64,000 nucleotides of DNA from Eledone cirrhosa (taxonomy: Eukaryota): NCBI GenBank assembly GCA_964016885.1, contig OZ024756.1, positions 5,022,001 to 5,086,000 on the forward strand, in the 5' to 3' direction. A program made the translations under genes and the position numbers. Below, one piece after another: positions 1 through 64,000 of the stretch. Under the pieces are notes generated by a model. That model was given only the letters and a program-made list of their open reading frames with translations. It ran no database searches and was not told where the DNA came from. Numbering within the stretch: position 1 is the first letter of the stretch; each line of letters begins with the position of its first letter.

Positions 1-201
1 CCTCCCTCCTAATATTCTCTATAAAAACTAAATAGGTCCTCAGTAATATTATTCTGATGAAATGACAGTAAATAATAACATTGAAATATTGAATGTCTGC
101 ATAACTAAAAGTTTGTAGATAGCTGTTTTAGGTTATGTAACTGTTATAGAAACACGTGTCAATAAATTCCTTTCAACTAAACTGTATCCATTCAAATCTT
201 T

Positions 202-242
202 CTATATTTTATATATATATATATATATTTTATATATATATA

Positions 243-326
<84 letters not shown>

Positions 327-515
327 ATATATGTATATATATATTTTATATATGTATATATATATATATTTTATATATGTATATATATATATATTTTATA
401 TATGTATATATATATTTTATATATATATATATATATTTTATATATATATATATATATTTTATATATATATATATATATTTTATATATATATATATATATT
501 TTATATATATATATA

Positions 516-582
<67 letters not shown>

Positions 583-880
583 ATATATATATTGTAGACA
601 TGTATATATATATATTTTATATATATATATATATATATATTGTATATGTATATGCATATATATATATACGCATATATATTGTAGACATGTATATATATAT
701 ATATATATATATATAGTGAGTATATATATATATTGTGTGTATTTATATTGTGTGTATATATTATATATATTGTGTATATATATATGCACACATATATTAT
801 ACATATTGTATATATATATATATATATATATATAATATGCATATGCATAGATGTATGTCGGTTTCGTACTTGGTTTGTGA

Positions 881-933
<53 letters not shown>

Positions 934-1000
934 GGAGGTGAGTTTTATTGTAGCACAATAAAGCAATGCAGATATGTGTGTATATATATATATACACACA
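202..1000. repeat. (TA)n microsatellite tract with interruptions
   Basis: Direct: long TATA runs with T/G interruptions; the ORFs here are YI-repeat artefacts. Confidence 0.95.
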
Positions 1001-1204
1001 CGACACATATGTAGTAGTCTAACGTTTCTCGTCGGCAACGAGATCTCGCACATCCTCACGTAATGGACGTCATCGCTAGAAGTATCATAACGGAATCTTA
1101 ACATACAATAAAACAAGCTAAGCAGTCTATAAAGACACTTTATTACCAACACACCTGTAAACTACGGACAGGTAACTTGTGAAACAGCGATGTGGAACAC
1201 TGCT

Positions 1205-1900
1205 GGGTGAGTGTAGGGGGTTGTGTGGTTGTAGGGGTGAGTGTGGTGGTAGGGTCAGTGTGGTTGCTGTGTCGGTTTGTAGGCGTGAGTGTTGTTGCTG
1301 AGTGTGTTTGTAGGGAGAGTGTGGTTACTGAGTGGGTTTGTAGGCGTGAGTGTGGTTGCTGATTGTGTTTGTAGGTAGAGTGTGGTTGCTGTGTCGGTTT
1401 GTAGGCGTGAGTGTTGTTGCTGAGTGTGTTTGTGGGGAGAGTGTGGTTACTGAATGGGTTTGTAGGCGTGAGTGTGGTTGCTGAGTGGGTTTGTAGGGCG
1501 AGTGTGGTTGCTGAGTGTTTGTAGGGGGGATTGTAGTTGTAGTGGGGAGTGTGGTTGCTGAGTGTGTTTGTAGGCGGGAGTTGGTTGTTGAGTGTGTTTG
1601 TAGGGTGAGTGTGGTGGTTGAGTGGGTTTGTAGGCGTGAGTGTGGTTGTTGAGGGTTTGTAGGGGGGGGGGGAGTTGCTGAGTGGGTTTCTAGGGGCGAG
1701 TGTGGTTGTAGTGGCGAGTGTGGTTGCTGAGTGGGTTTGTAGGGGGTATTGTGGTTGTATGCGTGAGTGCGTTCGCATTTGCGACTGTGGTAGTATGCGT
1801 GTGTTCGTATTTGCGTGTGTGGTTGTAGGTGCGAGTGTGTTCGTATCTGCGAGTGTGGTTGCTGGGTGTGCTCGTAGATACGAGTGTGATTGCTGAGTGT
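1205..1900. repeat. GT-rich degenerate minisatellite (~29-bp unit gagtgtggttgctgagtgggtttgtaggc)
   Basis: Direct tandem repetition. Confidence 0.8.
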
Positions 1901-2125
1901 GTTTACAGGTGCGTACGTAGAAATGTTTTCCTAGCCAACACAACAATGCAAGGGTATATCTTAATTTCTACAATTCATTGGTGTAGCTCAAATCATCCGC
2001 GGAGAGTCTGCAGAATCGTTCATCGTTGCCCAAAAGGTTTTGCTATATTTGTGTGACCCTCCCAGTCGTCTGAGTTCAAATCCTTTCCATGTCAACGTTG
2101 ACTTTTACTCTTTCGTTAGACGATA

Positions 2126-5100
2126 AAATAAAGTACCAGTCCCAGGCGGTAGATTAGTGTAATAATTCACTCATCAGTCGAAATAAAGTACCAGTCCCAG
2201 GCTGTAGATTAGTGGAATAGTTCACTCATCAGTCGAAATAAAGTACCAGTCCCAGGCGGTAGATTAGTTGAATAGTTCACTCATCAGTCGAAATAAAGTA
2301 CCAGTCCCAGGCGGTAGATTAGTGGAATAGTTCATTCATCAATAGAAATAAAGTACCAGTCCCAGGCGGTAGATTAGTGGAATAGTTCATTCATCAATAG
2401 AAATAAAGTACCAGTCCCAGGCGGTAGATTAGTAGAATAGTTCACTCATCAGTCGAAATAAAGTACCAGTCCCAGGCGGTAGATTAGTGGAATAGTTCAC
2501 TCATCAGTCGAAATAAAGTACCAGTCCCAGGCGGTAGATTAGTAGAATAGTTCACTCATCAGTCGAAATAAAGTACCAGTCCCAGGCGGTAGATTAGTAG
2601 AATAGTTCACTCATCAGTCGAAATAAAGTACCAGTCCCAGGCGGTAGATTAGTGGAATAGTTCACTCATCAGTCGAAATAAAGTACCAGTCCCAGGCGGT
2701 AGATTAGTAGAATAGTTCACTCATCAGTCGAAATAAAGTACCAGTCCCAGGCGGTAGATTAGTAGAATAGTTCACTCATCAGTCGAAATAAAGTACCAGT
2801 CCCAGGCGGTAGATTAGTAGAATAGTTCACTCATCAGTCGAAATAAAGTACCAGTCCCAGGCAGTAGATTAGTGGAATAGTTCACTCATCAATCGAAATA
2901 AAGTACCAGTCCCAGGCAGTAGATTAGTGGAATAGTTCACTCATCAGTCGAAATAAAGTACCGGTCCCAGGCGGTAGATTAGTGGAATAGTTCACTCATC
3001 AGTCGAAATAAAGTACCAGTCCCAGGCGGTAGATTAGTGGAATAGTTCACTCATCAGTCGAAATAAAGTACCAGTCCCAGGCAGTAGATTAGTGGAATAG
3101 TTCACTCATGAGTCGAAATAAAGTACCAGTCCCAGGCAGTAGATTAGTGGAATAGTTCACTCATCAGTCGAAATAAAGTACCAGTCCCAGGCAGTAGATT
3201 AGTGGAATAGTTCACTCATGAGTCGAAATAAAGTACCAGTCCCAGGCAGTAGATTAGTGGAATAGTTCACTCATCAGTCGAAATAAAGTACCAGTCCCAG
3301 GCAGTAGATTAGTGGAATAGTTCACTCATGAGTCGAAATAAAGTACCAGTCCCAGGCAGTAGATTAGTGGAATAGTTCACTCATGAGTCGAAATAAAGTA
3401 CCAGTCCCAGGCAGTAGATTAGTGGAATAGTTCACTCATCAGTCGAAATAAAGTACCAGTCCCAGGCAGTAGATTAGTGGAATAGTTCACTCATCAGTCG
3501 AAATAAAGTACCAGTCCCAGGAGGTAGATTAGTGGAATAGTTCACTCATCAGTCGAAATAAAGTACCAGTCCCAGGCAGTAGATTAGTGGAATAGTTCAC
3601 TCATCAGTCGAAATAAAGTACCAGTCCCAGGAGGTAGATTAGTGGAATAGTTCACTCATCAGTCGAAATAAAGTACCAGTCCCAGGCGGTAGATTAGTGG
3701 AATAGTTCACTCATCAGTCGAAATAAAGTACAAGTCCCAGGCGGTAGATTAGTGGAATAGTTCACACATCAGTCGAAATAAAGTACCAGTCCCAGGAGGT
3801 AGATTAGTGGAATAGTTCACTCATCAGTCGAAATAAAGTACCAGTCCCAGGAGGTAGATTAGTGGAATAGTTCACTCATCAGTCGAAATAAAGTACCAGT
3901 CCCAGGCGGTAGATTAGTGGAATAGTTCACTCATCAGTCGAAATAAAGTACCGGTCCCAGGCGGTAGATTAGTGGAATAGTTCATTCATCAATAGAAATA
4001 AAGTACCAGTCCCAGGCAGTAGATTAGTGGAATAGTTCATTCATCAATAGAAATAAAGTACCAGTCCCAGGCAGTAGATTAGTGGAATAGTTCATTCATC
4101 CATAGAAATAAAGTACCAGTCCCAGGCAGTAGATTAGTGGAATAGTTCACTCATCAGTCGAAATAAAGTACCAGTCCCAGGCGGTAGATTAGTGGAATAG
4201 TTCATTCATCAGTCGAAATAAAGTACCAGTCCCAGGCGGTAGATTAGTGGAATAGTTCATTCATCAATAGAAATAAAGTACCAGTCCCAGGCAGTAGATT
4301 AGTGGAATAGTTCACTCATCAGTCGAAATAAAGTACCAGTCCCAGGCGGTAGATTAGTGGAATAGTTCACTCATCAGTCGAAATAAAGTACCAGTCCCAG
4401 GCAGTAGATTAGTGGTATAGTTCATTCATCAATCGAAATAAAGTACCAGTCCCAGGCAGTAGATTAGTGGAATAGTTCATTCATCAATCGAAATAAAGTA
4501 CCAGTCCCAGGCAGTAGATTAGTGGAATAGTTCACTCATCAGTCGAAATAAAGTACCAGTCCCAGGCGGTAGATTAGTGGAATAGTTCACTCATCAGTCG
4601 AAATAAAGTACCAGTCCCAGGCGGTAGATTAGTGGAATAGTTCACTCATCAGTCGAAATAAAGTACCAGTCCCAGGCGGTAGATTAGTGGAATAGTTCAC
4701 TCATCAGTCGAAATAAAGTACCAGTCCCAGGCAGTAGATTAGTGGAATAGTTCATTCATCAATCGAAATAAAGTACCAGTCCCAGGCGGTAGATTAGTAG
4801 AATAGTTCATTCATCAATCGAAATAAAGTACCAGTCCCAGGCAGTAGATTAGTGGAATAGTTCACTCATCAGTCGAAATAAAGTACCAGTCCCAGGCAGT
4901 AGATTAGTGGAATAGTTCACTCATCAGTCGAAATAAAGTACCAGTCCCAGGCGGTAGATTAGTGGAATAGTTCATTCATCAATCGAAATAAAGTACCAGT
5001 CCCAGGCAGTAGATTAGTGGAATAGTTCACTCATCAGTCGAAATAAAGTACCAGTCCCAGGCAGTAGATTAGTGGAATAGTTCACTCATCAGTCGAAATA

Positions 5101-7080
5101 AAGTACCAGTCCCAGGCGGTAGATTAGTGGAATAGTTCATTCATCAATCGAAATAAAGTACCAGTCCCAGGCAGTAGATTAGTGGAATAGTTCACTCATC
5201 AGTCGAAATAAAGTACCAGTCCCAGGCAGTAGATTAGTGGAATAGTTCACTCATCAGTCGAAATAAAGTACCAGTCCCAGGCGGTAGATTAGTGGAATAG
5301 TTCATTCATCAATCGAAATAAAGTACCAGTCCCAGGCGGTAGATTAGTGGAATAGTTCACTCATCAATCGAAATAAAGTACCAGTCCCAGGCAGTAGATT
5401 AGTGGAATAGTTCATTCATCAATCGAAATAAAGTACCAGTCCCAGGCGGTAGATTAGTAGAATAGTTCATTCATCAATCGAAATAAAGTACCAGTCCCAG
5501 GCAGTAGATTAGTGGAATAGTTCACTCATCAGTCGAAATAAAGTACCAGTCCCAGGCAGTAGATTAGTGGAATAGTTCACTCATCAGTCGAAATAAAGTA
5601 CCAGTCCCAGGCGGTAGATTAGTGGAATAGTTCATTCATCAATCGAAATAAAGTACCAGTCCCAGGCGGTAGATTAGTGGAATAGTTCATTCATCAATCG
5701 AAATAAAGTACCAGTCCCAGGCAGGAGATTAGTGGAATAGTTCACTCATCAGTCGAAATAAAGTACCAGTCCCAGGCAGTAGATTAGTGGAATAGTGCAC
5801 TCATCAGTCGAAATAAAGTACCAGTCCCAGGCGGTAGATTAGTGGAATAGTTCACTCATCAGTCGAAATAAAGTACCAGTCCCAGGCGGTAGATTAGTGG
5901 AATAGTTCACTCATCAGTCGAAATAAAGTACCAGTCCCAGGCGGTAGATTAGTGGAATAGTTCACTCATCAATCGAAATAAAGTACCAGTCCCAGGCAGT
6001 AGATTAGTGGAATAGTTCATTCATCAATCGAAATAAAGTACCAGTCCCAGGCAGTAGATTAGTGGAATAGTTCATTCATCAATCGAAATAAAGTACCAGT
6101 CCCAGGCGGTAGATTAGTGGAATAGTTCACTCATCAGTCGAAATAAAGTACCAGTCCCAGGCGGTAGATTAGTGGAATAGTTCAGTCAGCAGTCGAAATA
6201 AAGTACCAGTCCCAGGCGGTAGATTAGTGGAATAGTTCACTCATCAGTCGAAATAAAGTACCAGTCCCAGGCGGTAGATTAGTGGAATAGTTCACTCATC
6301 AGTCGAAATAAAGTACCAGTCCCAGGCGGTAGATTAGTGGAACAGTTCAGTCAGCAGTCGAAATAAAGTACCAGTCCCAGGCGGTAGATTAGTGGAATAG
6401 TTCACTCATCAGTCGAAATAAAGTACCAGTCCCAGGCGGTAGATTAGTGGAATAGTTCACTCATCAGTCGAAATAAAGTACCAGTCCCAGGCGGTAGATT
6501 AGTGGAATAGTTCAGTCAGCAGTCGAAATAAAGTACCAGCCCCAGGCGGTAGATTAGTGGAATAGTTCACTCATCAGTCGAAATAAAGTACCAGTCCCAG
6601 GCGGTAGATTAGTGGAATAGTTCACTCATCAGTCGAAATAAAGTACCAGTCCCAGGCGGTAGATTAGTGGAACAGTTCAGTCAGCAGTCGAAATAAAGTA
6701 CCAGTCCCAGGCGGTAGATTAGTGGAATAGTTCACTCATCAGTCGAAATAAAGTACCAGTCCCAGGCGGTAGATTAGTGGAATAGTTCACTCATCAGTCG
6801 AAATAAAGTACCAGTCCCAGGCGGTAGATTAGTGGAATAGTTCAGTCAGCAGTCGAAATAAAGTACCAGTCCCAGGCGGTAGATTAGTGGAATAGTTCAC
6901 TCATCAGTCGAAATAAAGTACCAGTCCCAGGCGGTAGATTAGTGGAATAGTTCACTCATCAGTCGAAATAAAGTACCAGTCCCAGGCAGTAGATTAGTGG
7001 AATAGTTCACTCATCAGTCGAAATAAAGTACCAGTCCCAGGCGGTACATTAGTGGAATAGTTCACTCATCAGTCGAAATA
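2126..7080 (+). repeat. 55-bp satellite array, ~90 copies
   Basis: Unit gaaataaagtaccagtcccaggcggtagattagtggaatagttcactcatcagtc repeated without spacers; begins inside a SINE copy (2070-2140). Confidence 0.97.
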
Positions 7081-7185
7081 ACCAGTTATAGCCGGATTCC
7101 AATCAAACTATTAACGACTCAAGGCTGAAACAAAAAATTCCTAACTAAAGTGAACATCATAAAATCAAACTCCCATTGTCACTGC

Positions 7186-7252
<67 letters not shown>

Positions 7253-7279
7253 TCTCTCTCTCATCTGTCACTACTATAA

Positions 7280-7430
7280 GCAAATGGGGGAGACACGTGC
7301 TGCTCAACCTGCTACCCTTATTGACAGAATATAGAAGGCGTTTCCTCGGAAGATGGTGAGGGAGACGCGTTGGAAGAGGCACTCCAGCACGCCAGGCTCA
7401 CACCTACGGGTAGCCAACACCATCATGATG
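7280..7430 (-). mobile_element. CRE-clade (RLE) non-LTR retrotransposon 3' fragment
   Basis: Minus strand reads ...LECLFQRVSLTIFRGNAFYIL, matching the QRxSxxxxRGNA C-terminal motif of CRE-type restriction-like endonuclease; homologous to 8540-8700. Confidence 0.65.
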
Positions 7431-7821
7431 GTGGTGAGTAGAGAGGTAGTACTAGGGCCAAGGACATCAAAAGTCTCCAGTTTGTCCCGGGAAGTTGTAT
7501 TCTGAGTTCAAATCCCGTAACATAGTGTATCACTACTAACTGCTCATTGGGTGCTTTTAGCTGAGTCGAAACTATTGTAACAGTTTCTGCTAGATCCCTG
7601 ATTTGAGGATACTTTCTTGTCTTCCTTTCTCGCCAGACTTTTGAGTTCTGAGAGGAGCTACTCGTACAGCTATCCATTCCAGCTAAATGATAAATAGAAA
7701 CTTGTTGAAGCCCTGCTGTACCGCCATACGCAATATTACTAAAACCCTATTTTAAACTATAATAAATAAATTCCTCTTCGCATGATTCTGTGGCATTTAA
7801 ACAGATATATACACTCATACG

Positions 7822-8020
7822 TGAAGGTGCGTGGCTGAGTGGTTAGAGAATTGCAATCGTGGCTTGTGGGTTCGATTCCCGGACCGGGTGATGCTTTATG
7901 TCGTTGAGCAAGACACTTTATTTCACTTTACTCCTTCTACCTGGAATTTCCGAACAGTAGATAGTATTAGCAATTGGAAAGACCAATGGAAACATTGTTT
8001 CCTCGGTCCGATTTCACGAG
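7822..8020 (+). mobile_element. tRNA-derived CORE-like SINE (SINE-B)
   Basis: A box tggctgagtgg, B box ggttcgattcc, CORE-like ttgagcaagacacttta; other copies at 24122, 25745(-), 34485, 61120(-). Confidence 0.8.
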
Positions 8021-8165
8021 GTCTGGGATCATGTCCATCGACTACCATATGCATACAGGAAGAATATAATATTCGTTTCTTATAGCTGAATCAACTATCT
8101 TAAATTTATAAAGAATACCTTCAACAATTTTATATATAATATAGAGCCGTTATTTCTTTGACGAA

Positions 8166-8360
8166 AGGGCGGAGGATTGGCGGTATCAGTAGAGGGTCGG
8201 ACGCCATGCTTTGACGCATAGAGTTACGGTCCTTGCCATTCTGAGTTCAAATCCCGCCGAGGTTAACTTTGCCTTTCATCCTTTCGGGGTCGATAAAATA
8301 AAGTACCAGTAATACACTGGCATAATTGCTGGCCTTGTGCCAAAAGTAGAAACAGTTATT
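8166..8360 (+). mobile_element. SINE-A (~190 bp, tRNA-like B box gagttcaaatccc)
   Basis: Same sequence (…gagttcaaatcccgccgaggttaactttgcctttcatcc…gataaaataaagtaccagt…gtagaaacaattat) recurs more than 20 times in the window. Confidence 0.85.
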
Positions 8361-8539
8361 TCTTTGACGAAAGTAGTGAAACTGAACAATAGATCACATG
8401 GAGAAGTTATCTATGATAGACATACAAGCTATCCCATAGATAATGAGCACAACCACAAGGATGTGGTTCGAACATGGACGAGCAGAACTCCCACTGTCAT
8501 CGCCTCCATCTCTCTCGCCCTGCCCATCCCTCTGTATGG

Positions 8540-8700
8540 TGAGAAAATGGGGTCCCACGTGCTGGCCTTCCCACAGCCCCGACGGACAGAATGGAGAAGG
8601 CGTTTCCCTTGAGGATACTAAGGGAGATGCGCTGGAAGAGCCATTCCATCTCGCGAGGCCCACACCTGCGACTGGTCAGCTCAGCGCCTATGGTGGTGAA
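8540..8700 (-). mobile_element. CRE-clade non-LTR 3' fragment
   Basis: ORF track: TTIGAELTSRRCGPREMEWLFQRISLSILKGNAFSILSVG. Confidence 0.7.
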
Positions 8701-9002
8701 ATTATGAAATGTAACTTTACACATTCATGAAAAAAGTAAGAAAGGCTTTGTTTTTGCGAATGTGATTGTCAATATTCTCAACTCATAAGCTTATACTTTC
8801 ATGTTGTTGATGTTTCAGACGATCTCATCTCTCACGGCTAAACATTCGTCTCTTTTTTTTTAGCCAATGTCATGTCTTACGTCTTACATTCCTCTTTTTA
8901 TATTTTTTGAGCCGATCTCTTCTTCCATATCTACCTTCACTTTTCCCTAGCAACGTGAAATAAAATACCTTGTTCAAAGACACAATGTTATGAGGCTTAC
9001 TT

Positions 9003-9051
<49 letters not shown>

Positions 9052-9059
<8 letters not shown>

Positions 9060-9535
9060 AATGAATAATAACAGGTAGACATCATAAAAAGGTAATTTAT
9101 TCCGTGTGCTTACAAGTGTTTCCACGGTGGTACTACAGCCTAGTTATGCTATGTGCAAATTCACAAGTACTTGCAGAACTCAAATATCCAATGCTGTGAC
9201 CACTGTTTCCTCAGAGCAGAATCATTCTGCTCTGAGGAAACAGTGGTCACAGCATTGGATATTTGAGTTCTGCAAGTACTTGTGAATTTGCACATAGCAT
9301 AACTAGGCTGTAGTACCACCGTGGAAACACTTGTAAGCACACGGAATAAATTACCTTTTTATGATGTCTACCTGTTATTATTCATTCTTTATATACACTC
9401 CGGAATACAGAAGGATTAGGAACTAAGTTTCTTCAACAATTCTTCCATGACTCGTAGAGTAACCTCTTACCGTACGTCAACCATATCCAGTGTAGTAATT
9501 AACCATTACTACATCTTGGATAATCCTATACCTAA
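9052..9535 (+). mobile_element. Palindromic hammerhead mini-element (Penelope-like inverted pLTR + tail) in (TA)n
   Basis: Perfect ~170-bp inverted arms 9052-9394 centred at 9223; ~140-bp unique tail; TA tracts on both sides. Confidence 0.8.
9228..9339 (+). ncRNA. Type I hammerhead ribozyme with long stem II (mirror copy 9107-9218 on -)
   Basis: tgct CTGAGGA [a(a)cagtggt-cacagc…gctgt-agtaccaccgtg] GAAAC actt GTA agca; stem I tgct/agca. Confidence 0.7.
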
Positions 9536-10009
9536 TATATATATATATATTTATATATATATGATAATAAGGACGCTGCGGAGTTGCAAATGGGTTACAT
9601 ATGAAAAAAGTTTGTCCTTCATCAGTGGTCTTCCAACCATCATAGGCATTTCATCGCTTTAGAGACCATATACCTCCGGTTGGTGCGAGCAACGGCTAAA
9701 AAAAGTCGTTGGGACACGTAAATAAAGGGGACGCGAGGGTAAAGAAACAAAATGGTGAAGCAACAGACAGTGAGGAAGAGAGAGACAAGTCCCAGATTTC
9801 TATGAATTTAAATTCGGTGAAATCGTGAACGAGAGAATAAAGACCATCAAACCTGGTTGAAATGTGAGCAAGGAAGGAATTTCGCACAGGTCTAACGGGA
9901 GGAAGAAGGGGTCTGGTCTGCGAATTCGGTAAACATAAGTTCTGTGAAATTGTAGACGAGAGAGAGAGAGAAAAAAAATTCATACCAGCTTGGCCAAGAG
10001 TGCGCGAGA

Positions 10010-10474
10010 AAATATACGATATATTAACAAATGGAAACTATATTTATAAAACCATTTTTATTTCATTATACATATTTCAAGGATACCAAGTTAAATTATG
10101 GTGTGCTTTCATCAGATAAAATATAATATAGATCAGTTTTATAAATAAATATTGACATACCCTTAAAGAATGCTTCCAACGAGGTTGACTTTGCCTTTCA
10201 TCCTTACGGGGTCGATAAAATAAAGTACCAGTAATGCACTGGGTAATTGCTGGCCTTGTGCCTAACGTAGAAACAATTATATTTTATCTGATGAAAGCAC
10301 ACCATAATTTAACTTGGTGTCCTTGAAATATATATAATGAAATAAATATGGTTTTATAAATATAGTTTCAATTTGTTAATATATCGTATTTTTACTCCAA
10401 TAATTTGTTGAGTGCTTTATATCAGTTATAAAAATATTTGCATGTTGTATCCCAACAATTTAAATAGAACTTCT

Positions 10475-10480
<6 letters not shown>
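10010..10480 (+). mobile_element. Palindromic hammerhead mini-element, family B, with a SINE-A half in its centre
   Basis: Left arm 10010-10173 is partly the reverse complement of 10279-10389; tail 10390-10480; homologous to 43615-43882. Confidence 0.75.
10280..10344 (+). ncRNA. Type I hammerhead ribozyme (mirror copy ~10059-10123 on -)
   Basis: tattttat CTGATGA aagcacacca taatttaact tggtgtcctt GAAA tatata TA atgaaata. Confidence 0.78.
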
Positions 10481-10537
<57 letters not shown>

Positions 10538-10542
<5 letters not shown>

Positions 10543-10735
10543 AGATTCAGGACCCCGACGGCTGAGCTCTGGCCGTTTCGAAAGCTAGATTCGAACCGAG
10601 TTCGGATCTAGCTGTCGAAACGGCCGGAGCTCAGCCGTAGGGATCCTAAATCTTTTCATATTACCCACTCTACTACCCCAAGTATCGAGTACTCTGGTGG
10701 GTTATGGTCTAGCTGGGTTTTACCACACCCTATTT

Positions 10736-10738
<3 letters not shown>
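10538..10738 (+). mobile_element. Palindromic mini-element family C (3' half of hammerhead)
   Basis: Inverted arms around stem-loop agctagattcgaac/gttcggatctagct, then GAAACGGC…GCCGTA and tail ccactctac…gagtact. Confidence 0.75.
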
Positions 10739-10773
<35 letters not shown>

Positions 10774-11209
10774 TCTCTCTCTCTCACGTCTATATATGTA
10801 TGCTGTTTCTTATTGAGCTATTACTGTGAACGATAGACGTGTTGAGGGGTGACTTGCTTGAAAGGGAACGCATGCCGTAGTGTCGCTATCTGCAGACAAT
10901 AGCACTGTCAAGTTTCGGACACATCTGTAATGGAGGTAATCAGAACCATACATAGGAAATATGAGATGGTAACCTCGTGACGTAGGGTGTGATAAGGTCC
11001 TGTAAATTAAAGGTACAGTCAATCCGACGGACTTCCAAACAGTTTCCGTCTACCAAACTTTACACATCAGTCATGGGTCAAACCGAGGCTATGGTAACGA
11101 AGACTTACCAAGGATGTTCAGACTGGGATCGAACCTTCTCCCTTTTTAAAATCTGTTTTCTTTCTGATGTGGCGTTGGTGATGAGCGAACGAGAAAACAA
11201 ACGTGAGAT

Positions 11210-11850
11210 ATACACAGGAGAGAGGGGGGGGGGTTGAAAGGAGGGATAGTGAGAGGGTTGGGTGACTGGATGGATGAAGAGAGAGATGGATGGATAGAGA
11301 GAGGAGGGGTGGGTGAAGCGAGGTAGGGAGGAGGCGTAGATGGAGAGAGGAATTGAGGGGTAGATAGAGGGAGGAGAGGGAGTGGTAGATGGAGAGAGGA
11401 ATTGAGGGGTAGATGGAGAGAGAGGGAAGAGAGGGGAGGGAGGAATTGAGGGGTAGATAGAGAGAGAGAGGGGTAGATGGAGAGAGAGGGGAGGGAGGAA
11501 TTGAGGGGTAGATAGAGGGAAGGGTAGGAGGAATAGAGGGATAGATGATAAGAGGGTGGATGGAGGGAAGGAGGAATTGGGGGGGGTAGGGGTAGATAAA
11601 GGGGAGATGGGTGGAGGGGTGATGCTGAGAAAAGGGGTGGGTGGGTGGGTGGAGAGAATAAATGGGGTGGGGGGGGGGGTTATAAAGGGGAGATGGGTGG
11701 AGGGGTGATGCTGAGAAAAGGGGTGGGGGGGTGGAGAGAAGAAATGGGGGGGGGTAGATAAAGGGGAGATGGGTGGAGAGAAGAAATGTGATTTGAGAGA
11801 TAAAAAGTAATGTATAGGAAAAGGGGAGAGGAAGGAAGTTAGGGGAGACA
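11210..11850. repeat. Purine-rich (GA/GGA) low-complexity repeat
   Basis: Direct. Confidence 0.85.
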
Positions 11851-11914
11851 ACCTGCCTGGAGATATCTTGGAGGGTTTTAAAGGGCCACAAGTGATCCCT
11901 CAGCCCATAAACGT

Positions 11915-13205
11915 ATGTGTGTACGTGTGTGTGTGTGAGAGTATGTATGCATGTATGTTTGAGTGTGTACGTGTGTGTTTGTACGTATGTGCGTTTGTGT
12001 GTGTGTGTCTGTGTGTATGTATGTGAGTTAGTGATTGTATGTGTGCTTGTATGTTTACATGTATGTATGTTTAAGTGAGCGTGTGTGTGAGTATGTATGT
12101 ATGTATGTATGTATGTATGTTTAAGTGTGTACGTGTGTGCTTGTACGTATGTGCGTTTGTGTGTGTCTGTGTGTGTGTATGTGTGTTTGTGTATGTATGT
12201 GAGTTAGTGATTGTATGTGTGCTTGTATGTTTGCATGTATGTATGTATGTTTAAGTGAGCGTGTGTGTGAGTATGTATGTATGTTTGTTTGAGTGTGTAC
12301 GTGTGTGTTTGTGTATGTATGTGAGTTAGTGATTGTATGTGTGTTTGTATGTTTACATGTATGTATGTATGTTTAAGTGAGCGTGTGTGAGTATGTATGT
12401 ATGTATGTATGTATGTATGTATGTTTGAGTGTGTACGTGTGTGCTTGTACGTATGTGCGTTTGTGTGTGTCTGTGTGCGTGTGTGTATGTGTGTTTGTGT
12501 ATATGTATGTGAGTTAGTGATAGTATGTGTGCTTGTATGTTTACATGTATGTATGTATGTATGTTTAAGTGAGCGTGTGTGTGAGTATGTATGTCTGTAT
12601 GTATGAGTGTGTATGTGTGTGTGTTTGTATGCATGTATGTATGTATGCATGTATGTATGTATGTATGTATGTATGCATGTATGTATGTATGTATGTATAT
12701 GTATATACACATGTCTGTGTGTGTATACATATACATCCAGCCATATATACACACACACATGTAAGTTATATGAAGTTGCGTGTTGAAAGTATGATAACAC
12801 ATTAAATGTGAAGTTAAATATTGAATGACATCGTAAAACAATTGCTAGGTTGCAGTTAAAAAAATCAATAGCATATATATATGTGTGTGTGTGTGTTTGG
12901 ATGTGTGGATGTATGTGTGTGTATATGTGTGTGTGTGTATATGTGTGTGTGTGTATATATGTGTGTGTATATGTGTGTGTATATATATATTTGTGTATAT
13001 ATATGTGTGTGTGTGTGTATATATATGTGTGTGTGTGTGTATATATATATATAGATAAATATACACACACACATACATATTTATATACACACACACACAT
13101 ACGTACATATATATATACATATATATACACACACATACATATATATATATATATACACACCCACATACATACATACATATATATATATACACACATACAT
13201 ATATA

Positions 13206-13243
<38 letters not shown>

Positions 13244-13328
13244 CACACACATACATACATACATATATATATATATACACATACATACATATATATATAT
13301 ATACACACACATACATACATATATATAT

Positions 13329-13382
<54 letters not shown>

Positions 13383-13440
13383 GTACATATATATATACAT
13401 ATATATATTATATATATATTATATATATGTGTATATATAT
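11915..13440. repeat. (TG)/(TATG)/(CA)/(TA) compound microsatellite with ~100-150 bp internal duplications
   Basis: Direct. Confidence 0.85.
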
Positions 13441-13864
13441 AAATACAAGCCCCATAAACAATGTTGCATATGATTGAATTTCATGTTTGTTGTCCAACAA
13501 TAAAGAAGGGAGACGAGACATAAAAGAAAGCAGGGAACGGTGTAAAAAAAAAAAAGGGAAACATATTTCGTGCTGGAACATTTGATGGTCAATACGGAGG
13601 GGAGACCGAAGACTAGGGCATGAAAGGAGAAGAAAGGAATTAAAGGGGAAATTAAAGGGGAAGAAATGAGGATTTAAGGAGCCAGGGGGCAGGGGTTGGA
13701 AGAATGTTTGTGGTTGTAAAGATATGAAGATATATATAAGAGTATATATTATATGATCTGACTGATAGTCGGGCAGATAGACTGTTAGGTGTTGGCGGAA
13801 GAGGTGTTGAGAATATATAATATATATATATTCAGGGAGTGTAACATGTAGTTACTGTAGGTTA

Positions 13865-13972
13865 TATATACATACGTATATATATATATATGTATGTATA
13901 TGTATGTATATATATATATATATGTATGTATATGTATGTATATGTATGTATATATATATACACACATATGAG

Positions 13973-14018
<46 letters not shown>

Positions 14019-14111
14019 TGAGTATATATATATATACACACATATGAGTATATATATATATATATATACACACATATGAGTATATATATATATATATATA
14101 TAAAAATATGA

Positions 14112-14152
<41 letters not shown>

Positions 14153-14220
14153 TAAGAGTATATATATATACATACACACATAAGAGTATATATATATATA
14201 TATATACACACACATATGAG

Positions 14221-14262
<42 letters not shown>

Positions 14263-14329
14263 TGTGTATGTGTGCGTCTCTTTTTATTTTATATATATAT
14301 ATACATATATGCATATATATATACATATA

Positions 14330-14403
<74 letters not shown>

Positions 14404-14427
14404 TATATATATATATATATATATATA

Positions 14428-14467
<40 letters not shown>

Positions 14468-14475
14468 TATATATA

Positions 14476-14513
<38 letters not shown>

Positions 14514-14782
14514 TATATATATATATATATGCATATATGCATATATATATATATATATATGCATATATATATATATATATGCATATATATATATATATAT
14601 ATATGCATATATATATATATATATATATATGCATATATATATATATATATGCATATATGCATATATGCATATATATATATATATATATGCATATATATAT
14701 ATATATATATGCATATATATATATATATATATGCATATATATATATATATATATATGCATATATATATATATATATATATAT
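13865..14782. repeat. (TA)n tract with periodic GC / GAG interruptions
   Basis: Direct. Confidence 0.9.
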
Positions 14783-14949
14783 AAGTTTAACCCCGACGGC
14801 AGAGCTGAAGCCGTTTCGAGAAATAGCCGTCGAAACGGCTTGAGCTCTGCCGTCGGGTCATACTTTTTCCTATTACCCACTCTACTACCCCAGTTATTGA
14901 GTACTCTGGTGCGTTATTGTCCATCTGGTTCCTTACCACACCTCTTTCG

Positions 14950-14952
<3 letters not shown>
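14783..14952 (+). mobile_element. Palindromic mini-element family C in (TA)n
   Basis: accccgacggcagagc…gccgtttcga / gtcGAAACggcttgagctctgccGTCggg; same tail as 60296, 60876 and 63407. Confidence 0.78.
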
Positions 14953-14984
<32 letters not shown>

Positions 14985-14986
<2 letters not shown>

Positions 14987-15227
14987 CAAGTGAGCTTTTT
15001 GTTACAAAATGAAAGATAACCGATGTGTCCTACACGAGGGAAAGTATAAAGAAAACAAGATGAAATCGAAAATGCAACTGGAGTCTTATTTTAATTAAAA
15101 TATATATATTTATTTGGTTCCTTTACCGGTTTCGCAGTTCTTCTGCTTTTCAAAAGTAGAGTTGAGATGGAGGGTCTGTGGTTATTCTCACATCTGTGAG
15201 AAAAACCACAGGGGTTAAACTTTTTCC

Positions 15228-15228
<1 letters not shown>
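14985..15228 (-). mobile_element. TA-flanked mini-element with minimal hammerhead variant (15120-15157)
   Basis: Minus strand: ctt TTGAAAA gcag aagaa ctgc GAAAC cg GTA aag, followed by aaataaa. Confidence 0.55.
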
Positions 15229-15258
<30 letters not shown>

Positions 15259-15282
15259 GTGTGTGTGTGTGTATATACATAT

Positions 15283-15337
<55 letters not shown>

Positions 15338-15342
<5 letters not shown>

Positions 15343-15517
15343 ATACTTGGGGAGGGTCATATTTGTGTAATATTGCCAGAATTAATAACAGAACACACTC
15401 ACTGTTTGGTTGGTTTTCGCTTTTCGCTTCTGTGTCTTTTATATCGGTAATCTAATTTATTCGGTCCTCAATATTGCCATTGACTGACCAACGGTCAAAA
15501 TAATACAGATTCAATAT
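15338..15517 (+). repeat. Dispersed repeat (inverted copy at ~49335-49503)
   Basis: ttgttatacttggggagggtcatatt…ttgccaga…cactcactgttt found as reverse complement at 49335-49503. Confidence 0.7.
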
Positions 15518-15556
15518 CTATATAAACTCTCTATCTATCTTTATGTCCGTCATCTA

Positions 15557-16860
15557 GCGTCCGTCATCTACTACCGCCTGACCGTAGTGCCCTGCCCAAG
15601 GGAAACCCTCACCAAGATGGAGCGCGCGCTCTTCCAATTCCTTTGGAAGAGGCGGGCTCCTATGGTGAGGAGATCCATCTGCTGTCAACACCCTTCGAAA
15701 GGAGGGCTGGGGATGCCGTGGCTAATGATGCGTAAACACGCATTAAGGCTACGGCACCTCTACGTATTCCTCACCGGACAACCGGTGTGGGCCTCGTTTG
15801 TGAGACGAACCTTTCCCAGACTCGTCTCACTCACCGAGCTGCAATCCTGGGTCAAGCAAAGACCGAGAAAACTGGGCGCCTGGCACACTGAGTGTGCCCA
15901 GGCGCTCACCGCCCTCTGGCAGGCGGATCCGGTTATCAGTGGAGACTCCACCGCAACATTCTATAGGGGGCTGGTACGCAGCAGGTGCGACGACGCCCTC
16001 GGAGAAGCCCTAGACATGGAGGAGGACGAACTGGCCAGCCTGTTCGGTAGGACATTCAGCCCGGGACCTATGGACAACTTCCAGAAGTCCCTGGCCTGGC
16101 AGTGCTACCGAGGGGCTTTACCCGTTCGAGAAAGGCTCTACAGACACGGGCGCCCGGGTAGGGACCCCGCCAAAAAGATCTGTCCCAGATGCGTGTGCGA
16201 CGAGGAAACCGTTGCACACGCATTAGTACACTGCTCGGGCGTAGCCGATCTGTGGGGCTATGTCGAACAACTGCTGTCAAGGGTGGGACCGATCCGGTTG
16301 ACCACCGAGTCTATTGTAATGATCAAGCCGCCTCCTCCCTTCAAAGATGAAGCAGAGGCGGTGTTTCTGTGCGTAATAGCCATGGCGAAAGAGGTTGTAT
16401 GGTGGACGCGTCTGAAAGGACTGAGGTCGGGCACCTTTCTCTCTGGCCAACAACTGGTCCGTTTCTTCCGATATCATTTCGGAAGAAGGATCAGGATGGA
16501 GAGAGAGGTGCTGCACCCCAGCCGTTTCTATGAAAGATGGGTGAAAGTGGCGAGAATGGCCCGTGTGAATGGGCCTTCACTCTACATCAGACTATAGGTG
16601 AGGAAGATGAAAGACCAAGGGAGCACCCCTTCTCTGTGCTCCTGAGGAGAAGGGTTGCAACTTTTTTCGGGGGTGTGTGCGACCCCCCAAGGCGCCTCCT
16701 CTCTATTGAGGATTTTGTTAAAAATTTTATTTTTTGTTATATCTTATTTTATTTTTATATTTTGTTATTGCCTCCTCCTTATTGAGGACGCCTTTTTGTG
16801 TAAACTCCCCCCTTTGTACTTGTCCCACTTTTGATGCCCTAGTGGCAAATAAAAGAAATA
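15557..16860 (+). mobile_element. 5'-truncated L1/Tx1-type LINE; intact 336-aa C-terminal ORF 15587-16597 (zf-RVT region) plus 3' UTR
   Basis: FQFLWK…GGLG…CPRC…ETVAHALVHC motifs typical of L1/Tx1 ORF2 C-termini; AATAAA end followed by tatctatct. Confidence 0.9.
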
Positions 16861-16889
16861 TATCTATCTTTATGTCCTCTTCACGCATG

Positions 16890-17152
<263 letters not shown>

Positions 17153-17725
17153 CATCATCATCATTTTACGACCGCTTTTCCCAGCTTGCATACACACATA
17201 TATATATACACATGAATACGTATATATATATATATATACAGATATATACATGCATACATATATGTATGTGAGAGAGAGAGAGAGGCTGTCATAGAGATAG
17301 TGAGAGAGAGAAAGGGGGGAAAATCTATGAACGTTTTTTGATAAAATTAGAGAGAACGAGAGGTAAAACTGGGGGGAGAGAGAGACGGGGGTGGGTAAAA
17401 CTGGGGAGAGAGAGAGGAGGGTGTATGACTGATTAAACAGATCAGAGAGAGATATGCTATCAAGACAGGATAAAAGGTGGTGGTGGGGACGGGTGGAGTT
17501 TATGAATGACAACCTGCTAGAGTTAGTAGATATCGTGTTCTGAAGGAACTCCACAAATGAACCCCCACCTTATAGACTGACTTGAGCCCACAAGATATTT
17601 TATAACGTGCCATCACCGGCCTGGTGGCTCCAGGAAATACAGATAGATAACTTACTTTGATAGATAGATAGATAGATATATTTTAGATAGATAGATAGCT
17701 TGATAGATAGATAGATAGATAGCTT

Positions 17726-17762
<37 letters not shown>

Positions 17763-18104
17763 TAGATAGAGATAAATAGAGAGAGAGAGTGTGTGTGTGT
17801 GTGTGTGAGAGATCGTTTTGCAAGATCGTTAACAGAACAGCTGTTGTATGTATGGATTGGAAGAGGTGATGGGAAGTGAAAGAGGATGAGAAGAGATCCT
17901 TACGTCAGCTGAACATTTGTTGGGTCCCTTCTGTCTCTCTCTGTGTCCTATTACCTTTCCATAAAAAGGGATTAGTCATCATCAGCTATAGACGGGATGA
18001 AGAGTTTATCCGACGCCGTCGTCTACACTGCAAACATAAATTCCTTGACGCGGCCAAACGAACGAACGAACGGACGGACGGACTGATTACAAAGTAGCAA
18101 TGGG

Positions 18105-19075
18105 TTGCTGGGATGGTTGGATGGTGAGGATGGTGAGGATGGTAGGATGGTGAGGATGGTAGGATGGTGAGGATGGTAGGATGGTGAGGATAAGGGGGCT
18201 GGTTAGCTACATAGAGGTCAGTGTTTGAGGGAGAGTGATGGGACGGAGTAGAAAGACTGAGAGAGATAGAGAGAGAGAGAGTGGGAGAGGCAGGGAGAGA
18301 TGGGAAGAGAAAGATTGTGAGAGAGAAAGTGAGAAGGAAAAATAAAACGAGAGAAAGAGCAATAGAGAGAGATAGAAAGAGACTGGGGGAGAGGGAGATA
18401 GAACGAGAGAGAGAGAGAAAGCGAGAGGGAGAGAGTGGGAGAGAAAGAGACTGGGGGAGAGGGAGAGAGAGAGACTGGTGGAGAGAGAGAGACACGTAGG
18501 GGGGAGAGACTGATCGGCTACTTTTAAAGCTGGAAATTTAAAATAAATAACCCGAGCAGCCATTAGTAAAAATGTAATGTAATGAATTATTGTAAATGGA
18601 AGTATTTTATGTGGTGGGATGACATATAGGGACATGATAAGAGAGAGGGGGAGGGTGTTAGAGAGGGAGGGAGGGTTGTGTGAGAGGGAGGGAGGGTGTG
18701 AGAGAGGGAGGGTTGTGTGAATGAGGAAGAGGGTGTGTGTGAGAGAGGGAGGGTTGTGTGAGAGAGGGAGGGAGGGTTGTGTGGGAGGAAGAGGGTGTGT
18801 GTAAGAGAGAGGGAGGGTGTGAGAGAGAGGGAGGGTTGTGTGAGAGAGGAAGAGGGTGTGTGAGAGAGGGAGGGAGGGTTGTGTGAGAGAGGAAGAGGGT
18901 GTGTGAGGGGGGGGGGGTTGTGTGAGAGGAAGAGGGTGTGAGAGGGGGGAGGGTTGTGTGAGAGAGGAAGAGGGTGTGAGAGAGGAAGAGGGTGTGAGAG
19001 AGAGGGATGGAGGGTTGTGTGAGAGGAAGAGGGAGGGTGTGAGAGAGGAAGAGGGTGAGGGTGTGAGAGAAAGTG
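18105..19075. repeat. GGAT / GA / GAGGGTGTG low-complexity minisatellites
   Basis: Direct. Confidence 0.8.
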
Positions 19076-19844
19076 GGGACAGAAGATAGATCAGATAAAA
19101 AGACAGTCCGCAATTACACATACATATATATACATATATTGAAAACACTACACACACACTACATATGTATAAAACACCCTACACACACACACACACACGC
19201 ACATATAAAATACCCTACACACACACACATATATATATACATACATACATACCTTTATACATACATGTAAAGACAAACTTACCGACTATGTTTGGGAGAT
19301 AGATAGCCTGACCGAGAGACAAAAAGACGAGACTATAGAGACAGAATAGAGCTTATCTAACTTCATATAATTAAATCAAAGATCAATCGTAATCCAGTAT
19401 ATTATTGATCAGAAATATCGATAGAGTGTCGGGTGGAATCCTTTGTGGTATTTAGTTCGATTCTCTGTGTTCGATTCTCTGTGTTCATTCTCGATGTGGC
19501 CAAATTTGCTTCACAACATTTTACGGTCGATAAATAAAGTACTTCTGCAGAACTGTTCTCGATTCTTCTCTCTCGATTTTGTTCTGATCGTGTTGGATTT
19601 GAAAAAAAACCCTTGTAGAATTGGTCAATACCTCTTTTACTGTATCTGTTCCGGAAGGATGAAATGCAAAGTTAATCTCACAGGTATTTGAACTCAGGAT
19701 TCAATAGCCAGAAGGAATACTGCAAACTATTTTGTTTGACGTTTTGATATTTCTGCCAGCTGAGAGCCCTAACGCTGTCTGATCACTGCTTCCTGTTTAC
19801 TGAAGTTTTTCCGGAAATAACATATTTCAAATTCTACAGTCAAT

Positions 19845-20135
19845 TGAGGCGGCGAATCAGCAGAGTCATTAGAACGTCAGATAGAATGCTATGGTATTTG
19901 TTTCTGCTTTCTGCTCTCTCAGTTCAAATCCCACAGAGATCAACTTTGCCTTTCAACCATTCAAGGTCGATAGAAGAAACACCAGTCTAGTACTCGGGTC
20001 AATTCTTCCTCTATATCTTTTTCTCCTTTTCATTCTCTTTCTCTGAAAGAAATCTGGTGTATTCAGACCTGGAGAAAAATAGGCGCCGCCAGGTTTAAGA
20101 AAGCTCTAGAAACGGCGCATGTCAATACGAGGCCC
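19845..20135 (+). mobile_element. Diverged SINE-A with an extra 3' segment (also at 23780-24085 on -)
   Basis: agttcaaatccc…aactttgcctttc followed by tcttcctctatatc…cagacctggaga…ctagaaacg; reverse complement at 23780-23912. Confidence 0.6.
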
Positions 20136-20369
20136 CAATGATTCCCTCAAGTTTTACGGGACCACACGCGCGCACACATACACACACACGTAAACACACA
20201 CACACGTACACGCACACACACACAGTGTGTTAATGAAAGCTGCGAATACAATAAGGAGAGATATTCGGGTAAAATGCGGGAACGAGACTTATAGCAATTT
20301 TCTAAACTTCTTTAGTAAATTAATGATAACGGGGATAACAATTGGGGCTACACTGTACAGGGAAGACAC

Positions 20370-20427
<58 letters not shown>

Positions 20428-21135
20428 TAGTTAATGAGCTCATATACATCACAAGGCCTCTCTAAATTTCAAAATCGAGGTTCCACTGGCGGCATTTTGT
20501 CGATTTGCATAACACTATGTGTGAGTCCATAACAAAATTCCAGATACCAAAGAAGCTTCGCTTGACCTAGAACTTTAGCACCATTAAAAAGACAATATCC
20601 TCGGCGTGCCCTTGGGTTAGATGTTCGGATTCGATATTTTACAATATCTATTTGAATAATTTGTGATAAGATTTTACAGTCGTCCATTTATTTAACAGCT
20701 AAGCTTAATGTTAACCTTATAAGCAGTTACTTCCACATATGCTCATAAACATAAGCATACACAATGGAGATATCGAGATAAGCGAATCTATTCATTAATC
20801 GCTAATGTATGTGTATGTTTTTTTATGTGAATACATTCGAGTTTGTTCGTATGACATTTACACAACTATGCAATTTGTTATAAACTTATCATGTTGAATA
20901 TTTAACATTTTTGTGCATCTTGGGAAATACATTACTTTACCTTCCAGACAAATAAGTCTACTTTATGATTTCATCAGTAAGAAGCAGGATTGTCGTTATT
21001 AAACTATTTATTTAACTCGTTTATAAGTAGCTTAGCAGAACGTAACATTTATAATAAATATATAAAAATAGATTTGTAATAAATTTGCAATATAATTTTA
21101 GTAACAGTAAAGATGATAGATTGAATTCACTCACA

Positions 21136-21500
21136 TTGGACGCCATGCTTTGACGTATAGAGTTACGGCCCTTGCCATTCTGAGTTCAAATCCCGCCGAG
21201 GTTAACTTTGCCTTTCATCCTTACGGGGTTGATAAAATAAAGTACCAGTAATACACTGGGTAATTGCTGGCCTTGTGCCAAAACTAGAAACAATTATTGC
21301 AATAGGACGGTGGATTGGCAGTATCGGTAGAGGGTCGGACGCCATGCTTTGAAGCATAGAGTTACGTCCCTTTACGACCTGAGTTCAAATCCCGCCGAGG
21401 TTGACTTTGCCTTTCATCCTTACGGGGTCGATGAAATAAAGTACCAGTAATGTACTGGGTAATTGCTGGCCTTGTGCCTAAAGTAGAAACAATTATTGCA
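21136..21500 (+). mobile_element. Two tandem SINE-A copies
   Basis: Direct similarity to 8166-8360. Confidence 0.85.
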
Positions 21501-21584
21501 ATTGTGTGTGGTTATGGTTGTTTAACCACGGATAGGAACACCGTCAGGTAGACCGTACCTCTAACTGAAAGAGGAAAAGGCTAG

Positions 21585-21800
21585 ACTTCTTCATCTTCTT
21601 CTTCTTCTGCTTGAGAGGACCGTGGAGGGACAGAGTCCTCAACACTCCTTCCAGCGAGTCATGTCAGAAGCAACTGTCTCCAACTGATCCGGCTGGATCT
21701 CCTGAGCGAGACCAGCCAAGCTCACGAATGTCATCCAACCCTCAATTCGGGATCTACCGCTGGGTCTCCTGCCGATTGGTTTTGCCTGTAAAATCTGCCC
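21585..21800 (-). mobile_element. RTE-clade LINE 3' fragment
   Basis: GQILQAKPIGRRPSGRSR…QLETVASDMTRWKEC resembles the RTE C-terminus (GxRxxGRPxxRWxD…AxDRxxW); (GAA)n tail; second copy at 25240. Confidence 0.7.
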
Positions 21801-21951
21801 CGCTATTTCGTTCCTGAGACATTCTAACCACATGCCTAGACTTCTCCTACATACTGTGCAACGTTGAATCATCCCGAGAATTACGCTAAAAGCGTTCGTG
21901 TTTGTGGAATGCTCAGCCACTTACACGTTAATTTCATGAGCAAGCAGCAAG

Positions 21952-22040
21952 TATTGGGCCATCAAGTATGAAGTTTGTAGAAATTTTTTTTATTTTTTTT
22001 TTATTTTTTTTTTACAAATTTCATACTTGACGACCCAATA
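21952..22040. mobile_element. Tc1/mariner-like MITE (~90 bp) inserted in a SINE fragment
   Basis: TA-ttgggccatcaagtatgaagtttgta … tacaaatttcatacttgacgacccaa-TA; ~28-bp TIRs with TA duplication. Confidence 0.65.
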
Positions 22041-24121
22041 GTTTGTTTCGTTGATCAAACAACTGAAACATTTATTGTCGAAACCAACGGAGGCCCATTG
22101 TTATATATATATATTTGATACATCACTTGTACTAAGATACATTCTCCAGTTTTCAAGCTGAGTATTTTCCACCAGGACAAATATGTACAAAGTAAATACT
22201 GCCATTTTCCTGGCATTATCATATGTTAGGCTTTTATCAAAAGAACTAATGGAAAATCCGTATTCCTTTTTATTTACAGTACTTAATACTTACTTTCCTC
22301 TTTTACTTTACAAGCGAACTTGTGTATTTTTCTTCAGCTGACCGCTTTTATGACCTCACACAACCACCATATAATACTTCCATATAGAAACTGACTTTCC
22401 TTTTAACATTTAAAATCCCGTGTCACATGAAACTACATTAGCCAGGCATTCTTGGAAAACAACAACAAACAACCAAATAGAACTATGACTGCATTACATA
22501 AAAAATATTGCCTTTAATTTACTGCAAAGTTTTCACAACAGTCTGTCCACTAGTAAATACATTATAAATATTTGAATTAACAAACCCGTTAGATATTTTC
22601 TCGATTGTAAATCGTGACTCAAACACCTTTGCTACTAAGTCACGTACCTTCGCGGTGAGATTGACAAACATACATATACAAACATATATGTACATATACA
22701 TATAAATTTATACACGTATGCATGCTCTCTCAACCAGCGTAGTCTTTCTAGATTGTATTTTATATACAAAAGAAAATTAAGCAGTTAAATGCAGCTTAAA
22801 ACCAAATAGATAATGCTATTGTGTCGTGAAGAGAATTCTAATGTGAGAATCTTCCCAGCACATTAAAAGGTTCCAGTTTTAAGTGTATTTATTCGTTGTC
22901 CAACTGATTAGAGATTCCTTCCGTTTCTAATGGTTACAACTCCACTAATGTCTTCACAGTGTATCTCTTACCATTTTCAACGAACCCTTTCTTATGATCT
23001 TCACTCTCCACTGATTAGAATTCAGGTTGCGTCACCACCACCAGCACCACCAGCACTACCACCACCACTAACACCACCACCACCGCCATCATCATCATAA
23101 ACCATCTCTTATTTGATACTTCCCACAAATTCTCCTTCAGTCAACCCTTCTCTTTCTCTATGATAACTATCACTGTCTTTGGATAGTTAAAAGCAAGGAA
23201 ATTGACCAGTATTAATCAAGCTCAAATTTCTTGTTCTTGAAAGAGAGCGAGAGAGAGTTGGAGAATTGAAACCTATTTTATACTTTCTCTAGAGAGCACT
23301 GCAAGCTTAAGTCGAGTGACTTTACCCCAATACCGAATCTTGTAGTTTTAGTTACTATAGTCATTCATTATTCCAAATATTAGTTTCCATTGAGTAAGCA
23401 GACGACCAAATTTGCAAGGCAGGAGGATAGGGAGTCAATTAAATTGATCCCAGAATATAATTGGTAAATATTTTATCAACCTTCAGCTATATATGAATTC
23501 AGAAGCATACAGCATAGAACCAAATAGTGTGTAGTATTCATTATGACTGTCTCTTATCTCGCAATCTCCTCTCACTTATCTTGTGGTCTTAGTTCATTTT
23601 ATCCTCAATAATAGTTACCATTGACTGAATTAGTCTTACTACAGTTGGAGGTAAAACGCTCAAAGTTGAGCTCGGCGAAATTTGAGCTGTGAACGCAGAG
23701 TTTATCCTAGGTTCAATTCAACGCTAATACTGCAATTTCATGTATGGTCCTGTAACACCTGAGGGAGTCGAAGGGGTGTCATATTGACATACGGCGTTTC
23801 TAGGGCATTTTTAAACAATAGCAGAACCCATCTCCTCTCCAGGTCTGTATACAGTAGATTTCTTCCAGAGAAGGATAGAGAGAATGGAAGTAAGAAAGAG
23901 ATATAGAGGAAGAAATTACCCCAGCACTTGATTCTTACTTTTTTTTATCGACCATACCATGAATGGATGAAACGTAAAGTTGACTTCAGCAGGATTTGAA
24001 CTCTGAGAGCAGAGAACCGGGACGAATATCGCAAATCATTCTATCTGACGTTATAGCAACTCTGCAATTTCACCGCCTTAATACAACAATTACTACTGTT
24101 ATATATATACATATATACATG

Positions 24122-24330
24122 TTAAGGTGTGTGGCTGATTTGTTAGAGAACTGGATTAGCAATCGTGAGTTGTCAGTTCGACTCCTGGACCGGGCGATGC
24201 GTTATGTCCTTGAGCAAGACACTTTATTTCCCGTTGATCTTTCTACCTGGAGTTGCGACCGATAGATAATATTAGCAAGTGGAAAGACCAACGGAAAGAT
24301 TATTTCCTCGGTCCGATTTGACGAAAGTCG
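24122..24330 (+). mobile_element. SINE-B copy
   Basis: Similar to 7822-8020. Confidence 0.8.
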
Positions 24331-24629
24331 ATCGACATATATACATTCTTAATGCCGCTATTGTTTGTGCTGCTGTTACTATTACAACTGATTTTTCCCG
24401 CTGAAGAAAGATGTTTGCGTTGAATAAGTTCTCACGACAGGAAACAGATGCATTTGTGTATCTTTTTCTGCGTTTTGGCCCGTGTCAGAATACAAATAAT
24501 AATAATAAAAAGCGAGATGAGAACTTGCTAAGCTGCAGAGTTCTTGACGTACGTTGAACTCTGTCATATGTTGAGAAATTGTTCTGACAAGCTCAGTAAA
24601 TATTTGACAGCGGCGAGTAATATATTTTA

Positions 24630-24852
24630 TATAATTGTTTCTACACTTGGCACAAGGCTAGCGATTTGATGGGAGGGGAAAGTCAATTAAATCGGCCCCA
24701 GTGTATTACTAATGCTTTATTTTATCAACCCCGTATGGATGAAAGGCAAAGTTAACCTCAGCTGGATTTGAAATCAGAACGTTAAGTACCGTAACTCTAT
24801 GCCACAAATCATATTTTCCGGCGCTCTACCGATTTTGTCAATCCACCGCCCA
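24630..24852 (-). mobile_element. SINE-A copy
   Basis: Reverse complement of SINE-A. Confidence 0.8.
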
Positions 24853-25237
24853 AGTATATTTTATATAATAAGAAGGATTGAAATAAATTCTTAAAGCGAA
24901 AAAATACTGGATTTTACGAAGTTTCAATTTATTAAAAGTAATGGACGGTGTTGCCCTGGTTAAGAGAAATTATCAGAAAAAAAGTATCATATTCTCCTTG
25001 AAAAGAAGTGCCTCCATGGAATATTCCAGTTGCTTCGGAGAAAAGCTGTAGTCCACATGTGGTGGATCTCCACTTGTTTCGATAATGTGTGTATCAGTCG
25101 ATGGATCAAGAGAACTGCCTATTGGTGAAATTACCGTGAATGTGGCTGAGTATACCTCAAACGCAGGCCTCTTTAACGTACCTGCTACTGTGATTCAGTG
25201 TGACAATTGAGTGAAAATGCTTGCCCTTTGAATTGCT

Positions 25238-25450
25238 GGACAGATTTTACGGGCAAAACTAACCGGCAGGAGACATCGGGGTAGACCCCGAACAAGATGG
25301 TTGGATAACATTCATGTATTCGGCTGGTGTCACTTGGGGATCCAGTCGGATCAATTGGAGTCGGTTGCTTCTGACACGACCCACTAGAAGGAGTATTTGA
25401 GGACTCTGCTGCCACGACCCTCTCAGAAATAAGTAGCCGAAGAAAAAGAA
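25238..25450 (+). mobile_element. RTE-clade LINE 3' fragment
   Basis: QILRAKLTGRRHRGRPRTRWLDNIHVFGWCHLGIQSDQLESVASDTTH*. Confidence 0.75.
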
Positions 25451-25744
25451 CGTTCCCTTCATTTAGTTTCGACTTATCTACCAAATATTCCCCCATACCC
25501 CTTCACTGAAACATTGGATGACGTAGTTTTAAATAAAACGGGATAATCATGGTGTACCACCATTGACCATAGTTCTATATGCTCAGAGATGATCAGAAGC
25601 TAACAAATTGCCACATTTTATTTTATTTCATAGGAAAAACAATTCTGGAGTGTGTTTCGTATCTTATATCGTTTCACTTCTGTCTAAGAATAAAATTCTT
25701 TGAAAGAGTTGATCATCCTGGAAGAAATAAATAAAAAGGAACGA

Positions 25745-25958
25745 TCGACTTTTCGTCAAATCGGACTGAGGGAACAATGTTTCCGTTGGTCTTTCCAATT
25801 GCTAATACTATCTATCGGTCGCAACTCCAGGTAGAAGGAGCAACGTGAAATAAAGTGTCTTGCTCAAGGACATAACGCATCGCCTGGTCCAGGAATCGAA
25901 CTCACAACCTTACGATTGCGAATCCAATTCTCTAACCACTCAGTCACACGCCTTCACG
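25745..25958 (-). mobile_element. SINE-B copy
   Basis: Reverse complement with A/B boxes and CORE-like segment. Confidence 0.8.
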
Positions 25959-25993
25959 AAATAAATAAAAGGCAACATAAACACGAATTAAAA

Positions 25994-26188
25994 TACGAGG
26001 ATTGACTGAATAGTTCATAGGCTGACTAGGGGGGAGTGATGCTAGGGATGTGAAATCTTACATGCATTAATTTCAATTCTAACAACTGTATTGTTTCTTT
26101 TGATGGACTATGTGTTAAAATAAACCTCATTTGGACATTCCATGAGAGTATCTTGGTCAACATAGGGACCTTTCATTCTGCCTTCATA
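25994..26188. mobile_element. Degenerate mariner-like MITE
   Basis: tacgaggattgactgaatagttcataggctgac … gtcaacatagggacctttcattctgccttcata: imperfect TIRs with TA ends. Confidence 0.45.
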
Positions 26189-27127
26189 TAGTTTTCTTAA
26201 TTTTGATAGCAATCCACACAAAACCAACTTTGAATCTATGAAACAAAATCACTCATATTAAAGAATGTTTATGTAATTTAACATTTTCCAACATACTTTT
26301 ATATAAGAACCACATGTTAAGTTACTATTGTAGTAATTGAATTAATTAATATCTTTAGCAAATCCTTCTTTATTCTACCTTAGAAATACGGTCATGAAAG
26401 GTTTAATTATTGAAGATATTTGTAAGAGGATTGATAATTGATAGATGCAGAAGCAACCGCAAAAACACTGCACTCAACACCATACTTAAGAACATTTACG
26501 TCAGCACTTTAAGAAAAAAAAAGAAATTTTTTTGAGAAGGCATACATGAGATATTCTCATTTTGTATCTTTTACCCTCTTTCTGTCACCCTCTGCTTGTT
26601 CCTATACCTTTCCTATGCACACACGTCCTCTCAAATTTTCCTTCTCGCATCCATACACCTAAGAATGAATCACTTTATGGTTACGTGATATCGACTGTAT
26701 TTCCTATCAGAGATTGAGAAAGCTTTTCCTGCATTCCACTACTCACGTATTTACAGCTATACAGTTAGGAAAACAAAATCAAAAACGAACATTTCTCTTT
26801 CGTCATTGTTATAGAGAAATAAATCCATTTAACGACTGAAATCACTATCACTGTATTTCTTAGTGGAATGAGAGAGAGAGAAAGAAAAGCTGGTTCTAAT
26901 GTAAGAAGCCCAAACCAAACTGATAGAATGATTACATGCATCCATTTATAAAAGTGTAAAAAACCATACAAGATTGAGAAAGTCAATTTGTTTTATTCTA
27001 TTTAAACTCATATCATCACACAATTTCAAATAGTTTACTTGCCTTAGATTAAAACAAAATTTAGGAATATACATACAAGAATTAATTCCTTTATTCATGG
27101 CTATCAAACCTTCTTTTTTGGTATGAA

Positions 27128-27835
27128 ATAATTGTTTGTACTTTGGGCACAAGGCCAGCAATTATCACAATGCATTACTGATACTTTATTTTATCGACCC
27201 TGAAAGGCAAAGTTAACCTCGGCGGGATTCGAATTTAGACTGTAAAGGTCCGTAACTCTATGCTCCAAAGCATGGTGTCTGACGCTCTACTGATACTGCC
27301 ATCAAATAATTGTTTCTACTTTTGGCATAAGGCCAGCAATTATCCCAGTACATTACTGATACTTTATTTTATCGACCCAGTAAGAATGAAAGGTAAAGTT
27401 AACCTCGGCGGGATTTGAACTCAGATCATAAAGGGCCGTAACTCTATGCTGCAAAGTATGGTCCCCGACCTTCTACCGATACTGCCAATCCATAAAATGT
27501 CTTCCATAATGGTTTCTGATTTAGGAACAAGACCATCAATTCTTTTTGGGGAGGGGAAAGTCGATTAAATCAACCCCAGTGCATTACTGTTACTTTGGTA
27601 TCGACCCCGTAAGGATGAAAGGCAACTGATTCTTAAATAATGGATTCAGATTTAGGCACGAGGCCAACGGTTTTTGGGGAGGGGAAAGTCAATTAAATCG
27701 ATCCCAGTGCTGCGTTAATAGTACTTTAATTTATCGATCCCGTAAGAATGAACGGTAGAGCAAAACTAACTTCGGTGGGATTTGGACTCAGTGTGTAAAG
27801 GGGCGTAATTCTGTCACAAAACATTTTCTCCGACG
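27128..27835 (-). mobile_element. Cluster of four head-to-tail SINE-A copies
   Basis: Repeated ggcacaaggccagcaatt…atcgacccc…aaaggcaaagttaacctcggcgggat. Confidence 0.85.
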
Positions 27836-28029
27836 AATAATGTCTTTCGAAATGTCTTTCGAATATTGAACATTTTTTTACGTTCGTGACATGTAAACAC
27901 ACATTTTAAATATCACGTTTCGAACTCAATCAATATTTAAATAAATTGTCGTAACACATTTGCCATTTTGCCTGCTAGGTCAACGAAACATCTTCATGAC
28001 ATGTCTCTTGTTTATTATATATGATTGGC

Positions 28030-28172
28030 AGCAAAGAGTTACGGCCCTTTATTGACTGAGTTCAAATCCCGCCGAGGTTAACTTTGCCTTTCATCCTTAC
28101 GGGGTCGATAAAATAAAGTACCAGTAATACACTGGGATAATTGCTGGCCTTGTGCCCAAAGTAGAAACAAAT
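28030..28172 (+). mobile_element. SINE-A copy
   Basis: Direct similarity. Confidence 0.85.
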
Positions 28173-28185
28173 ATATATATATATA

Positions 28186-28690
28186 GTTAGGGAAGCAGAA
28201 AATTGCTTTTTGTGATCCAGTTCGTGGTTAAGAAAGCCAGTTTCATGGATGGTTTCAACGTACGGTTAGGGGTAACTCCACAAGTTTGTAAGAATTTCGT
28301 TCAATCTTGGAGTGTAAAGTATAAAAGAGAAAACACAGGTAAGCATTAAGAGAAGGATTTTATCCAGGTATTTACGACCGTTTCATTGGTAAGTGCAACC
28401 TTATATTGCTATACTGCAAATAGCAGCCACTCAATTATAATTGTTGTTCACAGTCCAAATTTTCAAAATAGTAAGTTACTCTTGAAATAATTCTTAATAC
28501 TTAATGATATTAAGAATTATTTCAAGAGTAACTTACTATTTTGAAAATTTGGACTGTGAACAACAATTATAATTGAGTGGCTGCTATTTGCAGTATAGCA
28601 ATATAAGGTTGCACTTACCAATGAAACGGTCGTAAATACCTGGATAAAATCCTTCTCTTAATGCTTACCTGTGTTTTCTCTTTTATACTA
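28186..28690 (-). mobile_element. Palindromic mini-element (arms 28318-28689) with tail related to that of 9395-9535
   Basis: Near-perfect ~180-bp arms; GAAAC ggtc GTA half-hammerhead; tail shares tacactcc…gtRgagtWaccYctWaccgtacgt. Confidence 0.72.
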
Positions 28691-28711
28691 TATATATATA
28701 TATATATATAT

Positions 28712-28955
28712 TTAGAAAGTGAACAACACAACATTTAACTACTCGATTACCAAACGTTTCTGGATCCCAGACAATATTAATATACGTCTGGATCCGTCAT
28801 CAGACAGAGATGTTATCCGGACGTATATTATTATTGTCTGGGATCCAGAAACCTTTGGTAATGGAGTAGTTATATTTTGTGTTGTCCTCTTTCTAATTAA
28901 ATACCTCTGTTCTATACATAGAGCACTCTTTTTTCCTTCGGAATTACCTAACACA
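28712..28955. mobile_element. Palindromic mini-element with hammerhead at 28744-28807 (-)
   Basis: Minus strand: CTGATGA c ggatccagac…gtctgggatcc a GAAAC gtttg GTA. Confidence 0.65.
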
Positions 28956-28959
28956 CACA

Positions 28960-29171
28960 CAGTTCTACAACAGTTAGTTCACCATACCGAGAACAAATGT
29001 TTCACCTTATTCGGATCGTCAGCTTTTTTAGGCCGAGCTGAGGATCTGAATAAGGTGATGCATTTGTTCTCGGTATGGTGAACTAACTGTTGTGGAACTA
29101 CTTCTACCAAACTCGTCCCATGGACTGAGTGCTCTACCATTACGGATATAACCTTCCAGTGTTCCACTATT
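28960..29171 (+). mobile_element. Palindromic mini-element family D
   Basis: Arms around ccttattcggatc…gatctgaataagg; GAAAC attt GTT on the minus arm; related copies at 42680 and 43971. Confidence 0.7.
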
Positions 29172-29185
29172 ATATATATATATAA

Positions 29186-29600
29186 CCAAAGATTAGTATG
29201 GTTCGTTGATTACTCAATGAATACAATTTTACAATAGATTAGAAGCACTCAACAGTGAAGTTTTCCCGGAGTTTTTAATATTATTCAAAATATTAACAAA
29301 TGAAAAATATTCTCATAATCAAAATATAGACTTTATTATATATATTTCAAAGGTACTGTGTTGTTTTTTCAGTACGCCCTCATCAGACAAAATATATGAC
29401 ATACCGCTACGGTCTTGATTATTCAATTCCAGTATTGGAATTGAATAATCAAGACCGTAGCGGTATGTCTTATATCAAATCATATATTTTGTCTGATGAG
29501 GACGTACTGAAAAAACAACACAGTACTTTTGAAATATATATAATAAAGTATATATTTTGATTATGAGAATTTTTTTCATTTGTTAATATTTTGAATAATA
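29186..29600 (-). mobile_element. Palindromic hammerhead mini-element (family B-related)
   Basis: Arms ~29277-29600 centred ~29433; tail 29186-29276; homologous to 62990-63395. Confidence 0.78.
29487..29548 (+). ncRNA. Type I hammerhead ribozyme (mirror 29331-29392 on -)
   Basis: ttttgt CTGATGA ggacgtactg aaaaaacaaca cagtactttt GAAA tatata TA ataaag. Confidence 0.75.
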
Positions 29601-29671
29601 TATATATATATATATATATATAAAATAAAGTTAAATAAAAGTCAAATGATTAAAATTTAGCTTCGTTTATT

Positions 29672-29726
29672 ACTGCTATATATATTTCAGTGACAGCCAT
29701 CTTTGGCTGTGACCTCTTCAGGCAGT
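29672..29726 (-). ncRNA. Type I hammerhead ribozyme in a TA-flanked insert (29622-29840)
   Basis: Minus strand: actgc CTGAAGA g gtcacagcc aaagat ggctgtcac t GAAA tatata TA gcagt AATAAA; stem I actgc/gcagt. Confidence 0.85.
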
Positions 29727-29839
29727 TTGAATTAGTATGGTATAGACAAGTACATATGTTGTTTAGGTGTATAATATTGTCAATACTCTGATATGCCCAG
29801 TTGCTTGTTTGGTTGTTAATTCACTGAGGAACTGGAGTC

Positions 29840-29877
<38 letters not shown>

Positions 29878-30154
29878 ATTGGAGAAATATGGGTTTGAGA
29901 AATTAGTTGGTTTATTGATTTCATCAAATTTGGGAAAATGCCATTATAATAGAGAACGATGGAATCCGACCCAGAATATTGCTAGCAATAGATTGATTTA
30001 GTGAATGGTACAGTGATCGATGTCAACTATTGAGAGAATTTTAACTTAGAACAACGAGGTACCAGATTAAGTGAAAATAAAAAAAAAATAAAAAATTATT
30101 CAGTATTCTACTTTCTCGCTTATCTCTTTGAGTCTATCATTATTTAAAATATTT

Positions 30155-31035
30155 AAAATAAAGTACCAGTAATACCCTGGGATAATTGCTGGCCTTGTGC
30201 CTAAAGTAGAAACAATTATTCAAGTTTGGATTGGCAGTATCGGTAGAGGGTCGGACATGCTTTCCAGCATATTTACGTCCCTTTACGATCTGAGTTCAAA
30301 TCCCGCCGAGATTGACTTTGCCTTTCATCCTTACGGGGTCGATAAAATAAAGTACCAGTAATGCACTGGTAATTGCTGGCCTTGTGCCTAAAGTAGAAAC
30401 AATTATTTAAGTTGGCAGTATCGGTAGAGGGTTGGACGCCATGCTTTCTAGCATAGTTACGTCCCTTTACGGTCTGAGTTCAAATCCCGCCGAGGTTGAC
30501 TTTGCCTTTCATCCTTACGGGGTCGATAAAATAAAGTACCAGTAATGCACTGGGATAATTGCTGGCCTTGTGCCAACATTAGAAACAATTATTTAAGTAT
30601 CATATACATATATATAATCACACTAGTATCAGTTGTCTTTCATCCTTAGTGGGTCGATAAAATAATATACCAGTAATGCAATGGGGTTCATTTAATCTAC
30701 ACCGCCCCCTTCAAATTGCTAGCCTTGTGTTTAAAGTAGAAACAATTAAGTATCAGTTGCCTTTCATCCTTACAAGGTCGATAAAATAAAGTACCAGTAA
30801 CGCACTGGGATCGATTCAATCATCCCCCGTCCCCTCACCAACAAAAAAATTGTTGGTCTTATGCCTAAATCAGAAACGATTAAAAGTGTGGTAGATTGGC
30901 ATCATCACAAATTAGCTTTGCTATTCATTCTTACGTGTCTATAAAATAAAGTACCATTGATACACTAGGATCTATTTATCGACTTTTCCCCTATCTTCAT
31001 ATTGCTGGCCTTGTCGCCAAAGTGGAAACAATTAT
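30155..31035 (+). mobile_element. Head-to-tail cluster of ~6 SINE-A copies and halves
   Basis: Repeated gataaaataaagtaccagtaa…gtagaaacaatta. Confidence 0.85.
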
Positions 31036-32354
31036 CTAGATATCAGTAAAAAAAAAAAAAAAAATAGTTCATTCTGATAACATTTCTTGTTTAGTAGATA
31101 AACATTAGTGTGTGAAAACCATCAGATCACAGAATTCTATAACATTCGGATTATTCTAGAGATATGATTCTTAAGATTAAAAATTTTGCGCTAGAATCTC
31201 TTCATTGAACTGGTAATGTTGTATATGAAACGCCCGCAGAACTTTTTCTATCACGCTATTATATTTCTCGACAAAATCGCAGTTGAAATTGTCTACAGAA
31301 TGTTTGTTATTTCGATGATTGCTTGTGTATTTCATATTACATAGCAATCACTTGCTATCTATTGTTATTTCATCTGTGCTCTTCCATACTAAATCCATTT
31401 GTTATTCTAAATACCATCACCGTAGGCTACTTCTGTAACTGTTGTTGAAGTTGTTGTTCTCACACATATGCATTCCTGTAATAAAACTTGCTTTTATTAT
31501 GATGCCAGCACCATAAACTGATATACAGATTGCATAGCTGTCAACAGGATCAAAATTGTTTCTAAAGATTGTTTGCTTTGCCATATTGGAAGTCTTCGGT
31601 CGATATTTCCACTGTTAATAAACAGAAATTCACTATTTAATTTCAAAACTACACCGTCCCCCCCGCCATCGTTTTTGTATTATAATTCGTCATAAGCATT
31701 CTTTCATAGAATAACTCCAGCCAGGAAGCAAACAGTATTGATTTCCCGGTGACGTTTTTGCTGTGTTCCAACACACAAAACATTGTAGAAGAAAACGGTA
31801 AGAATTAATTAATTCAACGGAATTTTCCACCTCCAGCGAAATACGTTGAATACACGGACAATAGAGAAATGATACCTGATGTATATTAGTTCTCAATGAG
31901 TAGAATCTTTATAATTAGATACTGACGAAGAAATTACACGCTATAATTATGTATTAATAAGTAATATCAATTACTGGGTAAGAAGACAGACAACTATCTA
32001 TCTACTTAAAACTAAATATATTTTAGAGGAGAATTTGAGAATTTCTGACAATTACTGTAAATTATTTATCAAATACATTTAGATTTCGTAGTAAATTACT
32101 CTAACAGATGATAAATGTAATACATATAACAGAAATAGGTGTTTAATGTCAATTAGTAGTTCTGCCACAACAACTAATGAATATTGAGACGTATTATTAA
32201 AACTTCAGCAAAATGATTTAATTTATCGATTTCATAACACCGAAGCTATATAAATATTTTCGGAGAGTTTGAATAACCATCTGTTTTAAAATAGACGACT
32301 GAAATTATGGTGTGTGGGTAAACTATTCTTTATTGCCTTCAGTATACAGATTAA

Positions 32355-33935
32355 CAGCGGCAGCATGGTGGGTTCGGGTCCCAGACCAGGCTTTGCTGCT
32401 CACCAGGCCGAAGAGGGTAAACTGTCAAAGTATCGGTTGCTTTTTGATAGGTTTATGGTTGAGATTTCAGTAGTGTAGACCTCCGGCGTTCTAGGTAGGG
32501 CCCCGGACTAAATCCCTGTTCATTGTTTATCGGAGCAGAGCTGACTGCGTACAAGTGCTCGCCCCGCCAGTCACTGTTTCAGTGCGTCTCTCTGTTCATT
32601 GTTATCGGAGCAGAGCTGACTGCGTACAAGTGCTCGCCCCGCCAGTCACTGTTTCAGTGCGTCTCTCTGTTCATTGTTATCGGAGCAGAGTTGACTGCGT
32701 ACAAGTGCTCGCCCCGCCAGTCACTGTTTCAGTGCGTTTCTCTGTTCATTGTTATCGGAGCAGAGTTGACTGCGTACAAGTGCTCGCCCCGCCAGTCACT
32801 GTTTCAGTGCGTCTCTCTGTTCATTGTTATCGGAGCAGAGCTGACTGCGTACAAGTGCTCGCCCCGCCAGTCACTGTTTCAGTGCGTCTCTCTGTTCATT
32901 GTTATCGGAGCAGAGCTGACTGCGTACAAGTGCTCGCCCCGCCAGTCACTGTTTCAGTGCGTCTCTCTGTTCATTGTTATCGGAGCAGAGTTGACTGCGT
33001 ACAAGTGCTCGCCCCGCCAGTCACTGTTTCAGTGCGTCTCTCTGTTCATTGTTATCGGAGCAGAGTTGACTGCGTACAAGTGCTCGCCCCGCCAGTCACT
33101 GTTTCAGTGCGTCTCTCTGTTCATTGTTATCGGAGCAGAGTTGACTGCGTACAAGTGCTCGCCCCGCCAGTCACTGTTTCAGTGCGTCTCTCTGTTCATT
33201 GTTATCGGAGCAGAGCTGACTGCGTACAAGTGCTCGCCCCGCCAGTCACTGTTTCAGTGCGTCTCTCTGTTCATTGTTATCGGAGCAGAGCTGACTGCGT
33301 ACAAGTGCTCGCCCCGCCAGTCACTGTTTCAGTGCGTCTCTCTGTTCATTGTTATCGGAGCAGAGTTGACTGCGTACAAGTGCTCGCCCCGCCAGTCACT
33401 GTTTCAGTGCGTCTCTCTGTTCATTGTTATCGGAGCAGAGTTGACTGCGTACAAGTGCTCGCCCCGCCAGTCACTGTTTCAGTGCGTCTCTCTGTTCATT
33501 GTTATCGGAGCAGAGCTGACTGCGTACAAGTGCTCGCCCCGCCAGTCGCTGTTTCAGTGCGTCTCTCTGTTCATTGTTATCGGAGCAGAGCTGACTGCGT
33601 ACAAGTGCTCGCCCCGCCAGTCACTGTTTCAGTGCGTCTCTCTGTTCATTGTTATCGGAGCAGAGCTGACTGCGTACAAGTGCTCGCCCCGCCAGTCACT
33701 GTTTCAGTGCGTCTCTCTGTTCATTGTTATCGGAGCAGAGTTGACTGCGTACAAGTGCTCGCCCCGCCAGTCACTGTTTCAGTGCGTCTCTCTGCTCATT
33801 GTTATCGGAGCAGAGCTGACTGCCTACAAGTGCTCGCCCCGCCAGTCACTGTTTCAGTGCGTCTCTCTCACCATCCTCCGGGCCAATGTCTTCTCCATCC
33901 TCTTGGCCGGCACCACGAGGTGTACTGACCCTTAA
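32355..33935 (+). mobile_element. CRE-clade non-LTR retrotransposon RLE-domain remnant with internal 75-bp tandem expansion
   Basis: Upstream frame PGFAAHQAEEGKLSKYRLL…V*TSGVLG and end LFQCVSLTILRANVFSIL match CRE RLE motifs (AA..AE..K..KY…ET.G..G…QR.S…RGNA). Confidence 0.72.
32516..33869 (+). repeat. 75-bp tandem array, ~18 near-identical copies
   Basis: Unit ctgttcattgttatcggagcagagYtgactgcgtacaagtgctcgccccgccagtcactgtttcagtgcgtctct. Confidence 0.97.
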
Positions 33936-34124
33936 GTTGCAATCATTGTGATGACGTGTAGATTTGGTTTACTTCCTTAAGCAAACATACGTACGTACAT
34001 GAATAAAGAAAAGGTGTAACCTCCCGAATTAGTTACCAAATTTGTTTTATTAATAAAAATCAAAAAATTCGTAAACAAATCTATTTCAAATAACAGAAAA
34101 ACTACAGATATTTAAAAATGGAAA

Positions 34125-34335
34125 ATGAAGGGAAGGGCAAGGGGCTCTAGGGTCACAGAAAAATGGGAGGGGAAAGAGGGAGGGTGATGGACTCTAGGGT
34201 CACAGAAGAATGGGTATGGGGAAGAGGGAGGATGATGGGCTTGAGGGTCACAGAAGAATGGAAGAGAAAGGGGAGGATGATGGGCTCTAGGGTCACAGAT
34301 TGTGAGGGGGAAGAGGGAGGGTGATGGACTCTAGG
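34125..34335. repeat. ~47-bp minisatellite, ~4.5 copies
   Basis: gatgggctctagggtcacagaagaatggg… repeated. Confidence 0.75.
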
Positions 34336-34349
34336 CCTAGGGCGCAGCT

Positions 34350-34432
34350 GTGTTAGGGCTGTGGCCCACAGACAAGACTGAAAAAGCATTTTCGCGGACA
34401 ATGGCTAGCGACACCCATAGCAACAGCCAGAT
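34350..34432 (-). mobile_element. CRE-clade 3' fragment
   Basis: WLLLWVSLAIVRENAFSVLSVG, similar to 8540-8700. Confidence 0.5.
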
Positions 34433-34484
34433 TATGTGATAAAGTGATCGTAAGGTTGATAACATTACTAACTTTGAAGAGGAG

Positions 34485-34660
34485 GCGCGTGGCCCAGTGG
34501 AAAGGATGTTGGAGGTACGATCATGATATCGTGGGTACGATTCCTGGATTGGAAATGTGTATTGTGTTTCTTGAGCAAAACATTTCATTTCCCGTTACTC
34601 CAGTTTACTCACCTGAAAATGAGTACCAGCAATAGCTGGGGGGTTAACTCTGCAATGGAC
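34485..34660 (+). mobile_element. Diverged SINE-B
   Basis: gcgtggcccagtgg…gggtacgattcctgga…cttgagcaaaacatttc. Confidence 0.65.
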
Positions 34661-35059
34661 TGTGAAGGGTTCGATCTCACCGTTAGAGACATAATGTGCC
34701 GCCGTCAATGGGACAGGTACGACATTACGATGGTGAGCCGAACACACTAACCACTAAACCAACATTTCTTTACATGTATGGTGTATAGAGTGACTCAGAT
34801 GTCATTTGCTAAACAAAATTGCTGCGTCTGGCCTTCTGAACTCATCACCACTCTAGCTAATGTTACCAATAAGTTGTATAAGACACGGAACATACAGCAA
34901 ATTACATGCCAGAGAGATAGATGGAGATAGATAGAGGGAGAGAGGGTGTGTGTGTGTGTGTCGGGGGGGGGGGGATAATAATAATAATAATAACAATAAA
35001 ATGAAGTAAACATTCATTCTAAACTGGAATTTGAATAAGATACAGGTCTTCAATTAAAC

Positions 35060-36990
35060 CAACAACAGCGATAATAACAGCAATTTCAACAACAGCAATA
35101 ACAACAGCAATAATAACAACAACAATAAAAACAATAACAACAACAACACTAACAACAACAATAAAAACACCAGCAACAGCAACAATAACAGCAGTGTTAA
35201 CATTACCAACAACAACAACAGCAACAATAACAGCAGTGTTAACAATACCACCAACACCGATAATATAAACAGAAAACAGCAGCAGCAGCAGCAACAGCAG
35301 CAGTGACAACAACAACAAAAACAACATCAACATTAACAGCACAACAGTAACAATAATAACACCAACAACACTACCTCCAACACCACCACTACGACCACAA
35401 CCACCACCACCACCAACACCACCACCAACACCACCTACACCACTACCAACAACACTAACACCACCACCACTAACACCACCACACTAACACCGCCACCACC
35501 AACACCACCTACACCACCAGCATCACCGCCTACACCACCACAACCTACAACACCAACACCACCTACACCACCAACACCACCACCACCGCCACCAACACCA
35601 ACACCACCAACACCTCCACCAACACCACCTCCACCAACACCACCTCCACCAACGCCACCAACACCTATACCGTCACATCCACCACCAATACCAACACGTC
35701 CACCAACACCACCAATACCAACACCACCAACACCTCCACCAACACCTCCACCAACACCAACACCTCCACCTCCACCAACACCTCCACCAACACCAACACC
35801 ACCAACACCACCAACACCACCAACACCAACACCAACACCAACACCAACACCTCCACCAACACCACCAACACCACCAACACCACCAACACCAACACCACCA
35901 ACACCAACACCAACAACTCCACCAACACCACCAACACCACCAACACCAACACCACCACCAACACCAACACCACCACCAACACAACCAACACCAACACCTC
36001 CACCAACACCACCAACACCAACACCACCACCAACACCAACACCACCACCAACACCAACACCACCACCAACATCACCACCAACACCAACACCACCACCAAC
36101 ACAACCAACACCACCACCAACACAACCAACACCAACACCACCACCAACACAACCAACACCAACACCACCACCAACACCACCAACACCACCAACACCAACA
36201 CCTCCAACACCAACACCAACACCAACACCTCCACCAACACCACCAACACCAACACCACCACCAACACCAACACCACCACCAACACAACCAACACCAACAC
36301 CAACACCTCCACCAACACCACCAACACCACCACCAACACCAACACCAACACCACCACCAACACCACCACCAACACCAACACCACCACCAACACCAACACC
36401 ACCACCAACACAACCAACACCAACACCAACACCTCCACCAACACCAACACCACCACCACCACCAACACCAACACCACCACCAACACCAACACCACCACCA
36501 ACACCAACACCACCACCAACACAACCAACACCAACACCAACACCAACACAACCAACACCACCACCAACACAACCAACACCAACACCACCACCAACACAAC
36601 CAACACCAACACAACCAACACCAACACCACCACCAACACAACCAACACCAACACCACCACCAACACAACCAACACCACCACCAACACAACCAACACCACC
36701 AACACTACCAACACCACCAACACCACCACCACCACCAACACCACCAACACCACCACCACCACCAACACAACCAACACCACCACCAACACAACCAACACCA
36801 ACACCACCACCAACACAACCAACACCAACACAACCAACACCAACACCACCACCAACACAACCAACACCAACACCACCACCAACACAACCAACACCACCAC
36901 CAACACAACCAACACCACCAACACTACCAACACCACCAACACCACCACCACCACCACCGCCACCAACAAAATAAAATAAAACAACCACCA
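35060..36990. repeat. (CAA)/(CCA)/(ACACCA) trinucleotide-based microsatellite
   Basis: Direct. Confidence 0.95.
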
Positions 36991-37059
36991 AGATTGTGAG
37001 TAAAACAGTTCTTAAAATTCCATTAGAGAGAAGTTTAATCTTGATAGAGATAGGATTAA

Positions 37060-38635
<1,576 letters not shown>

Positions 38636-40008
38636 ACACGAAGACATTTAACATTTTGGCAGGTATAAGTAACAATCCTAACCGAATACGTTGCACTTGG
38701 GTAAAAGAAAATAAATGAAAAAAAAAACCCCAAACCAAAATAAAACAAGAAAAATACACAAACTTTTCGAAATGTTATTTCTGTGTAGAAACTCTGACAG
38801 GAATTCATGTAGAAATCTACATTAAATTTACCATGAAGATATTTTGGCGAATGTCTTAGTTACAAAATATATATTTCATAGATTTCCAACAAAATCGATA
38901 TCTGATCATATTCTTAGAATATCATTTTAGAGTCACCATTGAAAATATATGATTAGGTACTTTTCATAGTATCATGTAGTTTCACGAAAGAGAGAACAGT
39001 GAAAACGGTAAGATCATTTTAATATCGAATATATCGTTCCTACTAATACTTCAATCTCGAAATAGAACTTTTCAATATCCTTAGTCAATATAAAAAGTTT
39101 GAGAGAAGTTTTTTTAATAGTTTTTTTTGTTTGTTTGCCATTCACCTCAACTTCATTTACTGCTAATAAGAAAATAAAGAAAACAGGAAAAAATGTACAA
39201 GAATGATTCACACGGAGTATGTGACTAGATCTTTCAATTCTTTTGTTCCATTCTTTACTGCCTGATTAGTTTCAAACACCGATAGGATTTTTAGCTTGAA
39301 ATTGATGTGATTCCAGTTAGAAACAATTTTCTCAGACAGTAGTTCGTAACAAAAGCGTTTTAGTTAAATCACCATGGAATTGATCATGGTTTAGAAGACA
39401 TTCTTCCACATAAACAGTCACAACCTTACCAGCATTGACGTAACACATGTAGGAATTTATGTATAGTCATGCATATAGTGACATATAGAAACCATACAGA
39501 TAGACACACAATTATATATATATATACATACACACACATATACATACATATATATATATACACACATATACATACATACACATACATATACACACACATA
39601 TACATACATATATATATATACATATACACACACATATACATATACACACACATATACATACATATTAGGGCTCGTATACACAGGCCTATCAACGAATGCA
39701 TAGAAAATCTAACTTAAAAACACGAATGCTGACAACTGCAAGTAAATTGTACACAACACACACACATTCACAGACCCACATGCACAACCACACACACAAC
39801 CACACACACAACCCCCCCCCCCCCACACACACATATTGACTCAACCATACAGCCAAATGCCGATATACAGGAATGAAGCCATTAGCACAAAGTCCTACTC
39901 TATCCAAGTAAATAGGAGCAGTGGATCATGTGACATGTTAAATAACATCGAACACACCAATCATGACCAACACTACTAAAAATATATAAATAACAACAAC
40001 AACAATAA

Positions 40009-41012
40009 TCTATATATATAAAACTGTGGTTGTCTGTCTGTCTATCGATTTTTGGCACACATCTCCTCTTAGAATCTCTCACGGAATTGCACCGAAATTG
40101 CTATACTTGTACATTGAGCCCTAGCGAAGACATCGGAAAAAAAATATTTCAAATTGACCCACCCTATGTGACGAAATCGAATATAATGTATCGATTTTTG
40201 AGCGTAAGTGATCAGTTATTTCCCTTTATTCTGTTTACATTGAGCGTCTTACGTAAAAAATTACGCTGGCTTTCTCAGCGTTTAAAATGACATTAACAGT
40301 TGTCGAGCCAGCAAAATATTGACCTGCAAAATTCATCAGTTCGAACACTAGGCTTCCGTTTTGCTTCATTTCCATTTAAAAGCATTTTAAAACAATATTT
40401 TTACTTGAAAACAAGTCTATTTAAAGACTACGTAAAACAAGCAAATATTTCGTCGTTAGGCGTGCAGACAGACAGTCGTGCAGACAGACAGTCGTGCAGA
40501 CAGACAGTCGTGCAGACAGACAGTCGTGCAGAGAGGTGATATAGGCGTGCAGACAGACAGTCGTGCAGAGAGGTGATATAGGCGTGCAGACAGACAGTCG
40601 TGCAGAGAGGTGATATAGGCGTGCAGACAGACAGTCGTGCAGAGAGGTGATATAGGCGTGCAGACAGACAGTCGTGCAGAGAGGTGATATAGGCGTGCAG
40701 ACAGACATAACTGATAATTTGGTTACGCTAATGTTTTTCTCTGCGTTGCAGTGTTTACATTTTCGATCTTTGTTAATAAATAACCAGTGCAGTTTCTATC
40801 CCCAGCATCCTCTTTTGTTATAACATTCGGGTTATCGTTATGTTTTCTTAACTTCATAAGGCATATTGTTGGTTGAGGGAATATTAATCAAAAACACCAC
40901 ATGCAAGTCTGCACAGTAGACACTACAGTTTTTAAGCCAAGAAAGAAACTTAACATTGTAACTTTAACACAGCTACTGAGCGACCCCGAGCAACGCCGGT
41001 CTTTACTGCTAG
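40009..41012 (+). mobile_element. Non-autonomous Helitron containing 16/37-bp tandem repeats (40459-40707)
   Basis: A|TCTATATATATAAAA 5' end; 3' hairpin ccgagcaacgccgg then ctttactgCTAG|T; no TSD. Confidence 0.75.
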
Positions 41013-41319
41013 TACTATGATAAATTAATTACAGTCTCTCCCTTTATATTTCACACCCCGCTTATATATATGTGTGTGTGTGTGTGTGTGTATGGGAATA
41101 AGAAACGGAAAACAACACAGCAAACGATACAGTACAATGAAAAACTTATATTGTCTAACACTTGGTACGATTATAATCCTAAGGTCCACACACACACACA
41201 CACACACACACACACCACACACCACACACCACACACACCACACACACCACACACACCACACACATACATACATACATACATAACACCAATAAAGATGCTG
41301 ATGTTACGTAAATCGTTTA

Positions 41320-41405
41320 TTCATTATAATTATTTCAACGGTTCTCCTATGCAATCCAGATGTAATGCATTTCTTGTTGTTATGAGAACGGTATCTTCAG
41401 ATGAA
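41320..41405 (-). ncRNA. Type I hammerhead ribozyme
   Basis: Minus strand: ttcat CTGAAGA t accgttctc…gagaaccgtt GAAA taatta TA atgaa taaa; palindromic stem III ATAATTAT. Confidence 0.8.
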
Positions 41406-42227
41406 ATTCGTTTAGTGATATGCTGCTTGCAGGAAAAAAACACGTCGTTTTGCTCGTGCGTCCAGCAGACATATGAGTTCCTGAAAGGGTCTCCCAGCCA
41501 TCGTGCTTGCTCTTGTTTTTACCAAAACAATCTCTTCGGAACACACACACACACATATATATGTAAATGTGTGTGTGTGTGTGTGTGCAACATGATAAAT
41601 AAGATGGGTGTAGAGTGCTTTATATCAGCAGAAGTGCTCTGTAGTTGAATAAGGAAGATAGTATACAACATTCTTTAGACTACTTTTTAGTTTCATACCG
41701 GGGCATGGTTTATAAATATTAAGACTTGGGGATTGCCGAACAGTCGTATGGATATAGCTCCAAGAAAATGATCTGTACCAGTAGAAAACTAGACGGTAGC
41801 CGACGTAATGTTATATAGCTCAAATAGTTGTACATAATAGTATATAGATGTAGTAGGTTAAGATGCTGTGACTAAAGGAATATTACAATTTGAGACATTG
41901 TAATTCACACTTGAAAATCGGTTTTTAATATTGTGTAAACCTCTAATTGAGAATGTATTTGTGCATGTCTCTCTATGAATGTATACGTGTGCGTATATGT
42001 ATGTGAGCGTTGATGTATATGTATGTAAGTGTTCATGTATATGTATGTAAGTGTACATATACATATGTTTATCTACTTGTATATGAATAACTATGTATAT
42101 ACATTTTTATACGCACTTCACTAATATATTCATGTGTAATGTTATTTGCGAATATACATATTTTCCTCTTTGCTTGTTTCCTTAAAGCGTATCATCCTTC
42201 CGTTGGTATATATTTATTATGCAATTT

Positions 42228-42285
42228 ACACCTGATGAGGTCACCGGGTTCTTACGCAACCTGGCCACTGAAATGTGCATAGTGT
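42228..42285 (+). ncRNA. Type I hammerhead ribozyme
   Basis: acac CTGATGA g gtcaccggg ttcttacgcaa cctggccac t GAAA tgtgca TA gtgt; the insert ends in (TA)n at ~42345. Confidence 0.72.
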
Positions 42286-42341
42286 TTACAGCAATAAGAA
42301 CTTAAGGATATTCAACATATCTGGCCTCCTGGCATTTCACT

Positions 42342-42387
<46 letters not shown>

Positions 42388-42389
<2 letters not shown>

Positions 42390-42658
42390 TACGTTATTCC
42401 GGGTTGAATCGGAGGTAACCACAGTAAGTAAGGTACTCAATACATTGCAGAGTATAAAAGTTTTAATATAGATGAGATTCTACAGGACTAGAACTGTTTC
42501 ATTCTTTAGAAATCATCATGAATCTGGGTATCAAAAAATAAGTATGGTATTTATAGGTCCTATAAATACCATACTTATTTTTTGATACCCAGATTCATGA
42601 TGATTTCTAAAGAATGAAACAGTTCTAGTCCTGTAGAATCTCATCTATATTAAAACTA
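42388..42658 (-). mobile_element. Palindromic mini-element in (TA)n with variant hammerhead (42592-42640 and its mirror)
   Basis: Arms 42460-42657; gattc ATGATGA tttctaaagaat GAAACAG ttctagtc CTGTA gaatc; tail with actc…gtattgagtac. Confidence 0.68.
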
Positions 42659-42679
42659 TATATATATATATATATATAT

Positions 42680-42782
42680 AGTGGTAGAACACTGGAAGGT
42701 AATATCCGTAGTGGTAGAGCTGCGGATCCGCTAAGGTGAACCAATTGTTCTCGGTATGGTGAACTAACTGTTGTGTAACCAC

Positions 42783-42787
<5 letters not shown>
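42680..42787. mobile_element. Family D mini-element, rearranged (inverted tail + body)
   Basis: Reverse-complemented tail joined to a body ending at gtaaccacttc|TA. Confidence 0.65.
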
Positions 42788-42839
<52 letters not shown>

Positions 42840-42937
42840 ATATCACTGAATATTTACTCCAGAAAGCTGTCGAGTGCTCTGAATCAGTTATAAACATTTA
42901 TATTTGTTGAATTTCCAACAAATTAAATATCCCTTCT

Positions 42938-42969
<32 letters not shown>

Positions 42970-42975
<6 letters not shown>

Positions 42976-43584
42976 AGAAGGGATATTTAAGACTGTAAAA
43001 ACTAGCTTATCTTTATAATTTAAAATTGATACACACTACGATACTTTTTGCCTTATGACAGCTGGTTTTCACGCCGTAACATTAGATACATTATATACCC
43101 CCCACCTAAGTAATGTCAGGGTCTCCTTAAATAGTTTATTGATAGCATTGTTGTAATTGTTGTTATTGTTCTAATTGAATGCCATAACTACTCCATATAG
43201 TAGCCGTATTTTCTTTTCTTTTCTTGCCTGTGTATATTCTTCATTCTCGCATGCTCCGAAGATCTGACTGGTTATAATTCTGTATTGGCGATCGAGTAAC
43301 GCAAAATTAAGCGGATAGCGATCTCTAGACATACCAGTTCAGTGAAACAAATGTAAGCTATGTGATTAAAAACTTTTTTGTATAGCAAACCATGTAAACC
43401 TTCTTTCCTGATTTATTATTACTCCAAGTGTTTACAACATAGGAATTGCAGCATACCCGCAGCATCACTATGAAAACGCCTTGTTGAGTCAAACTAAGCC
43501 AAGCGTTAATATCATCCATTACCTGGAATACCATAACTGGACTTCACCTAAGTGGACTGCATTTAACTATTATTTGTTAATCCG

Positions 43585-43585
<1 letters not shown>
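42970..43585 (+). mobile_element. TA-flanked insert with degenerate hammerhead at 43253-43358
   Basis: gct CCGAAGA t ctgactggt…accagttcag t GAAAC aaat GTA agc; tail tactcc…ttgttgagt. Confidence 0.6.
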
Positions 43586-43614
<29 letters not shown>

Positions 43615-43616
<2 letters not shown>

Positions 43617-43879
43617 AAAGTTCTATTTAAATTGTTGGGATACAACAAGCAAATATTTTTATAACTTATATAAAGCACTCGACAAGTATTTGTCACTATC
43701 CTGATGTCTTCCAAAAGTAAAGGTTGCATTTTGAAAGGGTACGTCAATGTTTATTTATAAAACTGGTATATATTGTATTTTGTCTGATGAAGGCATACCA
43801 TAATTTAACATGGTATCCTTGAAATATGTATAATAAAATAAATATGGTTTTATAAATATAGTTTCCATTTGTTAATATC

Positions 43880-43882
<3 letters not shown>
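43615..43882 (+). mobile_element. Family B mini-element (inverted tail + body) with hammerhead at 43776-43840
   Basis: tattttgt CTGATGA aggcatacca taatttaaca tggtatcctt GAAA tatgta TA ataaaata; TA tracts on both sides. Confidence 0.78.
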
Positions 43883-43970
<88 letters not shown>

Positions 43971-43975
<5 letters not shown>

Positions 43976-44190
43976 GGTAACACAACAGTTAGTTCACTGA
44001 GAACAATTGTTCTCAGTATAGTGAACTAACTGTTGTGTAACCACTTCTACCTAACTTGTCCCATGGACTGAGTGCTCTACCACTACGGATATTACCTTCC
44101 AGTGTTCTACACACAGACACATACATACATACATACATACATATAGGAAACGAGTCAGGACCCCGACGGCTGAGCTCCGGCCGTTTTGAT
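43971..44190 (+). mobile_element. Family D mini-element plus family C fragment
   Basis: acaacagttagttcact…gtgaactaactgttgtg palindrome; ggaccccgacggctgagctc at 44158. Confidence 0.65.
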
Positions 44191-44279
44191 AAGCATATAG
44201 AGAGAAGTAGACAAAGAGATAGGTGTTCAATTATAGGGGAGTTAAAACGATCCGAGTGAGGAACGTATTAACTGCGGAA

Positions 44280-45032
44280 GGAATGGAGGTCTACTATGAC
44301 TTGTATATGGAGTGGAGTGGAGTCTACTATGACTTCTATATGGAGTGGAGTGTAGTAGTGGAGTCTACTATGACTTCTATATGGGGTGGAGGTGGAGTGG
44401 AGTCTACTGCGACTTGTATATGGAGTGGAGGTGGTGAGGTAGTGGAGTCTACTGTGACTTCTATATGGAGTGGAGGTGGAGTAGTTAGTGGAGTGAAGTA
44501 GTTGAGTCTACTATGACTTCTATATGGAATGGAGGTGGAGTAAGGTAGTGGAGTCGCCTGTGACTTCTATATGGAGTGGAGGGGGAGTAGTGGAGTGGAG
44601 TGAGGTAGTGGAGTCTACTATGACTTCTATATGGAATGGAGGTGGAGTAAGGTAGTGGAGTCGCCTGTGACTTCTATATGGAGTGGAGGTGGAGTAGTTA
44701 GTGGAGTGAAGTAGTTGAGTCTACTATGACTTCTATATGGAATGGAGGTGGAGTAAGGTAGTGGAGTCGCCTGTGATTTCTATACGGAGTGGAGGTGGAG
44801 TAGTTAGTGGAGTGAAGTAGTTGAGTCTATATGGAGTGGAGGTGGAGTAAGGTAGTGGAGTCGCCTGTGACATCTATATGGAGTGGAGGTGGAGTAGTTA
44901 GTGGAGTGAGGTAGTGGAGTCTACTATGACTTCTATATGGAATGGAGGTGGAGTAAGGTAGGGGAGTCGCCTGTGACTTCTATATGGAGTGGAGTGGTGT
45001 AGTGGAGTGTAGTGAGGTAGTGGAGTCTACTA
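44280..45032. repeat. GGAGT-rich minisatellite (~45-60 bp units)
   Basis: gagtctactatgacttctatatggagtggag… repeated. Confidence 0.85.
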
Positions 45033-45127
45033 TAATTCCCTTATTGAAGGTAAGTTATCGCCAAGATAAACGGTAACCATAGAATTTACCTGTCAGATTC
45101 CTTTGAAAATCAATAAAACACGATCAA

Positions 45128-45747
45128 TGTTGTCGTTGTTGTCGTTGTTGTTGTTGTAGTTGTTGTTGTTACCTGTAATATGGCGTTGTAGTATGGTGTG
45201 GGTAATGATGGTGTTGTTGTTGTTGGTGTTGTTGGTGTTGTTGTTGGTGTTGTTGGTGTTGGTGTTGGTGTTGTTGGTGTTGGTGTTGGTGTTGGTGTTG
45301 GTGTTGGTGGTGTTGTTGGTGTTGTTGGTGTTGGTGTTGTTGGTGTTGTTGGTGTTGGTGTTGTTGGTGTTGTTGGTGGTGTTGTTGGTGGTGATGGTGT
45401 TGGTGTTGGTGGTGTTGGTGTTGGTGTTGGTGTTGGTGGTGTTGTTGGTGGTGTTGTTGGTGTTGGTGTTGTTGGTGTTGGTGTTGTTGGTGTTGTCGGT
45501 GTTGTTGTTGGTGTTGTTGTTGGTGTTGTTGCTGTTGGTGTTTTTATTGGTGTTGTTGTTGGTGTTGTTGGTGTTGTTGTTGGTAATGATGGTGGTGGTG
45601 ATAGCAGTGGTGATGGTGGTGGAGGAAGTGGTGGAGGCGGTAGTATTAATGGTGGTGGAGGCAGTGATGGTGGTAGTGGGGGTAATATTAGAGCTTCTGG
45701 TGGTTTCAACTGAGAAGGACTGGGTTTATGTGAAAGAAAGATGTGAG

Positions 45748-45781
<34 letters not shown>

Positions 45782-46535
45782 GTTCATACACGCACACATA
45801 CATGCACATACACAGGTGCATACGCACACACAAATGTATGTAGATACACACGTATACACACACATTCACACACACATATACACACGTTCACTTCACACAC
45901 ACGTCTTCTTTCCACTTAATTTGTCACACACATGCACACGCACACATGCACACGCACACATGCACACGCACACATGCACACGCACACGCACACATGCACA
46001 TACACATACCTATACACACACATACGCACACAATTCACACACAGATACACATATGCACATACACAATTCACGCACATGCACACACACATGCACACACACA
46101 TACACATACATATGCACACACATACGTGCACACGCACACGGGCACATACACCTACAGACATGCACACACCTACACCCATGCACACATACATGCACACACA
46201 CATACACATACGTGCACACGGGCACATACACCTACACATATGCACACACCTACACCCATGCACACATACATGCACACACACATACACATACGTGCACATA
46301 CACCTACACACATGCACACACCTACACACATGCACACACTACACACATGCATACTCACACACCTACACACATGCACACACCTACACACATGCACACACTA
46401 CACACATGCATACACACACACATGCATACACACTCACACACCTACACACATGCACACACCTACACACATGCACACACCTACACACATGCACACACTACAC
46501 ACATGCATACACACACACATACATACACACATGCA
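45128..46535. repeat. (GTT/GGT)n followed by (CA)-rich microsatellites
   Basis: Direct. Confidence 0.9.
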
Positions 46536-46647
46536 CAAATAGGATATAAAAAAAAAATTCAAAAGACAAAACCAAAAAGTAAGAGTCCAACCAAATCAAT
46601 GACATCTTCGTAAATGGTAGAATCTAGAATATAGGAGAAAGGTATAC

Positions 46648-46840
46648 AAATAATTGTTTCTACTTTAGGCACAAGGCCAGCAATTACCCAGTGCATTACT
46701 GGTACTTTATTTTATCGACCCCGTAAGGATGAAAGGCAAAGTTAACCTCGGAGGGATTTGAACTCAGAATGGCAAGGGCCGTAACTCTATGCGTCAAAGC
46801 ATGGCGTCCGACCCTCTACCGATACTGCTAATCCACCGCC
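46648..46840 (-). mobile_element. Full-length SINE-A copy
   Basis: Reverse complement of 8166-8360. Confidence 0.88.
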
Positions 46841-47610
46841 GTGGTGGTGGTGGCGGCATGATGGTGGTGGCAGTGGTGGTGGAGGTGGTAGTAGTAATGG
46901 TGGCGGTGGTGGCAGTGGTGGTGGAGGTGGTGGTAGTAGTGATGGTGGCGGTGGTGGCAGTGGTGGTGGAGGTGGTAGTAGTGATGGTGGCGGTGGTGAT
47001 GGTGGTGATGACAGTGGTGGATGCGGTAGTAGTGATGGTGGTGGAGGCAGTGGTGATGGTGGTGGAGGCAGTGGTGATGGTGGTGGTGATGGCAGTGGTG
47101 ATGGTGGTGGAGGAAGTGGTGGAGGCAGTGGTGATGGTGGTGGTGATGGCAGTGGTGATGGTGGTGGAGGAAGTGGTGGATGCGGTAGTAGTAATGGTGG
47201 TGGAGGCAGTGGTGATGGTGGTGGTGATGGCAGTGGTGATGGTGGTGGAGGAAGTGGTGGAGGCAGTGGTGATGGTGGTGGTGATGGCAGTGGTGATGGT
47301 GGTGGAGGAAGTGGTGGATGCGGTAGTAGTAATGGTGGTGGAGGCAGTGGTGATGGTGGTGGAGGCAGTGGTGATGGTGGTGGTGATGGCATGGTGATGG
47401 TGGTGGAGGAAGTGGTGGAAGCGGTAATAGTAACGGTGGTGGAGGCAGTGGTGATGGTGGTGGTGATGGTGGTGATGATGGTGGTGGTGATGGCAGTGAT
47501 GAAGGTGGTGGAGGAAGTGGTGGAGGCAGTGGTGATGGTGGTGGTGATGGCAGTGATGAAGGTGGTGGAGGAAGTGGTGGAGGTAGTCGTAGTAACGGTG
47601 GTGGAGGCAT
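46841..47610. repeat. (GGT/GAT/GGA)n trinucleotide minisatellite
   Basis: Direct. Confidence 0.9.
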
Positions 47611-48120
47611 AAGGTATAAAAATAATATGGTATCTAGATAAGGATCTGTGTTATTGAGTTCCCTGAATGACGATAACTCAATGCCGCATACATTGATCTG
47701 CTTACTATGTTATTATTAAATATCTTTCTATATATTTATATTAAATTCCACCAATTTCCAGGAACTGAACAGAAGTGAAGAAAAAACGGGAGTCAAGTTA
47801 GTTGTAGGTGGAAAAATAGCGAGAAATAGGAAAATGTCACATAAAAGGGATTGAGTGAGAGGGAATTTATATTATAGATTGATAGATAAATATATAGTTA
47901 GATAGATTTATATCGATAGGGCGATAGATATATAGTTATATAGAACGATAGATAAATAACTATATATCTATCGTTCTGCTCATATTAGTATCTATAAATC
48001 TATCTAACTATATATCAAAATAGATAGATTTATAGATACTAATATCGACAGAACGATAGATATATAGTTAGATAGATTTATAGATACTTAGATAGAGCGA
48101 TAGATATATAATTAGATATG

Positions 48121-49062
48121 TTTCTTTATTAACCACAATGGCACAAAAGAAGGGGACAAATACAAAGGGGGAAGTTTACATACAATAAAAACGTGCAAAA
48201 TATTATCATAAATTCAATTTAAAAATTAGTCGATTTTCCCAAATCGGGGGAGACAGTTCATATGGGTAACACATACCCCCGAAAAATAATGTGCAACCCT
48301 CATCTCCAGGAGTACGAAGAGTTTGTACTCCCTTTCTCTCCTCCTCTTTTTCCTCAACCTACAGGCTGATATAGAGAGAAGGTCCATTCACTCGGGCCAT
48401 TCTCGCCACTTTCACCCACCTTTCATAAAACTTGATGGGGTACAGCACCTCTCTCTCCATCCTGATTCTTCTTCCCAGTAGTATTTGAAAAAAGAATCAG
48501 TTGTTGGCCGGAGAGAAAGGTGTCTGACCTCAGCCCTTTCAACCTTGTCCACCATACAACCTCTTTCGCCATAGCTATCACACAAAGGAAAACCGCCTCT
48601 CCTTCGTTTTTGAAGGAGGGTGGTGGTTTGATCATGACAATGGACTCGGTGGTTAACCGGATTGGTCCCACCAGCGACAATAGTCGTTTTACATAACCCC
48701 ACAGGTCGGTGACGCCCGGGCAGTGTATGAATGCGTGCGCGACGGTTTCTTCGTCTCGCACGCACCTCGGACAGATCTTTTTTGCAGGGTCCCTGCCCGG
48801 GCGCCCATGTCTGTAGAGCTTGTCTCGAACTGGTAGAGCTCCTCGGTAGCACTACCAGGCCAGGGACTTTTGTAAGTTGTCCATCGTTCCCGGGCGGAAG
48901 GTCCTACCAAACAGACTGGCCAGTTCGTCTTCCTCTACGCCTAGAGTTTCACCGAGCACGTAGTCACACTTGCTGCGGATGAACCCTCTATAGAGTGACG
49001 AAGTGGAGTCTCCACTGATCGCCGGTTCCGCCTGCCAGAGGGCTGTGAGCGCCTGAGCACAT
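48121..49062 (-). mobile_element. L1/Tx1-type LINE 3' fragment (degenerate)
   Basis: ETVAHAFIHCPGVTDLWGY…AMAKEVVWWTRLKG; close to 56000-56697. Confidence 0.88.
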
Positions 49063-49561
49063 TTGATGGGGTCGATAAAATAAAGTACCAGTAATACACT
49101 GGGTATTTGCTGGCCTTGTGCCTAAAGTAGAAACAATTATTTAGATAGTTAAATAGATAGATAGATTGATAAATATAGAGAGTTATATAGGCGATGAATT
49201 TGTTTTGCAAGGCTTTTGATATGAAATCGTGTGTTGAAACAAATATTGTTCTATTTCAGTGGTACCATTGATGATGTCACGGGTGTGTGATGAAAGAACT
49301 TTGATAGACTATATATATATATATATATATTTATATCTGTATTTTTAACTGTTGGTCAATTAATGATAAACATTGATTGCCAGATAAATTAACTATGGAG
49401 ATATAACATATACAGAAGCGAAAACCAATCGAAACAGTGAGTGTGTTTTGTTATTATTTCTGGCAATATTATAACAATATGACCCTCCCCAAGTATAACA
49501 ATATAGTTAGATAGATTTATAGACACTTACATATACAACCCGATGGATTCATAGATAGATA

Positions 49562-50050
49562 TATTTCTTCATTTGCCACAAAGGTGTACAAAAATGTGAT
49601 ATTACAAGAAGTGACGGCGGGGGTTTTACATAACATCTTTAACAATAATGAATAACAATAAACTATATATAAAATAAAATAAAACAATCGAAATACCCAA
49701 TAGGGTGGAACGTTACTGCGGGGTTGTTTTACACCCCGTGGATAGAAAAACCCTCAACACCAGGAGCACGTTTTGTAGGTGTTCCTGTCGTCTCTCTGTT
49801 TGTCTTCCACAACTTACAGGCTTATATACAGAGAAGGCCCATTCACTCGGGCCATTTTCGCCACATCACTCACCTTTCAGCGAAACTATTGGGGTGTAGA
49901 ATCTCTCTCTCCACTCTCACCTTCCTTCTGAAGTGGTACTTAAAGAAGGGGGTGATATGTTGTCCGGAGAGAAAGGTGTTTGCCCTCAGTCCTTTTAACC
50001 TCGTCGACCATATTACCTGTTCCGCCATAACCACCAGACAGAGGAACACA
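49562..50050 (-). mobile_element. L1/Tx1-type LINE short 3' fragment (diverged subfamily)
   Basis: cactcgggccatt…, ccttttaacctcgtcgacca homologous to the 3' end of the other copies; flanked by GATA repeats. Confidence 0.75.
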
Positions 50051-50904
50051 GATAGATAAATAGTTAGATAGTTTTATAGATTTATAGATACTCGGGTAGA
50101 CAAACCGATAGATAAATAAATAGTTAGATAGATAAATACATATATAGATAAATTAGGTACATAGATGTTGGATGGATAGCTAGATATATATAGAGAGAGA
50201 ATTATCTAGATAGATAAATTGATGGATAGACAGGTAAATAGATTTATTGATAGGTAGATAGATAGGTAGATAAATTGAATTGAATGATTGATTGATTGAT
50301 AAATAGCGATAGATTGGTGGGTAGATATGTAGATAAATAGATAATTAAGACATACACGTATACATACACGAGCGAAAATAATGGAGATGACTTATATAAT
50401 GGAACAACTGGAAAGCAGATATAAATATAGTACAATAGTAAAGGACAGGCAAATGTAATAAAGAGCGAGGAGAAAAGAGAAATTTAATTCCATGTTTTAC
50501 CATGAATTAAAGGTGTTGTAAGAAGGATGAAGGGATACAGATATATTAAAGATTTCGGAGAGATAATCACCTGGTATTTCCTCTAAAAAATTTTTTTGTT
50601 CTGCAGTATATTTGTGGAAATGTATTTTTAGATTAATCGAAAACTCGAGAGACTCTTGTAAAAGGGATGACAAAAAAAAAAAACGAGGAAATATTAAAGG
50701 TTGCTTAAAGAAATATGTTTAATATCATTTTTCTCTTTCTATTTGGTTATATTGATATTATACGGTTCAGATCACGTTATTATGTAGTATCGAAAAACTA
50801 TTGTGTTTAGAATAAATGAACGGAGAGTTTAACATAATAGATATCGGTTTTTATGAGAAATGTTTCATAGTATTGTAAATATGTATCAGAGTGAAGGAAA
50901 GAAT

Positions 50905-52490
50905 GGTTATGAATTGTAATGATATGAGAACTATGTTAGAGTAAAATGGCCTAGAATATGTTTATAGACTGGTGATATAAGAGGTTAGAGTTAAAAGAAG
51001 ACACCTCTGGAAGATGTGTCAGGACTGTGGTGATACGAGAGCTGTGTTAGAGCAGAGAACCCTGGATGGTATGTTTGGACTGTAGTAATACGAGAGCTGT
51101 GTTAGAGCAAGGGACACTGGATGATGTATTTGGACTGTAGTGATACCAGAGATCTATTAGAGGAAAACCACTGGAAGATGTTTGGATTGTGATGATACGA
51201 GAGCTGTGTTAGAGCAAAGAACCCTGGAATATGTTTAGACAGTGGTGATATAAGAGCTGTGTTGCAGCAAAGAACCCTGGAATATGTTTAGACAGTGGTG
51301 ATATAAGAGCTGTGTTGCAGCAAAAACCCTGGAATATGTTTGGACAGTGGTGATATAAGAGCTGTGTTACAGCAAAGAACCCTGGAATATGTTTAGACAG
51401 TGGTGATATAAGAGCTGTATTGCAGCAAAGAACCCTGGAATATGTTTGGACAGTGGTGATATAAGAGCTGTGTTACAGCAAAGAACCCTGGAATATATTT
51501 GGACAGTGGTGATATAAGAGCTGTGTTACAGCAAAGAACCCTGGAATATGTTTGGACAGTGGTGATATAAGAGCTGTGTTACAGCAAAGAACCCTGGAAT
51601 ATATTTGGACAGTGGTGATATAAGAGCTGTGTTACAGCAAAGAACCCTGGAATATGTTTGGACAGTGGTGATATAAGAGCTGTGTTACAGCAAAGAACCC
51701 TGGAATATATTTGGACAGTGGTGATATAAGAGCTGTGTTACAGCAAAGAACCCTGGAATATGTTTGGACAGTGGTGATATAAGAGCTGTGTTGTAGCAAA
51801 GAACCCTGGAATATGTTTGGACAGTGGTGATATAAGAGCTGTGTTACAGCAAAGAACCCTGGAATATATTTGGACAGTGGTGATATAAGAGCTGTGTTAC
51901 AGCAAAGAACCCTGGAATATGTTTGGACAGTGGTGATATAAGAGCTGTGTTACAGCAAAGAACCCTGGAATATATTTGGACAGTGGTGATATAAGAGCTG
52001 TGTTACAGCAAAGAACCCTGGAATATGTTTGGACAGTGGTGATATAAGAGCTGTGTTACAGCAAAGAACCCTGGAATATATTTGGACAGTGGTGATATAA
52101 GAGCTGTGTTACAGCAAAGAACCCTGGAATATGTTTGGACAGTGGTGATATAAGAGCTGTGTTACAGCAAAGAACCCTGGAATATGTTTGGGCCGTGTTG
52201 ATACGAGAGCTCTGTTAGAGCAAATAATTCTGGATGATGTGTTTAGACTGGTGATACAAGGGCTGTGTTTGAGCAAAATATCTGGAATATGTTTGGGCCG
52301 TGTTGATACGAGAGCTGTGTTACAGCAATGAACCCTGGATGATGTGTTTGGACTGGTGATACGAGAGCTGTGTTACAGCAATGAACCCTGGATGATGTGT
52401 TTGGACTGGTGATACGAGAGCTGTGTTACAGCAAAACCTCTGGATGATATATGTTTGGACTGTGGTGACACGAGAGCTGTGTTTGAGATG
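50905..52490 (+). repeat. 53-bp satellite, ~30 copies, homogeneous core 51200-52190
   Basis: Unit gagctgtgttacagcaaagaaccctggaatatRtttggacagtggtgatataa. Confidence 0.95.
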
Positions 52491-52719
52491 CGATCCCAAA
52501 CTCAAGGAGGCAAACGAGCAACTGTATAATGGAGGGAGAAGCACAGTCAGCCAAAACTGTGATGAGTAAGGAGAGGGATTTCCACCAATTATTTTACTAA
52601 TCTGCAATAGAGTTAAGTCTCTTATTAGTCATCATCACAGTTACTTCAGCTACTGAGGTAGCTGTGATCATATCACAGCTTAAAATATACCTTCATGTAT
52701 GCTTATTATACATAAACAG

Positions 52720-52885
52720 CAGTGAATTGGTAGTATCGGATGACATGTTTTTCAGCATAGAGTTACAGCCCTTTACAATCTAAGTTCAAATCCCGCCGAG
52801 GTTAACTTTGCCATTCATCCTTAAAATAAAGTACCAGTAATGCACTGGGATATTGCTGGCCTTGTGCCAAAAGTAGAAATAATTA
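52720..52885 (+). mobile_element. SINE-A copy
   Basis: Direct similarity. Confidence 0.8.
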
Positions 52886-53627
52886 TACATAAGGAACATA
52901 TTGTATATTCTTTCGTATATATCTCTATTATAAATCACGCTATGTTAGTGCTACTGTTTATTCTTATCGGGAATATACGACAGTTATCTGTTTATAAATA
53001 TAACTTTTACAGGGGTAGAATAGTTAAGATTTAACTAAAAAATCAAGAGAAATAAATATGAGAATAAGGGATGCTCTTTCATTTCCTGTAGATTTAGTGA
53101 TGTCTGTCAAAGAAAGAGAGGAGGGAAAGTAAGTGAGCTAGAGAGAATGAGTGAGAGGAAGAGAGAGTGAGAGTGAGAAAGTGATGGAAAGAGGAGAGAG
53201 GTAGCGAGAGAGAGAGAGAATGATTGAGAAAGAGAGGGAGTGAGTGAGAAAAAGAGGGAGAGAGTGAGTGATCGAGAGAGAGTAGGGAGGAAGTGAGAGA
53301 GAAAGGGAGCGAGAGAGAGTTAGGGAGAAAGTGAGAGAAAAAGGGAGCGAGAGGGAGTGAGGGAGAAAGTAAGAGAAAAAGAGAGAGAATGAGGGAGAGA
53401 GAGAGAGAGAAAGAGGGAGAGAGAGAGGGGATAAAGTGAAAAAGAGAACCGATCAAAAATTGAAATATTTCTAAAGACACGAAGACATTAAAAAAGGAAT
53501 AGAGGAGTGACGTTATCTTGATTTTTGAAGATTTTTAAACACGTTTAAAATATTTTAATAATCTCCAGTTACGTGATTGAACCAGTCAAGTTAGTTGATA
53601 GCTAAATACACCTCTTCTACATATGAA

Positions 53628-53660
<33 letters not shown>

Positions 53661-53707
53661 CTCTCTCTCTCTATATATAATTCTATCTATTTCTCTCTCT
53701 ATATAGT

Positions 53708-53786
<79 letters not shown>

Positions 53787-56698
53787 GCACGTTGGTACTA
53801 TGTGGGAGCATGTCCAGAAAACGTGGGGTGTAACAGCCTCAAACAGTTAATCGGCCGATTTGACCTGGCCGATAGATATCGACTAGATTTTCCGACTGTG
53901 CCACTGTGGACGTGGACTAATCTTAGCGGAACATCTAGATCGTACCTAGATATGGTTCTAGTTAGAAATAAGGATAGGGAGATGTTAAGCTGTCCACAAA
54001 TGTTCATGGTTGCCTATTCAGATCACAAACTAGTGACCTGCATGGTCAACCTTGATAGAACCCATAGACAAGGACCCGGCTACTGGAAGCTGAATTTGTC
54101 GTTACCGACATGCAAAGCCTACAGTAGACGGATTAGGACTTTAGTTAAACAGCACTTGACAGGGGTCATTGTCAACAACAGATGGTGGTACTCTCTCAAG
54201 AGGGCAGTTAGATTAGACTCGTTAGTTTTAGTAAAAAATTAGCGTTAGATAGAAATAGAACCGAGAAGGAACTGGTAGATAAAGTAGAAGAGGCAATTAG
54301 AAGTGGCAACGTAGCCAGCGTGCTAGCAACGAGAACGGCCTTGGACCAGTTCTTCGACGCAAAGCACGAGGGCTGCGTTGTCAGAAGCAAAATACGAGCT
54401 CTGGGAAACGAGGGAGCCAAAGCTGTTAGCTGGGCCCAAATGACGGAGGCAAAAAGTGCAACAAGTCCACGATTCGGTCTTTGAAGGACCAACACGGACG
54501 CGTGATACGTGAGCCGAAGCAGATGTGTGCGGCCTTTCAGCGGCACTTTTCTCAACTGTTCGGGCAGGGCGGCGCGCTGGGAGGGCTATAGATTTCGGTC
54601 CATACCTCGACGGCCTACCGCGACTCTCGGACAGCGAGGCGAAGTTCTGCGAAAGGCCGATTTCAGCCGCTGAGATAGGGGACGCGCTGAGCCAATGCGG
54701 CAAACGCAAATCGCCAGGTCTCGACGGTCTACCCTACGAATTTTACGTAGCAATGCCGGACTTATTCTCCGGTCTCCTGGAAGCGGTCTACTGCAACTGG
54801 CAACAGAACGGGAGAATTTCCAGTTCTGTGACCGGGGGCGTAGTCACACTAGTAAGGAAGGACGAGAATAAGGGGGATGACATAGGCAACTTCCGGCCCA
54901 TAACTCTGCTAAACAGAGAGTTACATATTTTAGCCAAGGTGTTGGCAAAGAGGCTGGCGCTTGTTGTCGAGAACCTGGTGGGAGAAGAGCAGACATGCGC
55001 AATCCCGACCAGGTCCATACAAGACAACCTCCACCGCATGCGATACATCATAGAGAGGGTAGGGTGTAAACCCGGCTTCGGTGGGGCCCTGATCAACTTG
55101 GATCAGTCTAAGGCTTTCGATAGGGTTGAACATCGTTACCTGGATGCGGTGCTCCGGCGGCAGGCTTCGGACCCGTGTCCAGGGGCTGGATTGCTGCAAT
55201 GCACAACAGCAACATCTGATCAAGGGTCAAGGTGAACGGCTATCTCTCGGAGCCGTTCCATATCACGCGATCCATTCGACAGGGATGCCCTCTCTCCTCC
55301 TTTCTGTACGTACTGACACTGAAGCCACTGCGGAAGTTGGAGCTATTGCAGAGAATCCCTCTGGAACCGGGACTGCGGAAAGCGGCGTCGGCCTACGCCG
55401 ATGACATAACAGTAATGGTGTCGAGCGCCTCGAAAATCGAGGAAGTCGGCACCTTACTGAAGGAATGCGAAGCTGAACTGGGAAAAGTCCATCGGTTTGC
55501 AACTCGAATCGTGGAGAGACAAGCCGATGCCTTCCGATGGCGTCGCCGGACGCTGGACGAAAGGACCGGTAAAGCTGCTCGGTGTCTGGTTTGGTCCGGA
55601 CCTCCAGGTGGAGAAGAACTGGAACGAGGTGACGGCCAAGGTGTTTGCACTAACCCAGAAGTGGGCCGAGTGCAAACTATCCTTGAATAGTCGAGCGGAG
55701 GTGGAGAACACTTTTATAGCGTCCGCCATCTACTACCGCTTGACCATCGTGCCTTGTCCAGCCAAACGCTCACCAAAATGGAGCGCACGCTCTTCCAATT
55801 CCTTTGGAAGAGGCGGGCTCCTTTGGTGAGAAGATCAATTTGCTGCCAACACCCTTCCAACGGAGGGCTGGGGTTGCCGTGGTTGACGATGCTCAAACAC
55901 GCGCTCAGGCTGCGGCATCTCCACGTATTCCTCACCGGACAACCGGTGAGGAATACGTGGAGATGCCGTGGAGATGCTACCGAGTAGCTCTACCAGTTCG
56001 AGACAGACATGGGCGCCCGGGCAGGGACCCTGCAAAAAAGATCTGTCCGAGGTGCGTGCGATACGAAGAAACCGTCGCTCACGCATTCATACACTGCCCG
56101 GGCGTCACCGACCTGTGGGGCTATGTAGAACGACTATTGTCGCGGGTGGGACCAATCCGGTTGACCACCGAGTCCATTGTCATGATCAAACCACCACCCT
56201 CCTTCAAAAACGAAGGAGAGGCGGTTTTCCTTTGTGTGATAGCTATGGCGAAAGAGGTTGTATGGTGGACAAGGTTGAAAGGGCTGAGGTCAGACACCTT
56301 TCTCCCCGGCCAACAACTGATTCTTTTTTTCAAATACCACTTTAGAAGAAGAATGAGGATGGAGAGAGAGAGGGGCTGTACCCCAGCAAGTTTTATGAAA
56401 GGTGGGTGAAAGTGGCGTGAATGGCCCGAGTGAATGGGCTTTCTCTCTATATCAGCCTGTAGGTTGAGGAAAAAGAGGAGGAGAGGAAAGGAGTACAAAC
56501 TCTTCGTACTCCTGGAGATGAGGGTTGCACATTTTTTGGGGGGTATGTGTTACCCATATGTAATGTCTCCCCCTATTGGGGAAAATCGACTAATTTTTAA
56601 ATTGCATTTGTGATAATATTTTACACGTTTTTATTGTATGTAAACTTCCCCCTTTGTATTTGTCCCCTTCTTTTGTGCCCCTGTGGCTAATAAAGAAC
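53787..56698 (+). pseudogene. Frameshifted L1/Tx1-type LINE ORF2 (APE C-terminus, RT, zf-RVT) plus 3' UTR
   Basis: SRSYLD…SDHK…GPGYWKLN (APE end), KSPGLDGL, NFRPITLLN, LDQSKAFDRV, RQGCPLS, AYADD, CPRC…AHAFIHC spread over several frames. Confidence 0.92.
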
Positions 56699-56760
<62 letters not shown>

Positions 56761-56762
56761 CT

Positions 56763-57170
56763 CTAAAGGGTTGAGGTCAGAATCCTTTCTCTCCGGCAAG
56801 GAACTGATTCGTTTTTTCAAATATCATTTTGGAAGAAGAATCAGGATGGAGAGAGGTGCTGTACCTCAGCAAATTTTATAAAAGGTGGGTGAATGTGGCA
56901 AAGATGGCCCGAGTGGTTGGGCCTTCTCTCTATATAAGCCTGTAGGTTGAGGGAAGAGAGGAAGGGAGTACTCACTCTTGGTGCTCCTGGAGATGAGGGT
57001 TGTACATTTTTTCGGGGTGTGTACAACCCCTGTGTAACGCCTCCCCCCTATTGGGGATATCAATTGTTATTTGTTATTTTATTAATAGTTATATTTTCGT
57101 ATACCTGTATGTTAACTCCCTATTTGTATTTGTCCCCTTCTTTTGTGCCCTTGTGGCTAATAAAGAAATT
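56763..57170 (+). mobile_element. L1/Tx1-type LINE short 3' fragment
   Basis: KGLRSESFLSGKELIRFFKYHFGRRIRME plus 3' UTR; between (TCTA)n tracts. Confidence 0.85.
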
Positions 57171-57721
57171 TATCTATCTATCTCTCTATATCTATTTTTT
57201 TTATCTGTCTCTCTATATATCGTTCTATCTATCTGTCTATCTGTCTATCTGTCTATCTAGCTATATCTCTCTATTTATCTACCTCTCTGTTAATCCATCC
57301 ACCTATCTATGCTCCACCATTTATCTATTTATCTATTTACTTTTCTCTCTATCATTCAACCTACCTACCTACCTGTCTGTCTGCCTGTTTATTTTTTTCT
57401 ATCTCTCTATCTATCTATGCGCCCATCTATGCATCCTTCACCCCCTCTCCCTCTCTCTATGTGTGGGTGTCTATATATCATTCTTACATTTACCCAGCGG
57501 GATATTTTATATATTAAATGTGGTACGTTACATTTATTTTACAATGGGTTACAAACCCAGTTTAATATCTCTCGAATATTTCAGATTTCCTGCCATAAAA
57601 TCAAGGAGACGAATAAAATCTTCTCACTGTCTCGTATTGAAATGTTTTTTTCAATCATTTATACAATAAACGTGAAGAGAAAAAAACAGTTGAATTTCAT
57701 AAAGACAAAAACCAAGAGAAA

Positions 57722-57860
57722 TAAATGTTTCTACTTTTGGCACAAGGCCAGCAATTACTCCAGTACATTACTGGTACTTTATTTTATCGACCCCGTAAGG
57801 ATGAAAGGCAAAGTTAACCTCGGCGGGATTTGAACTCAGACCGTAAAGGGTCGTAACTAA
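57722..57860 (-). mobile_element. SINE-A copy
   Basis: Direct similarity. Confidence 0.85.
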
Positions 57861-58682
57861 AGAGAAATAATAAAATACAAAGGTAAGAAGGATTTCTATA
57901 TAATTCACAGGACTTTTTTTTATCTTCTGTGTGTGAATAGCCCTCTCCTCTACTTTCCCCGTGCTATAACTGCCAATTAGGGATCCTCAATGTGCTCACA
58001 CGCGTTGTTAGAAACAGCAGCCAAATATCTCTAAAAAATGTACATTTTTGTTTAAAACGTTTCTGAAGGTTTTTGGCGTACAATTAAGTATTTGTTCTTT
58101 CCCTTCCTCTCTTCTTATTTATGGCATTTATAGTCCTTTCTTTTACTCGCCCATACAGTTAAATCTGCCCTTTTTTATCCGTCCCCTTTTTCTCAATACT
58201 TAACTTTGCATTTATCTTTCTTTTTCATATTTATGTAATCATCTATGTTTTTAAGCCATCTTTGTGAATATAACATCTGTATATTTGACATGTATAACAC
58301 TATGTAATATTATTGTAAAGAAATAAACAGCATTAAAGTGATATGTCTTCATCAGAAAAACAAAAATAGAAAATAAGATATTTGGGGGAAAATAGCAACT
58401 GCAATCTACAAAAAAAAAAAAAGAATTCAGCTGTAAAAGTTTGTGAATTGGATCTAGTGACAACAGGGTTAAGTGGTGTAAAGAAATAGGGGATGGATTT
58501 ATATATTTTATTAGACTTTGGAGAATAGAATAACGCCAGGGAATAGAGTAAGTTTTGAAAATAGAATCAATTTAGCAGAATAAGACAACTTCTTAATAGT
58601 TTCTCCAAACAGTTTCGTAACATCTAACAATAACCTAATAACATTTCATATATATTGCGTGACGTACTTATATATATATAAT

Positions 58683-58810
58683 AGAAAAAAACGAGGAAGT
58701 TTCGTTTACATATGAAATATATTTATTGCGTATCGACCTTCTACGCGCGTCTCGCAGAGGATTGGCTCAAGGTGACTCATAGGAGTTATGGACCAGTATC
58801 AATCTGCTCG

Positions 58811-58813
<3 letters not shown>
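58683..58813 (-). mobile_element. TA-flanked insert with truncated, degenerate hammerhead
   Basis: Minus strand: (a)TGACGA gcagattg…caatcctctgc GAGAC gcgc GTA gaagg…aataaa. Confidence 0.5.
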
Positions 58814-58845
<32 letters not shown>

Positions 58846-58950
58846 TATATATATATAATACACTTTGCATAGCTCTACACCTTGACACAGACGTGAACCT
58901 AAACATCGACTGCTCACCCGGGTGAACTTACAGTAACTCCAAGTTACACT

Positions 58951-58996
<46 letters not shown>

Positions 58997-59182
58997 TATC
59001 TGGCAAAAGCAAACAAGATATGAAAAATATCTTTACTTATGTACTTACTTTAATGTTCCTACTGCAGTTTCATTGAGAAAATAACAATACTCCGAGTATT
59101 GCGAGCAACTCAAATCATCAAGAGACTTTCTCATTCAAGAAAGAAAATTCAAGTCAGAAAGATTCTTCTTTGTTGTTCGCTA

Positions 59183-59473
59183 TCTATATACTAATAAAAT
59201 TCTGTGATTGCTTGCATGCTTGCTTGTTTGCCTGTAATGTAATACAGCCAAAAGGGCGCATAATCAGAAAATACTTTGAAAAGAAGTTGCCCCTGAAATG
59301 GGAATACAAATGGAATAAAACAAAGTTCGCGTAAACTGGACCACGGGTTCCCGAGATATGGGGTTTTTCCGGGTACCATTATAAACAAAGAAAGAGAGAG
59401 AAAGATAGAGATAAAGAGATAGTGGTTGTAAGAGAATAGATTGAAAGGGAGAGGGAGAGGAGACAGAGAAGGA

Positions 59474-59514
<41 letters not shown>

Positions 59515-59864
59515 ATGGTGGTATTTTTCTGTATATATATATGTGTGTGTATATGTGAGTGTGTGTCTATAACCAGTGTATATAGACCACAGACACCCAT
59601 ATATATATATATATATCCAAAATTAAATTAAGGGTGTCATGCCTAAGAGGCATGCGCCATTTCCACTGCAGAATAAGCTTATATATATATATATATATAC
59701 ATATGTATATGTATAGACTCATGTATATATATATACACACACACACAACGTATATATAAGGGTTTTCCAGTTTCATTTCACATTATATACATGTCTGTGT
59801 ATATTCTAATTATTTAAAAATTATTTTTAAGTGAACGTGACCCAACGTGTCACGAGTGGTCTAG
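59183..59864 (+). mobile_element. Non-autonomous Helitron
   Basis: A|TCTATATACTAATAAAA start; hairpin cgtgac ccaacgt gtcacg, then agtggtCTAG|T. Confidence 0.7.
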
Positions 59865-59893
59865 TAAGTTATAATTTAAAATGGAAGAAATAT

Positions 59894-59929
<36 letters not shown>

Positions 59930-59934
<5 letters not shown>

Positions 59935-60276
59935 TGTTTAAATAGTGTATTTTGCAATACACTGTATGCTTAATTAATAGCATTTCGAAGACCTTACGCT
60001 ATTGTTTTAGAGTAGTGACAGTCTCACTTACTTTAATTTTCAGCAAACAGGCGGAGTACTTAGCTTTGATAAGCACCAAAAAGTGCGAAACAGAGCTCTG
60101 TCAGCTTTCTCTCCCCTGTTTGCTGAAAATTAAAGTAAGTGAGACTGTCACTACTCTAAAACAATAGCGTAAGGTCTTCGAAATGCTTTTAATTAAGCAT
60201 ACAGTGTATTGCAAAATACACTATATATACATTCATATATATATATATATCGCTATTTTAGAGCACCAATTCTAAT
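59930..60276. mobile_element. Palindromic mini-element family E (second copy 60514-60830)
   Basis: Arms ~59931-60051 / 60115-60237; degenerate hammerhead tg CTGAAAA…cttc GAAA tgct…agca TA ca. Confidence 0.6.
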
Positions 60277-60295
60277 ATATATATATATATATATA

Positions 60296-60484
60296 TAGGA
60301 ACCAGTAAGACCCCGACGGCTGAGCTCAAGCCGTTTCGACGGCTAATTCTCTTGAATTAGCCGTCGAAACGGCTTGAGCTCAGCCGTCGGGGTCTTACTG
60401 GTTCCTATTACCCACTCTACTACCCTAAGTATTGAGTACTTTGGTGCGTTATGGTCCACCTGGTTCCTTACCACATTTCCTTCG

Positions 60485-60488
<4 letters not shown>
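60296..60488 (+). mobile_element. Family C mini-element in (TA)n
   Basis: Perfect arms 60295-60408 around gaattag; GAAACGGC…GCCGTC ggggtc. Confidence 0.8.
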
Positions 60489-60518
<30 letters not shown>

Positions 60519-60824
60519 CGATTGGTGCTCTGAAATGGCGATGTATACATGAATCGCCGAAAAGAAGTAAGTGACATAGTCACTACTTTAAAACCGATAG
60601 CGAATGGTCTTCTAAATGTTTTTTAATTAAACAAACGGTATATTGCCAAATATACTATACATACATACATGTATACATCGCTATATCAGAGCACCAATAG
60701 TAATACCTAATTTTTGCTGGACCGGCGATCACTCTGTATAATCAGCCCCTGATTATTACTGGAATTCTATGAGGATCCAGCTTTTATAATTTTACGGTAT
60801 ATTGCCAAATATGATATACATACA

Positions 60825-60875
<51 letters not shown>

Positions 60876-60881
<6 letters not shown>

Positions 60882-61048
60882 AAGTATGACCCCGACGGCA
60901 GAGCTCAAGCCGTTTCGAGGGCTATTTCTGGACTGAAATAGCCGTCGAAACGGCTTTAGCTCTGCCGTCGGAGTAATACTTTTTCCTATTTCCCACTCTA
61001 CTACCCTAAGTATTGAGTACTCTGGTGCGTTATGGTCCATCTGGTTCC
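60876..61048 (+). mobile_element. Family C mini-element in (TA)n
   Basis: Centre ggctatttc tggact gaaatagcc. Confidence 0.8.
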
Positions 61049-61119
61049 TTACCACAATTCCTTTGTTATATATATATATATATATATAAACACACTAAGC
61101 CATATGATCCACTGAGTAT

Positions 61120-61232
61120 ACTGGAGCAACGTGAAATACAGTATTTTGCTTAAGAACACAACACACAACCCAGTCCAGGAATCGAACCCACGATATTATG
61201 ATTAGAAGTTCAACACCTTTACCACTAGGCAT
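61120..61232 (-). mobile_element. SINE-B fragment
   Basis: ccagtccaggaatcgaaccc is a reverse-complement B box. Confidence 0.65.
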
Positions 61233-62211
61233 GACTGTGTTCTAAATAACTATGTCGAATTATTTCTATATTTAAATAACAACGAACATTGAAGAAAAAA
61301 TAAAACCGCCATCAACAATGAGACTAATAAAAAAACAATAAGAAGTATTACAACAAAGAATTTATATTGGTTGGGGAAGTTTGTTTCTTTATGAAGGAAC
61401 TATCGTAACCAAAGGCCAGTTTATATATGGCAGCCAATGGGAAGAGGAGGAAGGATAGAGCAGGATAACATGTCATAAATATATAGGAAACGGAAATAGG
61501 AAGAAGAGCGAGAGGGATGGAGAGAGAGAGGAAGAGAGAGAGAGAAAGTGTTAGAGAGAGGTAGAGAGTCAGAGAGAGAGAGAGTTAGATACAGTCAGAG
61601 ACAGAGAGAAATGGGTAGAGAGAGAGGGGGGAGGGTAGAGAGAAAGTAGAGAGAAAGAGAGTGTGTGTGAGAGAGAGAAAGAGAGAGAAAGTGTGCGTGT
61701 GTGTGAGAGAGAGAGAAAGAGTAAGACAAAAAATAATTTTATTCTCTAGATAGATGCTTAAAAACACTTTACAAGAAAAAAGCGAACAATGGAAAAAGAT
61801 AAAAAACGAACAGGTTATAAAAGGAGGAAAGGAAAATGTGAAAGAAACTCACGTACATTAAAATTAAACAACAACAACAACAATAACAACAATAACAACG
61901 AGAACAACACAAACAATAATAACAACAACAACAACAGTAACAACAACAACAACAACAATAACAGTAGCACAAACTATAATAAATGGGTTTATACACATAT
62001 ATGTAAATGTTAAATTCACACAGATACATATAAATATGTCATAAATGTTGACACTGACACATACACACGCGCACACACACACACGCACACACGTGGGGCA
62101 ACACATATACTCACACACATGTATATATTGATGTATTTGCCACCACGATAAAATAAGGTCACCTGGTATGAGAGGAACACGTTTGTGTTTGTCCTATTTT
62201 CCATTCGAATT

Positions 62212-62258
<47 letters not shown>

Positions 62259-62262
<4 letters not shown>

Positions 62263-62976
62263 TATGTACACGTACATACATATATGTATACAGACGTACA
62301 GTAGTATGTATATATATATACATGCAAACATATATATATGTACGTATAGATTCATCGAACATTTATTATAATGCTCGGTGTGTTTGTAAACAAACATCCC
62401 GTATTAAGCCGTAGTGTCTAGCAACCATCGTTGCTCGTTTGTTCAACACTGACAAAGGAACGCTGTACTAGTTTCAAGCTTATTAGCTATCGTCAGCAAC
62501 GTATACCTTCCTGCCAGATCGTTGAACGTATATACTTACCTTATGCATATTAACGGCTGAGTAGCCCAATTTGCATATCGAGTGGGTTAATCGGCCGGGT
62601 GCACCGAAAACGATAAACGGAAAAAATGAAAGAAATTTAATTTCCCACTCTTAGTACGGCTGTTACTTAAATATAAGTATGTAGACGTACATACATATAT
62701 GTATACAGACGTACAGTAGTGTTGAACAAACGAGCAACGATGGTTGCTAGACACTACGGCTTAATACGGGATGTTTGTTTACAAACACACCGAGCATTAT
62801 AATAAATGTTCGGTGAATCCATACGTACATATATATATGTGTGCATGTATGTATATAAATATGCATACTACTGTACGTCTGTATACATATATGTATGTAC
62901 GTGTACATACTTATATTTAAGTAACAGCCGTGCTAAGAGTGGGAAATGAAATTTCTTTCATTTTTTTCCGTTTATA
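62259..62976 (-). mobile_element. Retrozyme/pLTR-like element: 1.1 head-to-tail monomers (~415 nt) plus inverted arm, in (TA)n
   Basis: agtatgtaSacgtacatac at 62261 and again at 62676; 62718-62975 is the reverse complement of 62261-62450 plus tail. Confidence 0.75.
62461..62501 (-). ncRNA. Minimal type I hammerhead ribozyme
   Basis: Minus strand: cgttg CTGACGA t agct aata agct t GAAAC ta GTA cagcg; palindromic stem III ACTAGT. Confidence 0.85.
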
Positions 62977-62989
62977 TATATATATAAAT

Positions 62990-63395
62990 ATAATTAAAAG
63001 TTTAACAAGGTTCAATGAATTAATCAATGAATAAAGTTTCACAATAGATTATAAGCACTCTACAGTAGGGTTTTCTGGAGTTATTAATATTACTTCAAAA
63101 TATTAATAAATATAGACATTCATGTGATCAAATATATTTTATTATACATATTTCAGAGATACTGAGCTATTTCAACAGTACGTCCTCATCAGATAAAATA
63201 AGTTGATGCCTGACATACCTTGACTATGTTGATGACTAAATTATAACCATCAACATAGTCAAGGTACGTCAGGCATCAACTTATTTTATCTGATGAGGAC
63301 GTACTGTTGAAATAGCTCAGTATCTCTGAAATATATATAATAAAATATATTTGATCACATGAATGTCCATATTTATTGATATTTTGAAGTAATAT
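62990..63395 (-). mobile_element. Palindromic hammerhead mini-element (family B-related)
   Basis: Arms ~63087-63394 centred ~63241; tail homologous to 29186-29276. Confidence 0.8.
63282..63347 (+). ncRNA. Type I hammerhead ribozyme (mirror 63135-63200 on -)
   Basis: tattttat CTGATGA ggacgtactg ttgaaatagct cagtatctct GAAA tatata TA ataaaata; 8-bp stem I. Confidence 0.82.
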
Positions 63396-63406
63396 ATATA
63401 TATATA

Positions 63407-63584
63407 TAGGAACGAGTAGGACCCCGACGGCTGAACTCAAGCCGTTTCGACGGCTAATTCTGAACGGCTAATTCTGAGCTCAGCCGTCGGGGTCCTACTC
63501 GTTCCTATTACCCACTCTACTACCCTAAGTATTGAGTACTTTGGTGCGTTATGGTCCTCCTGGTTCCTTACCACATTTCCATCG

Positions 63585-63587
<3 letters not shown>
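63407..63587 (+). mobile_element. Family C mini-element in (TA)n
   Basis: Same arms and tail as 60296-60488. Confidence 0.78.
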
Positions 63588-63630
<43 letters not shown>

Positions 63631-64000
63631 GTTGAGAACTCTATTCGATTTGTGATGTTTTGTATTCTTGCAATTAGATACACAACTGAATTCATTCGCC
63701 CGATATAGGGGTTGCCTCCCTTGCCGATCCCCACGTGGGGTCAGCAATAGTCAGTCCTTGTATTAACATTGAAATAAAACCTGTTGAGAAAGCCGCTTCC
63801 TTGTTCAATCATCTTACCAGAAGCCTAACATTAATTATTTATATATGTAAGCGGACAGTACGTGATTTAGGAGTCGCAGAAACCGAAATACTGGATTTTA
63901 CCAACCTTCCAAGGGTCCGGGTAAATTTTTCAGTCACAAATATTTTTATTTGTTTGACCCGAATTACTTGATCGTTGTTTTTAGCTGTGCGAATAATTGT

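Follow-up and report, generated by a model that had tools for sequence, protein, structure and literature searches.

The locus at 62259–62976 raises the question of how a hammerhead-bearing sequence that encodes no protein came to run from its own tail directly into its own head. The candidate answers are reverse transcription of an RNA with a genuine unit of about 415 nt, or a by-product of a larger, coding element. The initial annotation favoured the former, and read the locus as a head-to-tail, circularly permuted monomer left by a circular or multimeric self-cleaving RNA. We analyzed the insertion within its window, the whole 64-kb stretch of DNA considered here.

Read along the minus strand, the insertion consists of an antisense arm (62975–62718), the 53-nt end of a body (62720–62668), a tail, a unique segment U, a hammerhead, a body and (TA)n. 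The body (62253–62465, minus strand, from the cleavage site to the 3′ end) contains two small hairpins followed by AT/AC-rich sequence of low complexity, and is closed in all three frames. Its 3′ end, the presumed start site 1 of the reverse transcriptase (RT), merges into the (TA)n target repeat at 62216–62260 (period 2, 22.5 copies). Segment U (62497–62612, minus strand) carries a splice-donor-like motif and the 5′ strand of helix I; it extends for 116 nt from the end of the tail to the ribozyme core, in agreement with the unique segment of about 115 nt annotated initially. The tail (62613–62667, minus strand, 55 nt) is recognized as the extension of the inverted arm past the body end, and its own end constitutes both the tail-to-U junction and the presumed RT start site 2. 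The upstream copy is truncated at its 5′ side to the last 53 nt of the body (62668–62720, minus strand) and repeats 62253–62305 directly at 415 bp, with 96% identity and a single internal mismatch. When periods of 405–424 were tested, 415 alone gave an exact run of at least 15 nt (36 nt, 62270–62305), and the proposed period is thus confirmed. The order of tail and head and the 415-bp repeat sustain a head-to-tail arrangement, but the sense part amounts to merely 1.13 units, with one 53-nt overlap and one ribozyme, and TRF found no 415-bp array at the locus.

The inverted arm (62718–62975, plus strand, 258 nt) covers the body from 16 nt past the cleavage site and the tail, lacks the ribozyme core and ends in (TA)n. 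It matches the body in 193 of 204 columns, with internal differences of four substitutions and two short indels, and the upstream piece plus tail in 107 of 116 columns, with three substitutions and one indel; these alignments establish that it closes the insertion, as had been claimed. A TA-rich spacer (62972–62996) forms the right target flank and is followed directly by the hammerhead palindrome of another family. On either side, the insertion ends in (TA)n at one of the two tail boundaries, and the presence of (TA)n on both flanks makes a target duplication unreadable. The three copies within the insertion differ in 2–3% of their bases, as for a single insertion event, and each has private substitutions. 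Arm and sense copies differ by seven substitutions; in three of them, read in the RNA sense, the sense copies have A where the arm has G, a number too small to point to RNA editing of the template. A BLAST search with the element and its parts returned internal repeats only, that is, no second copy in the 64-kb window. A 28-nt exact pattern of the element had no match in prokaryotic genome contigs, as expected.

The absence of coding sequence noted at the outset holds. The longest open frame around the 415-nt period has 59 codons (49 from an ATG), the longest in body and tail is a low-complexity frame of 51 codons, and there is no RT or GIY-YIG ORF in the element. A 54-codon frame through U, one of three, matched no Pfam family and has no protein homology. 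The two matches that it gave among 1.84 billion proteins, each summed from repeated weak matches to repetitive surface proteins of bacterial type, were rejected as artefacts.

A strict type I hammerhead descriptor matched twice in the window, once in the element and once spuriously across a TA run at 29824, and never in 30 shuffled windows. The ribozyme of the element (62441–62527, minus strand) has its core C3 at 62496, GAAA at 62475 and a GUA site cleaved after 62466. Helix I comprises 6 bp and continues beyond an internal loop into a long extension; helix II is formed by a U.U pair and 3–4 bp with a loop of 6 or 4 nt, and helix III consists of 2 bp around a palindromic UA loop, with 6 bp possible between two copies. 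An unpaired U after helix I and the A that closes loop 2 could presumably form the usual tertiary contact of hammerheads. The 91-nt ribozyme has a minimum free energy (MFE) of −28.7 kcal/mol (z −3.2, 1 of 200 shuffles as good) compared to −25.9 for the active fold evaluated directly; the 51-nt core taken by itself is unremarkable (z −0.17). Rfam yielded no match at the gathering threshold and no hammerhead among 81 matches up to E=10, and the identification rests, therefore, on the core motif and the fold. The sub-gathering Rfam matches were of miRNA type and driven by the palindrome, and were not accepted.

The minimal hammerhead annotated initially at 62461–62501 is indeed a single type I hammerhead with cleavage after GUA; by its helix sizes, however, it belongs to the canonical metazoan class and not to the minimal class with a long helix II, according to the definitions in the available text of PMC4209133. 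Canonical-sized type I hammerheads are described in retrozyme repeats, and minimal ones with a long helix II in coding Penelope-like elements (PLEs) (PMC7229834 and PMC4209133, available text). Nine cores in the window were compared, of which seven have a long helix II and two, the one in the element and one at 29022, a compact helix II. The palindromic 2-bp helix III suggests that cleavage would occur as a dimer, as predicted from the structure. With a single ribozyme, the locus cannot release a monomer or a circle by itself.

The insertion is very probably of PLE type, without an ORF. This assignment is made because the insertion marks published for PLEs are all present, namely a partial tandem, an inverted 5′-truncated neighbour, a tail at one end, a (TA)n target and a hammerhead in the terminal repeat, and because the insertion begins and ends at the two tail boundaries. 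In the literature, a PLE insertion is a partial tandem in which a truncated copy precedes a full one; an inverted truncated copy often lies next to it, one end bears a 30–40-bp tail, and microsatellites are preferred as targets (PMC8557442, PMC3846280, as far as their available text goes). According to the accessible part of PMC11167929, the purified PLE protein of the anole nicks AT-rich DNA and extends both strands. Two internal positions on the RNA, one at each boundary of the tail, serve it as start sites; uncleaved RNA is preferred, and none of the reads ended at the ribozyme site. Pseudo-LTRs (pLTRs) are sufficient in cis for mobilisation in trans (PMC3846280, in part).

The EN+ PLEs, such as Penelope of D. 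virilis, Poseidon PAc of the anole, Pen1-6 of Adineta and Neptune, share with the element the partial tandem, the adjacent inverted 5′-truncated copy and the one-end tail, in addition to an AT-rich or microsatellite target, a hammerhead in the terminal repeat, a donor ahead of the ribozyme and microhomology at the 5′ join. In contrast to them, the element has no RT or GIY-YIG ORF. Its tail is also longer (55 nt versus 30–40 nt), and its ribozyme is compact, whereas theirs are minimal with a long helix II; the D. virilis variant shares the 2-nt palindromic loop of helix III (from the available descriptions). In the portion of the literature at hand, ORF-less elements with pLTRs, head-to-tail insertions and movement in trans are known as MRC1 and other non-autonomous Chlamys elements, and as solo pLTR structures in Adineta. 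The Chlamys elements of green algae, likened here by description only, mostly lack canonical hammerheads, unlike the element. Non-autonomous PLEs with head-to-tail insertions are reported from Chlamydomonas (PMC8557442, in part), and two 13-nt motifs were not found in the part of the supplement of that paper that was available. In Octopus, families of the Penelope kind are described as abundant and recently active (PMC13282606, PMC8967140), and Naiad PLEs of octopus as favouring (TA)n (supplement of PMC8557442), each in the accessible part of the source.

We hold with moderate confidence that the insertion is a non-autonomous retroposon of Penelope type with a genuine non-coding family unit of about 415 nt (tail, U, hammerhead, body), which an autonomous PLE copies in trans through its RT/GIY-YIG protein. 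Such a unit would be, in effect, a pLTR minus the ORF. In the proposed mechanism, the endonuclease would nick both strands of the (TA)n tract. A first cDNA, started from site 1 at the body end, would copy the ribozyme in uncleaved form, then U and the tail, and finally 53 nt of the unit before. A second, from site 2 at the tail end, would stop with 16 nt left to the cleavage site, and three shared bases would then serve to join both cDNAs. Because the first cDNA would run into the preceding unit, its template would be longer than one unit. By analogy with animal non-LTR retrozymes, this template could be a circle that arises by double self-cleavage and ligation; alternatively, it could be the read-through transcript of a tandem master copy. 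The proposal that the tail-to-head junction derives from reverse transcription of a circular or multimeric RNA is thus retained in one part, since an ORF-less hammerhead copy of more than a unit was made via RT. The junction is not diagnostic of a circle, because an ordinary partial tandem of a PLE, a template jump or an internal deletion yields the same letters.

The genuine unit is favoured because of the compact ribozyme, the size, the GC content, the non-coding body and the circular fold, features that link the element to retrozymes. The unit has 415 nt and 36.9% GC, and retrozyme repeats are given as 150–450 bp with GC below 50%, those of the mussel as 350–390 bp (PMC7229834, in part). 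Animal non-LTR retrozymes, as the accessible parts of PMC7229834 and bioRxiv 10.64898/2026.07.22.740005 describe them, resemble the element in their canonical type I hammerhead with a weak palindromic helix III, and in a non-coding unit of a few hundred nucleotides with GC below 50%, a well-paired predicted circle and a head-to-tail order; an axolotl family has the same U.U pair at the base of helix II (PMC7229834, same scope). The element differs in its 1.13 units, single ribozyme and splice-donor motif, and descriptions of an inverted arm, a tail or a (TA)n target for retrozymes were not found in the available text of either source. The preprint, in the part at hand, takes two ribozymes as the sign of an active retrozyme; the locus has one ribozyme and a 53-nt overlap, and is not filed as an active retrozyme. 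The copy works like the product of one. It is probably dead as a donor of circles, because it has one ribozyme and its transcript folds to one long hairpin, predicted across the locus with the ribozyme in the loop.

Folding of the monomer, which the initial annotation had put forward as a check, gives a stable, self-paired circle of −122.1 kcal/mol (z −6.6, none of 100 shuffles as stable), in which helices I and II are formed, mostly with pair probabilities of at least 0.9. Without the low-complexity part the z-score is −4.3. The z-score stems largely from local hairpins, which would be present under every rival history. Pairing of the tail with U across the junction looked convincing in the MFE structure, but controls gained as much in 197 of 500 shuffles of U, 89 of 500 shuffles of the tail and 307 of 600 segments of the window. 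As it is no better than chance, this pairing is lost as support for a true 415-nt unit. Pairing of tail and body was likewise discarded as evidence (311 of 1000 shuffles equal). Besides the chance-level pairing, the single copy in the window, the single ribozyme, the chimera at 60510–60830 and the tail of 55 nt instead of 30–40 nt argue against a 415-nt family unit. The donor 43 nt before the core and the distance of 116 nt from junction to core resemble, by analogy, the leader of a coding Penelope. A true unit, a template jump and an internal deletion would all leave identical letters at this locus.

A chimera made by template jumping is possible, although doubtful. RT that begins within the leader of a coding PLE, at site 1, would copy body, ribozyme and U, run off at a truncation point or at the 5′ end of the transcript, and resume on a different RNA from site 2. 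The 415-bp period would then be a by-product with no 415-nt RNA behind it, though dimers of this kind might give rise to a retrozyme. In favour of such a jump, the junction coincides exactly with the tail end, an RT start site, and U matches a Penelope leader in length and in its donor. Its 116 nt from junction to core compare with 121 nt (46 + 75) in D. virilis Penelope from the transcript start to the intron end (PMC2377424), which meets helix I (PMC4209133, both sources in part). Short cDNAs that consist of the pLTR only are also expected, since the RT start sites of the anole PLE lie 111–118 nt into the ORF, just behind the ribozyme (PMC11167929, in part). Other ends in the window stop 1–53 nt before the core (four measured) and, in one case, about 100 nt before it (43685–43784). 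Donors similar to that of U are found before 4 of 11 other cores, no significant pairing spans the junction, and a second junction of a tail to foreign sequence at 60705 (60510–60830) means that chimeric tail junctions occur in the host genome. Recurrence of the junction in other copies, which the initial annotation had put forward as a test, would be expected also from a jump off a fixed 5′ end of the transcript. At the place where the ORF of the anole and rotifer elements starts, however, body and tail lack an open frame (51 codons at most), although the parent may have had a long leader that was non-coding or intronic. Moreover, the compact ribozyme is of a type associated with retrozymes, and re-initiation at site 2 is a step proposed here and not taken from any paper.

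An internal deletion in the partial tandem of an autonomous PLE, in this copy or its immediate parent, is unlikely. The original order would have been pLTR, ORF and pLTR, and the break would lie inside U; ORF loss would leave the observed order of tail, unique sequence, donor and ribozyme. There is precedent in a deletion derivative of a rotifer PLE flanked by inverted pLTRs (PMC3846280) and in a 2.8-kb internal deletion of a Chlamys copy (PMC8557442), as their available text reports. The arms, however, are only 2–3% diverged, so that a deletion after insertion would have had little time to occur, and U holds no coding remnant (no Pfam family in its 54-codon frame, with protein matches weak and summed). 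As U is free of coding signs in the one frame of three searched, neither the template jump nor the deletion gains from it.

A third alternative combines the true unit with splicing. The splice-donor-like motif reported in the unique segment is there, as a perfect match at 62542–62534 on the minus strand, 43 nt ahead of the core; MAG/GTRAGT occurs four times in 128 kb, or 0.0036 times per 115 nt. Of the acceptors in the 278 nt scanned, just one has a good pyrimidine tract, and it lies 91 nt from the donor. Together they delimit a candidate GT-AG intron (62449–62539, minus strand) with a pyrimidine tract and a CAG acceptor, which spans the whole ribozyme core; the intron of D. virilis Penelope ends instead at helix I, as far as its available description goes. 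The inverted arm starts at this candidate acceptor, the place of the inversion junction and its 3-nt microhomology (62718–62720). From these features one may construct a retrozyme family of cephalopods in which a PLE reverse transcriptase uses the 415-nt circle itself as template, with the two start sites and the inverted arm as its traces. The ribozyme would lie wholly in the 91-nt intron, and the transcript would either cleave itself to the 415-nt replicon or be spliced to a 324-nt, ribozyme-free unit. We regard this combination as quite improbable. Under this reading, the precise stop of the arm at the acceptor would reflect a template that was spliced or in the course of splicing; it is one coincidence, explained also by stalling of RT in the long helix I, and serves as a lead only. 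Similar donors are found within 80 nt before the core in 4 of 11 other cores of the window, against a background of 97 of 1598 bins, and the four belong to related families. If the splice-or-cleave reading is true, the insertion itself would be evidence for a partnership of PLEs and retrozymes, so far argued from co-occurrence and trees, and for a splice-or-cleave switch, of which no description was found in the literature searched. Very improbable is a local DNA rearrangement or an assembly artefact of a palindromic repeat without RT of a longer-than-unit template: the region is rich in microsatellites and palindromes, which trouble assemblies, but each copy has private substitutions and both ends stop in (TA)n at tail boundaries, as in neighbouring families.

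The idea of a self-cleaving circle is not new. Circles as templates of PLE copies longer than a unit were proposed in 2014 (PMC4209133), retrozyme circles have been shown in coral, mussel and axolotl (PMC7229834), a 2020 review found metazoan retrozymes without a motif that identifies a helper (PMC7761336), and the derivation of retrozymes from PLEs as non-autonomous elements was argued in 2026 from co-occurrence and trees (bioRxiv 10.64898/2026.07.22.740005), each according to the part of the source at hand. With retrozymes, their circles and their PLE origin already published, the element is a further ORF-less member of the Penelope/retrozyme group, ordinary in kind. The literature search returned no description of its family or of a cephalopod retrozyme; the supplements of PMC7229834 and of the 2026 preprint, the Zenodo Octopus repeat library and subscription papers could list the family. 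If the 415-nt unit is a family, it adds a retrozyme, probably of a cephalopod, that carries the insertion marks of PLEs, and the significance is modest. The element also bears on the origin of PLE partial tandems, an open question in the available text of PMC2377424, and its unit is short enough to tell a circle from read-through and from a template jump. As a product of a jump or a deletion, it would simply add to the short PLE ends that are so numerous in the window.

The window is repetitive animal DNA, with 21% masked as tandem repeat. Twenty-two palindromic or end-like loci were examined, of which nine, including the element, have a full hammerhead core; several more are read as carrying the 3′ half of a hammerhead, and most touch (TA)n and have a one-sided tail. 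Short palindromes and ends of several families lie on (TA)n, often side by side, at 9057–9480, 10006–10490, 28324–28683, 28712–28960, 28961–29175, 29188–29597, 29600–29800, 42150–42350, 42385–42800, 43600–44120, 59945–60280 and 62997–63400; with their whole or truncated hammerheads and one-sided tails, they are read as terminal fragments of PLEs. Kinship of the element with 16 other loci of the window was not accepted: the best results (7, 13, 25 and 35 of 2000 shuffles) were picked from 128 comparisons with four parts on both strands.

Several of these loci have features of their own. In a group of related families, a splice-donor-like motif lies 19–46 nt before the hammerhead core, at 63219, 29462, 29405 and 10161, and variants of it stand before 63290 and 43784. 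The 360-bp near-perfect palindrome at 28324–28683 has three inward donor-like motifs per arm and no full hammerhead core. A family of six copies (10539–10727, 14784–14950, 44144–44194, 60298–60485, 60878–61066 and 63409–63585) is truncated inside the ribozyme; by eye, its 3′ half apparently has a long, stable helix III and a GUC site, compared with the weak helix III elsewhere. The locus at 60510–60830 consists of an inverted tail, a body and a tail, followed without a TA spacer by a foreign 75-nt segment and a diverged 57-nt body end, and is apparently chimeric, a second junction of a tail with other sequence. An ACTC...GAGT hairpin pattern matches at 16 positions (7813, 10394, 10667, 14879, 21644, 29111, 29247, 34597, 34607, 42435, 42856, 54903, 60414, 60995, 63057 and 63514), 11 of them in the tails of otherwise dissimilar families soon after the body end, where, to judge from this recurrence, it may serve as a recognition signal for RT. 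This tail hairpin is absent from the element studied.

Among the 98 open frames of the window, 16 were scanned for PLE proteins and none was found. Four of the 16 matched RVT_1 or zf-RVT, all in a LINE-type element, and none matched GIY-YIG. Broken copies of this LINE-type RT element, with RVT_1 and zf-RVT, lie at 15488–16860, 48120–50050 and 54200–57170, and we take it to be L1-Tx1-like. The best named relative of one of its RT frames is a cuttlefish protein with 55% identity, the one named protein among 120 listed of 177 matches, which makes a cephalopod the probable host. A SINE-like repeat of about 190 bp is abundant and sometimes arranged head-to-tail (8166–8363 and about a dozen relatives); relatives stand in tandem at 21135–21503, 27123–27541 and 30161–30605, and one lies inside a hammerhead palindrome at 10180–10280. 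A 53-bp minisatellite forms an array of about 1.5 kb at 50923–52487.
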